Positions 1 through 64,000 of a stretch of 64,000 bases of DNA are shown here, piece by piece. This DNA comes from Vermamoeba vermiformis (taxonomy: Eukaryota), in the NCBI GenBank assembly GCA_045837725.1, contig JBEWZL010000237.1, forward strand, positions 1-64,000, read 5' to 3'. Below the pieces are notes generated by a model. It had not been told where the DNA came from, searched no databases, and saw only the letters and a list, made by a program, of their open reading frames with translations. Within the stretch, counting starts at the first letter, position 1; every line of letters begins with the position of its first letter. The translations under genes were made by a program, and so were the position numbers.

Positions 1-150
1 TATGATTGCCATAAGCATTTAATTTAACGTTGAGGGATTGACTATTTTAAGGGTTCAGAAAAGTAAATTACATACCGTGCTCAATGCGTTTTATATTATT
101 ATTTTATTTCTATCACTTACAAAACTTTGGCCATTAACGAATTTAAGATT

Positions 151-3100
151 TTAAGGCAAGAACATCTGAGTTGCGTTAAAGAGCTGGCTGGCAGGGAAGT
201 TAGCAGCGTTAGGCAAGACTTCTGCCAGTTGAGCCGGAGTCACGCCGAACCACTCAGCAATGCCCTTCCAGACAGCTTCGAATGGCGTTGTAGGGATCAA
301 TCGACCGCGACCGAGACTGAGCTCGCCTTCGTCAGTAAGAGTGGTAGGATATTGGCCTAAGATACGACCGCCATTGACCTTGCCACCGGCGACAAAGTGG
401 TTGCCTCCCCATGCGTGGTCAGTGCCTTTACCGTTGCTCGCTAGAGTGCGTGCAAAGTCAGAGGCCGAGATGACCACCACATCGTCCCAGCGACCTTGGG
501 CCTTCATCTCTTGAGCGAACTTGCCAAGGGCCGTGTCAATAGGGCTCAACATCGGAGCTAAGTCGAAAGTGTTGTGAGTGTCAAAGCCGCCAGTTTGAGT
601 GAAAAACACGGCACGTTCAACTTTTTCTTGGACCGGCAACATCTTGATGAGTTTGGCGACTTGAGCGAATTGTTGTTCAGCGCCTGAATTTCCAAAAGTG
701 GTGCTAAGATTGGCTTTTGAGAGCATTGAACCGAGCGACTCGCTCTTGAGCAACGAGTTGAACAACGCGTCAGAATAAGTCTCGGCAAAGATCGACTCGG
801 ACACGTATTGCGTGAGGTTGTTAAGGCCGTTGCGGATTCTGGTCAAGTCGCGCATTTGAATCACACCACCAGTGGGCGAGAGGAAGTCGGCAGGAGTTGA
901 GCCTTGGACCATCTTAGTCTTGCCTGCAAAGCTGTAGATTGCTGATTTGTATGGAACTGCGTTGGTCACAACGGCGTCGGTGATACGACCAAGAATGCCT
1001 TCAGAAGAAATATCTTGCGCGTAAACATTTTGAACGCTGCGTTGCATAATGTTGTGAGCGAAAAGACTAGGCGGGACTCGCTTAGTCTTCTTGTTGTATT
1101 CGTCCTTGGTGATTGGCTCGACCATGGCACCAATGTTAGCGACAAACATGGCGTCCTTGTCAGTGTACAATTGCTTCAGTTGAGGCATGGCAGGGTGAAC
1201 TCCGAATTTACGGCAAGGTTGGCCAGCAGGCACGTCAATGGGCAGAATCGCTGTCTTGTTCAAAGCAGCGCCTTGACGTACTGTAGCGTACTCGGCGTAA
1301 TAATCTTTTCCAGTGCAGTTTGAGTGAGGCACGATCAAGCTGTAGCTGTCAAAGCCACCGATCTCAAAAATAACGACAATAGCCTTGAATCTTCGACCAC
1401 CACCGGGGACCACAGGAGGAGCTTGACGTTGAGTCGTAGTGAGCACGTTGAGAGTGTTGGTCTGGTACTCAGGACTGGCAACAATCAGCTTCACGACTTG
1501 ATTGACAGCCGTGGTCTTGTTGGCAATGGCGTTGTACTCATTGACGAGCGTGTCACGTGCCTTCTTGTTTAAACGACCAGCAGTGAGCAAAAGGTTAAGG
1601 TCGTCAACAATGCCAATAGCAGTGTTGTTTGTAGCGGGAGGTACGTAAGTCAAAGATCCGTCAATATGTTCAGGACCAATCTTGCCGCAGGATCGGCCGT
1701 AAGTATTTTGACTGACACCAAAACCACTGTCACAAGATGTCAAACCAAGATCTACCAACGAAGTAGCACCGTTAAGGAAGCCAAGGAGGTTAGGGGCGGT
1801 GGCAAGTTGTGACACGGGGCTAACGAGGCCAGCGTTGGCAATAGGACCAGCAGGGCTGTACTCGGGCAAGTAGAAACCGAACACGGAGGTTGCTCCGAAA
1901 GGTTGAACTCCGATGCGATTGATCAAGTTGTAAAGAGCGACTTCACGTTGTCTGGGTGATTTGTAGCCGAGAGATCGCATCAATTGGTAGAGCTTGATTA
2001 AGGGATCCTTCAACATGCCGTAGGTCTTGTCAGCTTCAAGAAGAGGTGTACGTGCCTCACGGTCCATCAAAATAGCGTAGACGGCGGCACCAAGGTCTCC
2101 ATACTTGCCAGTGAACTTCAGACTTCCGTAAGTGCCAGAACGGAACGCGTCAACTACGGCCTTGACGTATCTTTGTGTCGGGTTAGACGTCACTAACTGT
2201 TGAATGAGACGGTAGGCAACGAATGGAGCAGTGTTCTGGTGTTCAGACAAGTGCTCGAGCAGTGCTTCAACTTCGTACTCGGCTTGACGAGTCCACAAAG
2301 TATCCGACGTGTAGTCAGTACCAAAGTCGTTGAGTTCGCCAAGAAGAGGTGCAAAGTGTGGTGGGTTTTGGAAGGTAAAGTTGCCAATTTTGACGATCGA
2401 CTGGCGGTTGAACAAGTAACGCACACGTCCACCGACACGGAAAGGAGGCAATTGAAAGATAGCCTTATCGGAGAGTGTTCCGTTAGGATCAGTTTTCAAC
2501 AACCAAACAGTGACACCTGTCAAGTTTTGACACTCTGATCGGACGCATTGCACGTAAGTTCCAGGGTTGAAAATAGTCGGATCACTAGCACCAATCGCAA
2601 TGCGCTTGCCAATAGTATTAGCAGCTGTGCTGGGACTACTGCCGAGAGTTGCCAATGAAGCGAAAGAATACACGGCGCCAGTGCTTACAGTGAAGCTGCA
2701 AATGCAAGAGTTGCCGTTAGGAGTAACTTGACGCGTGCAACCGACGGGGCAAACGCCGCTTGCAGTGGCAACGGGATAGACATTGTTGGACCAACGCACT
2801 CTGAAGACGTTGTTCGAGTTGTTCAAGAGCAGCTTGAACTGGGCCGTGGAGGGATCAACAATGCCGATTTGACCGGAAGGATAAACTTGGATCTGCACAT
2901 TGCAAGTGCCCGAAGTCCACATATAAACATTGCTGGCGCACGACACGGCGAAACTTGCAGCGTCAGTCAGATTGCTCGAGCACACGCTGAGGCCAAGAGC
3001 AGTGCAACGCTTAGCAGCGGTAGCGTAGTCAGTCACTTCGTTGGCAAACAAACACTCAGAAGTGTAGTTTGAAGCAGCACGAGTGAGAGAAGTAGGCTTG

Positions 3101-6100
3101 CAGCAAACAGGTGCAGCAACAAGTTGAGCAGCGTTAGCGCACTGAGCTCTTGTGCTGGCACGTTTGAGAAGTTGACCAGAGTTAAAGAACGTCAATCTGA
3201 CGCAAGCGGGAGGCACGTAAGAGTAGTATTTGGTCACGTTGGCAACAGGATCGACTACCTTAACGCTGAGGATGCGATCGGTATTACACTCTTGAGTACC
3301 TTTGCAGCCAAGATTGCTGGTCAAAGTCACTCGAAGAGGGAAGGTGCAGGCGCCTTTGTTAGTCGCTGAAGGTGCGCAAAGGACTTTGTGCAGCGCTGAG
3401 ACGTTGGGGGTCGGTGTGAAACGACCGCGCAAACCAACAGGACCGACTTCTTGATCGAGAAGATCGCCTTCAACGGAGAAATCTCCGGTGTATTCGTAAC
3501 GAGCTCCTTTCCTCAAGAACGATTGAGGAGGAAGTTCATCGCAGAGAGGGTACTGGTCACCAATGAAGCCAGAGTCGAGTTTAGCTTTAGGCAAACGATC
3601 GCGCCATTGCGGTCTAATTTGCATGGGATCGACGTAGTTGGGAGGAGTGCCAAACTGGGCCTCTTCCATACCAGTGTTGGTGCGATAACGTTGACGGTCA
3701 AAACCAGTCCAGATACGTGCAAAGTCCAAAATATCGGCGTTAGTATAGGCCTCAATAGGGTTGCCCGATGCGTCCAATGTGCGAGTGCCATCGTCGTTGA
3801 GCTTCCAAAGACCAATGCTGTAAAGTTGCATAATTTCACGGGCGTAGTTTTCATCGGGATAAGAGCCTTGGACAGCATAGGCCTTATTTCCCGTGTAAGT
3901 CAAGTAGTATCCCATCAGTGGGTGATAAGACACGTCACGGAGAATGTTGATAAAGTTGCCAAAAGAATTTCGGACAAACGAGTCGTAGTAGCTAGTCCAA
4001 CCATCAGGATGATCTGCAAAGCCAACGTCCATGCTAATCGTGAAGATGTTGGCCAAAGACCAAGCCATGCGCTGACGAAGCTGGTCAACGCTGTTCAAAG
4101 CGATGTTTTCCAAGACGAAGATTGGATCGTTGCTTGAGGGGATAGGATGGTCCAAGGATTCAAGGCTCTTAGTCTTGGCTGAGTTGCTGTACACTGCGTA
4201 GTGGTAGCCCAATTCAGGTGTTGTGCTGGCCTCAGAAGGTGAGCCACAAACTTCTACGCCACCGACATCGGCAGAGGTTGTGCGCAAGGCACCAACAAGT
4301 GCGGCCATTTCTTCAGTCTGCAACTCGCTGGCCAAGTCAAGGAATGGAACACTGTCTCCTAAGCGACCAATCACAGGAATGTTTGATTGACGGAGGTAAA
4401 AGCGTGACATCGGGTGACTGGCGGGGAATTTCAAGTACACGAGGCCTTGGACTGCCCAGTTAGCAATAGGATTGGGTCTGTTAATAATGATACGAAATCA
4501 GTCTTGAGTTCAGTGAAACGACAACTTAAGAAATATCTGTGACAGACGTCAAACGTGACACGTGTCATGAAGCAAATCTTATTGATTCGAATCTTTACCT
4601 TCCGCCTTGCATGGCAACTGGATTACCATCGTGGATCTCGACCCAACGGGTGAAGTCGCGAACGCTATAAAGAGCAGGATGCACGTGTTGGAAGCATTGA
4701 GTGCCGACTTGAACTTGAGCACCAATAGAACTAGCGTTAGAGTTGCAGTTAGCTCCCGACACGGTGATGTCGACGACGTAAGGATTGGTGTCAGTAGAAG
4801 CACGGAGGGCGTTGGTGATGGTAGTGAGTGTAGTGGTGTCCAATGCAGTAGGAGCAGGGCACGTGATAGCGCCAAGTCGTCTCCAACGGGATACACCGCT
4901 CTTGCAAGGAGAAACATTGTACGGATCTTCCAATCTCAGATCGGTAACGTAGTAGATGTATCGAGTATTTTTAGTGTACCTGCATAAATAAGGATTAGTG
5001 TACATGCGTGGCATTGATTATTCACTCTAAAGCAGAGAAATTTGTTATTGCCTTTTTAGGAAACGGACTAATATAGCGATTTATAGGTATCAATCCGTGC
5101 AAATTGGGCAAAAAAGGATTTTGAGACAAAATCTAACTTACCAAGCACGAAGGATAGTTTCGTTGAGCGGTACCAAAGCGGATTTGAACGACAAAGCTGG
5201 AGAGCAGCCTGAACGGCGCACGCAGTAGTCACGATTCTGGTAGGTCTTGGCAATAATAGGGCATTGGCCTTCGAATGATAGTCCAACGGCAGCTGGGTTC
5301 TCCAGGGTATTTTCAACGAATCGGATGCGTTGGTCAAAGCGGTACGTGTTGGTGCCTTGCTTGATGTATGAGTTTCCAGCAGCATCAGAAGCATTACGAC
5401 AAGCCACTAAGCGCCATTTGAGGACATAAGCACCATTACGGGCACCTACAACAGGGACCAGCAATGCGTCGTTATCTCCAATAGTTTGAACGGCGTTGTT
5501 GGTGCTACTAAATTCAATAGCGGGGTTAATCCAGTTCGTAGTGCAATTAACGGTGCCATTGACGAAGGACAGAGAGATAGTTCCGTTGATCTCTTCGTTG
5601 ATGTTGCAGAAGTACAAAGAGGCAGGGAAGGTGAGAGTACCAGGGTACGGTTGATTCAAGAAGGTCGTGACTTCGCCTCGAAGTGCTCCGTCAACAGTTA
5701 ATAAGAAGTGCTTAGTTGTTGCATTCAACGTAACAACAAGCTTCTTGTATTTGTCGCGGACATCAAAAGCGTATCTTGCCCAGCGTGAGCCAATGTCACA
5801 AGGCTCTACCAATTGTCCGGCAGCATATTCACCAGGGCGAGCGTTAGCGCGTTGTCTGTAGTAAGCACGAGTGAGAGTCGGGGTCAAACGCATCTGATCC
5901 AGAATCCAGTTGCTGTAGTTAGTGCCATAAGCAGTTACTACGCGTTGAAGCTCGGCTTTAGTAGCACCAAAAGTAGCTTGGCTATGAAGACGGGCTGCAA
6001 GTTCCAACGGAGTTACATCCACAAGTTCTTCCGGCACGGCCACGGCTTGCACGCTGAGAGCGGATGCAGTGGTGATCGAGCACGTGTTGTCAGCATCGCA

Positions 6101-6452
6101 CGTGATGTTAGCAATATCACTGCTTTCCATGCCTGTTACTGGCTCCCAAGGGTTGCCATCGTAGCTGCGAGCAACAACCACATGAATTCCGTCCTCATCC
6201 ACAACTTCGGCGACGAGAATTTCGCCGCTGTTGCTGCGAGGAAGAATGTGAGGCTCTTCTGAAGGGATGTTAGTGAGTATTTAGCGAGAAAAAGAATATT
6301 AATTGCGTACCAATAATACCGTTGTTGGATTCGGCGAGAAGCGGTTGCGTTAACAAAACGCCTAATAGAACGGCAGCTACTGCAACAACGAAGATGGCTC
6401 CGGATACTAATATGAGCACCTTCTTCTTGCGTGGAGACATTGGTGTAGTCAT
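151..6452 (-). CDS. Type II membrane-anchored DUF1800-DUF1501 fusion protein (4 exons: 6452-6311, 6258-5142, 4979-4599, 4477-151)
   Basis: GT-AG introns join the ORFs in frame. N-terminal TM (VLILVSGAIFVVAVAAVLLGVLL). DUF1800 motifs ARLHSQATFG, DQLRQRMAWSL, PDENYAREIMQLYSIGL, HQNTAPFVAYRLIQQLVTSNP. DUF1501 motifs GGFDSYSLIVP, LFAHN, GGFDTH, SDFARTL, GTDHAWGGN. Confidence 0.9.
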
Positions 6453-8253
6453 CTTGCGTGCTCTACAACAAAGAGTTAAGCTTCAAAAGAAATGCCATAA
6501 AATTACGTTGCAATTTATCGTTTACCGAATAATATCAGAAAGATTCTTGCAGTGGAATCTTCAAAATCATTGCCACGAGATGAATTCTGAATCAAGCGAG
6601 AAGGTTTGCAGAGCTCACGACGATGGTCGCTAAACAACGATCTACGAGGATTTGTAGCAACAATCTCGCAAGTAGAGAGAACTTCAGACTGGTATCGCGT
6701 GAAGATGATTGCAACTGACACCATTTTGCCAATTATGGAGTTTGCTGTCATAAATCAGTATCGCACTGACTTGTCAACTTGTACATTAAAGCGATGCTTT
6801 CTGAATTTTCGGGAGTATTTAAGGAATAAGTGAGGTGTTGGATCACATCAGAACGTAATTAATTGTGCGATCAGCTATTTTTTGAAAATTAAAATATTTG
6901 TTGGAAAAATTTCTGCGGTCATTGAAATAATTGCAATAAATCAAGCAAAATTAACCACATAAATTTAATAAGCTTGAAGTCTTGGCCTACCTGCAATAAA
7001 CTGACGTGAACGATGTCTGACGGATGGATATTGTCACGGTCATGCTTACTTTAATATTGTCTTACCAAACTGTATTTTTTAAGCTCAAAAATAAATTTGT
7101 TTTGGGGTTATACCTATCATGACAGATGTCTTGTCCACTAATTGAAATCTGTCAACAATCGGTAAACCTCGATTGACCCAATCACAGATACAATAAGTCA
7201 AGAATATTTCCATAATTTAATTGATCCGAGTTTAATCCGTTGTGTTCGGTATTCAAATTTTACACACACAAAATCTTCTAGAGGAACTCTACTCGCTTGT
7301 GAACTGCGATATTATCACTGCTAGTAAATTACGTAAAGCGAATATTTTATAGCTACTAAAAGTGGTACAATTAAACTAGCGAAGGAAGTGATGAGAATGC
7401 GGCGCTCACGTGGCAAGGAATAGGTCGGGTGAAAGGAAGCATTCAAAAGGAGGCTGGGCTCAAGGAATGGGGATGTGAGCCACATTTGTTGTCGAATGGA
7501 TGTCCTAGTTGCAACCAGCTTGTCTTGTATCCCGGCTACACTGCAGTGTTGATTGAGCACACAGAGCACCACAGTCAGCTTCTGGGTTCTCCACTGAGAA
7601 TATCTCCGCTGAGTCATTAACAGGATCGTCATAAGAGCGTAGCGCCATGGTGTACTGGTCACGATCTCGGTCATTAGATCAATTTTAATCGACGAACTTT
7701 GTTTCTTTTGCGTTTACTGCGCCTCTTAGGGCCAGGGGCAGCAGATTCTTGATCACCTTTCGCAGCCTTCTTCTTCAGGCGATTGTAGAAATACCAACGG
7801 GCTCTAGATTCTCTTGCAAGTTCTTTGTTCGCTTCCTGGGCCCAAGAGAGTCAAGAAAAGACCCGCAAAGTACTACAAATGTTCTATTATTTTAATAGTA
7901 ATATTTCCTTGACTATTATTTTTCAGTGCTGTACTGTCTGATTTTTCCTGATCCGTTGTTGAGGTTGTTTTTTGCTCTGTATCAAATGATATTAATTTCC
8001 TGTAGTATTATGTATAATTTATTTATATTAACTATTTTTTTAAAACTTACGGCTTGCAGTACGAGTGCTGGTCCGCGAGGATCGGCTAGAATCTGGTGTT
8101 GGGTTTGTCTGCCTCGCATGCGCTGTATTTTTTATTCTAACCATTATTGAAATGGCTGCTTTTGGTGCTCTATTGGGCGCACAAGCAAAATTGGAAGGAC
8201 GGTTCGACGGTGGATCTTTTTGCGACACGACCTACAAACGCAAACACACAACA

Positions 8254-11229
8254 ATGTCCAAGAAGTTGACTTTGAATCCTAACGCCTCTGAGTTCGTCCC
8301 TGGCTCTGTAAGTATAACTGACAACTACGTCGACGAGCCTGTTTAAGATCCACAACGCATCTCGATCGAATCTAATCGCTGCTGCTATTATTTTAGTTCG
8401 GCGCTCCTACTACCCCCACACCTACCCCTGCCCCTCCTAAACCCGAGCCTACTAAGGAGTCATGGGAAGATAATGTCGATCAAAAGAACGATCAACCTGC
8501 TGCCCAACCCAAGGCTGAAACTAAGCCAGCAGAGAAGCCCGAAGTTAAAGAGACATCTATTGACGATAAAGACGATGATGACAGACCTTTGACTGCTGAG
8601 GGTAAGCACATTCAGAATTTTTATTGAATTAGTATTTGCAACAGAAATTAATTTAGCATTTAAACCGATACAAAATGCTACATAATAATTGTATGCTGCA
8701 CTTTGATGGCGTTATTAATTTATTTAACTGTTTTTAAAAATTTATTTTCGATCGAATCCAAGTATTGCATGGCCACCGTCCCTCCAATATCAATTAATAT
8801 ATGAATGCAAATTAACGCTAAATATATTTTGAACGTAAAAGTTCTTAATTTGTACGTCCCCTCGTGGATAATTCAGATCTCGATCACGGATGAAGTAACC
8901 GTTTTATTAACGTTAATTATCATAGAACTTAAGGAGCTCGAACGATTGAAGATTGAAGAAGGATTAGAGAAGGGCGACGGTGAAATCGTCTTCAAGGAAG
9001 AAGTTATTGACGATCCTCGTGAACACTTGAACATCGTTTTCATTGGTCACGTCGGTAAGTGTCAATTTTCAGCCTATAATTCATAACAATCGCTAATATA
9101 ATATTATGGAACAGACGCTGGCAAATCAACTGTTTGCGGTAACATTTTGTAAGTTTATTTGAAACGCTGGATTTGCACGAAGATTTTTGAAACAATTGTG
9201 GCTAATATGATACAATAGGGTACAAACTGGTCAAGTCGACGAGAGAACAATTCAAAAATACGAAAAGGAGGCAAAGGAAAATAACAGAGGCAGCTGGTTC
9301 TTCGCTTACATTATGGATATTAACGACGAAGAAAGAGCAAAGGTACGATAATAATATCAATATTATAGCGAGTACACAATAATAATAATAATAATACCAT
9401 TGTAGGGTAAAACCGTCGAAGTCGGTCGCGCTCAATTCGAAACTGAGAAAAAACGATACACTATTCTGGATGCACCCGGTCACAAGAACTACGTGCCCAA
9501 CATGTTGATGGGTGTCGCTCAAGCTGACGTTGGTGTGTTGATTATCTCCGCTAAGAAGGGAGAATTCGAGTCTGGTTTCGACAAGAACGGTCAGACCCGT
9601 GAACACGCCATCTTGGCCAAGACTTTGGGCTTGAAGAAATTGATCGTCGCTATTAACAAGGTCGACGAACCCACCGTCAACTACGATAAAGCAAGGTACG
9701 TAGATTTTAAACGAACTGCAACGAAAGAAAACCAGATCCCGCGTTATATTATTTTACGATGATGTTTAGATGACGAGACTGAAAATTAACAAAAATGTTG
9801 ATTAAATTTGGCCTGAGCAAAATAATATAACGACAATAGATATGATACCTCGAACGACTCTATCTATCCCATAATACTTACGCATGTTGTTTTAGATACG
9901 ACGAAATTGTCAGCAAGATTACCCCGTTCTTGAAACAATTCGGTTACAATATGAAAGACGTTACATTCTTGCCCATGTCAGGCTACGCGGGACAAAATAT
10001 TCTTCAAAAGTTCCCGACTGGCGTGTGCAGCTGGTACCAGTAAGTCAATCGTACCAAAGTCGGATCCAAAAACAGCACTTTTACAAAGTTGTCGATACTC
10101 ACATTATCGATGATTTCACGTTCGTGCTAATATTCTTTTTTTTTGCTTACTGAATTATTTTTTTAATGACGTAATTTCAGAGGCGAATCTTTGATCGGTA
10201 CTTTGGACGCTATGGATCCAATTGAAAGAAACGAAACTACCCCATTGAGAGTTCCCGTTCTCGATAAATTCAAGGAACGAGGTGTTTTATTCGTTATGGG
10301 CAAGGTTGAGTCCGGTACTGTCAAGCGTGGCGATACCTGCGTGTTGATGCCTGGCAGAGTAAGTACAGTGCAATTAATATTACTGGTAGTGCGAAACTAA
10401 TTTATAACGGTAGATCCCCGTTGAAGTTTTATCTTTATCCAACGATAAAGCCAACTTGTCACACGCCAAGCCCGGTGAGAACATCAGAATTGGCTTGAAA
10501 GGAGGTACGTCTAACATGCAAGTTACACTGGACAAAGTCTAACCATAATCGTGCAGTCGAAGAAGATCATGTCCACAGAGGCTTCGTGTTGTGCGCGAAG
10601 GAATCACCTGTTCACGTCGTATCTGAATTCGTTGCTCAAGTCGTATTCATGGAACTCTTATCACACAAGTCTTTGTTCACAGCTGGTTATCAAGTAAGTA
10701 CCAGCGATCAAAACAAGCACGGCAGCCTAGTCGTAGTCTTGCCTTCGGGATTTTGCCGGCGGCTTCTTCGTAAATCAACAAATGACAACATGGCCGAGTG
10801 GTTAAGGCGAAGCACTCGATCAATCGATTTGTTTATTTACGCTTCATTATCCTTGTTTTTTTTTTTTGCATTGCCCCAGCTAACTTTTTGATTAGGCTGT
10901 TATTCATATGCACACCGCTGTTGAAGAAATTACTTGCGTGGTACGTTTAGAGATTTCTGTCTATGCGGATTTGTTCTGATCTTTATTTTAAGCGCGTGCT
11001 TGCTGAATTGGATAAGAAGACTGGTCAAGTAGATAAGAAACTGCCCAAGTTTGTCAATAGTAAGAGTTTGGCTGTCATTCACTTCCAATTGGCCAAGGAC
11101 GTCTGCATGGAGGCCTTCAGTGACATCCAACAATTGGGTCGCTTCACTTTGCGAGACGAAGGCAAGACTATTGCTTTCGGTAAAGTTTTGTACATTGGTC
11201 CTCCTAAGAAGAAGAGCGCTGCTAAATAA
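8254..11229 (+). CDS. SUP35: Eukaryotic peptide chain release factor GTP-binding subunit eRF3 (multi-exon)
   Basis: N-terminal PAM2 motif LNPNASEFVP; REHLNIVFIGHVDAGKST; LDAPGHKNYVPNM; GQTREH; AINKVD; LGRFTLRDEGKTIAFGKV. Confidence 0.95.
9752..9822 (+). ncRNA. Intronic box C/D snoRNA, snR75/SNORD15-like D' guide (LSU rRNA, yeast Gm2288 equivalent)
   Basis: In eRF3 intron 9696-9895: C box ATGATGT (9759), guide TTAGATGACGAG complementary to conserved LSU rRNA CUCGUCAUCUAA, D' CTGA (9779), C' ATGTTGA (9795), D CTGA (9813), imperfect terminal stem TTTTAC/GCAAAA. D'+5 falls on the G. Confidence 0.85.
10784..10820 (+). pseudogene. 5' half of tRNA-Ser(CGA) inside an eRF3 intron; no 3' half
   Basis: GACAACA TG GCCGAGTGGTTAAGGC G AAGCA CT CGA gives acceptor 5' strand, Ser-type D arm and anticodon 5' stem/loop. 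No T-arm or 3' acceptor strand follows. Confidence 0.7.
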
Positions 11230-11637
11230 GGTGATCCGTTTTCAAGGTAGATTCACATCTTGATCGTTTAATAATCACCGAGATTCTTTGGCTAGTAATT
11301 TGCTAAAGAATGCGAAATAAATTTCTTTTATCTAATCGGACGCTTTGTTCTCTTTGCTAACGTGGCAGATTCTGGATCAACCATTTTTTTTCAATTCAAT
11401 GTCGCGAAAGTTGGACGTCTGTACACGGAAGTATTACAGCTCCCTCCGGTCATGGCTTCTTTCTCGCTTTCCTAATTTAGAAAGTCCGTGCCGTCGCCGA
11501 AATCTACCTTGAAGAACGGCGAATGGAAGCTTGGTCGGAGTAAATATTTAAAGCTTCAGATTCGAATTAATTATTCATTAACAAAACAACTAACAACAAA
11601 TAACAACAAGTTTTTACTATTTTAATCAAGCAACAAA

Positions 11638-12533
11638 ATGTCATTGAAAGGAAAGATCGCGCTCGTCACCGGTGCTTCAAGAGGTATTGGAGCTGCTATT
11701 GCACTTGCTCTTGCTAAAGAAGGAGCTGATATCGCTATTACTTATGTCAGCAAGCCTGAAGCTGCTCAAAAGGTAAGCTTAGATGCGATCTTCTGCCATT
11801 CCTTATCCTGACTTACTTATTCATTGCTATTCTATTCTCACTAATAGACCGTAGAAGAAGCCAAAAAGCTTGGAGTTCGTGCCATTTTCATTCAAAACGA
11901 TGTCAGAAAAGTCGATACTCATCAAAGCTTGGTCGATCAAGTCGTCAAAGAATATGGTCGTATTGATATCCTCGTCAACAACGCCGGTGTTATCTCGCCT
12001 GCCAATTTGACCACAGTAACCAGCGAAGAGTTCGATAGAGTCTTTGAGACCAATGCTAAGGTACATTACATTTCTTTCGGATCACATTAAGAGACGTTCT
12101 TAATCTATTATTAATAGCGACTGACTTAATATATATTTAGGCACCGTTATTCTTAATTCAAAAGGCTGTTCCTCATATCCCTTCGGGCGGTTCAATTATC
12201 AACGTCGGATCTGCCGCTACAAAGGCCAACGGAGCTGCGACTGCCCCAATCTACGCAGCCTCCAAATTCGCTGCTACCGCTTGGGCTATTGTTTTGGCGA
12301 AGGAGCTCGGTGCTAAGGGCATTCGCATCAATACCATTGCTCCTGGATTCACCAACACCGATATGCTTCCTGAAGCCGCCAAGGAGATCGCGAAGAAGAG
12401 CTCTGTATTTGGGCGATTAGGCGAAGCTGAAGATATAGCCAATATTGTATCTTATCTCGCTGACTCGAAGAAGAGCGGATGGGTCACTGGTCAGCACTTG
12501 GATGCTTCTGGTGGTGGTATCTTGCAATTCTAA
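11638..12533 (+). CDS. Classical short-chain dehydrogenase/reductase, FabG-like, copy 1 (3 exons)
   Basis: TGASRGIG, LVNNAG, INVGS, YAASK, GIRINTIAPG, WVTGQHLDASGG. Confidence 0.92.
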
Positions 12534-13508
12534 AGCAACATATAGTTAATACTGAATATCGACACTGACCAGAGCAATTTGTAAATAAAACGGCAATTAG
12601 TCATTCAATTTCAGTTTGGCGGTATCAACGAAACAATTTGGACGATTATTTTATAATAATTTCAAATTAGTCATGGCAATATAACAATAACGTAATGTTA
12701 TGATGGGCAGTCTGGACGACAAAGCAGTTCCATTGCAATCAAAATCAGTTTAATTCAGATGCACTTTCTATTGGCCTCACAGAACGTCAATAATAATACT
12801 ATTATTATTAATGCTGCCTTATTAAAATACGGAGTACGTTATGGACACTCAGGTGCGTGAATAACGATACAGTTGAATTTAAAATTTACAACAAAAATTC
12901 ATTTAAAAATACAATCTTACGCTGCTGTGATCGCGGACGGTGTCTCGTGTTCAATGCAATAATAGGCAATTTTTGGCGCAATACAATAATTATTCGCTCA
13001 TCGATCGTCCAGGTGGCGTTGTTGGGTTGGATCCAGACTACAAGCGGAACAGAACATTAATTCAAACCGCTGAGGTATCACGACCCTCGCAGCTAAAACT
13101 GGGCGTTTAAACGCAAGCTATTCGATCGAAAAACAACAGAGCTTCGAAATTTTACCTACTCCTGTAAACTACCAAGGCCGAACGAGTATCAATAAGAAAG
13201 TTGGTGGCCATAACGTGATCAATGCCAAATGGTATGAGGCGAGGAAAGATTATGATAAACAAAGATGCCGAGGAGCGTCCTGATAGGGTTGACAAGAGGA
13301 TCTCTTTGAAGAGACTAAATCTGACGAATGTCTTCAATTACGAATGGAATTCAAGCGGTATGATTACGTATGAGTACTTATCCATCGATTTTAAATCTTA
13401 AATTTTCGAGTTTATGATAAATTTGACACGCGTGTCAAAATTTTAAGTGCCGTTTTAAGTCTTGAAAAAAACCATTAGTTATTATAATTTAACTACTTCT
13501 GCAGCAAC

Positions 13509-15159
13509 ATGAAAGCTTCCATTATATTGGTGCTATTAGCTGTTTTGGCCGTCTCAGCGGAGCAGTGGACTGCGTATTTCCCGGCTAATGCATCTTCAGA
13601 CTGTGCAGACCCTCTCATAACGTCTAATTATGATCTCCTTTCTCTAGCAACTGACTCGCAGGGAAGACCTTGGCAATTTACCGGAAGAGGCAAGTTACAG
13701 CGATGCTCCCAGCAAATTCAAAAAATTAAATGAAACCGTAAAATTAGATTAACGATTTAAATTTACGAAACAGTTTCGTAAAATAACTTTCCACTACCTT
13801 TCAAGTAATTACCAATCAACTTTGTCCGCACCGACTTTTGTTTGATCTAGGCTGACAATCTTCGAAATTAGGTTGTGGAATTCCAGCTTTTTTGCGCTAC
13901 TTTGATCGTAACGCTCGAAATTGGACTCTCGCTTGGAATGCGAGTGACTCTGCAGGGCCCTCAGCACACTCCGACAATGCAATGTGGATCGACAAAGACG
14001 ATAACGTCTACATCTTCGGAGGATCCGGTCAGTGCGACTTTTGGCAGTTCTCGCCCGGCTCTAAGACTTGGACGGAGCTTACTGTTGGAAACGGCTCGTT
14101 GAATTCCATCGAAAAAGGCGTTGAGAACTCCGCGAACTATCCCGGATGTCGACGAGGTTCTGCTTATTGGTACACGCCTGACGATAACTCGCTTTGGCTA
14201 TTCAGTGGTTGGGACGACTCTTACGGGAATCCCAAACTTCCCGATCTGTGGCGATACAACGTTACCTCGAAGAAGTGGGCCTTTGTAGCTGGGCTGTTAG
14301 AACCAATCTTGACTGACGAGACGAATTTCTCGAACGCGTTTGAAGTGACGCCATTTCAACGTTGGGCCGCGTTTTCAGCAGTGGATGCGAATTACAATCT
14401 TTGGTAAAATTAACGAACAATCGATTCGAATACAAGTAGTAACAATTACTGATTAGGCTCTACGGCGGCGAGCTCTTAGATGACTTGTGGATGTTTAACC
14501 GCTCGTCTGGCTGGCAGTACATCAGCGGCAACAAGAACTTCTCGAGTTACTCTGCCTGCACTGCGACTGTGAGCACTCTGCCTCCTGGTGTCTTTTCGAC
14601 CGAGCATCGACCAGACTGTGCTGCGTACAGCTCAATGACCTATGCCGGCAACAACATCTTGGCGGTGTGGATTTCGTACTCACATCAAGATGGTATCCCC
14701 TTCCTGTGGCTGTACAACATTTCATCGCAGGAATGGGCGTACTACAACGATTCTAGCGCAAGCTCCGCAGCGGCGAATGTGTTGTACCAACCCGATGCTG
14801 CGACGACTCCTGGCTACACTAGTTACACTCGCACATTTGCACAGGGCAGTCTTTGGATCATTGCAGATGCTACCAATGGCGTGTACGTGATGGACTTCCC
14901 TCAGTGCGCTCAAAGATACAATCCATGCTCCGCGCACGCTACCTGCTCAGAGAACGTCGGACACGTGACTCCAACCTGCACCTGCAATCAGGGCTACGAA
15001 GGGGATGGTTTCACGTGCACCGTACCTGTGCCAGTCTCTGTACCAGTAGCAGCTGCTCCAGGTGTTACTAACGCGCCGTCTAGTATCGCTAAATCGAGTG
15101 CTTCACGCCTTGCCTGCACCGTACTTGCTGCAGGTCTTGTCTTTTTGCTCAATTTTTAA
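13509..15159 (+). CDS. Secreted, probably GPI-anchored Kelch/beta-propeller + EGF-domain surface protein (3 exons)
   Basis: Signal peptide MKASIILVLLAVLAVSA; Kelch-like YIFGG, LWLFSG, WLYGG, DLWRY; EGF CSAHATCSENVG..CTCNQGYEGDGFTC; Pro/Ser stalk and hydrophobic C-terminus. Confidence 0.85.
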
Positions 15160-15751
15160 AATAAACTAAATGAGTAAGGTTTACCGACCTTTTAAATTGA
15201 GAAAAAGTATTAGAAATTTGCTCTATCAGTTGATCCTACTTCAATAAACGACAAACCAAGAAGAGTACCAAGTGCCATTCTAAAATCGGTAAGGCTCGCA
15301 TTCGGCAAGACATAAGGGACCTGTGTAGCGGACAAGTTGTTGCCTGTTCTTGTAATGTTGAATTTAATAGTAATTATAGTATTTAGGCTAATATAATTAT
15401 TTATAAATTTTTTTAGCCTATTAGAATATTATTATTCATTTAGCATTATTTAATTACGCGATCCGAGTAATAGCGAATCCGCGCAAAGCCTTCACCAGGT
15501 AATTTCTTACGTTACATAATCCAATAGGATAGCAATACCGAATTATCGACATTCGAATATTCCAAAGCCATCAGCGATTGGAAGACCTGCCTAATTAGGA
15601 TGCTTCTTTTCCGAAATTTCAAGTGAACGCCGAGAGGAAGGGATACAACAAAAGTATAAAAGAAATCACCATCTCATTATTTTCATTAAACAAAACAACC
15701 GAACAAATCGAAACAAGCAGCAGCTTAAAAACACTTATCTAAACAACAATA

Positions 15752-16642
15752 ATGTCATTGAAAGGAAAGATCGCACTCGTTACTGGTGGCTCAAGAGGTA
15801 TTGGTGCCGGTATCGCATTAGGACTTGCTAAAGAAGGCGCTGATCTCGCTATTACTTATGTCAGTAATCCTGATGGCGCTAAAAAAGTAAGTTCAGATCT
15901 TCAAGAATTCTGAAATATTAAAAAATTAATGATCATTCGTCTAAGCCAATTTAATTATCTTTGCTAACAATTTGTAATAGGTCGTAGAAGAAGCCAAAAA
16001 GCTCGGAGTTCGCGCCATCTCCATTCAAAACGACATCCAAAAGGTTGACACCCATCAAAACTTGGTCGATCAAGTCGTCAAAGAATATGGTCATATTGAT
16101 ATCCTCGTCAACAACGCAGGTGCTTTGATTCCAGATCATTGGACGAGCATCACTGAAGAGAACTACGACAAACTGTTCAATACTAACGTCAAGGTAATTT
16201 CTCAGATCCGCTCCAACAATCAAAAAGTTACTAATATTGATATAACTAGGCGCCTTTGTTCTTGATACAAAAGGCTGTCGCGCACATTCCGTCAGGCGGA
16301 TCGATCATTAACATTGGATCTGCCGCTGCCAAAGCCAACGGCAACTTGCCAGCAGCCGTTTATACTGCCACAAAATTCGCCGTAGCATCTTGGGCTGTAG
16401 TTTTGGCGAAAGATCTCGGCGCTAAAGGCATTCGCATCAACACTGTTGCTCCTGGATATACTGCTACCGATATGTTGCCAGAACAGTACGTTGAAGCAGC
16501 CAAGAAATCGTCTGTGTTTAACAGAGTAGGCGAGGCAGAAGACATTGCGACTATTGTAGCTTTCATTGCTGACTCGAAGAAGAGCGGATGGGTCACTGGT
16601 CAACATCTGGATGCGTCCGGAGGTGGCATCTTGCAATTTTAA
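15752..16642 (+). CDS. FabG-like SDR, copy 2 (3 exons)
   Basis: TGGSRGIG, NNAG, YTATK; same intron positions as copy 1. Confidence 0.92.
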
Positions 16643-16831
16643 ATCGATTCCGTCGTGTTTGAGCAATCCGCAATGAAAATAAATACTTAGAACATATACA
16701 ATGCTAAAAAAATCGTCTGAAAGGTTCTGCTGCATTCTGAATTTTTCTGCCTCGGATCTATTTCCTTGAAGAACCGAAAAAACGCATTTTTGCGCGATTA
16801 CTTATCAGTCTCCAAGACTCTACTTAACACA

Positions 16832-17191
16832 ATGCTTCCAAAATATTTGGCTATATTGTTGGTTTTGCATTTGCCTACTGGTTGGTGAACGGACAATGCG
16901 CCGATAGCTATCGTTCAAACTGCATAAGTACTCAACGGAAACTGCGCGCCAAGAGGCACCGGCAAAAATTCATTTCAACTCGTCACTCTTAGCCCCAATG
17001 GTACCGCGTGGATGACCAGCCACTGCTCCGACGCAGCTTGCAAAAATTGCACGCCAGACGATGAAGGACTGCTTTCTCCCCCTCAAAGTGCAGCACTAAT
17101 GGTATATTCGCCTTCCTTTCAAAAACTGATCCCGTATCCGATTGACCACGTTGCAATTTCGTATTTGCAATCCTTAACAGTCAATAAATAA
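16832..17191 (+). pseudogene. Degraded gene for a small secreted Cys-containing protein
   Basis: Signal-peptide-like MLPKYLAILLVLHLPTGW, in-frame stops at 16886 and 16925, then NGNCAP...HCSDAACKNCT; likely frameshift near 17085. Confidence 0.45.
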
Positions 17192-17441
17192 AAGTTAGCT
17201 AGTCTAAATACAACATTCGATTAAAAGTTGCATTTTCTGTTCTCTCCAAATCCGTTGGTGGAATTTATTAGTCTAATAGTCCAAAATGTAACCGGCGCCT
17301 AAAATGGTAATTCACTAGACCTTACTAAGACAAGACAGTTTTTTGCCAGTCCGTTTAATTGATTACCATGAAGAAATAAGGAGTACAATATCTCATACTT
17401 TATTAGCTGCGAGATATAATAACACCAAGGCAGTTTCTATT

Positions 17442-18351
17442 TTAGAACTGCAAGATGCCACCACCGGACGCATCCAAGTTTTGCCCGGTGACCCATCCGC
17501 TCTTCTTCGAGTCAGCAACAAACGCGACAATATTCGCAACATCTTCAGCAGTACCGACTCTCTTAAACACCGACGATTGCTTGGCTATTTCGTGGAATGG
17601 AGCGGACAACATTTCAGTGTCGGTGAATCCAGGAGCAACGGTGTTGATTCTGATGCCTTTAGCTGCGAGTTCCTTGGCTAATACTATGGCCCATGAAGCT
17701 ACGGCGAATTTAGTGGCAGTATAGACTGCTGCGGGTAAAGCACCGTTGGCCTTGGCAGCGGCGGATCCAATATTGATAATAGATCCGCCTGAAGGAATGT
17801 GCGCTATAGCCTTTTGGATCAAGAATAAGGGTGCCTAATATTGCACTATTATTAGCGAATATTTCATCATATTTTAGACGGATCTAAGTTTTACCTTGAC
17901 GTTGGTGTTGAATAGTTTATCGAAAGATTCTTCAGTGATATTTGTCCAATGGTCCGGGAGCAAAATACCAGCGTTATTAACGAGTACATCAATATGACCG
18001 TATTCTTTGACCACTTGATCGATCAGATGTTGATGCGTATTGACTTTGGTAATGTCATTTTGAATGGAAATGGCTCGAACTCCGAGTTTCTTAGCTTCTT
18101 CAACGACCTATTAATAACCGTTAGTTATTGTTGAAGAAAGGTAATGAAAAGTCTTTGAATTACCGAATTCTCGAAGATCCGAAATTGAACTTTAAATCCA
18201 GCGGATCCAAACTTACTTTCTTAGCGGCATCGGGATTGCTAACGTAAGTAATAGCAATATCAGCACCTTCTTTAGCAAGTCCTAATGCGATACCAGCGCC
18301 AATGCCTCTGGAGCCACCGGTAACGAGTGCGATCTTTCCTTTCAATGACAT
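17442..18351 (-). CDS. FabG-like SDR, copy 3 (inverted; 3 exons)
   Basis: MSLKGKIALVTGGSRGIG, NNAG, YTATK, WVTGQNLDASGG. Confidence 0.92.
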
Positions 18352-19084
18352 TTTTTGGGTTGGAAGTGTTGTTTGTTGTTGTGTTGCTTATTGTTTGAGA
18401 TTGATTAATATGAACGACATTGATGGATATTTATATTCGAATTTACCTCCCTTCGGAGCCGAGAGCGGAGAGAAGAATTCCAAATAAGGCAAGTCTTCCA
18501 ACCGGCCGGAGAATAGAATTTCACGAATATCGACAATCGAAGATAGCTTTGCAACGTTGAGACTGCAACTACAGCGGTCATGTTCATGTTTCTAGCTGAA
18601 GTTTGATTTTCCTGGTCAGTCATTATTCCGCGATGGCAGATATCTTCAAGCCGTGGTAAATACCGTTTATGACGGCCGGATATTTCATCCGGTGAATTTA
18701 TGTTACGAATCATTAGAAGCATCGATATGGAGGGAATACTGTATCATTATCATGCACATTCAACGCCAAGTTGGAAAAAAAGGGTTTGAGATGGAAATTC
18801 AGACCGATCTAAAAGCTACGCGATAGCGAACGCTGCCGCATAAAGCTTCTCCTTACTTAACAATATCGGAGTTTCATTATTATCAAGCTTCTAGATAGTC
18901 CTAGAACAGGTGTAAAAGTTGCCCGTAGTAGTAATTAATTTTTTGCTTCTAAAAAGCCGAAATTTCTAAGCCCGGAAAAAAGAAGTAAATATAAATAATG
19001 ATGCCGGCGAAGAGACATTCATTAATAACAAACTTACGTGATAATTAACAACAATTAAACAAAGCTGCGCAACAATTCCAAAAA

Positions 19085-19978
19085 ATGTCATTGAAAGGAA
19101 AGATCGCACTCGTCACTGGTGGATCCAGAGGCATTGGCGCTGGTACCGCATTAGGACTTGCTAAAGAAGGTGCTGATATTGCTATAACTTACGTTAGCAA
19201 TCCCGATGCCGCTAAGAAAGTAAGTCGATGACATCCGTCAATCTCGGGAATTCTGAAAAAGTTGAAGTTTGACTTTTTGTTGACCAAACAGTGCCACTGA
19301 CTAATTATTGGTTAATAGGTCGTTGAACAAGCTAAGAAACTCGGAGTTCGTGCCATTGCAATTCAAAACGACATTACCAAAGTCAATACACATCAACATC
19401 TGATCGATCAAGTGGTCAAAGAATACGGTCATATTGATGTACTCGTTAATAACGCTGGTGTGATTGCATTTGATCCTTGGACGAGCATCAGCGAAGAGGC
19501 CTACGATAAACTTTTTGACACCAACGTCAAGGTAGCTTCTAACTACCAATAATCGTATTATCAAATACTAAATATTAGTATCTAGGCCCCATTTTTCTTG
19601 ATACAACGAGCACTTCCGCACATTGCTTCGGGCGGGTCTATTATTAACCTCGGATCTCTCGGTACTAAGTTGAATGGAAACTTACCAGCTCCAGTTTACG
19701 TAGCCACTAAATTCGCCGTAGCTTCATGGGCCATTGTTCTAGCTAAAGAACTCGCAGCTAAAGGCATCAGAATCAACACCGTTGCTCCTGGATTCACCGA
19801 CACTGACATGGTCGATCCGTCTTTCCACGAGGTAGCCAAAAAAGCCTCCGTGTTCCAGAGACTTGGTAACGTAGAAGATATCGCTAATATAGTCGCATTT
19901 GTTGCTGACTCGAAGAAGAGCGGATGGGTCACTGGTCAAAACTTGGACGCATCTGGCGGCAGTGTTTTGCAATTCTAA
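19085..19978 (+). CDS. FabG-like SDR, copy 4 (3 exons)
   Basis: TGGSRGIG, NNAG, YVATK. Confidence 0.92.
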
Positions 19979-20249
19979 AAATTAAAGCTATCAGTCGTAT
20001 TCGACGATCAATTTGATATAGCAAATAAATAGAATAAGGAAATATTTAGACAGCAAAATCTAAAAAGTTCTGAAAGGTTCTGCCGACCTTCTGAATTATT
20101 CTGAATCCTGCCCGGCTGTTTTTCCTTTTATGGAAATGATCTTCCGCTCCACGTTGCCCTAAAAAAAAAACATAAATAGTCGATAAAATGTCTGGTTTTT
20201 CATCAACTTAAACCAACTAGCCACACAGCAACCAATCCAATCCAAAAAC

Positions 20250-21211
20250 ATGTCATTAAAAGGAAAGATCGCACTCGTCACTGGTGGCTCCAGAGGTATT
20301 GGTGCCGGTATCGCATTAGGACTCGCTAAAGAAGGTGCTGATATTGCTATTACTTATGTTAGTAACGCCGATGCTGCTCAAAAGGTAAGTGGATCGACGA
20401 GTAAAAATTGAATTTTCTTCAATAAAATCGAAACTAACGATCTTGCTAATAAATAGGTAGCTAATGATGCAAAAGCATATGGCGTGCAAGCAATCGCGAT
20501 AAAGAACGATATTAGTGACTTAGCCAGTCATCAGACCTTAGTAGATCAAGTCGTTAAACAATTTGGTCGCATTGATATTCTTGTAAATAACGCTGGTACC
20601 TTCACTCATAGTTCATGGACAAACGTGACGGCCGAAGAGTTCAATAAGATTTATGATTTAAACGTTAAGGTAAGATTATTACCAAATTTGGATAAACTAC
20701 CGAGTTTTCACCCTCCGTGGATTGATTTAATGCTAAATTTAAATTAATCGTTAACTTAGGCGCCACTCTTTTTGATTCAAAAAGCGTTCCCGCACATACC
20801 TTCTGGCGGATCTATCATCAACATCGGATCTGCTGCCGTTAAAGCTAATGCCGCCGTTCCAGCAGTCGTTTATCTTTCCAGTAAATTCGCAGTAGCCGCG
20901 TATGCCTCGCTCATGGCCAAAGACCTCGCAGAGAAAGGTATTCGCATTAATACTGTCTCGCCTGGCTTCACGGACACCGACATGTTAGCCGATCCAAACT
21001 TCCGTACTTTTGGCGCCAGTCAATCGGTATTTAAGAGATTAGGTACGATGAATATACGTCATAATAATAGTACGTTTAACTTACGATGGTATTTCTAGGA
21101 AATAACGAAGACATAGCGAATATTGTGACCTTCTTGGCGGATTCAAAGAAGAGCGGTTGGATTACTGGCCAACAAATCGATGCTTCTGGAGGTGTTTCGC
21201 TACAATTCTAA
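20250..21211 (+). CDS. FabG-like SDR, copy 5 (4 exons; extra intron 21043-21098)
   Basis: TGGSRGIG, NNAG, YLSSK, WITGQQIDASGG. Confidence 0.9.
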
Positions 21212-21327
21212 GAAAATATTGTATAGTTCTTTCTTCGGGCTTCAATATAGGTGATCTCAAAAAAAAAAGATCCGAGCTAAATAAAATTATGTTTATTGAA
21301 TATTTGTTATCTTTGTTATTGTTATTA

Positions 21328-24300
21328 TTATTGTTTTGGTTTTCTAACAAACCGTAGTAAAATATAAGCTAAAATATTGAGCACCACTGCCATGCCGGCT
21401 AATATACCGACATTACGCCAGTAATTTGACGAATTCAAGTTGAATGCCACCAAGAATACATTGGCACCTATATATGGTCAGTAATGGCATTAAGCTATAA
21501 TAATCAGATTCTTACTAATGTTAACGGATCCAAAGCCTTCAACGCCTAGTTCGAGCTGCAGGCCTTCAAGTTCATTCGCTGTTAGGGCTTCAAATGCGTA
21601 ACTGAAGAACGAAAGATATCTACGATGCATATACAGGGTTAATTATGCGAAATAACAATGATTTCAAGGTCCGCGTACCGAAGCCAAATGAGCCAGACAG
21701 GAATGCTTTGAAAATTGAGTAAAAAGCCACTGAATAGCATTAAGAACAATAATATAGCCGCACTGACAATATTTCCGACTGAGTAAAGAATACAAATTAG
21801 CCCGTATTAAAATAAAATTGATAAAATTTCGTACCGGTCACTGAAGGCACTGAAACACTAATAACGTAGAACATGGCCGCAGAGACCATATTAAATAATA
21901 AGAATACCAATATGAACTTGAGGAAGTGTTCGGCATCGCCTACGAATCCAGCCATCCAATAGACTACGATCGCGTAGATCAAGGGAAAAACCATTCGTAG
22001 CGGCAGCAGATCTGAGAACATTGACGCACAATAATACGCTGAAGTTTGATAGCATCCATTAGATCGTTCTTTTTTGAATATTATTCGATCGCCAATGACT
22101 ATGAGGAAGAAAGTCAGTACAAATTTCCTAAAAAGGAAATGTTATCGAGAACTCGTACATAAATCTACGGCGCTAAGGCAGGCGAATGCGAATAATAGTA
22201 ACGAGAAGAATATGAGGCCTAGTCTATTCTGAAATCCAGCAATGTCGTTTTTCAGGTTCAAGAACACCACGCCGATGAACACAGCGACGACAACAGTGCT
22301 ACAAAATAACGTATTATTAATAATACGTAATAAGAGTAAATAATCATAAATAACTACGTACATGATAGCGTGAGTTCTGAGCAATGCAGGATTTCGCCAG
22401 AGATTAACGGCCTGTAATATTCTTAGTAAATGATATGAATACTCAAGTCAAAGTTTATGCTTACAGCACGATGTGATAGCACTAAGAATTGATTGCCCCA
22501 CGAAGAGGAGTACTGCTGCTTTGATTCTTTTTTCTCTTGTTTTTCTACGAATTTAAAAATTAATTAATTGCCTCATCATTAATCATTAGTTTACGTACTT
22601 TTCTTTTTATCTACAGCTGGATCGACGGCACTGCCATTATTAGTGATCGAATCGCTCAATTGTACGTTGCTGTTCTTGTGTACTGGGACCAGCACTTCCT
22701 TATTTGGTAAGTCCTCGCCGTGCTCTGCCGAAGAAGAGCTTGTCGAATTCTAATGATATTAGCATATATATATTATTGGTGGTACGTACTTTCGACGAAC
22801 CAGACGGCGATGATGAGACAGATCCGCTCGAGTTCGACTCAGCACTTTTCGTTACTTGTAACTCGGCCTTTCTCTGCGCGACATCTTTATTCCATTGCTC
22901 GTAAGAACGGACTAAGCCATTTAAAGCCTCGTCAGGCTCTTCGTTGAGTATTGAAACTAATAGAATTGTATCAGCTAAATGATTTTTTCGTAGTTTAGCC
23001 GCTTACTCATAAAATCAGCAGGATTTTCGTATTTGGGACATTTGAAGCCGTTTTGAGCGAAGAATTGCGGTGCGTCTGAAGCAGATCCGTAGTAAACAGT
23101 GTAGCCGTCCCACAACAAGACCAACGAATCGAACATTTGATAAATCGCTGATCTCGGCTGATGAATGCTGCAAACAATACTGCAGTTGCGCTTTTCGGCC
23201 AAATCTTTAAGGATTTGCATCACAATCGTCGCGTTGTAACTGTCCAAGCCGGATGTCGGTTCATCGAGCAACAAAATCTTCGGGTATGTTACCAGCTCCG
23301 TAGCAATCAGTACTCTATAATATTACGATTAGTAATCGGACCATTATAGTCAAGACAAAGAAGCTATTTCAATTTAAAAGTGCAAAATAAATTTGATAAA
23401 ATTTTGTAACGAATATTTCGAGTCATTACTCAATAGTATTAGCGTGATTAATACCTTCTTCTTTCGCCACCTGACAACCCTCTAACTGATGAGTCGCCAA
23501 TAAGCGTGTCTTTAACATGATTCAGCCGTAGTTCGGCAATAACGCTCGCAACCTATTGCATATTATATTATCAGTACTTGCTTAGATTGATATCGTCCCG
23601 TGTACGTACTATTTCTTTGATTTGGGCATAAGGCACACTTTCAGGCAATCGTAGTTGCGCAGAGTAGATCAGCTGTTCTTGAACTGTTAACGTGCCTAAC
23701 AAGCACTCTTCTTGAGTAACATATCTATATACGAACAATTAGTCAAATTAATGATACTACTTTTTAATCTAGGTGGCGACTCTCATAAATAAAAAAAGTA
23801 TCGAAGTTTCAAGAGACGTACCCAGCAATTCTTTTGAAGTATTTGGGCAGAGGCTGTCCGTCCATTAAAATGCTGCCCGTCACTACACCACGCTTGCCGA
23901 TGTGACTAATAATGTCGAGTAGGGTTGTTTTGCCTGAGCCAGATGACCCCATGACTGCGCAGATTTGACCCGGGTAGATCTTCATATTCACGTTGTGCAA
24001 TATAGTCTTTTTGGACTCTTCTTTCTTTTGACATGCTTTTCCTGACCTGACCTTCACTTTGTACTGCACATCTTTCAGTTCTAACGTGCATCCTTCAATC
24101 GCTGTTTTGATCACTTCATTGTACGGCCTGTCACGCAAATTAAATTTTAGAAACTATTGCTAATTACGCAGATTATATTCATGCAATGAATAAGTACGTA
24201 CTTCTTTACTTTTTTCCGAATGACGTAGATCACGAATGGCGTTACCAAACAGATCCCGACTCCTATCGGAATCACAACACCACCAACAATGATGCCAGTG

Positions 24301-25805
24301 ATCTATAGTTCATATTAGAGTGGCTTGGCATTAAAGACATTTGCAATAACTTACGCGATCGGCTTGAGTGATTGTAGCAACACCAAGAGATTTTCCGCAC
24401 TCGGCAGCGGTACAGTCTAATGTAACTTCGAGCGGAATATTTACCTCTGGAAATGATCATATTGAGTTAATTGCACAATCTACTATGATGTTTAAGAGTT
24501 ACGTACGGTTCAGCGTGCAGACCGGATTTTCTTTGTTTTCGCAAGTGAAAGTTGACTCGCCTTTAACAGTGCTCAAGAGAAAACTGTCTAAATAAGATAA
24601 TATTAGTAATGGACTAGATACTACCTGCTATAAGATGTACGTACTAGCAACAGAAGAACAGTTCACAAGTCGCGGATCTGGGTTGCACGAACAGTTGATG
24701 GCAGCGCAGTGAAAGATGATATTGTTGTCCTGCGACGCCACCGAGCAGCCAGTCATTGTGCAGTTAGACATGACAGGCTGGCCAGCTTGTCTCTCCCATA
24801 CTATTTGCGAGTCAATACTAATCATTTCACTTCGGGATCTACTCACGCAAAATGGTCGCCTCAGATTTTTCGACATCGTAAATATACGAGATAGTGCCTT
24901 CGCCAAATATATTCTTAACTACTTTATCTATCATAAAGCATGTTAATAACGGGTTTCAATAATAAGTAGTATTAAAGTACCTCTAGGATAACATTCAATA
25001 ATTTTTCGTTTGAACGGCGCTGGCGTTTTGTCGCAATCGATCAAAGTATCATTTGCGGTGCAAACTGAGTCCTTAGTGCACACTACATTATAATAATAAT
25101 GAGTATAAGCAAATAATAATAAGAGCAAGCGTTCGACGTACTTCCGCAAGTTTGACCGGTCCATCCGTCTTGACATCCGCATTGAATGGACCAAATACTC
25201 GTATTAGTGCCACCAACGGTTGAATATATTTGTTTGCACGACAAGGTGCTATTATGCTCGCACTAATAAAGAAATAAAATTAGGCGCGGCTGTAAATTTC
25301 AATTAACTCGACATACTTGGTAAGAAGGGTCTAACGGCTCCCATGTGCCTCCAATGCCTGCTGGACACTCGAAGCTTATATTGTTAGGGTATGCATTCTC
25401 GCATACTTGACGGCAGCCTAATAACAAGAAATGAATATTATTATTATGTCGATTCGGAACGCGCCGAATAGGCTAGCCTAATCATCAATTGCATACTTCA
25501 ATTATTATTCATGAAGAATTAGATCGCACTTAGTTTCGAAATTTTATAGTTTTTTGCTAAAGGTCTATTTTGGTAATGGGATCCGAAAGTTAAAATTGGT
25601 CGGAGTCCTTGAAAACGCTGCTAATTAAATAATCTGTTGAATAAAAGATCCCAACGCAAAATGTGCGATAAGTAGCTATTTTCGCTCGAGTTTGAAGCTG
25701 GTTAAAGAGGATTCGAAACGTACCTTGTGTGTCCACTAGCGCGATCCAACTCGAATAGCTGCATAGAAATATGACCAGCGCTGTTATTGTTATTCGTAAA
25801 GTCAT
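21328..25805 (-). CDS. ABCG half-transporter with N-terminal Cys-rich/EGF-like ectodomain (ADP1-like), multi-exon
   Basis: Signal peptide; Cys-rich exons (CECPDGWTGQTC); TM; Walker A GSSGSGKTT; LSGGE; LLDEPTSGLD; SIHQP; ENPADF; ABC2 membrane domain. Confidence 0.9.
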
Positions 25806-26489
25806 CAATGTATCAGACTCGAACGATGATCAAGATTGATTATTTTAAAGATAAGACCGTAGCTGATCGGATGATCTGATTGATCGCCTTTGATTGCTCG
25901 GTAATGCTAGAAGATGTGAAATAACAATAATACTCGTGTAATCAACAATATAACACCTTTTTTGGAGCAAGAAGCCGTAAAATTGGTTGATTTTTGGATA
26001 GAAATTAGGATCTGCTTTCGTTTTTTTTTCGAAGGCCATTCATGGGAAGGTAAGTAATTCTTTTTTTATAATTCGAACCTGAAGATTTGTATCTGTATCT
26101 ATTTAAGCGAAAGATTCTGTGTACAGCAAATCCGTAAAGATAAAGAATCTTTTTTTAAATTAAATAGTTAAAATTGAAGAAAATTATTAATTGCATAATA
26201 TGCTTAGATGAGTACGCACTTATTCAATTCCCGCTCCTTAGAGACAAGCCGTTACTTGATTTGTGATCTGAAAATCTTCGGGTACATCTGGTCGTTCCGC
26301 ACGTTTGCCCCGCTCGCTGGACATCATCAATACATGAACAATAATGACATGTATATGCTAATGAGGTCAATCTTGCGGGAGATTGATTTAATTAACTCAG
26401 GCTAACGGTCATTTTTTTTTTCTCATTGTTATTTTCACCCGCTGTATCTTCAGTAGCACCAGAGCTCAATTCAGATAAAGCATTTGCAA

Positions 26490-27594
26490 ATGAAGGCTAT
26501 TGCACTTGTCGTATTGATCTCGCTTATTTCGATCAGCTTCGCCCAACCTAACTTGGATGGAAGTTGGGTTAGCGATACTTGCGAGCCGTCTCCTGCACAG
26601 TCGAGTAAGAAGCAACATTTAAATTAGTATTATAATATTATTACAATATTAATCAAGTATTGTTACTATAATCCAGCTAATTACTTCTACGTCCGCAACT
26701 ACACCTTCGACGGCACCACCGTTCACTTGGAGACTAAAATCTATTCATCTAATTGTCAGATTAATAACATTAAAGCCACTATCGTTGCTGAAGGAATCGG
26801 TAAGTCACATCCGCCTGATCGTGGTCAACCGAAATTAATTGGATCTTTGACTAGTCGTTTTTGGTGGATTATCCGGAATAACACCTGGTTGTGATATTAA
26901 TGGTACCCAAAGCGCTGTCTACGATATCCAGTTTTTCTTCAACACCAGCAAAACTATTACTACGGTATTAATAATAGCCATCGAAAATAAAATAATACTA
27001 ACGACTGCGTTTACAGGTTAAAGGCAGCAACTTTGCTTCTCAATTTGGATCATTCTGCAACCTTCCCACGCTGACTGATGGTGTTACAACTGATATCAGC
27101 ACCCTTGTACGCAATTTTACGAGGCAGATTCGCTTTTTTTGTACTAACTGTATTCCTTTAGGACTGCCAATTGTTCCAACTCTTCTATCCTTGTGACGCA
27201 GGCGAGCACGACGTTATCACCGTCATCGATTCTACTCCTAAGAGGTAATAACACTATTTTTCTTGCGGAGATGCGGATCTAGGTACAAATTATGACTTTG
27301 CAGCGGCTAATTATTTTAAATTATAGATTCCATGACGGAGTACGCACCAACGACAACGTTTGCCTATTGCTCAACAGACCTACGCAATTAGCTTCCAACG
27401 CGTGTGTTTTGGGCGGTGCTGGTCCTTCAGGCACTCCCGCGACGTGCACTGCTTATGTAGCTCCTGTTGCACCCCCTGTTACACCCCCCGTCACCGTTCC
27501 AGTCACTCCTCCTACGCCCAAGAAGTCGATCGGATCATTTGTTTTTAGCTCTTCTATCTTGGTCTTGGCCGCCGGTGTCGTTGCTTTCTTCTAA
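26490..27594 (+). CDS. Secreted, probably GPI-anchored protein with APCDD1-like domain (multi-exon)
   Basis: Signal peptide; LDGSWVSDTCEPSP and LNRPTQL resemble APCDD1 motifs; Pro/Thr stalk and hydrophobic tail. Confidence 0.7.
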
Positions 27595-27911
27595 AGTAAC
27601 TATTAATTAATTTGTTATACTAATGAAATAAAACTACATTATTCAATATTAATTAATTAAAGAAGCGGGATCCGTATAATTCAAAACAGACGTGTTTTGC
27701 TCGCTGAATAACATCGATAGACTCTATTGACATTAAGAATGAATATTAAGCTATAAATAATCCAATTCGAGAAGGAAATAAGAAGAAAGTTCAACCAAAT
27801 TGCACAAGAATTTTAGCGGTAGTAAATTACCCCTTCAGAGAAATGAACCACACTTAGTTTCATATTTATTCATCGTGTATATAGTTGTATAGTATCTATT
27901 AATATATTAGC

Positions 27912-30900
27912 ATGTCAAATACGAAGCAAATTAAAGTGGGATTCCTCCATAAACTAGGTAAAGCAGATCTTGCTTTCTATCAATTAAATAATATTTCTAA
28001 ATACCGAAATATCGTCACAAATCTCATAAATAAAACTACTAACGTATTCTAATATTTAATTTTCAATAGGATCCCATGAAAATTGGAAAAAGCGATATTT
28101 TGTCTTAGATTCAAATAATGAGCTGTCATTTTACGCAAATGAGGAGGTATTGATTTTATAAATAGTAATATGCACGTTAAAAATAGGTAATTAATGAACA
28201 ATAATGTAGTCCACTGAGATTCTGGGACGACTGCGGATTCAGCCCAAAACCGTTTGTGAAGAGACTGAAGGTCCAGCACATTTAGGAAAACATTTTAGTA
28301 TACAGACATCACTTGATAGTAAAGCATGGAAATTATGCGCTGCAAGGTAAGCGAAAATAACTCGCGAAATAAATAAATATTTGGATCTATTATTTACTGC
28401 TGCAAAATATTTATTGCGACGGTTCATAATAGTGCTAATAATAATATGCCGATACTCCAATCGTCCTAAATTAATGAAATATTTTCAATAATAATTTATC
28501 CGATATGCACACTTACGTCACCCCGTGCTGATCAATGAATTATTTAATAATGACTATTAATAGTGAGGCTGAACGCATGGTGTGGATGGAAAGTATTCGC
28601 AATGCTGCACGTAGCTTGATGACTTCAGATCTGAAGAGCGGCAAGAAAAAATTTCTCGAAGAAGATTTGGGACGAAAGACTGAAGAGTCTCCTTCGAAAG
28701 CCAAGGTAATATATTAATATTTTAGCGTTAAATATACTCAAAAATCTTTTATTGTAACGGATCCTTGAAATTGCATTTTAAAATTAGCGCCTTATTTAGA
28801 CAAGTTATAAGCCAATATTTTCGGTTGAATAGTATGAGAAGCATTATATTTATTTATCAGTATACAAGTCGCGAATTAAGCGTCAGATCTTGAAACTAAT
28901 TCGTACTTTTTTTGCTATTTTAGAGCCGACACTTACAACTTAGAAATCGAGGCCATGGTCGCAGTCGCAGTGAAGACATCAATCTTAATGCGTTGAGCGA
29001 GGCATTGAAGGCACGCGATGAAGACACGAATAAGAAAGACAAAAAGATGCAGCGAAAATCGGATCGCAAGAGCACGAAGACTTCAGAGCTAATAGCCGAC
29101 AGTAGTCTGCCTAATATTAGCATCAACAACACCAACACCAACAACACCACGCCGACTAAATTAGGCTCGAGCAGTGATGATATTGGACCGCTGTCGTTGC
29201 CCGTCAGTTCGCAGGACAGAAGTGACGATACTATCTCTGAGCTTAGCGAGGCCTCGCCTAATATAGGACAAGGTGCACATAGGACCAAGAGCGCGAATAT
29301 CAAAATCGATCTGAAATCTGCTAGAAGAGGAGATGGCGGAGCGAAGTCACCGCGCCGCAGAATGATGCAAAGTGGACCTTTGTCGCCTACTAAGGGCCTG
29401 GCTATATCTACAGATCAAATGGACAACGTTCTCTTGCCGAAGATAATTGAACAAGGTAAGATCCAAGCCTTTACAAAAACAATCAGCATTTTAGATCTGC
29501 TTCTTCCTCTTGCTAAATGCCAGATAATATTTTTGCGTATGATACATACGGGCAAACACAAATTCATAACCGAAATACGCGTAGGCGTAATCGGATCCAC
29601 TAAAATTTTCGTAATTTCGTTCAGATCTCGACCTCTTTTCAATGAGATTAACAGATTTATCACTATGAGTCATCATACCTGGCGTATAAATGAGTTAAAT
29701 CTTGTTATTAATCGATTAATTTTACGAACGAATACTACTTACTGAACGGCAAGGATCCGAAACACTATTTCTTTGCTTATCGATATTTATTCGGCTTGCC
29801 CATCATGTCTCATATGGGACGGAACTACGAGATCAATACAAGAGGTTGATAGCATATTACATCGTGTTGCTCGCATTATAAGCCAAATCCGATCTTTTCG
29901 AAATCGAATCTGCTGGAAAGTTTTTTAATGAACGCAGTACTAACGCTTAATATCTAATAGTTGAAAAGCCACTGCCAGTTATCACAGAAAACGAATTCCA
30001 AGCTCTTATTGAAGAATTCAAGGCCAATGACTTTTCAGATGCGCGTAAACAACTCATCGCATCTAACAAACAGCGATTAACGTACGTAAAATAGTATATT
30101 GGTATTATAGTAGTGTATACTAATATTGGTATACGATAGATGCCAGCAAGTAGCTGAGTTTTATGACCAGATCGACTACGCGGAAGAACGAGTGAGTAGA
30201 CACTGACATGCGTGAGCTTTGCAAAGATAACTAATAAGGCTATTTCTTTGTACTATAGATGCTCATGCTATCGACATTCATCCCACGCATTCCAGATCTC
30301 GAAAGCTTTGAAGAAGTCGTGCTGGAAAATATATTGCTGGATGCTGAAAAAGACAAAGCACGCGAGATCTACAAGCAACACCAAGACGCCGTGCAAAAGC
30401 AAAAGCAAGACCTACTCGTGCAACAACAGTTACTGCAGTTACAACAACAAGCAACGTTGCAAGTGCCGTCAACACCGGTCAAGATGCACTTGTCGCCATC
30501 CGAACCTGAAGTGCACACGCCTTCAGAGTCTGAAAGTCGCAGTGCGCGGTCGTCACAGAGCGTTGATGCTGCAAAGAGACGCAAGCCATTCCAAGGCCAC
30601 AGACGCAATGTATCAGTGCCACTGAGCATCACATCCAACGATTCAAGTTCTAACCGCAGCACGATGGACGGACCTACCGACATCTTGTTTGAAGATCAAG
30701 ACCACAGAATTGACTTCAATATGTTGCGTCGCATTGAAAGCTATGAATTGGAAGAGTTTATCAAGTTCTTGAAGGAGACACCTTTCATCAACAAGCGCCG
30801 CGAAGGAATAATCAAGTTAAGAAGGTAGGCACTTCTAATATATAATACTCGAGTAATACTATTTAAAATATAGTATTGTAATAATAGTACTTGTTTTCGG

Positions 30901-31150
30901 TTTGAAATTTAGTCGATCCAAGTACGCGGATCACTAACAAAACTTTTTATTTTTTAGGGATCATTTGTTAACGTGCGAGGATTTGAGCAAGATATTGGAC
31001 ACATTGACATTCGGAGATGAAAAAGTTAAGGCTATTTATCTGTTATACGACTCGTTGATGGATAAAGACACCAATATCAAGGTAGTCTCGAGCAAATTGA
31101 CTTTTCAGAGCGAGAAGATCAAAGTGCGCGAGTTATTGCCGATTAGCTAA
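27912..31150 (+). CDS. PH-domain protein with C-terminal DUF4476-like repeats
   Basis: KVGFLHKLG/NWKKRYFVL...SEAERMVWMESI; low-complexity middle; EFQALIEEFKANDFSD...LTCQQV and LTCEDLSKILDTLTFGDEKVKAI. Confidence 0.8.
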
Positions 31151-31418
31151 CAATTTTGTGCGAATGTCGAGTTGTTTTACAGTAATAAACTAAATGTACA
31201 GTGTTTTGAACGAGATGGCGCCAGATCTTACCGTTTAACTCGAATTGACGGTAGCATGTTCTTGCAGTCGCGTCCTGTAGTTCGCAAACCTTCTGCGATT
31301 AATAGCAAAATGAGCAATTTCTTTGGAACATTCTCGAAGCGATCTATTTGAACGCTCTTTTTTCAGCTTCGTGTCACTAACAAAGCACAACAACAAACCC
31401 TCTACCTTCCTAACGCAA

Positions 31419-32509
31419 ATGAAGTCAACTACCGTCTTCTTTCTCGTGACTGTTTTCGTGGCAGTCCTCAACCGCTGCGTCGCTTCAGCTTCCGTCGACA
31501 TCCAGCTGGACGAGATGGCGAACCATAAACAAGGCTAGTAATAATTTCAATTCCAAATTATCAGCAATAATGTACACTCTTAAAATTTTAAGAGTTTGTA
31601 TATTTTAAAATTATTTTAAGGGTTTTGTTGATATTTTGGGCTCGATCCTAGTTCGTTTTTCCGTAGGTCTGAAAAAGCCCCCTGTTTGGCCTTTACAATG
31701 GAACGCAACGCTCATCAAAATTGGACCTGAAGCACAGCCGCAGCAAATTACCGTAAGTCTTCTTCTAGAATACCACCGAGTGTTCGATCACATCCAGAGC
31801 TTCCGGAAGAGTTAATGATTCTAATGTATATATTCCTTAACAGTGGGTTAAATTCTACTACGATTGGGTCAAGCAAGGCAATCGTTTCGATTTCTACGAC
31901 AGCTACCTGAACTTGCAATCTGAGGTAATCTTGGAGCTGCATTAATTTGTTTCTTCTCGCGTGCTAATGTATATATTATCATAGTGGAACAATTCATTCA
32001 CTATCTTGTTCAAAAACTCGACGATCTACCACATCTATCCGATTGCACAAAACTGCTCGATCCGTTCTCGTTCAATTGGACTCATTTCTCCTTATTGGTT
32101 GCAACAAACCTCGTAAGTACATTATTATGCATGAAATATGCTTATTATGGACGAGCCTGAAGTTCCAGAAATCTCGAGGATCAGATTCGAGATCTCGAAT
32201 ATTACTTGCGTGAGGCTAATAGTTAATTTCAGTTACGTCACTTCACTCGAGTTCCGAGGCATGTGGTGCGACATGTTCCAGTTCACAGACGGCAGTGGCA
32301 TGTTGTACTATCAACGAGCAGACTCTGAAACGCCCGTGCGTTCCACCAACCAAGCTGAAGATCCAGGGTACGTCACGGTTGATATTAGCTACATAGTGAT
32401 GAGTTCGTACTAACAGTGTCGTATCAACAGTGCTACGGACTATGTTGACGTGCTGTATGGTCCGCAAGATGATTCGTTGTTCGATGTTCCGTCGTATTGT
32501 CCCCAATAA
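31419..32509 (+). CDS. Secreted ependymin-related / LolA-fold-like protein (multi-exon)
   Basis: Signal peptide; PPVWPLQW; FYYDW..GNRFD; ISPYWL; C-terminal SLFDVPSYC. Confidence 0.7.
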
Positions 32510-32839
32510 TAAGGCTGAGACTTTGAGTTCCTCCATGAGTTTTATTTTCGTTAATGTTTCTACAACAAATAAATACTATCATTTCAACGCAGTACCAGAT
32601 CTCTGATCTCCACCGTGGATTCTCCAAAGTCCGTTTGCATGGCGTAGCATCAACAGAGTGCCCACACAACGATGAGCCCAAAGATTCCGGCGCACACAGA
32701 GGAAGATCAATTGCGGCAAGTGCACCGTGACATTACATCTCTATGAGCTTAAAGTTAGCACGTTCTTCAGTACCGAGGCGCTGAAGTTCGATGCCGGGTA
32801 TACAGTCGTCAGTTACGCGAAGGACAAAGGATCAACAAA

Positions 32840-33120
32840 AAAGAAAAAAGAGAAAGGACGACAAGTAACTCAGCCCGGCCCCCCCCCTAGTAGTAGCGTG
32901 GAGAAAGAGGGTTAGGAGGGGGGGGGGATGTAGATTAGGTTGTGGTAGACTAGGGGGGTAGAGATAGGAAAGATTCAGTGGAGGATACTGTTAGAAAGAA
33001 GATTTGGGAGAGCCGCTTTCATGGAGATCGAAGGCATAGTCATCAGAGTGACTTCTGGTCCAAGTGCGGTGGCCCCACACGACGGAACGAAGCGCTGAAG
33101 AAATTTGAAAGCGATTTCAG
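32840..33120 (-). repeat. G/C-homopolymer-rich segment, possible retroelement 3'-end remnant
   Basis: C9, G10 and G6 runs with strong purine skew, atypical for this window; no RT motif visible. Confidence 0.3.
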
Positions 33121-33357
33121 CTTTGTTGTTTTCAAATGGAATTAATTGCTAGTTGTTTAGGGTTCGCCATCTGGATGCCGGCTATAAAAAGCGATGAGAA
33201 TGACAGTAACTCTTTCATTTGCGATCGAAGACGAGTAGTGTTGTTGTGCCTTATCGCATGAGAGGGAAAAATAACGCGCAAGACAAATTTTATTGAGAAG
33301 TGTTAGAGCGGAAATTAACTCACGACGCACAAGGTGAACATTGATGGTGGCATTCAG

Positions 33358-36300
33358 TTATTTGTGCTTCAAAGTGCACCAAATGGTTTTACTAGTCCAC
33401 TCGATTGGATCAACGAGATTAACCGTGTTAGGTCCAACTCCCTACCAAGAAGTACTGTTATTAATTGCACTATGTATAGTAGCTTATACATTAACATACC
33501 CTAGTCGCGGAGTATCCTTCTTGTTCGAGGTATCTGTAATTCGTCGGCTCAGTCGTCACGTAAAGTTTGTATGCGGCCTTATTGACACGTCCGGGAATTG
33601 ATTTGTCAATAGCTACTGGTCCATATGCTTTGGTGCCATCTGGAATATTCACCATAAACTCGGTGCTGGGCAATGGGCCTGTGTCTGCGTGGTCTTCGGG
33701 ATAAATTTGTTTAATGCCACCGTTTTCGTCGAACTGAATGATGGCAAAATAGAGTTTTTCTTGCGACGTTTGTCGGACACCAAATCTGATGTACTCTCCT
33801 TCGACGAGTTCACCATGGCCTCGAATTTCAGTCCACTGCTGCACCGGTGTGAATTTGCTTTTTGAGTGATAAACAACGAACTCGATCTGATCCTGCCACA
33901 AGGTCTCGTTGTGATTATGTAAATGCATCTCGTATTGTGCATAGGCTAATAGGTTGTTCACTATCGCTTCTTTGTTTGATGACGGATCAGGGGGCAAGAC
34001 GATGTTATTGTCCTTGTCCGTTACTACGTATGCTGTAGTTTTGGTCAAATTGATGAAATGATTAAACGGTTGCTGCATTTCTTTCATTATCAACACGGCT
34101 TTGTTCTTTTCGACTTCGCGGAATCTTTCGCTCAACTTCGTTCTGACACTTTCCAGACAGAAGGCGGGCAGGTTTATAGCAATACGATTCTCATCTGCCC
34201 GTTGGATCTCGAATGCACGGTACCCCTTGAGCTCGTAGTCGACATTCTGTTGCAGCGAAGCCCAACAAGTCGTGCTTCCGACGAAGACAACAGAAGCTGT
34301 CATTTGAGAGCTGCCATCGGGCACTCTCACATTGGGCTTGTAGAGGGCAAACACTGAGCCTCGCGTTATTGCATGCACAGTGCCGACATCAAGCTGTACG
34401 TCATCACCGTCCCGACCGATGACAACTGCAAATTTGCTGCCATCGAGCTTGGAAGTGCCAAACAGCTGCCACGTTCTTTCACCTTCAATCTTTGGCGTCT
34501 GCTTCTCAAATTTTGTGGCTATTTGTCCAAAGATGTCGCCGTAGGTCACTTGTTCGTCCACGCTCGTAATTGATTGCAAGGCAGTGCACCAATAGAATGT
34601 CAATGCACCGTATGACTTAGCTTCGTGGTCCACCTCGTAAGCGAGCCTATTATACGCACAAGCAGCGATAACAACGACGTTGTCGAGTGAGGGGCGATAA
34701 TTGTGAAGACGATCAATGTTTTCTAAGGCATAGTAGGTCAGTACAAGTCACACCATAACAAGTGGTACTTACTGATTGATTGTGTCGTCCCCAAGCGCGA
34801 GTCATGCGATACAATGCGGGCTCGAACAAGCTTGGTTGGATCTCTCGTGATAGATTCAGAGTGACAGGAATCGAAGATGACTGATACGTGAGCTGCGTAT
34901 TTTGATAGCTCCGACAAAAATGCTCTGATCTCTTCATCTGTTATGTCGGTAGATGGTGGGACTTGGCTGTCATCCTCTATAAGGCCACCGTCCTTCTTCA
35001 AGCGACCGCTGTCACAGGGCACAATAGTCTCGTTCTGACCTGTTGGATGATTTGGGTTTGGTCGCACTGAGCCATGACCACTGTAGTGAATTGTAACAAC
35101 TCCGCCGGGATTTTGTTTTACGTTCTCAATCAGAGTTGCGAAGGCAGCTAAAATATTGTCACGTGTCGGGAGATTTGACGTCTGAAGGTTGTCGTCGCTG
35201 ATCAAGCACATGATGTTCTCTTCCTTGAATCCAAACTTGTTGATCAGTGTAGTCTTCATCAATTCGACATCGTTGACAGCACCAGTAAGACCTTTGATAT
35301 ACTGGTACTTGTTGATGCCTATCAGCAGCGCCAATTTTAGGGTTTGTTTCTCGCTATCGGGACCTCTTGTTCGATTAGTGAGTTGGACATTCGCAAACGG
35401 GTCGTCGTTGCCGTGTTTTCCAATCATGAAGTCCGCTGGTTTATCATCGGCTGTATTCTCTGCACTGGTGGCAGTAGATGAGGGCGGCGCCGCAACTTGA
35501 AATCTAGAAAAATTGTTGAGTACGCAGTCCATTATTTCATTAATAGGCATACCTATTTGGTGTGGCGTGTTCATCGATACCGTCGCTAATCATTTGTTCT
35601 TTCAAATAATTAAGCTCGTCAACGACGTCTGCATTGTCTGGTCGGTCTATTGACGCATCCACATCGCTGATAGAGCACTCGTAGATCTCTTTAAGACCAT
35701 CGTTTGTGAGGGTTTTGAAGATTTCTTCTTTGTGCGCAAGAATGTACCACAGAGTGTAAGACGGGCATCGCATATACACTAGGGCACTGCCGCGTGCTTG
35801 CACAACATCATGAACAGGAACGCCAAGAACTTTCAGCGAGATAGCAGCGTATTCGGAGACCGCTCTAATAGTGCCGTTAGGCTCGTATCGGAAGCACAAA
35901 TAGATTTTTGGCTTGGGCTCCGGTCTAATTGGTGGCGCAAGGCTCCATTCGTCGAGAAATTCGATGAAGCAGGATTCAAACACTTGATCCGGATCTCGAC
36001 CACTGCTAACACCGCTGAGAAGTACTTCGAGTCCATCAATAGCCAACAACTTCTTCTCAGGGGAATGTAGCTGGTTGTAATCTAACTCCAACGTATCCAA
36101 ACTGACCGCCTTCACCTTGCACTGCAGCGTGCCAGTAACTATCTGGTTGTCTTTGATTCTTTTGACGTTTGCGATGCTGGAAACTGTCATTAACGGACTT
36201 CCTTGTTCTTGACTATTCTCCAGCAACAATATGGCGTCGTTAGCAATGGACAAACAATCCATCATGGTGAGGGCACTTAGGTTATTGTAAGAGAGTACCA

Positions 36301-37072
36301 ACACGTGTCGTTTTTTGTCGGTCACAAATTGTTGAAAGCTGAAGAGATGAAGGTTGGCAGAACTTGCTTCTTTCTCGTACTTGAGCTTCTGCAGTGCTTT
36401 TTGAACACACTCCACGAACTTTCCGGGCACCAAAAGTAGCACGTTTGTATTGACATCAGAGGTCGGAGTTGGCACCATAACAGGAAGAGGGTGAGTAAAT
36501 TGATCGTGTTGCACTTCAGCAGGTTGCAAGGGAGGAGCAGGCTGCGGAACATTAGTATTGTTTGTGTCGTTTCCAGGGGTTCCTTGCGGCGACTCGCTGA
36601 CTAACGGCATTGGGATTTCGTTCGTATTTGTTGCGTAGCAAATAACGTGCTCGACATGATTATCAGCGGCGAACAAAAACCAAACATTTCCCGACTTGTT
36701 TTTTTTGAAGTCAATTTGATTCAAATAACAAACCGGGTCAGTAGTTTTAACGCTCTGTTTGCATTCAAATAGCGCAGTATCGTCGCAGAGCAGTGTTACA
36801 GGTGCCATCGTAACAAACCAATAGATTGAGCGCCCAGAGAGTTTTTTATCTGCAGGAAGAGGCTTGGCAACTTGGATGATCTTTTTGTTTCGCTTTTCGA
36901 CGTCCGTCAATTTGTTTCCAAGGTCTTTCACTCGTATGTAGCGCAGTCTCGGTCTGAAGAAAAGCATTTTAGCTAATAGTCCGCCGCAAATAATACACTT
37001 ACAGAGGGTCACTACAGACCGCCATTGGATCGGACTGGTATTGTTGCTCGGTGTTTGTAATGAGCGAACCAT
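33358..37072 (-). CDS. Large caspase-family protease (Peptidase C14, prokaryote-like) with ~510-aa N-terminal extension and C-terminal DUF4384-like domain; exons 37072-35553, 35503-34773, 34722-33500, 33441-33358
   Basis: ALLIGINKY..LTGAVNDV; HYSGHG and IFDSCHS catalytic dyad; IAAC...AYE; YGALT; QTPKIEG; DVGTVHAITRGSVFALY; EGEYIRFGV..LYFAIIQFDENGGIKQIYP. Three short GT-AG introns join the ORFs in frame. Confidence 0.9.
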
Positions 37073-37596
37073 AGTCTATCATTTCATCGCTCTCCCACTC
37101 TTGGTTTGGGTTGTCGTTGTTGTTATTTCCGCCTAGTCATTAATTAATAAAACCAAATATGTTTCTAATAAAATAAACATTTTCAGAACATTATTTAATA
37201 GCCCAATACCCAGAGCTTCGAGATAATTTAATAGAAAAGTGTCGGATTTGGCTTTAGAAAAATTAGTTGTTTGAACTCGAAAAAAGAAATCTTACTCATT
37301 TTTGATATTGCCCAAGTGACTTGAGAATATTTGTGGTGTTATATTCTATTCTTTGGGTGAAAAGAATTAAACCAATTCTTCTTCGTGGCGGTTGTTTGTG
37401 GTTGCTCAGTTGTAAATCGTATTATAGACGCGATGTAGTTCTATTCTTTTCTGTTCATGCACAATGAATTAAATGATAAGATTCTCCCACGTGAAACTAT
37501 TGGCAGGCCACGTGTCGTGTTTAGCAAGATCTCCGTGATTATTTCCTGAAATTGATTTATATGATGATTTCGTATTCAAACGTAATATGGCTCGTT

Positions 37597-40318
37597 TCAG
37601 AAGCCAATTACAACGTAGTTTTTCCACTCATTAGAGTGATGGAAAAGATCTGAAATCGCTTCACGGTATGCAACGATTTTTGACTTGCCTTCACTAATGC
37701 GCCTGTAGAACGATGACATGAATGCTTTGGCCATTTCGTCTTTGATACTCGTCAAAGTGGCCACAACACACTCCGCACCTATTGTTCCGCTTTAATTAAT
37801 TGAATAAATGGATCCATCGAGTTTCACGTACCAACCACGATGAACGACATGTAGATACCGAGAGGACCAATCGACACTTCAGCGCCATCAGCAGTACTGC
37901 AACACGAAAGCGTGACTAACTTTAACCGCTCCATATTTGGAGATGTCAAAATGTCATCAGCGTTTAGCAATTCTTTGCCGAACAATTGAATCTTGCCTGA
38001 CAGCTCGTAGTAAGTGCCGCCATGGCCTTCAGGCTTATTATGGCTTGCCAAATGAACGACAGTTAAAAGTTTGTTGCGTAGTGCTGCGATGACTTGATCG
38101 CGACAAAAATCCTTGCCGATCAACTTCTTTGGCTTAGTCAACTTCAAGAGCTCTTCAATCTGCTTGATTTCATGTTGAACTTCGTCAAGATCGCCCGTCG
38201 TCAGTCCACCGAGCAGTGTTGCTGTGCTGCTGTCCAGCGTCACGCCACGCAACAGTCCAGCACAGCGCTGTTTCACAAACCAAAACAGCGATGGAAGAAT
38301 GCAGACGTGCTTCTCTTCGATCAAGTACTTGGAGGTATCGGGAATATTGAATGCGGCAGGATTGGACCACTTGCCTTGAAACACAAAGCCCACGTGTGCG
38401 AATGGTTGGAGTGCTTCGTGCAAGATTAAAGGGTACATGTCTTCTTCTTCTAATTCAACTGGCTTGGGAGGCACGCCACGAGTAACTCCTGCGACATCAC
38501 TCACGGACACCATTGAGTATCGCTTTCTGTTCTTCGGTCGTTCAAATGCCATGACTGCGTTCTTCGAGATGAAGTAGATGTACTCAGCACTCGCCTTGTT
38601 GAATACATCTTTGCATAAAGAGTAGACCACAATCGCTGACACGTCGTCGAGAAGTGCTTGAACTTGTGCCACGGTCACTGCATCTTCGTGTCGCAGATGA
38701 ACATTAGCGTTGTAACTGAGCGATGTCAGTGACAGTCTGAACCAATCTGAGACTTCAATCGCTGAGGAGATGTCGCCGAGAGACACGTGTATGAGTTGAT
38801 AGAGTTGCGAGAGTTGATGGTGTAGCTCGAAGGCACTCAGTACCAGACGTGAGCTCGAGGAATTATTCAATATTCTTTTCGAACATTCAATGCACTCTTC
38901 GATACTTTCTTTCGCTTGCGTCAGCTGGTTCAACTTCCAGTAAGCCAAAGCCAAGCCGTAGAGTCGCATAATTATGAAATATTCTTCTTTGACACTTTGA
39001 CAGGTTGAGTTGACGAGCTCTTGGATTGCAGCGTGATAATGTTCGTCTAGAAGATGCGCGAAGCCAAGTAATATTGTTGCACGCTGAAACTCTCCTTTCT
39101 TATCGTGTGCTGCGGCCAGTTCTTTGATACGTGTGAAGTGCCGTTTAGCATCATCAGCTTGGGGTCTGACGAAGAGTGCAACATAGCCGAGATTGAAGCG
39201 CGATGCAGTGATGCCATCGATGTTGTTGCATTGCTCGTACCATTGCAAGCTCTCAATGTGATACTTCTCCGACATGACCGAGTATTCAGGCTGTCGCTGC
39301 TGCTGACAGAGAATGCCCAAAATATTGTTCACAAAAGCTCGTTTTGGTACGGGAATATCCCAACGCAAGTACTCGTCAAGTGTCATTTTAATCTCGTTCA
39401 TCTTTTGTGCATCGTCACCGCTGATGTGAGGGACAATTGGCGAGGAGTGAAAGGCCGAGGGAAGTTCGTCCGGTTCAAGCTTGATGAGGTCATTCCACGC
39501 CTCTTTGAACCACGCAATGGCGTTCGTAATGTCGCCATTCACGATGTACATAATGATGATGCTGAAGCGCATTGTCGTTTTAAACGAAGGAAGCGTTTGC
39601 CGGACAAACACGTCTTTTTCGTGCAGCAGCTTGGCTAGTTGTGGTATTATTCCGTCGAGTTTTGTCATGACCTCTTTGGGTATTTGATTCAATATACGCT
39701 AACAGTTCGATAAGTACTCATATATATTATAAGAGGTTTACTAACCTCGACATTGGCAATCGTGCGCTCAAAGTTGCGAAACGATTCAACGCCCTTCTCG
39801 AAGCATTCATTTGCCTTCTGAAACTCTCCGCGCAGTCCATAACAACGACCTTGCCATAACTTGAGTCCAATTCCAAGCACGGAGAAGTACATATTGGCAG
39901 GGAAAGTACAAATAACAAATCGGATCTTCTCCAGAGCTTTGAGTATATTCATAGCAACTTCTATGAAATTGGTGCTCGGGACTTGGAGCTGTTCTATAAG
40001 GTCTTTAGCCTCGCCAGACTCGTGTTGAATCTGATTCAAAAGAGATCGCATCCGGCCCGCTTCGTCGAGCTTCGCGGCTATCATTGAAGATGCGAGTTCG
40101 AAAAGGTTATTGTTGAAACAATACTTTTCAACTTCGATCCACTTCGTCCGTAGAGAATGCAGGTCTTCACCGAGGGTTGCTAACTTTGAAAGGGCTTGCA
40201 CGGGATCGGGATATTCATCTTTCGGTTCAATAGACTCAATCTTACGCCAAATGGCACGAAAAGTTTCTTCTGCTTCTTTATCCACTATAGTAATTATCTT
40301 CCTGTTATTCTGTAGCAT
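37597..40318 (-). CDS. TPR-CHAT protease A (exons 40318-39746, 39698-37832, 37778-37597)
   Basis: Helical/TPR repeats (NNILGILC, RFNLGYV, LYGLALAYWKL); CHAT motifs YLIEEK, VHLASHN, LVTLSCCST, GAECVVATL..IKD, W..YVVIG. Confidence 0.88.
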
Positions 40319-40657
40319 TGCGAGCCTGAAAACTAAAATTAATTTTGGTTTTCAAGATCGGCTTCTGAAAGTGCAGCCAACAGAGCAAACAATCAAATAC
40401 AAAATCTTGTGCTACCATAATGATGAAAATTATTTACCTTGTTACTCTTGCTCCCGAAACTGACACGCTGTCAAATCCGAAGAATATGGAACTATTGATT
40501 GTGGAAGTACAGTTGTGGATAAACCTGTAGAACCTAATTTCAACAATGGTGCATCGGTGGAGAAAAGTTTTCAAAGAATAGATTGATTTGTGGCACAAAA
40601 AAAAAAGAATTGAATTAGATCAGTTCACTTCGATTATATACTTACAACACGACCACA

Positions 40658-42295
40658 ATGAGCACTAAAATTCTAAATTGGGATATTAAATTGAGCCAAG
40701 ACGTCCTAGGAAGCTTGCTAAACTGCGCTACTGGCCTTCAAGTCTCCGGATTAAAGGTGAATCTGAAGCCTGGCTTATTTAAAGTTGTAGACGGCGCAGC
40801 AGAGCTATTCTTCCACGCAGATAATGGCGCCGAAGTGTCTATAAATGCGATTTTGCGCATCAAAAAGGCATCAGCAACCAGCGTCACACTGATCCCCGAG
40901 AAATTTGATCTAAATCCAAAATTTGTCAAGGTCAGTCACAATTCACAAAAACTTTTTGTTTCTGTACCTCCAATTACTTCCGATGGACTTGGAAAAGATG
41001 ATAGCACTCTTCTTGGAAACAGCATGCTTGATTTTTTGTTGCCGATTCTATTGGAAGCGATGATGACAGGACACAGCACCGCCATTCCCAAGTCTTCACC
41101 GACCACGGTAGACGGTGACACACTGCCAAAACTGATCGACAAAGCGACCATTCAACAAGTCGTCGTTAATCTTGCCGGCGAGTTCAAGTACTTCGAGACA
41201 GCTGTCAAACTGAGAGACGCATCCAATGTCACTCTCACTGACGTGTACCTCGATCTGGCGCACAAACAGCTCGAGTCAATGGCATCCGTGAATCTTCTCG
41301 TTGCTGATGGTACTATCAAGCCCTCAAAGTCTGGCTTACTGAACCTTCACGATCTGCAATTGTTGATACCACAACTTGCGTTGGAGGCCAACAATAGAAC
41401 CGTGCACGTGCAATCTCTTGCTCCGTTCAGTATCAACTTCGGTGGCAGTGGCAGTGCAGTGCTCAACATTGGCAACACAACGATCAACTTGACGCAAGGA
41501 GCGCTTCAGATCGAGCAACTCGAAGCAACGGAATCACCCGATGCAACATCTCTGCAGTTCACTGTCAATGCTCAGTTGAAGCATGCGATGACGTTAACAC
41601 TCGGGGATGGCATGCAACTCATTGCAAGTCAGTTCCACAGTCGTGTCCACATCGGCGCGGAGTCACAGATCCAAAGCCTGCAAGCCCGTCTAGCGATCGA
41701 TAAATCTCGTCTTCTCGCGCTATTAAAGCCTGAAATAGAACGCAAGTTAGTTGGCGTACGTTTGCACGGCGAATTCAATTACGGACCTGCTTTGAACGAG
41801 AAGTTGATGAGCGTCGACATCCAGCCAGGAGTCACTGCGCAGCTTCAATGGGTCCATGGCACTAACGACGCAGTTGACGTGACTATCAATGCAAAGCTGG
41901 GAGGCGAGCACAAGACTTTCATCGCAAGCAAAGGACTGTTCGATTGGCCAATGAAGTGGGAGAGTGATGGCCACATAGTGATGGGCGATGCCAATGCTTC
42001 GTTGCGATGCAGCCTCAAAATCAATCCAGGTAACAACGCGAGCATCGGAGTCAACACGACAGTAAACAGCCTTCAGCTGCCCTCGATCAGCATCTTCCTC
42101 ATCCCGGTTGGCGATTTGCTCTCACAATTTGGCCATCTCTTCAAAGTACCTGATACGAGTGTACCTCTCCCTAACATTGGCACTGCCACTGGATTGTCAT
42201 TCATGCGTGGTTTGAGCATCAAATTCGCGCAGTTTGTTCCCTCCCAGACCGGCAACACGGTTGATCTAGATATTAATGTTAGCAATGATAGATAA
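40658..42295 (+). CDS. Intronless 545-aa beta-strand-rich protein of unknown function (possibly TULIP/AsmA-like fold)
   Basis: Long clean ORF with amphipathic beta pattern; no signal peptide or catalytic motif recognised. The fold is a guess. Confidence 0.75.
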   Translation: MSTKILNWDIKLSQDVLGSLLNCATGLQVSGLKVNLKPGLFKVVDGAAELFFHADNGAEVSINAILRIKKASATSVTLIPEKFDLNPKFVKVSHNSQKLFVSVPPITSDGLGKDDSTLLGNSMLDFLLPILLEAMMTGHSTAIPKSSPTTVDGDTLPKLIDKATIQQVVVNLAGEFKYFETAVKLRDASNVTLTDVYLDLAHKQLESMASVNLLVADGTIKPSKSGLLNLHDLQLLIPQLALEANNRTVHVQSLAPFSINFGGSGSAVLNIGNTTINLTQGALQIEQLEATESPDATSLQFTVNAQLKHAMTLTLGDGMQLIASQFHSRVHIGAESQIQSLQARLAIDKSRLLALLKPEIERKLVGVRLHGEFNYGPALNEKLMSVDIQPGVTAQLQWVHGTNDAVDVTINAKLGGEHKTFIASKGLFDWPMKWESDGHIVMGDANASLRCSLKINPGNNASIGVNTTVNSLQLPSISIFLIPVGDLLSQFGHLFKVPDTSVPLPNIGTATGLSFMRGLSIKFAQFVPSQTGNTVDLDINVSNDR

Positions 42296-42960
42296 AAATT
42301 AATAATTAAGTGCATAGCTAAATTTGGCTTTAGTTCCTCATCATTCAATATCCCGATAATAATTCATACAAAAAATTTAATTAATTGTAAATAATAAGAT
42401 AATTGCGATATCTTGCAAAATAATACACGAGTATTGAGGTAATATTTTTAAATAAAAGATTTACCTGCATTGTTTCAAAATTAGGCAAACGCTTCATGCT
42501 ACTGCTATTGTTACAACCGGCGCCAGAATATCGTAATAATTTAAAATAGGTTTGCGTGAGTGCAGTTGTATAGTTAACGTTTCGTGTTACAGAAACGAAT
42601 TTATTTCTGGCGATGATGGGAACACAAAACTGTTGCACAAACCCGTACATTGCATCCCGCCTTACCTTAGCCTTCAAATGACAACGCGCGTTATGTCAAC
42701 AAGCCGGTTATCGTGACGCTTTATTATCAAGGCATAGCCTTTTCTAGGTGGTTTAATTAAATTGACCGCGTAACGTTGGCTGAAAGGTAACGAAAACAAT
42801 ACAGTACTGCTTATTCGTCTGAGTCTGGATAAAATTCATCTTTGAGGTTCTTCATGAAGCCCATAAGGCTTGCTAGTTGAGGTTGTAAGGGATACGTTTG
42901 TGCATTGATTTCACTACTTGCATTAGCGTACAGTACGCGAGTTAATTAATATGCTGTGAC

Positions 42961-45906
42961 TTACTGTACGTGCGACGGCAATCCGATAAATCTGCGGTGA
43001 GATAGGATTGGTGAGAAATCTTCTGCTTGTGGCGCCAAGTTGCTGAACCCAATGGCAACAATCTCGTCATTTGGCTGACCAACGAGAATGAAGGGAGCCC
43101 AAACGAGGTGTGCTGGATCCCTGTCGCGTGCTGCAAGCATTGCATTGCGTAAAGCGACGTCTTTTGGCTGACTAAAAATGATAAAGTTTGTGTAAAAGTC
43201 GACCATCAGCTGAACTGTCTTTTCATCGGAGATTGGCCAAAGAGACGCAATCACAGTGGGTACTCCTGCAAGCAAGAAGGCTCTGTAATAATGTTAGTCC
43301 TCAATTAATCAATCTCGATTTGCACGCACCTGACAAGTCCTGCAACGCCATCGCTGCTGACGTCACCACGTGCTGTATTGCACGCTGAAAGAACGACCAT
43401 CTCGGTGTGCTTCAAATTCAGCAGTTGGATTTCATCTGAAGATTACGTAAGAAACTGTAAGCTGAACAACTTGTCTATTTTACTTGACCACAGTGAGCCA
43501 TTGTTTCCAGCCAGTTCAATGCTGCCTGTGAAGTTTTCACCTGACTCGGTAACAACGCTACTCAAACCAGCGTGCGTGGCAAAATGAGCCAAGTGCGACG
43601 AGGACAGCTCTGCTAAAGTCTTTTCCTTGGTGGCCTCGGTGTTCAACAGCACTTTAAGCTCACAATTCCAGTCTTCAAATGCTGTTTGGACATCTCTCGT
43701 TTCTTGTTCAGCGTAAGGTAAAGGTTGGAGATCAGGACGATGAGGGTGACCGACCAATAAGCAGCGAGGAGTGGCCTCTTTATCTTCTGTATGGTGACGT
43801 GTCAGTGGCTTGTCACGGTACATCTTTTGTGTCAACATGAAGAGCTGTATGGAGTATTGCACGGAGATAACGAACGAATCGATCAGTGCACTCTGCGATG
43901 TAGCGCCCAATGCAGCAAATGGTATTAAGAATAAGGGTCCCTAAAGCAAGTCAGAATTGCTGTTTGAGTCACGAAGATCTTACCGAAGGAACTATGAGCA
44001 GCGCGGGCTTCTTATCGTTCCAAAAAGAATCTTCTTCCGTTTCGTTCGAAAAAGGAAGATAATCTTTGATGGGCTCAATGAGTACGTTGTAAAGTGCGGC
44101 CAAACACTCTTCTGTTGACGCTACGCCATGCAATTCAACGGACTTTGCTGGCACACCTCTATGTGCATCCGATCCTGAATCCATTTGTTTTGTGTTTGAA
44201 CGAGTGCCAATGGCGTCACGAGTCCTTGTGACAAGGTCTGCAAGTGATTTGAAGTCGTTCGAATCAATCTTTTGCTGATGAAAACGAACTTTGTTGTTCG
44301 GGCAAATGACCCACGTTAACAGCACTTCATTAGAAGCAACACCAGATCTTTGTTATGAGATAGACGACCATCGTCAACTTGATTCGCTGAGTCCACTATC
44401 GTTTGAAGTGTAAATTTGCATGTACTGCTCGTATTTTTCTTCAGGTATTGGACACAAGCTCGAGCACGCTATTTCAGTGTCATCAACGCGGACTCGTGAT
44501 TGCCGATGCCAATAAGAGCTAGTATCAGCAAGTCAGAGACTTGGGCTTGTTTGCGCAGTAGTGCGACGCGTCGTACATCCAACGCCAATGAATTTTCATC
44601 TTCGCTTTCGATGTCCGTGGAAAGCACATCGTAGGACTTGAGTGCTTCGCTCAAATGTGTCACTGCATCTTCGTAACTCTGCTCAATGAGTAGCAGTCTC
44701 CCGAGCAGCGTCCGAACCAAGATTTGATCTCCAATTGACAGCGCGTCGATGCCGTCAAGTGCTAATTGAAGGTTGGTCTTTGCCTCTTGTGCACTCTTTG
44801 GCAGCACACATGTCGCGAGCCGTAAGTGGAACTCTGCTTCGAGCTCAGGGGCTGGTTTGTCTTTGAGTAGACTAAGAGCGCCATCGGTATCACCTTGGTC
44901 AATTAGCAGTTCAGCGAGGTGAACTCGGCACAAGTCGCGCTCTTTGCTGTCAGTCGCTGCTTGCTGTGCCAGTGTTAAATAGTGTTGCGCATCAGCCTTG
45001 GCTCCCGATCGCTTCAAGTACAGTCCTATTCAAGATGAGCTTGATATCAACGGGATGATCGGCTTACCTGCTCGAATTAGCGTAGTGTATATCAGTGACA
45101 GGTCTTCTAGCGGGAGATCTGCGGCAGTTTTCAGACTTTGTGCTGCAGCTTGATACTTTCCTTGCTTATCTTGCAGGAAGCCAGTAATAATAAGCGCTTT
45201 TGCTTGAACTTCAGGGTCATTCACCGTGTGAGTGCAGAGAAGATCAATGATGACACTGACGGGCAGCAATAATTCTAAAAAGAAATCTTTCTCTGGCTTG
45301 GTGTATTTTTCGTATAACAGTTGAATTCCTCGTGCGTTTTCCTTTCATTTGTATGCGCAAGAAGGCTCTTAATCTTGCCAATCATGAGAAGAATTAGCGC
45401 ACCATTGTAAGACGGCTCAGATGCGTGTGATTCAATAGCTAAAAGTTGTGTGTGCGCTAAATTGACGTTTAGTTTCTTCGGATTAAGGGCCAATAATGCA
45501 TAAAACATTCGAAAATAAATTGGCTCGTCGGCAAATACGTCCAGTTTTTCTTTTTCTTCCGTATTTTGAATAGCCGTATTAATTAGTCGCTCGGCGTCCT
45601 CAAGTTTTTGCAATTGCGCAGCGGATTTTGCCGAGAAATAAGCACAGCGGCCAACCCAAGCTCTTATATTCTTCTTTTGAGCTCGATCCAACGCAGTTTG
45701 AAAATGCTTTAAAGCCCGTTTGTAGAGCTTCTTGTCATAATTAAACTTTCCTAATCTGTAATTATCTTCAATAATTTGATACGTTCCTCTCGCCTAGAAT
45801 CATAATCAGACCAATTATTGTTTCGAAATATAAAACAACGCACCAAATCATCGTCAGCACACGTCAAAAGAGGGTTATGAGGCAGTCCAGGTGCGCGATA
45901 ATCCAT
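42961..45906 (-). pseudogene. TPR-CHAT protease B (TTC28-like CHAT), apparently disrupted
   Basis: TPR exons; LLIVPS|GPLFLIPFAAL, LPYAEQE, AHFATHA, VVLSACNTARG, AGVPTVIASLWPISD, WAPFILVG. In-frame TAG at 44469-44471 (ALMTLK*RARA), frameshifts near 44380 and 44345, and an unresolved frame change near 45340. Confidence 0.75.
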
Positions 45907-46440
45907 TGTGTTTGGTTTCTCTTCGTTTACTTGTTTGATTCAATCGAATGAATTCAATGTGTGTTCATAAAAGTTTTCCCGCCCCAAGACATGTGCCTGT
46001 CACTCTTCGCTATTGAAACAACATCGCCAAGCCGCTCATTGTCGAACACTAATAGTTAAATGCTGTCATTAAATTCATAAGAGGGGCTAGAACTAAGGTA
46101 ACGCCCGAAGTGCTGCATCTGTCGAGAAACTGTTATATTGAGTCGTAGCATTAATGTCTTTGTAGTAATTAATATTAATTATATTAATAATTTTTAAATA
46201 ATTTTTGGATAGGTTTGTTAATGTTAAGTGGTTCAAAAGAAAGCAGAATGTTTGGCTGGAACTAATTTAGAACGTACCGCTTGACCTAAAAAAAAGCTAG
46301 CGCGATAAAGATAAACAAGGCGTAGTGCTTTGTGCCTCGTTGCACGAATCTACAGAAATTAATTTAGTAACAGATATTTTTTATTTTGTTCGAAGGTTAA
46401 AAAACTACAAATACTACTTATTCGAAAGAAAGGGCAGCAC

Positions 46441-46848
46441 TTAAAATCGCTTCTTCTTTTCGTTAGCAGCAGGGCTAAGAACGAATGCTCCGAGAAAAGC
46501 GAGACCAAATCCAGTCCAGAGAATGTACATGTTGGTCTTGAAGGCTTCGGGGAGGAACAATCCCTTGTTTTGATAGACCAAATAGAGGCTACCAGCGTAG
46601 CTCAACGCATAAGCGCGGAGAACGAGTCGTTTCACCGCATCGGTGTGGAAAAGTGAGGCCAAAGAGAAGAAAACCATTGTAGCGATGTAAACACCAGCAA
46701 TTGAGAACGCCATATAGGTGTCCTGGCCCGAGGGCATTTTGCCATGATTTTGTTGATACACATCCGAGTTACCGCTAATAAAAACGTAGGACCAAAAGGC
46801 AGAGATGATTGAGGGAACAGCCAAGCAGATATTTTGACCGAGAGTCAT
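46441..46848 (-). CDS. Small 4-TM membrane protein, 135 aa, intronless, C-terminal KKKRF (possible ER retrieval)
   Basis: Four hydrophobic segments; coding-like composition. Confidence 0.8.
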   Translation of the reverse strand: MTLGQNICLAVPSIISAFWSYVFISGNSDVYQQNHGKMPSGQDTYMAFSIAGVYIATMVFFSLASLFHTDAVKRLVLRAYALSYAGSLYLVYQNKGLFLPEAFKTNMYILWTGFGLAFLGAFVLSPAANEKKKRF

Positions 46849-47393
46849 GATGGAAGTGTTGGTATTAGTAGAGTGGTGGTATTATTTAATAAACTATAAA
46901 TTCAAAAAAAAAACGAAGAGCAACGGTCACAAACGTTTGGCGGTTCTAAATTTAGCAAAGTCCAGATATTTTGCGAGATTGTTTATTGCCCTGGTTTGAT
47001 TGCCCTTTGAGTCCTGAATAATTTATTTTACATTTATCTTAGTATAGCTCAGCAAGTTTGGCCGTAGATCAAATAAGGTAAGCATCTTCAATTAGATCCC
47101 GATATTATGAATCTTGAGGTGCTTTGATGTTAAAGCCTCCAATAAATTTAGCACCAACGTGCAGTTATCAAAAATATTAATTATCAACTAATAAGGCTCA
47201 GCTTGTCCAAATTGACTGTTCAATAAAAATCGATCCATAATTAATATTTTTGATTAAAACAAGGCAATTCCATCATAATATTTATAAACATGATTTAACA
47301 AGGCCAATTTGAATTGTTTATTTTTTCTGAAAATTTTCGTGAAGGCAATCTTTTTATTCCGGATAATTATTGATCAATCTCGGTATACTAGGC

Positions 47394-50264
47394 ATGTTGC
47401 GAGCAATAAGCACGAGCATTTCTTCATCAAGAAGGGCTTTAACGACAATTAAGCAGCCTTTATTGTCCTTGACACTTCGCAAGGCTAAATACGGCACTAC
47501 CACGACACAAAAATACGAAGACTTGATATTTCAATCAATTCATAGCCCTGAGAAGTACTGGGGTGATATTGCTAATAGACACGACTCGATTGCTTGGTAC
47601 GTCGCTTTACACCACCCTAGATCCGGATAATTGTTTCAAAATTTCAATTAGGAATTGTTTTGTACCATCATTAGTACCACGTTAATACTATCTATAGACT
47701 ATACTTATAACAACACGCCTTAGGTTCAGAAAATTCGATGAAGTTTTGGACAAATCGAATCCGCCGTTCTATCGATGGTTCAAGGGCGGAATAATGAATA
47801 CTTGCTTCAACTGCCTCGATGTCCATGTGCAACAAGGCCGAGGAGATCAAGTTGCCCTTATTTGGGACAGTCCCGTTTCGGTACGTACATCCGCTTGCTG
47901 GTGATTCAGTTGCAGTTACTTACTCGTACTAGAACGCCATCAAAAAATATACCTATAAAGAACTGCTCGAAGAAGTACGAAAATTTGCCAAAGTTCTCAA
48001 GTCTATGAACGTACATAAAGGAGATCGCGTAGTGATTTACATGCCAATGATTCCTGAGGCTGCTATTGCCATGTTAGCTTGTGCAAGAATAGGAGCTGTT
48101 CATAGGTACATATCCTTGCTTATATTCGATTCTTTACTGATTCTTTGCTGTCAGTGTTGTGTTTGGTGGATTTGCTTCGGATCAGCTCGCTTCAAGAATC
48201 AACCACGCCAAGCCTAAGGTGCGTAATATGAATTATCCATTATTATATCATTATTCATCCATATCTAGGTGGTTGTTACAGCTAACTTTAGCATTGAACC
48301 GACGCATCAAGTCGCGTACAAACCACTTTTGGATCACGCGATTGAATTGTCAGAGCACAAACCCAGTGCTTGTATTATCTACAACGTACGTTATAATCAT
48401 ATTATATGTACCATAACCAACATATTCCTTTAGCGCGAAATCACATCCAATATGAAAGTATCGCCTGCTAAAATGAATGCAGGATTTGACCACGATTGGA
48501 AGACATTGATGAAAAACGTGCACGTGGATCATAAAAAGTACGAACTATACTTATATACGTACTATCAAATACATCTAACAGGTTATAAGGGACGACACTA
48601 TCGAGCATTTGAGCGCATTAGATCCGCTCTACATTCTTTACACATCAGGAACGACTGGTAAGCTTAGTATAATATAAGAGTAATGGTAAGCTAAATAATA
48701 TTCGCTAGGCAATCCTAAGGGTGTAGTAAGAGACAACGGAGGTCATGCCGTGGCGTTGAAGTGGAGTTTGAGCAACATTTTTGACATTCAGCCCGGTGAT
48801 GTCTGGTGGGCCGCATCAGACATTGGTTGGGTCGTAGGACACAGTTACATTGTCTATGGTCCACTATTGCAAGGTGCTACGAGTATTATGTACGAGGGCA
48901 AACCCGTCGGCACTCCTGATGTAAGTGTCAACTGCTTTGACACGTGTCATTTGATTGACACTTTGGCATTTAGGCTGGTGCTTTTTGGCGCGTATTGTCG
49001 CAACACAAAGCGAAGAGCATGTTCGCTGCTCCAACTGCAATGCGGGCAATCAAGCGTGATGATCCTGAAGGCAAACTCATTGCCAAATATGGTAAGATAA
49101 GCCTGAACTCGAACAATGGCAATATTAACCAATGGATCTTTAGACCTATCCGCGATGAAGAGTTTGTTTTTAGCTGGGTGAGTATTAGTAATATTTTGAG
49201 CTCTGTTCGTTGACACGTGTCGTTATTCTTTCAGTGAACGAGCGGATCCAGACACAGTGATGTGGACACAAGCGCTAATGAAAGAGAAGCCAGTTATTGA
49301 CCACTGGTGGCAGACTGAGACTGGCTGGCCCATTGCCGCTAACTCGCCAGTCTACGGTCTATTTGACATCAAGCCTGGCTCGTGCTGCAAACCAGTGCCC
49401 GGCTACGATGTGCGCGTGTTTGATCCTGATGGTCACTCCTTGCCGCACGATCATTTGGGCGATGTTGTCATCAAGCTGCCCGTATGTATTGTACACCTAC
49501 ATCAATTCGTCATATTGTTAACGGGCCGAATTTAGATGCCTCCTGGCTGCTTGGTGTCGTTGTATCAAAATGACGAGGGCTGCAAAGAGGCCTATTTCAA
49601 CAAGTATCCTGGCTACTATAGGACTGGGTAAGTACACTAATATAGCATAGCTGTCAAGCACTAACATGCGACAGTGACGCGGGCATGATTGATGCTGATG
49701 GCTACTTGCACATCTTGTCGCGAGTGGACGACATCATCAAAGTTGCTGGGCACAGACTGGCCACCGGCAGCATTGAAGAAGCACTCGCAGCGCATCCTAA
49801 TGTCGCTGAATGTGCTGTGGTTGCCGTTGAGGACTCGATCAAGGGTGAAGTGCCATTGGGTCTTGTTGTCTTGAAGTCAGGCGTGACCAAAGACCACAAC
49901 TCCATCGTGACTGAGTGCATTGAGGTAAACACAATGTTATTGCTAAATTAGCTTTGTATATTAACCTTGTTGTGTTAATTCAGCGAGTTCGAGAACATGT
50001 TGGTCCAGTAGCAGCATTCAGAAAGTGCATCGTAGTCAATCACTTGCCCAAGACTAGATCCGGCAAGATTTTGCGAGCAACATTGAGACAAATAGCTAAC
50101 TCGCATGACTATAAAGTACCTCCTACTATTGGTATGTTATTGAGGACTATTCTAAAAGGTTGGATCTAATTCCTTTTTTAGACAACATTACTGTACTGGA
50201 TCACGTTATTGAGAGGCTGAATACTATTGGTCATGCCACAAAACATAAGAACAAAAAGCATTAA
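47394..50264 (+). CDS. ACSS3: Acyl-CoA synthetase short-chain family 3 / propionate-CoA ligase, likely mitochondrial (many introns)
   Basis: [64 protein letters not shown]; Arg/Ser-rich presequence. Confidence 0.93.
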
Positions 50265-50335
50265 GCGTGAGTGTATTATTAATAACAATAAACAACAATT
50301 CTCAAGCTACTTTTTGAAAACGCATCCGTTTTCAT

Positions 50336-51337
50336 TTATTTTATCAATTTTAGCGCGACTAATTCTGCGCGTAATTGCGTTGGACTTTTATATACAATTC
50401 CGTCAAAGTTGCATTGACGAGCTACGGCTATATTCTTTGGCTTATCGTCGATTAAAAATACGTTCCTTTTGTTTTCAATAAGACCGAACTTCTTAATAAA
50501 ATTATCCCATGTCGTTAAGTAACGAGTGCCTCTTTTTGCTATAATTCAATACTTTTGTTGTCGCATGAAATCCATCAAATTTGACTTTCTGTAAAGAATA
50601 ACCAAATTAGGAAATATTCTACCCAGAAATATTTTGCAACGTACCATCACTGGCAATTTTTGTACTAATTTTTCTAAATGCTCCTCGCCTATATTTGAAA
50701 ATAATACGACTTCGTGGCCATTGGCTACAAATGAAATTAATTAGAAATTATTTGGAACCTTAGATCCGCTTATTTTATCGTTACCTTTCAATTCATCGAT
50801 GATTCTTAGTACCTCGTTATTAAGCTCTTGTGAATTTACAATATTTTCGAATAACGGACTCAGCCAATCAATCAACGATTTATGGTGTGATATTCGACTC
50901 TTCCTGTTGAGATTGAAGCCTTATTAATATTGAATATTACTGCCTTATTACATAAAACGCGTACCTTAATATTTTTTCAGGGTGCTGAAAAGTAAATAAT
51001 TCGATTAATAAGCCAAGTAATGCTCTCGGATGCCATAGCAAGTAAAGTATGACGTGGAACATGTGCCGGAAGAAGATTACACTTAATATCATTGAAAAAT
51101 GTCTAGGTTTAACAACAACGTGATGAAGATCAAACGCTACCTAAATATTCAATGAAATCGGTTAAAAGGATCCAAAAATTCAAATAAAATTGTCAAAAAT
51201 TGTTAAAAAGCAAATTAAGCTACTAAAGCGCCATTAAATAATAGATAGTTCGTTTTGTATTTTAATAGTTAATTTCAATAACTTACTAACGTTTTTAATT
51301 TTGGGTTTACACGATCCACCTGTGAGTATGTCTCCAT
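50336..51337 (-). pseudogene. HAD-superfamily hydrolase with a frameshift near the 3' end (not in ORF track)
   Basis: Exons give VAFDLHHV (motif I variant), ELKANGHEVVLFSN (II), NYSKK (III), FLIDDKPKNIAVAR (IV); frame break at ~50516-50522. Confidence 0.65.
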
Positions 51338-51800
51338 TTTAGGTTCAACAGCTGACATAATCACCTTTTATGTATTTGCATGTGCTATGCTATGTTGTTG
51401 TGTTGAAGATTTGACTATTTAAAGGTTACGGGTGATTTTTTCGACGTAGTCTTTTTGTTGGGACAAATTTCTTTACCAATCCTTCGTCGTCAGCAAATTA
51501 TACATTTCTCTTAATATACCATTATAGTAGACATCATTAAAAGAGCCTTTACTAATAACTGGAGCAGCTGGAGCACAGTCTGGATCCATTTATTTTTCTC
51601 AACGATTCCAAAGAAACACCACCCAAGATGATATTTATATTTTAAACTAGCGTGTTTATTATAATATGGTTCGTGGAACTCGATAGATAGATCATAATAA
51701 TGGCTGACGAATCGTAAGTGCCAACCAAATCTGTTTAGAACGGATATTTTACAATTTTAATTTATTTAAAGAACAATATTATGCATATATTATCCGTGGC

Positions 51801-52740
51801 TTAATAATAGAAAGCCAATAGTGTTGTGAAGGTTATAAGCCAAAATACGCCAAAAATCAAATTCAAAACACCCGCAACCCTATATAAACATGATTAGATA
51901 CTTATTTACATGAAAAATATTTAAATTATTTTCCGTAATTAAAAATTACTATTTACCTTGCGCTGGCGTCGTGACTGACGATGAAACAAGCCCCGATCCA
52001 CCACAGCGGTCCTACAAGCCAACCAAAAGCGAATCTATATTAAAATATATTATTAATAAGCAGAAAGATCGTCAAATATTCAAAATAGACTATTTGAGGT
52101 GAAATCCAGAACGAGACTTACAACATCCAGGCTGTCATTGAAGCTACAGCGCCATCGCGATAATAATAGAAGTCTCTGTCAACATAGTCCCTATCATCAG
52201 TGATTATTACTCGCACAACTTCTTCGTGTGGCTCTTGTACTGGTTGTGCTTGCGGATACGCTTGAGGCGGCATTGGCGTAACAGGCTCGCCCTCGCGATA
52301 TTCAGAGCTAGTAATATGCGTAGTGACTCTAGGGGGTGGTGGCACTACATTTTCAGACGGCATTGGTGTGATCGGTTTTTGAAGCGGATGTGGTGGGACT
52401 ACGCGTTGAAAAGCTTGACCAGGAGGAGGTGGTGGAGCCTCAGGAGGCACAACAAAGATTTCTAAATATAATAAGGATCAATATTAAATCTTTCTAAGCG
52501 GATTTGAATGTCGATCCGATTCAATTTCAAATTTTGAAACTTACGCGGAGCACCGGCTGCCGAACCGACATCGTAATAATATGTCGTATTTGCAGCTGTT
52601 ACTTGTGGCAAGACCTGATTAGGCTGATTTTCCACCTTTTCAGAAATTGGCGATTGATAGTTTGGATGTGGCACGACAGCTCGATTCGGATCGAGTTGAT
52701 CAGTGGTTGAAGGGTTGATTTGCTCGTTCGTGTTCATCAT
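51801..52740 (-). CDS. Proline-rich protein with C-terminal membrane segments (4 exons)
   Basis: Pro/Gln-rich N-terminus; AWML|FAFGWLVGPLWWIGACF...VAGVLNLIFGVFWLI. Confidence 0.75.
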
Positions 52741-52958
52741 TTGAATTTTATAATCTTACCAACGAAGATAAAATGCGTTTTAAGGATCGCGAATTTATTT
52801 GAGAATTCTAAGGAAATTGGTTTATTTTAAAATAATATCCATTTTTGACTTTAAATTGGAATGTTTCATTATTGAATTTAATAAATATAGATGTATTATT
52901 CGTTAGTCGAGCATTGTTCTAACTTTTAGACTTCAGATTCAGCCAAGCGATAGAGATT

Positions 52959-54628
52959 TTGCCAAACGAGATCTGGTTTCTCATTTTCGACAAAATCGAC
53001 ATACCATACAAGTGTCCTATACTCCCTAAATATCATTCTGATGATTGGCGCCTCGCTTGGATTTTTCCGTTTCTCATCTTGACTTCAAAAGAACTAAAAA
53101 ACGTAAGGAGCCAAAATATGGCCGAACAGTCCTTCGATTTATATTAACGTGCATCTTTTGCGCAGATTGCGCGACAATATGTCGAGTCAAATCGCGTGTC
53201 TAGGACGCACATCCCGTACATTGACTTCACCGCATTTATGGCCCTACAAGGCTCGCTAAGTTGCCTAAAATATTTGTTGCAATTAGGATATCCCTGTACG
53301 CGAAAAACATCAGCATGTGCTGCGTTTAATGGCTCAATGGAAATTTTAAAATTTTTGAACGAAGAAGTGAAGGCCAAATGGAGCAAACAGACCTGCGACA
53401 TGGCTGCAAAGAGCGGAAATCTCGCGGCTTTGCAGTACGCGCATTCTATCGGGTGCTCGTGGACTGCTCAAACGTGTGCTGAAGCTGCGACAAATAGTCT
53501 CGCGTGCTTAAAGTACGCGCACGACAATGGTTGTCAGTGGAATGGAAACACGTGCAGTAGCGCTGCAGAGTTTAATCGCTTGGACTGTTTGACATACGCG
53601 TTCGATAGAGGCTGTGAGTCATGTCATTTATATAAAATATCAACGAGATTAATTATTAAGGATAGGTCCTTGGGACTCACGAACAGCCATGCTCGCGGCA
53701 TTCAGCAATTCATTTCCGTGCTTCAAATTTGCGGTCAAGAACGGCTGTCCCGTTGACGACCTTACGTACAATGCCGCAGCAATTAGCGGCTCAATCCAAT
53801 GTTTGCAATACTTGCTTGACACGTATCAAACGAAACCTAATGTCGGTCAATCTATCGTAGTCAAAGATAACATGGAGGCCATTAAATTTGCACACAACAA
53901 AGGTTTGATCACGTGGACAGCAGCTGTGTGTGAAGCAGCTTCAATGCACGGCAGCATCAATGCCCTCAAGTACGCGCGTCAGAACAAATGTCCATGGACT
54001 GCCAAGACCGCTAATCACGCTGCCAATCTCGAGTGCTTGCAATATACGCTGCAGAATGGATGTCCGTACACACCAGCTGACGTGTGTGCCAATGCTGTCA
54101 AACGTGGAGATCTCGCCATGTTGTCATTTGCAGTCGAGTTCGGATGTCAGTGGGACTTGAACACGTTGTGCCACGGAGTTGTCGTGAATGATATAGCCAT
54201 GGTCCGGTATATTTACAAACGGTCTAAGCCTCAATGGCCGAAAGGTCTCTTATCGACCAATCGTGAAGTACTAAGTTACATGCATCGGCACAAATGTACG
54301 AGCTGACCTAAATAACCAAATTGTTAATGATCTTATTATAGGTCCCTGGGACATCAAGCAGACCGAGATATTGGCTGAATTGGGTCAATACGAGCTGTTG
54401 CAATACGTCCACAAGAGAGGCTGTCATTGGGGTCCTGCAACGTGCACCATGGCAGCCAAGGGCGGGTATTTGACCTGCTTGAAGTACGCGCACGAGAACG
54501 GTGCACCATGGGACGAAACTACACTCGCCGAAGCTGTGCGACACGACGAGCTGCAGTGCATTGATTACGTCAAAAGACATAAAATTAATGAAAGCAAGGT
54601 CCGAAAGCAACTGTCAATTCAAAATTAA
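52959..54628 (+). CDS. Ankyrin-repeat protein of the 'GCPW' type with F-box-like N-terminus (start uncertain)
   Basis: LPNEIWFLIFDKI; many AA..G.L.CLKYAHENG.PW repeats; three introns join the ORFs. Confidence 0.85.
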
Positions 54629-54835
54629 ATAATCTGGCCATACGAACAACAAGCAAATGCCTGTGAGGAAAAAAGTAAGACTAAGACTTTAATTAGAATG
54701 GATATAGACTAACGGCTTGACAATAGGGAACAGATCCACCAAAAATAAATCTTCTGTCTATTTACAGCTTGATCTTCAAAACATTCTTTCCTTTAAGAGC
54801 TATAATGATGGCGTCGGTAAGCGGAGCTAGTATTT

Positions 54836-55933
54836 TTGGTATGCATTTTTAGATTTATTGGATTCAAATTTAAAAAAGAATTGACATCTGGTTTGGTAGT
54901 GCTCTACAAAATTGCCCAAAATTTCGATCTGCTCAAGAAATTATTGCACTGGTTTTTTAAGCCGGAAAGGCCGACCGAGAAACAGCTCACCAGCGACACA
55001 ACCATTGAAAAGTACTTGCCCGAGATCCCCTTTGCTGCTGTGGCTATTAATTACGATATGCCTTTGGGTGCTGGAGGTTTTGGTGCTGTTTATTTAGGAC
55101 GTTATCATGGCGACGTTGCAGTAAAGATATTTAAAGCTGCAGAAAACTCAAAAACCGAAATCCAAGCCCACGTGTAAGTTCTTCCCATTCGAATAGTTCA
55201 CTCACTATTGGACTTATAGAAAGTTAAATCACTCGCGGGTAGTGCAAATGTTTGGTTTTACAGTCAATCCAGAGACCAAAGAAGTACATCTGGTCATGGA
55301 ACTAATGCGCGATGGCTCGCTCGAGCAATTGCTTCGGCAAGACAAAAAATTGAACATTAATGAGGTCTTAAAACTGGCTTCAGAAATAGCAGAGGGCATT
55401 AGCTTCTTACACGAAAAAAAGATTATTCACAGAGATCTCAAACCCGCTAATATCTTGGTGCGTTGTTTGTAATGCACGAAAGGCACTACTAATAATACAC
55501 CAGTTGCATAGCAATAGAACCAGTGCTAAAATTTCCGATTTTGGCACGGCAAGGTTCTTAGAGGGTGAATCTGGCGTATCCTCCATTCACGGGACACCAG
55601 TATATTGGGCGCCAGAATTGTTAGAACCAAATGTGAAATATAACACATCGCTCGATATCTATGCGTAGGTAATAACATTTTGAATACCAGTTCACTGACA
55701 GTAGATCCAGGTTTGGCGCAATACTGTACGAAATGCTCACTAATGACCGTCTGTCGCGTTCTAACCGTATGAATATGATTGAACGCCTAGAGTCGTGGCG
55801 CCAGCACTTCAAACCACTCTTGTTTGCGTGTTGCGCACAGAATCCAAAAGAACGCCCTGGGATTGCCAATGTTTTAACGCAATTGAAGGCTATTCGTGTC
55901 GCTACTGCTGTTAGTAGCGAATCGTATAATTGA
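54836..55933 (+). CDS. TKL-like protein kinase (5' end uncertain, possible frameshift upstream of the kinase domain)
   Basis: LGAGGFGAVY, VAVK, HRDLKPANIL, ISDFG, GTPVYWAPE, DIYA|FG, ERP. Confidence 0.88.
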
Positions 55934-56106
55934 TTATATAAATGTTGTTTACATTGGTATGTAAACAAATAATGTTCGCAATACACGCTGCAGAATGGGT
56001 CCGAGCACGTGCCAATATTGTTTAAAGTGCGTTCAGTTTAATTTTCCAGTTGACTGCGAAACGACGAACAACTCCAAAACAACATTCAACGAGTAGCAAC
56101 ACCAAT

Positions 56107-56771
56107 ATGGAGTAAGTGACGCTGACTTATGGCGAGACCAATTTACGTTTACAAACCGCAAATTTTTGAATAAAACAGCGCTCTGAAGAGGAAAATTAGA
56201 TGTAGTATTAATTATAATAATTTTAAAAATATAGGATTAACGATTTGAAACTTATTTCCGGATCTATTGAAATGGGCATCTGCCGCAGTAGTTGGCGACG
56301 GGATCCGTGGAATGTACTGGTACTACGAACGCCATATGAGGTCTTATTGGAGTTCGAACGCAAAGATCTCAGCGAAGAAAACGTGCGAAACTGGATTCAA
56401 CACCACATCCAACTCCTTAACGACAACGGAAACGCAGCAGCTCGCGCCAATATAATTAATATAGTCAACACTGCAGAAGGAAAGTACAAAGCGAAAGTAG
56501 AGTTCAATAATTATCCAACGAGAGCGAATGGAGCCCAAGTTGAATCTTATGAATACTTGGTCCTGGATGTATTGGGCCATCATTCCTTCAAAATAGAAGA
56601 TCTTTACGAGCCGACTAAAATTCCAGAGCGATATCATGCGTATGCAGCAACATTCAGTAAGTTCAACTTGCGAACGCATCTGCTTCAATTTTTGTACTCA
56701 ACGAATTTCTCGGTACAGTGCCTCGTCCACAGCCGGTCTATCATTTAGAAATGCTGGAACAACGCTATTGA
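56107..56771 (+). CDS. Hypothetical protein, paralog A of a tandem pair (3 exons)
   Basis: Micro first exon ATGGA|GT; SGSIEMGIC....RRDPWNVLV motif shared with the neighbour. Confidence 0.7.
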
Positions 56772-56882
56772 TTTAAATCGAGTTAAAATTTCTGTAACGT
56801 TGTAGAAAACGATTTATTTAACTTAACCCAACAGTAACGAGCACCACAACCACAACCACAATAGTTTCAAATAATTATCTCG

Positions 56883-57665
56883 ATGCAACAAGGGTAAGCA
56901 TATCACATTCGGAAAGGTTGAGCTTGTTGCAACCTAGATCTTGGTTTCTGAATACCTATACCGAATTCTAACTGCTCGCACTTACTTAATATTTAACTTC
57001 CTGTAATTTCCGTATTGTTTTATGAATTATTAATTTATTTCCAAATTTTATTTGAGCCAGGGAGCAAGATCTTAAACGAGGCAGCTTTACAATCATTACA
57101 TGCTGCGACAAACGCCGAAGAGATCCATATGATGTGGTAGTATATGATAGACCTATCAAAGTCAGCTTAAAATTCAAAGACAAAAAGAAAACTGAAGCAG
57201 ATGCGACCGCTTGGGTTAAAAACAATTTTGACATGGGCTACAATTTTATTAAGACAATAGAAAATGTAGAAAAAATAGACAAAGGCGAGTTTACAGTGCA
57301 CGTAAAATTCGCCAGAAATGTGATTCCAGTTAGCACAACCGAGCGCCATTATCCGATCGGCATGATTGAAGAGGCATCCAAGCCCAATATTACGGTGTGT
57401 GGTCAATACAATTACACAGTAGAAATGGCTAGTCAATATCCTGATGTGGAAAAAAGGCCCAGCGACAGAGAAGTTCGGTTCGGTGAGTCTCTTAAACAGA
57501 CAGTCTCTCTGTTACAAATCGAACGGAGATATCCGTCTTTATTGATAAAATATTCTAAATAACGCCTAATTTCCAACGTGCACTTCGGTCGGTAACTGAT
57601 CTGTTTTTGTTGATGTAGTTCCTTACGAGGCGCAAGAGGAATTCACCGAAGAAGCGTTTTTTTAA
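56883..57665 (+). CDS. Hypothetical protein, paralog B of a tandem pair (3 exons)
   Basis: Micro first exon; RGSFTIITCC..RRRDPYDVVV; same intron phases as paralog A. Confidence 0.7.
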
Positions 57666-57896
57666 TATGTTGCGATTTTATGTGTAGGATACAGCTGACT
57701 ATAAATGCGTGTAATGTACGCCTTGCAATCATGCGCAATTTTAAATGCTGCAGAATTCAACAGGCCTGCTGCGCAAATTAGAATTTCATTCATACAATAG
57801 AATTAGCATGAAATTAAATGAATGCGGTTGATGTGCACGTATTGTTCGTCAATCTCTATTTATTTACAAGTAATGTACATCCGATCGCGTCAATAT

Positions 57897-58191
57897 TTAA
57901 AAATGTCCGTGGTGACCGTGTCCATGTCCGTGATGTCCACCATGGTGCCCGTGATGACCGTGATGTGAGAAATGACTGTGGTGGCTGTGATGGTGATGAT
58001 GGCCGTGTGAAGCGCCAAACTAAATAATAAATTAATTAGTAAATAGCTCGATCGAAATAAAATTAAATTTATTAACGTACTTGGAAGCCAATATGAGCAT
58101 TATGATGTCCGTGGTGGCCGTGGTGGTGATGGCCGTGATGATGGCTATCAACTTCAATGTAATGAGGAGGACCGCAGCACAATAAACCCAT
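57897..58191 (-). CDS. 77-aa His/Gly-rich micro-protein with N-terminal MGLLCC (exons 58191-58081, 58019-57897)
   Basis: MGLLCCGPPHYIEVDSHHHGHHHHGHHGHHNAHIGFQ|FGASHGHHHHHSHHSHFSHHGHHGHHGGHHGHGHGHHGHF*; phase-0 GT-AG intron; mixed CAT/CAC and GGN codons indicate protein-level constraint. Confidence 0.85.
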
Positions 58192-58517
58192 AGGTAATTA
58201 TATTAGCTAATATAAATTTGTTGTTAAAATTATTTGCTATTAAGCTCTTGGTGTTGTTCGCTAGGTGCAATAAAATGGGAATGGTGCGTTTTCGTTTTTC
58301 TCTTTTTCCTTAGCCCTGGCAGATCCAGCTTATTTTTGGGAACAGAAATATCTCAGGCATTTTCATTCTCAGAACTTGGTGCAGGATATTTTCGTAATTT
58401 TTAATCGTGCGATGGCATCGCTATAGGTCGGTTCCAAGCAAACTTGCGAAAGGCGACTGAAACGAATCCAATTCTTTTATTTGTTAGTTAACTACCTATT
58501 TGTACCTGTTTAGCGTA

Positions 58518-58766
58518 CTGTTCGACGCATTCAAATTCATACAACCCAATTTTTTCGCGCCAACAACTAAAATGTCGGCGCTCGTCACGCGACTCCATAG
58601 TCACGTGGGACTTTCCTAATAAGGCATACCCAGAGCCATCCCCAATGGCATTGTTGCCATAGGGGGTTGATATAGATGCGATACCTAGGGAGGTCGGGAG
58701 AGTGCGCAACATTATGGTTGTTTTCGCGAAAAAATCGAGTTGTATGAATTTGAATGCGTCGAACAG
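58518..58766. mobile_element. 249-bp MITE, Tc1/mariner-like (TA TSD, ~65-bp imperfect TIRs)
   Basis: TA|CTGTTCGACGCATTCAAATTCATACAAC ... GTTGTATGAATTTGAATGCGTCGAACAG|TA; the first 28 bp are perfectly inverted; removing the element restores a continuous ORF. Confidence 0.85.
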
Positions 58767-60149
58767 TACAATTCTTTACATTGGTCCCAAAATTGAACAA
58801 ATTGCTGCTCTTGTATCGCAGTCAGAGGCCTTGCGAGTTCAGATTTGGCTGCTTTGTTATGCCAATTGAAAGGTGGTGTAGGTCTCGAGCTCGCGTCTAG
58901 ATTCCGGTATATGCATTGAAAGAATGTTCTTACAAACTTGTAGTCTAATTTAGGCAAAGAAGTGACATCGACAACATGAAATCCAGCCTCGAACTCTTTA
59001 CATCTCGCGGCTGCTTCGAGCAATGACGCTATAATAAATTTATATCAGTATAAATGTACACTATGTGCTATATTTGAATACTTACACGCCACATTGACAG
59101 AAGATCCAATGCTGAGTTTGCTTTCTTGGTAGATCTGTACAGCCTTTGAGAATTTGTTCGCGAATCCTAAGCCATCCAATATTACGGCATATGTTGCTTC
59201 ATCAGGTAGTATATTTTTGCTCTTCATCTCCTCAAACAGACCAAGTGCTTCGTCGATCAAGCTGGATTTGCAAAACATTTCAATAGCAATGTTGTATGAG
59301 ATTGTATTCATCGGCTTGTTGCTCAACTGTCTCTCCTTGAAAATACTCTTTAATTCGTTGATTTTGTGGCACTGAACAAAGGCTTTCAAAAGACCATTAA
59401 AGACAAACACATCCGCACCGAATCTCTGTTCGAACTCTTTGAACAGATCCACTGCCTTCTCGACTTGCAATAATCGTGCATATATAACCATCAAGTGGTA
59501 ATACTCGTGTTTGACCATATCAGCGCTATTATTAGTTTTTAATTGCGCAACAAACGCATCTAATTCGCCCTTCATTTCTTTCAACGCAGAACTGACTTGC
59601 CGACTGTACTCGCGCTTAGAATGTAATATGCCATTAATAACAAGGCTATATATGCGTGCGTTAGGCTTGAATGACAGATCTGCTCGTGTCATTTCGTCCA
59701 TTAATTGGCGCGCTTTGATCCATTCTCTTTTGTTCGAATAAAATTCAATCACCAGTTCATATGAACGATAGTCCGGCTTAATATCTATAGATAAAAAACG
59801 TTATTACGAGTAAGTAAAGGCTTACTTTGGACTTACGGCTATTTTTCAATTGATCCCAAGCTTTTTCAACATTTTCTTCAGAGCCTCTTCTAATTGCGTG
59901 AATTAAATCCCCAAAAATTTTGCTATTTTTCTCCGTATTATTGGTGCAGTAGATCCTTGCTGGAAATAATCTTGCGAGTAAAGATCTGGATTGATTTTCT
60001 GACGCGCTGCTTGATCGAATAACACTACTAGTCTAAAGAGTTATTAATATTAATACAGAGTTTTTTTTGCAATTACTTACCCGAGCAGATCTCGCGGAAC
60101 GCGTCATCAAACGGTAAATTGAATTCATCTTCGTTACTTGAACATTCAT
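58712..60149 (-). CDS. Pentatricopeptide-repeat (PPR) protein, likely mitochondrial (4 exons); C-terminus altered by MITE
   Basis: PNARIYSLVING, DVFVFNGLLKAF, NTISYNIAIEMFCK...ALGLFEEMKSKNILPDEATYAVILDG. Confidence 0.88.
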
Positions 60150-60787
60150 AATAATTTGTTGCCAATTATTTATTCATCAGCACCAATCATGAGTCATGTT
60201 GTTACACTTCGGCGCGAAAAAGACAATTGGAAGACAATCACGCGGACTGTTCAAAATTGGAGTTGATGGTTGCACATCATCAGCGAAACAACACGTGAAA
60301 CGATCATTTGTTAAATAATACGTGTTATTATTATCGAATTCAAGTCATGGCTGGCCGTAGAATAACTGTATGGGTCAAATGCTTGATCCTGCTTCAAATA
60401 TTTTTCTGTGTAATAAAATGCGCAGAAACTACTGTAGAAGATCATAATGACGAGGTAAGTGCCAATTTTTCTCCTTTTAATAATTTTTCTGATTTTTGCG
60501 GTTAAATCTTGATCAAATCTGGCTTGCCTGCATTACTCGGCAATGTTATATCCATAGACATTATTTAAATTAATATTATGAATGTACGATATGAAATATC
60601 TAGAACGAATGTAAACTTCTAGTGTTGTATGTGATCTTCTTGAAACGTGAAGATCCTTCTGGAATTTTTTGGCCGTTTTGTACAAAAACAAAATTTTTCA
60701 ATTTCTTTCATTCATCTTGTACTCACATATTAACAAACATATAAGGCCGATATCATTATAAGCGCCAATAACTTGCCTGAAGAAACA

Positions 60788-61965
60788 ATGTTGAACCAAG
60801 CTGCGCGTCTGATCAAGAAAGTTGTCAAGCCCTTCGCTACATCTGATGGTAATTTCGACCTAATGTGCATTTAAATTAAATACAAATATTAATTTTACTA
60901 AATATTATAGGTGCTGGTGTCTCTTTGAGCAGAACTATCGGAGGACCAAGAATCGATAACTTCGATCCCTTTTTATTATTGGATGAATTCAAGTCCGAAG
61001 ACGTATGTATTACTAAAACAATTACGAAATTGATATTAATAATAATTTGCGATTAGGCCAATGATTATATTGCCGGATTTCCCGATCACCCTCACCGTGG
61101 CTTCGAAACAGTGACTTATATGCTCACAGGCAGTATGGAGCACAAAGACCACAAGGGCAACAAAGGCTTGTTGCGATCTGGCTCCGTACAGTGGATGACT
61201 GCAGGCCGCGGTATCGTTCACTCTGAAATGCCCAAACAAGACAATGGTTTGATTTGGGGCTTCCAATTGGTACGTACAAATATTTAAATATTATTCAGGG
61301 CGCTATTACCGCATTGTTTATTACTGGATCTAACATAAATTTTATTAGTGGGTGAATTTGCCTAAAAAGGATAAAATGGTCGAACCTCGTTACCAAGACA
61401 TTCAACCGGAGAACATCCCCGTTGTAGAGCTCCAAGACGGTGTTAAAGTCAAAGTCGTTGCTGGAGAACTCAACGGCGTGAAAGGTGCTGTCACTGAAGT
61501 TGTCACGAAGCCTACGTACTTGGACATTCATTTGCCAGCCAATACCAAATTTAGTCATCCAGTGCCCTCCGACCACAACGCATTTACCTACATTTATGAA
61601 GGCAAGGCGACTTTCTTGTCCGGTGCCAATGACAAACAAACCTTGGATGCCAGCAACTTGATCCGTAAGTAACTCGCTACTTCTACTATTTTATGTTATT
61701 AGTGCATATATTAATATATTATAATAGTCTATGAACAAGGTGCTGACGTCATTAGCCTTGAAACTCACGATAAACCAGCTCGCGTTTTGTTGGTCTCAGG
61801 CAAGCCCATCAACGAACCTGTAAGTCGACAATTAACTTCGTAGAAATGATTTTTATCGTGTTAATAACCTTATTATAACAGATTGCTCGTTATGGTCCCT
61901 TCGTTATGAACACGCGCGAAGAAATTATGCAAGCGTTCCAAGACTTTCAATCTGGTCGTTTCTAA
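60788..61965 (+). CDS. PIR: Pirin (bicupin, iron-binding)
   Basis: [61 protein letters not shown]. Confidence 0.95.
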
Positions 61966-62143
61966 ACTGTAGCGAAACACCTAAAAGCTCAATTTTGATT
62001 GTAAATATTCGTAGAATAAACCACTGTATTGTAACACCATGAATCTCATTGTATGAATTGATTTCGGACAGGTCTAAAATTGGCATTAGAAAAATATCTT
62101 CGGCGGCAATTGTTTCAATACAAAAGTGCTCGAAGAGATAACT

Positions 62144-63362
62144 ATGCTTTCAGACCGAATACTAAATCACACATTTGCCACCGCTGGAGTGGTCGCAGTA
62201 GCAGGAATCGGGCTGTACTTCTTTCGAAAGGTAATCATCGCATATTCAATAAAAGGTGTTCTAAAATAATATCCGCTAGTTAATTGCAGGTGGAGTGAAC
62301 CCCTATCACCCAGATCTGGCAGGGAAAGTAAGGATCTTGTTCAATTAATTTCAAAAATAATTGGGTGCAGACAGCAATAGTTACAGGCGGAAACACTGGA
62401 ATAGGTTATGAAACTGTAAAATCTCTGGCAAAATTAAATGCCAATGTTATTGTGAGTAAGTAGTTGCAACTGATAATGCCATCCGTTTTGACAAGTGTCT
62501 AACTTTCAATTCTTCAGCGGTCAGAAGTGATGAAAAAGGCATCCGCACCGTTGAAAAACTTCGCAAAGAGACTGGAAACTATCGAATCGATTACCTCGTA
62601 CTCGAGCTGTCAAGTTTCAAATCGATCCACAACTTTGTCAAAGAATTCGAGAAGAGAGGTCAAAAGATTGATATTCTTATCAACAATGCCGGTGTGCTGG
62701 TATGAAGTGATATTCCAATGAGATTGATCGAAATATAACCTGGCTTACAGGCTCCACCAAGTTCTCTTACCGAGGACGGCTTAGAATTTCATTTCGGCGT
62801 GAACTACTTGGGTCACTTTCTTCTCACAAATCTCTTACTGAGGGCTAACTTACTTGCTGATGGATCGCGCATTGTATCACTATCATCGCACGGACACTTC
62901 TCCGGCAAGATCAACTTTGACGATTTGAACTGCAGCGGATTCTACGCTTACGCTCAAAGCAAACTCGCAATCATTCTTTTCTCTCGCGAACTGAACCGCA
63001 GACTGAAAGAACAAGGCAAGAACATTATCTCTGTCTCGTGCCATCCTGGCATGGGTAAGTTACTCTGAACCATTAAATTACGTGACTAAACGTTTCATGT
63101 TAAAGTGGTCACTGAGATGGGACGGCACATTCCTTGGTACTTCAAGCTGGTCATGACTCCTATCATGCGTTGGTTCACAAAAACAGCCGAACAGGGAGCC
63201 CAAACAACGCTCTATTGCGCACTTGCCCCTGAAGTTGCGAAGCAAGGTGGCGAGTACTTTTTTGACTGCAAATTGTATACGAAACCAAGTGCTGACGCTC
63301 GGGATGACAAGTTGGCTAAGAAGTTGTGGGAATTCAGCGAGAGATTGGCTAAACTGATTTAG
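62144..63362 (+). CDS. Retinol dehydrogenase 11/12-like SDR with N-terminal anchor
   Basis: IVTGGNTGIG, LINNAG, GVNYLGHFLLT, YAQSKLA, HPG, EQGAQTTLYCA. Confidence 0.92.
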
Positions 63363-63514
63363 CATGCTGTACCTGACGTAACAAACTCAAGTATTAACAC
63401 TTCGTAACGAAGATTCTTGATATTGTGGATTTTGGTCAATAGTATTTATGGAATTGCCGTATTTGAGCTGTAGTGAAATTTTAAACCTGAACGAATTTAA
63501 CTAAACAACACAAG

Positions 63515-64000
63515 ATGAATACTCGCTTAGAATACTTCCAACGAAATAAGCTGGCCACTGCTGGCACCGTTGCTGCCGCTGGAATTGGTTTGTTCTTTTG
63601 GCGGAAGGTAAACTGAATCAACGCGCCAATTGGTGCCGTCATTAATTCATCTATTCAGTTTATCGGCGGTGCATCGAATCCCCATCACCCAGATTTAACG
63701 GGAAAGGTGAGTCAAAATTAATTTGTGATTTCAAAATAAATCAAAAATTAAAATATTTAGCTCGTGGTTGTCACCGGCGGAAACACGGGAATTGGGTATG
63801 AAACCGCTAAGGGCCTCGCCCAATTAAAAGCGGAAGTTATTGTGAGTAAGTGTTGTGTTACCAACGTGGCAAATCTGACCATTTCCTCTAGCGGTGAGAA
63901 GTGACGAAAAAGGCGTCCGTACTGTTGAAAAACTTCGCAAAGAGACTGGAAACTATCGAATCGACTACCTCGTGCTTGAGCTGTCAAGTTTCAAATCGAT
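63515..64000 (+). CDS. Second RDH-like SDR paralog (truncated by window end)
   Basis: MNTRLE..AGIGLFFWRK|..HPDLTGK|LVVVTGGNTGIG; same intron positions and near-identical exon 4 as the upstream copy. Confidence 0.9.

What the first reader, a model, noticed from the sequence alone, without database searches (positions are those of the whole stretch)
33358..45906. Clustered caspase + two TPR-CHAT proteases + unknown ORF: candidate eukaryotic proteolytic defence/death cascade
Seen: three clan-CD protease genes (one C14 caspase with HYSGHG/DSCHS, two TPR-CHATs), co-oriented within 12.5 kb, with an intronless unknown gene between the CHATs. Exons are longer and introns sparser than in flanking genes such as ACSS3 or the ABCG. 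Known: caspase/CHAT clusters are typical of prokaryotic conflict systems (SAVED-CHAT activating PCaspase, TPR-CHAT Csx29, proteases beside bacterial gasdermins), whereas eukaryotic genes rarely cluster by pathway. Inference: an operon-like module, possibly horizontally acquired and since intronised, with TPR sensors, CHAT/caspase amplification and an effector.
Basis: partly seen in the sequence, partly recalled or inferred. Interest (0 to 1): 0.9.

Follow-up and report, generated by a model that had tools for sequence, protein, structure and literature searches.

The report
Bacterial-type CHAT–caspase protease cluster in a eukaryote
A microbial eukaryote carries, side by side and with introns, a metacaspase-like protease and two TPR-CHAT proteases whose closest relatives sit next to each other in bacterial conflict operons, so it looks like an inherited bacterial protease cascade, though its function in the eukaryote is untested.

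Summary
Three clan-CD protease genes lie on the minus strand: a C14 caspase-like gene (37072→33358), TPR-CHAT1 (40318→37597) and TPR-CHAT2 (45906→42962). An intronless 545-aa gene (40658-42295) lies on the plus strand, head-to-head with CHAT1.

All catalytic His/Cys pairs are present. Spliced contigs from a ~96%-identical relative confirm five predicted introns and show that all four genes are transcribed. CHAT2 looks broken in the window, but two of its three breaks fall in a stretch where short-read contigs of the same organism carry many extra bases, so these are probably assembly errors.

The caspase plus its C-terminal module is collinear with a ~685-aa bacterial "caspase family protein" and nests among bacterial sequences. 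Of 75 bacterial loci with that gene, 37 have a CHAT gene within 7 kb, 26 of them on the same strand within 1.1 kb. CHAT2 resembles those caspase-linked TPR-CHATs.

An intronised bacterial CHAT+caspase pair is therefore supported for the caspase and CHAT2. It is weak for CHAT1. The "effector" reading of the middle gene has no support: that gene is an orphan, with one 95% relative among 1.84 billion proteins. A cleavage cascade is inferred only by analogy with SAVED-CHAT→PCaspase.

The parts
33358..37453 (-). Metacaspase-like (C14) gene. It has a 5'UTR exon (at least 37453..37295), a 163-nt UTR intron, and a CDS from 37072 (or the ATG at 36808) to 33358. CDS exons: 37072-35553, 35503-34773, 34722-33500, 33441-33358. 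Layout: N-terminal extension with no family, then the p20 region (His 35071-35088, Cys 34858-34872), then a C-terminal beta-rich module.
   Evidence: Model. Pfam C14. Introns 34722/34773 and 37131/37295 seen as spliced joints in X4. Collinear with bacterial P0033 and with P0010. C-terminal module folds with pLDDT 81 and has no whole-fold PDB match. The N-terminal part P0002 has no hit in Pfam, PADLOC, NCBIfam or the Atlas.
37597..40318 (-). TPR-CHAT1 gene, about 870 aa. Exons 40318-39746, 39698-37832, 37778-37597. Catalytic His at 38040-38054, Cys at 37896-37910.
   Evidence: Model. Pfam CHAT and TPR_8. Intron 37776/37830 seen in X4. Dyad alignment. Its only relatives are P0008 (95% identical) and a weak Rivularia CHAT.
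40319..40657 (.). 339-bp divergent intergenic region between the start codons of CHAT1 and the orphan gene. It is a candidate shared promoter.
   Evidence: Coordinates. Promoter function is inferred, not tested.
40658..42295 (+). Intronless orphan gene of 545 aa (P0001), beta-rich by a low-confidence prediction, with no clear transmembrane segment.
   Evidence: ORF. One relative only, at 95% identity. No match in Pfam, PADLOC, NCBIfam or PDB. AF2 pLDDT 30. A 1521-nt X4 contig covers it. Among its listed differences 20 are synonymous and 18 non-synonymous, and 25 of 38 fall at third codon positions.
42962..45906 (-). TPR-CHAT2 gene, about 890 aa if intact. RNA-supported introns at 45843-45794, 43983-43941 and 43329-43283. 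Predicted introns at 45067-45026 and 43483-43436. Catalytic His at 43572-43586, Cys at 43377-43391.
   Evidence: It resembles bacterial caspase-linked TPR-CHATs: best E 3.8e-15 for the last 110 aa, and tblastn 32-43% identity to the L001 CHAT.
44343..44467 (.). Stretch of the window with many missing bases relative to short-read contigs of the same organism. It causes the apparent stop and frameshift in CHAT2.
   Evidence: table 4: 12 insertions listed, 7 more not shown. Record 8 is 2133 nt long against a 2107-nt span of the window and has 26 gap letters.

Best explanation
The cluster is the intron-bearing, compositionally ameliorated descendant of a bacterial conflict operon. That operon pairs a TPR-CHAT protease with a ~685-aa metacaspase-type 'caspase family protein', which I call PCaspase-like.

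Shown:
- All three proteases keep their catalytic His/Cys.
- The genes are spliced and transcribed in a close relative.
- The caspase is collinear with the bacterial family and nests within it.
- That family is frequently operon-linked to TPR-CHAT or CHAT-SIR2 genes in many phyla.
- CHAT2 resembles the linked TPR-CHATs.

Inferred mechanism, by analogy with SAVED-CHAT→PCaspase. The helical/TPR arms of CHAT1 and CHAT2 sense a trigger such as an invader or a damage signal. This releases the CHAT protease. The CHAT protease cleaves and activates the metacaspase-like enzyme, perhaps by removing its eukaryote-specific N-terminal extension. The activated enzyme then cuts many proteins after basic residues and causes growth arrest or cell death.

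The orphan gene between the CHATs is a lineage-specific addition, divergently transcribed from CHAT1. Its role as substrate, inhibitor or unrelated passenger is open.
For: Domains and dyads.

Eukaryotic and expressed: six GT-AG joints at predicted sites in X4 contigs, which cover all four genes.

Bacterial affinity of the caspase:
- Of the best 120 of 1605 hits, every row that names an organism is bacterial, at 36-46% identity. One unnamed 650-aa protein, P0010, is at 54%.
- The C-terminal exon aligns to residues 198-632 of a Tolypothrix protein, E 6e-21.
- In the tree of 66 rows, window+P0010 (100*) sits inside a 35-row bacterial clade with support 86.

Linkage in bacteria:
- 580 of 592 pattern matches encode relatives, and 80 loci were kept.
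- 39 of 80 loci have a CHAT ORF in the flank.
- Of 75 loci with a clustered caspase ORF, 37 have a CHAT, 26 on the same strand within 1.1 kb and 18 within 300 nt.
- In the clade that holds the window's caspase the count is 20 of 28, against 5 of 20 outside it.
- The neighbours are TPR_12 x4 + CHAT of about 1016 aa (27 loci) or CHAT+SIR2_2 (17 loci).

Chance control: five of these genomes have 4-101 CHAT matches in 5.8-11.2 Mb. By my arithmetic that gives about 1-14% per 16-kb locus.

CHAT2 and the linked CHATs: a 110-aa query ranks the caspase-adjacent CHAT 1 of 18, 1 of 2, 2 and 3 of 22, and 2 of 12 in four genomes (I mapped the coordinates).

Precedent for CHAT cleaving and activating a C14 protease: Steens et al., bioRxiv 10.1101/2023.06.23.546230 (abstract and sections 4-5 read).
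Against: - No cleavage, binding or phenotype data exist.
- CHAT1 has no significant match to the bacterial linked CHATs (E 0.0063) or to CHAT2. It may have a separate origin.
- In the fifth genome the caspase-adjacent CHAT ranked only 7 of 8, and the query was short.
- The branch that places the window's caspase inside the CHAT-linked clade has support 86, unstarred. The tree used a quick search with midpoint root, and window_casp and P0010 have atypical composition.
- These bacteria are rich in CHAT genes, so some adjacency is background.
- GC3 of the cluster genes (0.49-0.53) equals that of the ACSS-like neighbour (0.50), so composition gives no sign of transfer.
- Eukaryotic homologues could not be sampled systematically. 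P0010 is of unknown origin.
- Two RNA-seq runs labelled as the same species gave only 4 and 7 partly fitting reads out of about 13 million read each. No control gene was laid, so this means either silence or a mismatched strain.
- The window holds another bacterial-looking gene (DUF1800+DUF1501). Foreign genes may simply accumulate here.
Confidence: 0.5

Rival explanations
1. Chance or 'foreign-gene neighbourhood' co-location. The caspase, CHAT1 and CHAT2 were acquired or expanded independently and lie together without functional coupling. Each acts, if at all, on its own.
For: - CHAT1 and CHAT2 show no BLASTP similarity to each other.
- CHAT1 cannot be tied to the bacterial linked CHATs.
- An unrelated orphan gene sits between the CHATs.
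- Another bacterial-type gene (DUF1800+DUF1501) lies at 154-4497.
- CHAT genes are numerous in the candidate donor phyla.
Against: - The same pairing, this caspase family beside a TPR-CHAT on the same strand, recurs in 26 of 75 bacterial loci, mostly in the clade nearest the window's caspase.
- CHAT2 ranks the caspase-adjacent paralogue first or second in 4 of 5 genomes.
- The three protease genes are co-oriented and tightly packed: the CHAT1 stop lies less than 150 nt from the caspase's first exon.
Confidence: 0.27
2. Protease-plus-executioner pair of the gasdermin type. TPR-CHAT1 and the divergently transcribed orphan protein are the functional unit. CHAT1 cleaves the orphan to release a toxic or pore-forming fragment. 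The caspase and CHAT2 are accessory.
For: - Head-to-head arrangement with 339 bp between the start codons.
- The orphan has the highest contig depth among the four genes in X4 (13.3; depth is a poor measure).
- It is under purifying selection by a rough count.
- In fungi 19% of 1,884 gasdermin genes lie next to CHAT-type protease genes, and a TPR-CHAT (Q2L-6) processes its neighbouring gasdermin (Clavé et al. 2022, PMC8851545, passages read).
Against: - The orphan matches no Pfam family at all, so no gasdermin family either, at E<=0.01.
- It has no PDB sequence match.
- The Atlas gave only leads at or below 0.86.
- The AF2 model is unusable, pLDDT 30.
- At 545 aa it is much longer than the ~35-kDa gasdermin quoted in that paper.
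- It has no counterpart beside the bacterial homologues.
Confidence: 0.13
3. Decaying relics. The cluster is an old insertion now degenerating: CHAT2 is a pseudogene and the locus is transcriptionally silent.
For: - CHAT2 has two frameshifts and one in-frame stop in the window.
- Two RNA-seq runs of the species label gave 4 and 7 reads.
- A DNA contig joins 38021 to 44058, skipping 6036 nt, at about half depth. This may be a deletion allele.
Against: - The breaks at 44343-44467 coincide with dense insertions in same-organism short-read contigs, and the 45340 shift is absent from the relative's transcript.
- The caspase, CHAT1 and orphan ORFs are intact over 3.6, 2.6 and 1.6 kb.
- Catalytic residues are kept.
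- All four genes are transcribed and spliced in the relative.
- Synonymous changes are in excess in the orphan.
Confidence: 0.07
4. Bacterial contamination or a chimeric assembly.
For: The closest named relatives of the caspase are bacterial.
Against: - GT-AG introns of 43-53 nt lie inside the genes and are removed in RNA contigs.
- The cluster is flanked on the same contig by intron-rich eukaryotic genes.
- GC3 matches that of the neighbours.
- Independent short-read contigs tile the region (table 8).
Confidence: 0.01

Closest known systems
SAVED-CHAT → PCaspase cascade of Haliangium ochraceum, type III-B CRISPR/CBASS hybrid (Steens et al., bioRxiv 10.1101/2023.06.23.546230; abstract and sections 4-5 read)
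   Same: A CHAT protease gene is clustered with a C14 'caspase' gene. The caspase domain is N-terminal: the paper's catalytic mutant is H79A/C146A, and the bacterial family here has its invariant His and Cys at positions 90 and 150 of P0033. The bacterial relatives found here also have Ser/Thr-kinase and sigma/anti-sigma neighbours, as in that cluster.
   Different: The sensor here is a TPR/helical arm, not SAVED, and there is no cyclic-oligonucleotide signalling or CRISPR context. The host is a eukaryote, the genes have introns, and the caspase has an extra N-terminal extension. I could not test whether PCaspase itself belongs to the ~685-aa family. The paper's extended-data phylogenies and supplements were not seen.
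Bacterial TPR-CHAT / CHAT-SIR2 + ~685-aa 'caspase family protein' operons (found here in Cyanobacteriota, Chloroflexota, Acidobacteriota, Pseudomonadota, Calditrichota and others). I know of no experimental study; recalled, no dedicated search for it.
   Same: The same caspase architecture, p20 plus a C-terminal beta module. A TPR+CHAT partner of about 900-1000 aa. Same-strand adjacency. Some loci hold two CHAT genes around one caspase (L013, L016, L025, L028, L047).
   Different: No introns. The partner is often fused to SIR2_2. Small 160-aa genes and anti-sigma genes are present there and absent from the window. The window's orphan gene and N-terminal extension have no counterpart in these loci.
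Fungal TPR-CHAT (HET-Q2-like, Q2L-6) + gasdermin (HET-Q1-like, Q1-6) two-gene clusters (Clavé et al. 2022, PMC8851545; passages read)
   Same: A eukaryotic gene cluster that pairs a TPR-CHAT protease with a neighbouring gene which is its substrate.
   Different: The neighbour here is not recognisably a gasdermin. A C14 protease is also part of the cluster.
Type III-E Craspase TPR-CHAT/Csx29 (PMC9729208; abstract from the search listing only)
   Same: TPR + CHAT architecture with a caspase-like His/Cys protease.
   Different: No gRAMP/Cas7-11 partner or CRISPR context. PADLOC gives no hit for CHAT1.
Metacaspases (C14B) of plants, fungi and protozoa
   Same: The p20 region of the bacterial family profile matches solved metacaspases: Arabidopsis metacaspase-4 at E 8e-43, and yeast and Trypanosoma MCA. 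The HYSGHG and DSCHS motifs are present.
   Different: The match covers only about the first 160 positions. The window's protein has a 330-aa beta-rich C-terminal module with no whole-fold PDB match, and its nearest relatives are bacterial.

Membership tests
Peptidase C14 (caspase/metacaspase fold) | Significant match to the family profile | tested here: met
   PF00656 E 2e-20, 73.9 bits, cut-off 21.4. PADLOC 'caspase' E 3.2e-19.
Peptidase C14 (caspase/metacaspase fold) | Catalytic His-Cys dyad | tested here: met
   HYSGHG and DSCHS are present. The same motifs are invariant in the bacterial alignment A1.
Bacterial ~685-aa 'caspase family protein' (PCaspase-like) | End-to-end collinearity: p20 followed by the family-specific C-terminal module | tested here: met
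   P0033 residues 10-172 and 198-563 map onto exons 2 and 3. P0003 against P0033 gives E 6e-21.
Bacterial ~685-aa 'caspase family protein' (PCaspase-like) | Placement inside the family's tree | tested here: inconclusive
   Inside a 35-row clade with support 86, not starred. Quick search, midpoint root, atypical composition flagged. No eukaryotic outgroup was available.
CHAT proteases (PF12770) | Profile match above cut-off and His/Cys dyad, in both genes | tested here: met
   46.2, 66.4 and 42.4 bits against cut-off 24. Dyads aligned. The residue after the His is N in CHAT1 and A in CHAT2 instead of the usual G, but T and S occur in bacterial members.
TPR-CHAT + caspase operon (bacterial) | CHAT partner belongs to the caspase-linked TPR-CHAT subgroup | tested here: inconclusive
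   For CHAT2 the caspase-adjacent paralogue ranks 1 of 18, 1 of 2, 2 of 22, 2 of 12 and 7 of 8, using a short query and no tree. CHAT1 gave E 0.0063 only.
SAVED-CHAT/PCaspase cascade | SAVED sensor domain on the CHAT protein | tested here: not met
   Pfam finds TPR families only and no SAVED in either CHAT gene.
SAVED-CHAT/PCaspase cascade | CHAT cleaves and activates the caspase | not testable with these tools
   This needs biochemistry. No complex prediction was run, because enzyme-substrate pairs that lack deep alignments are poor cases.
Type III-E Craspase (Csx29) | Association with Cas7-11/gRAMP and Csx30 | tested here: not met
   No such genes in the window. CHAT1 has no PADLOC hit. CHAT2 was not scanned against PADLOC.
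Gasdermin + protease clusters | Neighbouring gene has a gasdermin fold or family match | tested here: not met
   The orphan P0001 has no family in Pfam at E<=0.01 and no PDB sequence hit. Its fold is unknown, pLDDT 30, so a fold-level resemblance is not excluded.
Eukaryotic operon (polycistronic transcription) | One transcript spanning two or more of the genes | not tested
   All that is known is that the CHAT1 stop (37597) lies less than 150 nt from the caspase's first exon (at least 37453). The contig tables cannot show single transcripts.

The most novel reading that the evidence does not exclude
A eukaryote has kept a complete bacterial-style two-tier protease death switch as a linked gene cluster. 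TPR-CHAT initiators cleave a PCaspase-like executioner. A lineage-specific orphan protein, transcribed from a shared divergent promoter, has been recruited as a new kind of protease-activated executioner or inhibitor. That would be a caspase cascade that entered eukaryotes by gene transfer, independently of the animal apoptotic machinery.
Probability: 0.13. Interest if true: 0.85.

Novelty: new variant of a known kind. Interest (0 to 1): 0.62.

Why it matters
CHAT→caspase cascades have so far been shown in bacteria. In eukaryotes, protease-plus-substrate clusters are known mainly from fungal gasdermin loci. A eukaryotic locus that still holds both tiers of a bacterial protease pair, with introns, native codon usage and transcripts, would be a concrete case of a multi-gene immune or death module crossing domains and staying linked.

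It gives a directly testable system: three proteases with obvious catalytic-dead mutants and one candidate partner. It bears on how proteolytic death cascades arise and are rewired.

The bacterial side is useful in itself. The linkage of the ~685-aa caspase family with TPR-CHAT or CHAT-SIR2 genes across many phyla points to a widespread candidate defence system. I know of no study of it; that is recalled, and I ran no dedicated search.

Tried and rejected
- Whole genome of the window: none is held. Copy number and other clusters in this genome could not be examined.
- Earlier findings: none for this genome.
- Orphan gene P0001:
  - word-indexed search, 1 hit
  - exhaustive HMMER over 1.84 billion representatives, 1 hit
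  - PDB sequences, only E≈0.26 chance hits
  - Pfam, PADLOC and NCBIfam, none
  - Atlas, leads at or below 0.86 only, with weak pointers to LBP_BPI_CETP_C and DUF4403
  - AF2 single sequence, pLDDT 30, so no fold search was attempted
  - hhalign against 30-odd bacterial neighbour clusters, best probability 1.1%
  - metagenome and viral scans, nothing.
- Caspase N-terminal extension P0002: no Pfam, PADLOC or NCBIfam match, no usable Atlas hit, no viral relative, no relation to bacterial neighbours or to a long bacterial homologue.
- Window/P0010 caspase subclade: not found in metagenome contigs or viral contigs. P0010's origin stays unknown.
- Names or accessions for the 95% relatives P0007 and P0008: none.
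- RNA holders: no listed holder of the stretch is on record as RNA.
- RNA raw runs X17 and X19: only 4 and 7 partly fitting reads were laid.
- Recent tandem duplication of the two CHAT genes: rejected, no similarity.
- Compositional signature of transfer: none.
- PDB fold search of the caspase C-terminal module: only ~100-residue beta-barrel sub-matches, TM at or below 0.16.
- Literature: searches for a eukaryotic CHAT+caspase cluster or for the bacterial TPR-CHAT+caspase operon listed nothing on point. These are keyword searches of an open-access subset, not proof of absence.

Full report
WHAT IS THERE

The window is eukaryotic DNA. It has short GT-AG introns of 42-53 nt, often with a CTRAC branch motif, and no tRNA genes.

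Between 33358 and 45906 there are four genes.

(1) A C14 protease gene on the minus strand.
- CDS 37072→33358 in four exons.
- Exon 2 carries Peptidase_C14, E 2e-20.
- HYSGHG lies at 35071-35088 and DSCHS at 34858-34872.

(2) TPR-CHAT1 on the minus strand, 40318→37597, three exons.

(3) An intronless 545-aa ORF on the plus strand, 40658-42295. It is divergent from CHAT1, with 339 bp between the two start codons.

(4) TPR-CHAT2 on the minus strand, 45906→42962.

Both CHAT proteins keep the catalytic His and Cys when aligned with bacterial TPR-CHATs. No further C14 or CHAT copy lies elsewhere in the 64 kb.

ARE THE GENES REAL AND INTACT?

One call of read laying gave three kinds of evidence.

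Run X4 comes from a relative that differs at 56 of 1520 positions in the orphan gene.
- Its contigs carry joints that skip exactly the predicted introns: 34722/34773, 37776/37830, 43282/43330, 43939/43983 and 45792/45843.
- They also skip a 163-nt intron at 37131/37295, upstream of the caspase start codon.
- X4 is therefore processed RNA, and it covers all four genes.

Run X1 consists of DNA contigs of the window's own organism.
- It tiles the region.
- It shows at least 12 small insertions at 44343-44467 relative to the window, with 7 more events not displayed and 26 gap letters in that record.
- This is exactly where CHAT2 seems to have an in-frame TAG and a frameshift. Those two defects are therefore most likely assembly errors in the window.
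- The third apparent frameshift, near 45340, coincides with a loose end in X4 whose sequence is 7 nt longer and restores the frame. I could not see whether X1 has the same correction.

Two RNA-seq runs labelled with the same species (X17, X19) gave only 4 and 7 partly fitting reads out of about 13 million read each.
- No control gene could be laid in the single call allowed.
- This shows either silence in those samples or a poorly matching strain.

The join of the caspase domain to the upstream 418-aa ORF rests on a predicted 49-nt intron (35552-35504). No RNA joint was seen for it.

THE ORPHAN GENE

P0001 has a single relative, at 95% identity. This holds both in the word-indexed search and in an exhaustive HMMER search of 1.84 billion representatives.

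It has no Pfam, PADLOC, NCBIfam or PDB match. The Atlas gave only weak leads. The AF2 model is unusable, with pLDDT 30.

It is nevertheless a real gene. It is a 1.6-kb open frame that is transcribed in the relative. Of the 38 listed differences, 20 are synonymous and 25 fall at third codon positions.

Nothing links it to any gene that accompanies the bacterial homologues, nor to viral or metagenome contigs. Calling it an effector is therefore unsupported. Its divergent pairing with CHAT1 recalls fungal TPR-CHAT/gasdermin pairs (Clavé et al. 2022, PMC8851545, passages read), but there is no gasdermin match.

WHERE THE PROTEASES COME FROM

Exon 2 of the caspase found 1605 longer proteins.
- Among the best 120, every row that names an organism is bacterial: Scytonema, Tolypothrix, Nostoc, Microcoleus, Rhodothermales, Pyrinomonadaceae and Anaerolineae.
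- Most are about 685 aa long, at 36-46% identity.
- One unnamed 650-aa protein, P0010, is at 54%. Its origin is unknown.

The homology is end-to-end.
- The 407-aa exon 3 aligns with residues 198-632 of a Tolypothrix protein, E 6e-21, and with P0010 at 42%.
- tblastn of the bacterial protein maps collinearly onto exons 2 and 3.

The p20 part of the family profile matches solved metacaspases, E 8e-43, so 'metacaspase-like' is the more exact name.

With a 65-sequence alignment the C-terminal module folds confidently (pLDDT 81, pTM 0.81). It is a set of small beta domains with no whole-fold match in the PDB (TM at or below 0.16).

The tree had 66 rows:
- the window's spliced caspase;
- one caspase ORF of 560-800 aa from each of 48 bacterial loci, with longer fused forms and loci lacking such an ORF left out;
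- 17 database proteins.

In this tree the window pairs with P0010 (100*) inside a 35-row otherwise bacterial clade. Support is 86, from a quick search with midpoint root, and the window's composition was flagged.

THE KEY TEST: NEIGHBOURS IN BACTERIA

A scan of one genome per prokaryotic species found 592 pattern matches. Of these, 580 encode relatives, and the best 80 loci were fetched with flanks of up to 7 kb.
- 39 of the 80 loci contain a CHAT ORF (jackhmmer).
- Among the 75 loci whose caspase ORF clustered with the family, 37 have a CHAT gene in the flank. In 26 it is on the same strand within 1.1 kb, and in 18 within 300 nt.
- The neighbours fall into two families: TPR_12 x4 + CHAT of about 1016 aa (27 loci) and CHAT + SIR2_2 of about 650 aa (17 loci).
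- In five Acidobacteriota loci the order is anti-sigma (zf-HC2), TPR-CHAT, a 166-aa gene, caspase, a 1040-aa gene on the other strand, CHAT-SIR2. That is one caspase with two CHAT genes, as in the window.
- Other loci have a Ser/Thr kinase-TPR gene upstream.
- Linkage is concentrated in the clade nearest the window's caspase: 20 of 28 loci against 5 of 20 outside it. For same-strand linkage within 1.1 kb the counts are 16 of 28 against 1 of 20.

As a control, five of these genomes hold 4, 19, 25, 27 and 101 CHAT matches in 5.8-11.2 Mb. By my arithmetic a CHAT gene would fall in a 16-kb locus by chance in about 1-14% of cases. Immediate same-strand adjacency would be far rarer.

CHAT2 AND CHAT1

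CHAT2's last 110 aa hit 32 of the bacterial flank ORFs, best E 3.8e-15. The Scytonema caspase-adjacent CHAT maps on CHAT2 at 32-43% identity.

I used those 110 aa to search five whole genomes and mapped coordinates. The caspase-adjacent CHAT ranked 1 of 18, 1 of 2, 2 and 3 of 22, 2 of 12 and 7 of 8. This is suggestive but not decisive, because the query is short.

CHAT1 is too divergent to place.
- Its only relatives are a 95% homologue and a Rivularia CHAT at E 6e-4.
- Its best match among the flank ORFs has E 0.0063.
- It is not similar to CHAT2.

AGE OF THE ACQUISITION

GC3 of the caspase, CHAT1, the orphan and CHAT2 is 0.49-0.53. This is like the ACSS-like neighbour (0.50) and within the spread of other genes in the window (0.38-0.58).

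Introns interrupt even the caspase domain. If the genes were transferred, that was long ago.

Intron density is still lower than in neighbours: 0-3 introns per gene, against 10 in the 1.9-kb ACSS-like CDS and a 27-exon model at 20-26.6 kb (heuristic models).

HOW IT MOST LIKELY WORKS (INFERRED)

In Haliangium ochraceum, a CHAT protease (SAVED-CHAT), once activated by its sensor domain, cleaves and activates a neighbouring C14 protease, PCaspase. PCaspase then degrades many proteins and causes abortive infection. That cluster also holds a sigma factor, an inhibitor and a Ser/Thr kinase (Steens et al., bioRxiv 10.1101/2023.06.23.546230; abstract and sections 4-5 read).

The bacterial operons found here have the same two protease tiers and similar accessory genes, but with TPR arms as the likely sensors. 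By analogy, the window's TPR-CHATs would be initiators and the metacaspase-like enzyme the executioner. Its eukaryote-specific N-terminal extension is a candidate pro-domain. None of this has been tested. I give the whole reading 0.5.

RIVALS

- Chance or 'foreign-gene neighbourhood' co-location: 0.27. The window also holds a DUF1800+DUF1501 single-exon gene of bacterial type.
- A CHAT1-orphan protease/executioner pair of the gasdermin kind: 0.13.
- Decay: 0.07.
- Contamination: 0.01, refuted by the spliced joints.

VERDICT

- The bacterial-operon ancestry of the caspase/CHAT pairing is now backed by a direct neighbourhood test.
- The effector role of the middle gene has no support.
- The cascade has only an analogy behind it.

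I found no report of such a eukaryotic cluster in keyword searches of the open-access library. That is not proof that none exists. Supplements and extended data of the cited papers were not seen, and they could bear on whether PCaspase belongs to the family described here.

Noticed in passing
window 154-4497 (-): A single uninterrupted 1448-aa ORF combines Pfam DUF1800 (E 1e-55) and DUF1501 (E 1.5e-29), with GC 0.505. As I recall, these two families are typically adjacent bacterial genes. It may be a second bacterial-derived, fused gene in the same window.
   Followed up: no
window 38021 and 44058: A DNA contig of the same organism (X1) joins 38021 to 44058. It skips 6036 nt, has one extra G, and its depth is 152 against about 300 around it. 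This form would fuse the 5' part of CHAT2 to the 3' end of CHAT1 and delete the orphan gene. It could be a deletion allele or a contig chimera. The two sides are not homologous.
   Followed up: partly
window 44343-44467 and ~45340: The window assembly lacks many bases relative to short-read contigs: 12 insertions listed and 7 more unseen. A relative's transcript carries 7 extra nt at 45334. Frames read from this stretch of the window are unreliable.
   Followed up: partly
window 37132-37294 and 37296-37298: The caspase transcript has a 163-nt 5'UTR intron. A short upstream ORF starts at the last codon before the donor and would read M-R-R-K-stop after splicing. The first exon lies less than 150 nt downstream of the CHAT1 stop codon.
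   Followed up: partly
window 11.6-21.4 kb: An array of at least five short-chain dehydrogenase paralogues on both strands. ORF pieces lie at 12141, 16250, 17445(-) and 19586, with a gene model at 20250-21357.
   Followed up: no
L013, L016, L025, L028, L047 (Acidobacteriota); L008, L010, L022, L033, L037, L039, L040: Bacterial loci with a recurrent order: zf-HC2 anti-sigma, TPR-CHAT, a 166-aa gene, caspase, a 1040-aa gene without family on the other strand, CHAT-SIR2_2. Other loci have a caspase directly followed by CHAT-SIR2_2, sometimes with a Ser/Thr kinase-TPR gene upstream. This looks like a widespread, uncharacterised candidate defence system.
   Followed up: partly
X1 loose ends at 33183, 37836, 41041, 44147, 46075, 46203: DNA contigs of the same organism diverge from the window at several points. 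At 37836, for example, the loose sequence differs from the window's intron at about 5 of 30 positions. This suggests a second, diverged haplotype or copy of the cluster.
   Followed up: no

Follow-up and report, generated by a model that had tools for sequence, protein, structure and literature searches.

A loop motif shared by two TPR-CHAT proteases of Vermamoeba vermiformis appears to be an inherited family element

Two TPR-CHAT protease genes, designated CHAT A and CHAT B, were identified in the window, i.e., the whole 64,000-nucleotide stretch of Vermamoeba vermiformis DNA analyzed here, and their products carry closely similar peptides, RGVPPKPVEL in CHAT A and RGVPAKSVEL in CHAT B. Both peptides exist and lie just upstream of the CHAT core, as the initial annotation had claimed, and the motif looks like an inherited element intrinsic to CHAT proteases that bears a lineage-specific VP.K.VEL extension. 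The reading favored here, to which we assign about an even chance, is that the shared peptide is a diverged local variant of a loop element of cyanobacterial-type TPR-CHAT proteins and would serve as a cis-acting hinge or latch, and not as a private code.

The CHAT and metacaspase genes

The window is eukaryotic in character, with GT-AG introns of 43-59 nt, and the features discussed below are collected in Table 1. The splice model of CHAT A comprises exons 40318-39746, 39698-37832 and 37778-37597, encoding 873 aa; the gene is intact, with the catalytic His (HLASH, aa 740) and Cys (LSCCST, aa 788) present, and it returned a Pfam CHAT match of 46.1 bits in addition to TPR matches. A relative's spliced contig (joint 37776/37830) confirms its last intron, while the first (39745-39699) is a prediction only. 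CHAT A is highly divergent, with only 14 matches at E<=1e-3 among 1.84 billion representatives.

The catalytic half of CHAT B is likewise intact (exons 44349-43984, 43940-43484, 43435-43330 and 43282-42961, with HFATH and LSACNT present), although its TPR half is disturbed and its 3' end is uncertain, with a GTAAGT overlapping the stop. Introns 43983-43941, 43329-43283 and 45843-45794 are confirmed by the relative's spliced contigs, and intron 43483-43436 is a prediction only. In this genome at least one frameshift of CHAT B is real: the site in the TPR part has seven letters in the window and in independent DNA contigs, versus 14 in a transcript-like contig of the relative, whose version reads through (frames were read by hand; the contig comparison gave a loose end at 45334 in run X5, and run X1 showed no difference). 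A second patch of the window sequence is unreliable, containing an in-frame TAG (44471-44469) and a frame change; DNA contigs with the same organism label have 26 extra letters in this patch and are near-identical elsewhere (record 8 shows two other letters and 26 gaps over 44089-46100).

The third gene, whose product had been annotated as a caspase, encodes by sequence a metacaspase of 1185 aa (exons 37072-35553, 35503-34773, 34722-33500 and 33441-33358), with a C14 domain (Pfam, 74 bits) that contains HYSGHG at aa 646 and DSCHS at aa 718. Its catalytic domain aligns with those of plant and fungal metacaspases (AtMC4 6w8s, AtMC9 8a53, TbMCA2 and Yca1; E 5e-19 to 6e-12), of which AtMC4 and AtMC9 are the best solved relatives at E 5e-19, and the HYSGHG and ETIVPCD blocks are common to them. 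Unlike these proteins, it possesses an N-terminal region of ~500 aa, which neither falls into a known family nor can be related to the CHAT profile, and a C-terminal part that is DUF4384-like (18.9 bits, under the Pfam cut-off of 27), an architecture that is usual among bacterial C14 proteins. Spliced contigs confirm introns 35552-35504 and 34772-34723 and also show a further upstream intron (37295-37133); the last intron (33499-33442, 59-nt) is predicted, and its junction is without read or contig coverage. No known family was found for the ORF situated between the two CHAT genes.

Table 1. Coordinates of the features discussed, by position in the window
Feature	Position	Strand	Basis or remark
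Metacaspase gene, beside CHAT A	33358..37072	minus	ORF list, Pfam, structure-relative alignment
Predicted C-terminal tail of the metacaspase, ATR/GVGPNTVNL	33415..33508	minus	Spans last intron; 33508..33500 + 33441..33430 = ATR/GVGP
ITRGS	34355..34369	minus	Region after p10-like part
SITRD	34840..34854	minus	Starts 4 residues after catalytic Cys, Arg 7 after; active-site block
RTRGP	35359..35373	minus	7 residues before metacaspase domain start (KLALLIGINKY, aa 563)
VPGKFVE, N-terminal region of the metacaspase	36410..36430	minus	Six-frame pattern search
CHAT A gene (TPR-CHAT)	37597..40318	minus	ORF list, Pfam, splice model
CHAT A loop motif, DVAGVTRGVPPKPVEL (aa 592-607)	38451..38498	minus	Six-frame search, hhalign
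545-aa ORF between the CHAT genes	40658..42295	plus	Relative's contig covers it unspliced (record 14)
CHAT B gene (TPR-CHAT)	42961..45906	minus	ORF list, Pfam, frame view, spliced contigs
CHAT B loop	44131..44244	minus	Six-frame search, hhalign
CHAT B, unreliable window patch	44343..44471	minus	Frame view, contig comparison
CHAT B, frameshift in TPR part	45327..45341	minus	Three-frame view, contig comparison

The peptide shared by CHAT A and CHAT B

The CHAT A peptide is encoded at 38480-38451 on the minus strand, inside GVTRGVPPKPVEL, and corresponds to residues 405-414 of ORF 37824..39692, in which the Pfam CHAT match begins at residue 429. The CHAT B peptide is encoded at 44160-44131, also on the minus strand, inside AHRGVPAKSVEL of ORF 43969..44325; here a block typical of the family, LADLVTRTRDAIGTRS (44244-44197), is followed by an insert of 13-14 aa, SNTKQMDSGSDAH (44199-44161), and then by RGVPAKSVEL.

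The two peptides are identical in eight of ten residues and in 21 of 30 bases, and the eight conserved residues use the same codon in four cases and synonymous codons in the other four, because of which recent gene conversion is ruled out. When the whole window is translated in six frames, RGVP turns up at these two sites only. Between the CHAT proteins, which share 25% identity over 282 pairs in a family-guided alignment, no other 10-mer is as well conserved as the motif; the maximum elsewhere among 273 windows is 6/10, at the catalytic Cys. As a stand-alone BLASTP match the peptide is not significant (20 bits, E 0.26).

Relation to the TPR-CHAT family

Profile alignments place both peptides on the same columns of a family motif, L..LV..sR.sIGVRGRG. 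Against an alignment of 104 family sequences, mostly cyanobacterial TPR-CHAT proteins and drawn from a sample biased towards one query (the best 120 of its 4618 matches), hhalign matched CHAT A with a probability of 97.6% (E 4e-12), placing DVAGV-TRG on ESIGV-RG, and the CHAT B exon with a probability of 97.8% (E 1e-12), placing DAIGTRS on ESIGVRG, with the family profile interrupted by a 12-residue gap that separates IGTRSN from GVPAKSV. Among the 104 sequences, R145 is present in 89, I148 in 78, G149 in 83, V150 in 66, R153 in 71 and G154 in 40, while the two columns that align with the Arg-Gly of the CHAT proteins, R151 and G152, are kept in 82 and 76, respectively; the Arg-Gly is conserved among homologs, a check that the initial annotation had proposed. 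RG is found in 57 of 115 family linkers, compared to ~0.22 RG dipeptides per linker expected from composition. The motif is absent from a second CHAT subfamily among the HMMER matches (P0004, 5, 6, 8, 9, 10 and 14).

Cyanobacterial TPR-CHAT proteins such as P0112, P0065 and P0133, which sources name 'CHAT domain-containing tetratricopeptide repeat protein', resemble the CHAT proteins of the window in that their TPR repeats precede a two-lobed CHAT region, with the loop Arg-Gly of the one aligned with that of the other. CHAT B and these proteins have blocks in common, namely LLTWVICP, LADLVTRTRDAIGTRS and LYNVLIEPIKDYLP, along with the His and the Cys. The window genes differ in possessing spliceosomal introns, in a eukaryotic genome, and in their VP.K.VEL extension, which is lacking from the cyanobacterial consensus and falls in the part of the loop that varies across the bacterial family.

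Predicted structure of the loop

An AlphaFold2 model of the family member P0112 (pLDDT 87.4, pTM 0.90) comprises a helix at 137-147, coil at 148-165 and the next helix at 166-177, and its pLDDT drops below 50 internally in just two stretches, 153-160, which immediately follows IGVRG, and 375-378. In the low-confidence model of the CHAT A exon (mean pLDDT 50.5), residues 399-410 are coil with pLDDT <50, while VEL forms a strand that precedes a helix. In the P0112 model the motif stands at the start of the one long floppy loop predicted to join the N-terminal pseudo-protease lobe to the catalytic lobe, and burial of the motif, which would have counted against processing at this site, is not what the models indicate. 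It should be noted that a conserved motif in a disordered loop is also typical of a cleavage or docking site, which speaks against the hinge reading.

The P0112 model matches structures of Csx29, DdvA and separase (E 1e-14 to 1e-9). Csx29, the TPR-CHAT protease of Craspase (type III-E CRISPR-Cas), whose substrate is Csx30, has the same fold (its chains are matched at E 2e-14, TM 0.5-0.6), although the CHAT genes of the window are without CRISPR context; its activation is ascribed in the literature to a conformational change on RNA binding. Separase (Peptidase C50; matched at E 3e-12) is described in PMC4626109 as having two caspase-like lobes, of which only the C-terminal one is active, with Arg at P1, and as retaining its activity after self-cleavage. 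Its site, (D/E)xxR, differs from that of CHAT A, where P4 is G (GVTR), and finds its D only in CHAT B (DAHR).

Processing, docking and the proposed protease code

An alternative that we regard as unlikely is that the CHAT proteases recognize their own loop, which would serve as an autoinhibitory pseudosubstrate or as a site of self- or trans-processing after the Arg, with the metacaspase tail TRGVGPNTVNL being a matching substrate that CHAT would cut. The conserved Arg-Gly in a predicted disordered interdomain loop is consistent with this, as is the cleavage after Arg, including autocleavage, that is reported for separase-type relatives. A precedent for the direction is the SAVED-CHAT/PCaspase system of Haliangium ochraceum (bioRxiv 10.1101/2023.06.23.546230), in which a CHAT protease is reportedly encoded alongside a C14-type caspase, which it cleaves and activates, the reverse of the direction first proposed for the window; that system is prokaryotic and linked to defence, and its sensor is a cA3-activated SAVED domain, as opposed to TPR in the window. 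Furthermore, two 10-mers of the metacaspase are within three changes of the motif (P(>=2) 0.00175 in shuffles), the tail being a weak third copy with seven of 11 residues as in CHAT A, although each copy alone is weak (P(>=1) 0.057) and that in the tail hinges on the uncovered last intron. Against this alternative, CHAT A also lacks the family-invariant P180, D378, R385 and W400 (family numbering), according to a hand reading of hhalign rows against the list of invariant residues.

The genomic neighborhood of cyanobacterial TPR-CHAT genes bears on the same alternative. A C14 gene lies within 10 kb in 13 of 79 loci, compared to ~1.8 expected (66 C14 matches in 46.8 Mb), and in three of these 13 the two genes are directly adjacent on one strand. 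Nevertheless, when the loop was compared with the C14 protein in 12 cyanobacterial CHAT-C14 pairs, their best common 8-mer stayed at shuffle level in ten, and the values for the other two (P 0.02 and 0.045) are within what 12 tests allow; the CHAT loops of these pairs are not mirrored in their C14 partners.

It is considerably less likely that VP.K.VE(L) is a docking motif bound without cutting by a common partner, e.g., the N-terminal part of the metacaspase or a TPR groove. Translating the window in six frames yields exactly three VP.K.VE matches, one in CHAT A, one in CHAT B and one, VPGKFVE, in that same part of the metacaspase (P 0.0016 in shuffled caspase, for a pattern picked after the match was seen), and its conserved residues sit in a loop stretch that is variable in the bacterial family. 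Weighing against it, the N-terminal part of the metacaspase matches neither the CHAT profile nor any known family.

More doubtful still is the model of the initial annotation, according to which the metacaspase, an enzyme type reported to cut after Arg or Lys, cleaves both CHAT loops and itself at (T)R/G. The enzyme is a true metacaspase, the CHAT loop is conserved and predicted to be exposed, and RTRGP does stand shortly ahead of the catalytic domain; to this extent R/G processing of the CHAT loops would be compatible with the data, while a code linking the three proteases is not supported. RTRGP, SITRD and ITRGS are present as annotated, with ATR/GVGP existing only if the predicted intron is spliced. 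The repetition of TRG in the metacaspase (three versus 0.16 expected, P 0.0002) loses its weight as a signal when all tripeptides are counted, as nine occur at least three times versus a shuffle mean of 10.2. PTRDN falls, in the alignment with solved plant metacaspases, on their conserved PT..NI block, and SITRD lies next to the catalytic Cys. Two of the TR[GD] sites are thereby part of blocks that metacaspases conserve, and the TRG tripeptides are, on this evidence, chance or structural. What CHAT A and CHAT B conserve lies C-terminal to the Arg (prime side), whereas P4-P2 differ (GVT versus DAH); the family motif is of bacterial type, kept by relatives of which 66 of 79 have no C14 gene within 10 kb; and CHAT B is frame-shifted here.

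The least probable reading, that the likeness is coincidence or a relic of common descent without present function, draws on the BLASTP value and on the single close ortholog available for comparison (P0001, 95% identical), and is opposed by two independent profile alignments that assign both peptides to identical columns of the family, by a conservation exceeding that of the catalytic-Cys block and by the synonymous codon changes within the motif.

A proposed inherited hinge or latch

The homology, position and conservation of the motif are shown by the present data, and the flexibility of the loop is predicted by the models; from these we infer a hinge or latch role in cis that would govern how the two lobes sit. 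Both CHAT genes would have descended from the cyanobacterial-type TPR-CHAT family, with its separase/Craspase fold, in which a helix ending in L..LV..sR.sIGV gives way to RG(RG), where the floppy loop starts. Both paralogs would have kept the Arg-Gly and gained VP.K.VEL, which leads up to the catalytic lobe's first helix, and purifying selection would have preserved the motif while the remainder drifted to ~25% identity. The Arg-Gly segment may then gate the catalytic lobe, with the VEL strand anchoring it. CHAT/separase-type proteases are described, in the sources consulted, as being activated by conformational change or oligomerization; the cutting and self-cutting after Arg reported there for separase and like relatives runs counter to a hinge. 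Cleavage after the Arg is possible, being compatible with the data, but is not required by the hinge or latch reading. Since VP.K.VEL corresponds to a part of the loop that varies in the bacterial family, its strong conservation between CHAT A and CHAT B hints at a lineage-specific partner, beyond a plain hinge.

Gene organization of the three protease genes

The window is eukaryotic. A prokaryotic reading of its ORFs was ruled out because short GT-AG introns (43-59 nt) divide the three protease genes, all of which are carried on the minus strand. Other ORFs of the window encode Kelch, EGF, ankyrin and PPR domains, and no tRNA genes were found in it. A 1429-residue open frame (positions 151-4440, minus strand) fuses DUF1800 (189.8 bits) and DUF1501 (103.8 bits), both of which are bacterial families, and this gene, lying in an intron-bearing eukaryotic window, may have been acquired by transfer.

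Intron positions were compared with contigs of a relative (run X5), mostly 90-99% alike, in which the introns are skipped. These contigs confirm the last intron of CHAT A as well as those so marked in the table, including the one (35552-35504) whose removal fuses the two metacaspase ORFs; the 510-residue ORF left undiscussed by the initial annotation thus encodes the N-terminal portion of the metacaspase. A further, 163-nt intron precedes the metacaspase start codon, and a short upstream ATG (37299-37297) lies in a different frame, thus indicating either a 5' exon or an upstream ORF.

Coordinates and support of the protease gene models and their introns
Feature	Coordinates	Strand	Basis
CHAT A	40318-39746, 39698-37832, 37778-37597	-	own splice model, 873 aa
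First CHAT A intron	39745-39699	-	predicted only
CHAT B, TPR half	up to ATG at 45906	-	own model
CHAT B, catalytic half	44349-43984, 43940-43484, 43435-43330, 43282-42961	-	own model
CHAT B introns	43329-43283; 43983-43941; 45843-45794	-	confirmed by run X5 contigs
CHAT B intron	43483-43436	-	predicted only
Metacaspase	37072-35553, 35503-34773, 34722-33500, 33441-33358	-	own model, 1185 aa
Metacaspase introns	34772-34723; 35552-35504	-	confirmed by run X5 contigs
Last metacaspase intron	33499-33442	-	predicted; without contig coverage
Intron upstream of metacaspase	37295-37133	-	run X5 spliced contig, 163 nt

CHAT B was at one stage regarded as a heavily decayed pseudogene with four frame breaks, a view revised after contig comparison. 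One supposed frameshift is the intron at 45843-45794, while the in-frame TAG (44471-44469) and one shift fall in a 125-base patch (44343-44467) in which DNA contigs of the same organism label carry 26 extra letters, scattered between identical flanks; outside the patch, two of 2012 bases differ between these contigs and the window. Within the patch the sequence of the window is therefore unreliable, and it looks like low-quality assembly. The frameshift at 45334 is real: the window and the same-label DNA contigs have seven letters there, as against 14 in the relative's spliced contig, and the reading frame is open in the relative's version only. The catalytic half of CHAT B, including the loop motif described below, is intact.

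Two RNA runs of the same species label yielded 39 and 56 reads, which are no measure of expression; nearly all are 90-95% alike and fit partially, and thus probably derive from paralogues. A few such reads (90-95% alike) fit the catalytic half of CHAT A at 37941-38396 and diverge at 38396, just downstream of its motif, a hint that a paralogue of CHAT A with another upstream part may be expressed. The 545-residue ORF between the CHAT genes has no Pfam family, and its Atlas scores of at most 0.86 are a lead only. Across 41389-42250 of this ORF, RNA reads of two runs reach a depth of 0.5-2.5. Every read shows an identical set of differences, with the match breaking off into dissimilar sequence at 41545 and 41926, and the genome probably contains, at another place, an expressed paralogue of the ORF. 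Finally, a DNA contig of run X1 (depth 152, versus 280-700 around it) joins position 38021 in CHAT A directly with 44058 in CHAT B, skipping 6036 bases and adding one letter; the fusion would be out of frame by our count, and the joint could represent a deletion allele or a graph artefact.

Assignment of the proteases to known classes

Both CHAT proteins score well above the Pfam CHAT (PF12770) cut-off of 24 bits (CHAT A, 46.1 bits; last exon of CHAT B, 59.9 bits). Their His and Cys blocks, which hold the putative catalytic dyad (HLASH and LSCCST in A, HFATH and LSACNT in B) align to the family-invariant residues H319/H323 and C368; their N-terminal parts contain TPR repeats (TPR_8 in A; TPR_21 and other TPR families in B). 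Pfam returned TPR and CHAT alone, and no SAVED domain was found on either protein. CHAT A lacks the upstream Arg of the family (R145), reading SVS at this position, and, by hand reading of the alignments, P180, D378, R385 and W400, all invariant in the family, are kept in B and absent from A. CHAT A keeps the His and Cys and has lost several residues invariant in the 104 family members (region of residues 788-810, approximately 37910-37832); judged from these residues, CHAT A may have changed its specificity or lost its activity.

The third protein is a metacaspase (PF00656, 74 bits), whose best solved relatives are AtMC4, AtMC9, MCA2 and Yca1 rather than animal caspases, and as a member of Peptidase C14B it would be expected to cleave after Arg or Lys. 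Its N-terminal region has no Pfam match up to an E-value of 10 and no usable match in the ESM Atlas; that it represents a degenerate CHAT lobe was ruled out (hhalign probability 0.2%). The adjacency of CHAT A and the metacaspase resembles the SAVED-CHAT/PCaspase cascade, in which a CHAT and a C14 protease are also encoded together, yet that system includes the nucleotide-sensing SAVED domain, which is absent from the CHAT proteins of the window.

A shared loop peptide descended from a family motif

The initial annotation had described a linker motif common to the two CHAT proteins, and both copies are indeed present: RGVPPKPVEL at 38480-38451 in A and RGVPAKSVEL at 44160-44131 in B, these being the only RGVP sites in the six frames of the window. 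The copies share eight of ten residues and 21 of 30 bases, and at four of the eight conserved residues the codons are synonymous, marking the conservation as one of protein sequence and excluding recent gene conversion. By itself the motif scores 20 bits (E 0.26) and, without its position, is not significant. It is nonetheless considered real because it occupies the same columns of the family profile in A and B, and because every other ten-residue segment of a family-guided alignment of the two proteins matches at six positions or fewer, the six being attained by the catalytic-Cys block. The motif is thus better kept between A and B than the active-site block, in proteins that otherwise align over the catalytic part only, at 29% identity over 146 residues (E 1e-10), or, guided by the family, at 25% over 282 pairs. 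At the level of sequence comparison, this pattern demonstrates purifying selection on the motif.

CHAT A is an extreme outlier, with 14 matches at E≤1e-3 when 1.84 billion representatives were scanned in full with HMMER. The database protein P0001, an unspliced ORF call from a relative, is its sole close match (95% identical), while the distant matches include cyanobacterial-type TPR-CHAT proteins, one of which (P0003) has 4618 homologues at E≤1e-10. The linkers of the family carry a common motif, which in an alignment of 104 sequences reads L..LV..sR.sIGVRGRG, with column counts of R 89, I 78, G 83, V 66, R 82, G 76, R 71 and G 40. Conservation of the Arg-Gly among homologues, a check proposed in the initial annotation, is accordingly borne out (R in 82 and G in 76 of the 104). 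As the 104 are the closest homologues of a single query, the statement holds for that subfamily only; a second CHAT subfamily among the matches is without the loop motif.

Using hhalign, DVAGV-TRG of CHAT A was aligned to ESIGV-RG of the family (probability 97.6%) and LADLVTRTRDAIGTRS of CHAT B to LANLVTVARESIGVRG (probability 97.8%), thereby placing DVAGVTRG of A and TRDAIGTRS of B on the family columns at the lobe junction. In B, a 12-residue insert separates the family block from GVPAKSV, and with this insert removed the proteins read DAIGTR-GVPAKSVEL (B) and DVAGVTRGVPPKPVEL (A). On these alignments the motif is established as inherited, the shared peptide being a descendant of the family motif, and VP.K.VEL an addition by this lineage, in a stretch that is variable among the bacterial proteins. 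A word-index search with the CHAT B exon for longer proteins gave no match, and a PDB profile search with alignment A1 was dominated by TPR proteins and is uninformative on the loop. Among the papers listed by a full-text literature search, none has a title or abstract on a conserved TPR-CHAT loop motif, although the motif may have been published before.

The motif at the start of an interlobe loop

The location of the motif was derived from an AlphaFold2 model of P0112, a member of the mostly cyanobacterial TPR-CHAT family, based on the 104-row alignment (pLDDT 87.4, pTM 0.90). This model has a two-lobed fold and finds its structural counterparts in Csx29, DdvA and separase (E 2e-14 to 1e-9), which combine a pseudo-protease lobe with an active lobe (for separase, PMC4626109). 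In the model, L..LV..sRes forms the end of helix 137-147 and IGVRG exits this helix; residues 153-160, directly after IGVRG, are one of just two internal stretches with pLDDT below 50, and the next helix (166-177) corresponds to the LQQLHQLLIEPI block at the start of the catalytic lobe. The model of the CHAT A exon is poor (pLDDT 50.5) and, within this limit, in agreement: RGVPPK is coil with pLDDT below 50 and VEL a short strand, followed by a helix. In both models the segment around the potential P1 Arg is coil or of low pLDDT. The models thus place the motif at the start of a predicted flexible interlobe loop.

Thr-Arg peptides of the metacaspase

The peptides RTRGP, SITRD, ITRGS and ATR|GVGP, which had been read together with the loop motif as a cleavage code linking the three proteases, are all present in the metacaspase, the last of them hanging on the unconfirmed last intron. 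Three occurrences of TRG have a P-value of 0.0002 for that particular tripeptide; however, nine tripeptides occur at least three times in this protein against a mean of 10.2 in shuffled sequences, so that the repeat is as expected once chosen after the fact, and the enrichment was discarded as post hoc. SITRD starts four residues past the catalytic Cys, and PTRDN aligns to a conserved block of solved plant metacaspases. What survives of the proposed code is one real, inherited and informative motif; the remainder consists of tripeptides at chance level, and of the three genes CHAT B is damaged in this genome.

Pairing of CHAT and metacaspase genes in cyanobacteria

Among 79 cyanobacterial loci with a family member (mean length 15.9 kb), 13 contain a metacaspase-like gene (tblastn, E≤1e-3), and in three of these 13 the C14 gene lies 176-350 bases downstream on the same strand. 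Five of those genomes (46.8 Mb) gave 66 C14 matches, equivalent to approximately 1.8 of 79 loci by chance. At about seven times this expectation, the two protease types are therefore paired in a real and old association, whatever the motif does, and a two-protease pathway is worth testing; defence-island clustering could account for part of the association. A mirrored loop motif in 12 cyanobacterial CHAT-C14 pairs was not supported beyond chance. In one Scytonema sp. record (L058; CHAT at 10001-11380, C14 at 4583-3777), GRDAIR occurs both in the CHAT loop and in the nearby C14 protein; with a P-value of 0.02 against shuffles for its best 8-mer, this pair is an isolated case among the 12.

Possible roles of the motif

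We favour, at roughly even chances, a function of the motif in cis, in which it would serve the CHAT protease as its own hinge or latch. Part of it is modelled as a confidently packed helix, Gly-rich stretches where two lobes meet typically act as hinges, and the relatives described in the literature consulted, bioRxiv 10.1101/2023.06.23.546230 and PMC4626109 among it, are activated by conformational change or filament formation. In PMC4626109, separase activity is described as intact after self-cleavage.

The main alternative, which we consider rather unlikely, is that the loop displays the recognition sequence of the protease itself, as a pseudosubstrate or self-cleavage site, with the metacaspase tail as substrate. 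In its favour, the loop that holds the conserved Arg-Gly is disordered; separase is Arg-specific (PMC4626109), and cutting of PCaspase by SAVED-CHAT provides a precedent (bioRxiv 10.1101/2023.06.23.546230). Two ten-residue peptides also resemble the motif, LLVPGKFVEC within the metacaspase and RGVGPNTVNL in its predicted tail (P of at least two, 0.00175), but the sub-patterns were picked after the fact, the tail copy depends on the unverified intron, and the loop is not mirrored in the neighbouring C14 proteins of the 12 cyanobacterial pairs. The fullest version, in which the displayed sequence is a latch cut or displaced on activation, the metacaspase C-terminal tail carries the same sequence, and the eukaryote inherited a two-step CHAT-then-metacaspase cascade of bacterial type, is distinctly improbable.

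The opposite direction, whereby the metacaspase cuts the CHAT proteins as initially proposed, would be very surprising: the enzyme does belong to the metacaspases, which cleave on the C-terminal side of Arg or Lys, yet no conserved P4-P2 was seen (CHAT A has GVT, CHAT B DAH and the caspase tail SAT), the conservation lying on the prime side, the TRG evidence fails, and most motif-bearing bacterial relatives are without a C14 neighbour.

Significance

Filamentous cyanobacteria encode TPR-CHAT proteases in very large numbers, as illustrated by the 4618 matches to a single query, and, to our knowledge, how they are switched on is not known besides the CRISPR-linked Csx29 and SAVED-CHAT. The conserved Arg-Gly at the start of the only floppy interlobe loop, kept in two very divergent eukaryotic paralogues, constitutes a small and testable candidate switch element. 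Should the improbable reading of the loop as a self-displayed latch be true, the switch long sought for the many cyanobacterial TPR-CHAT proteins would be the RG(RG) loop found throughout the family.
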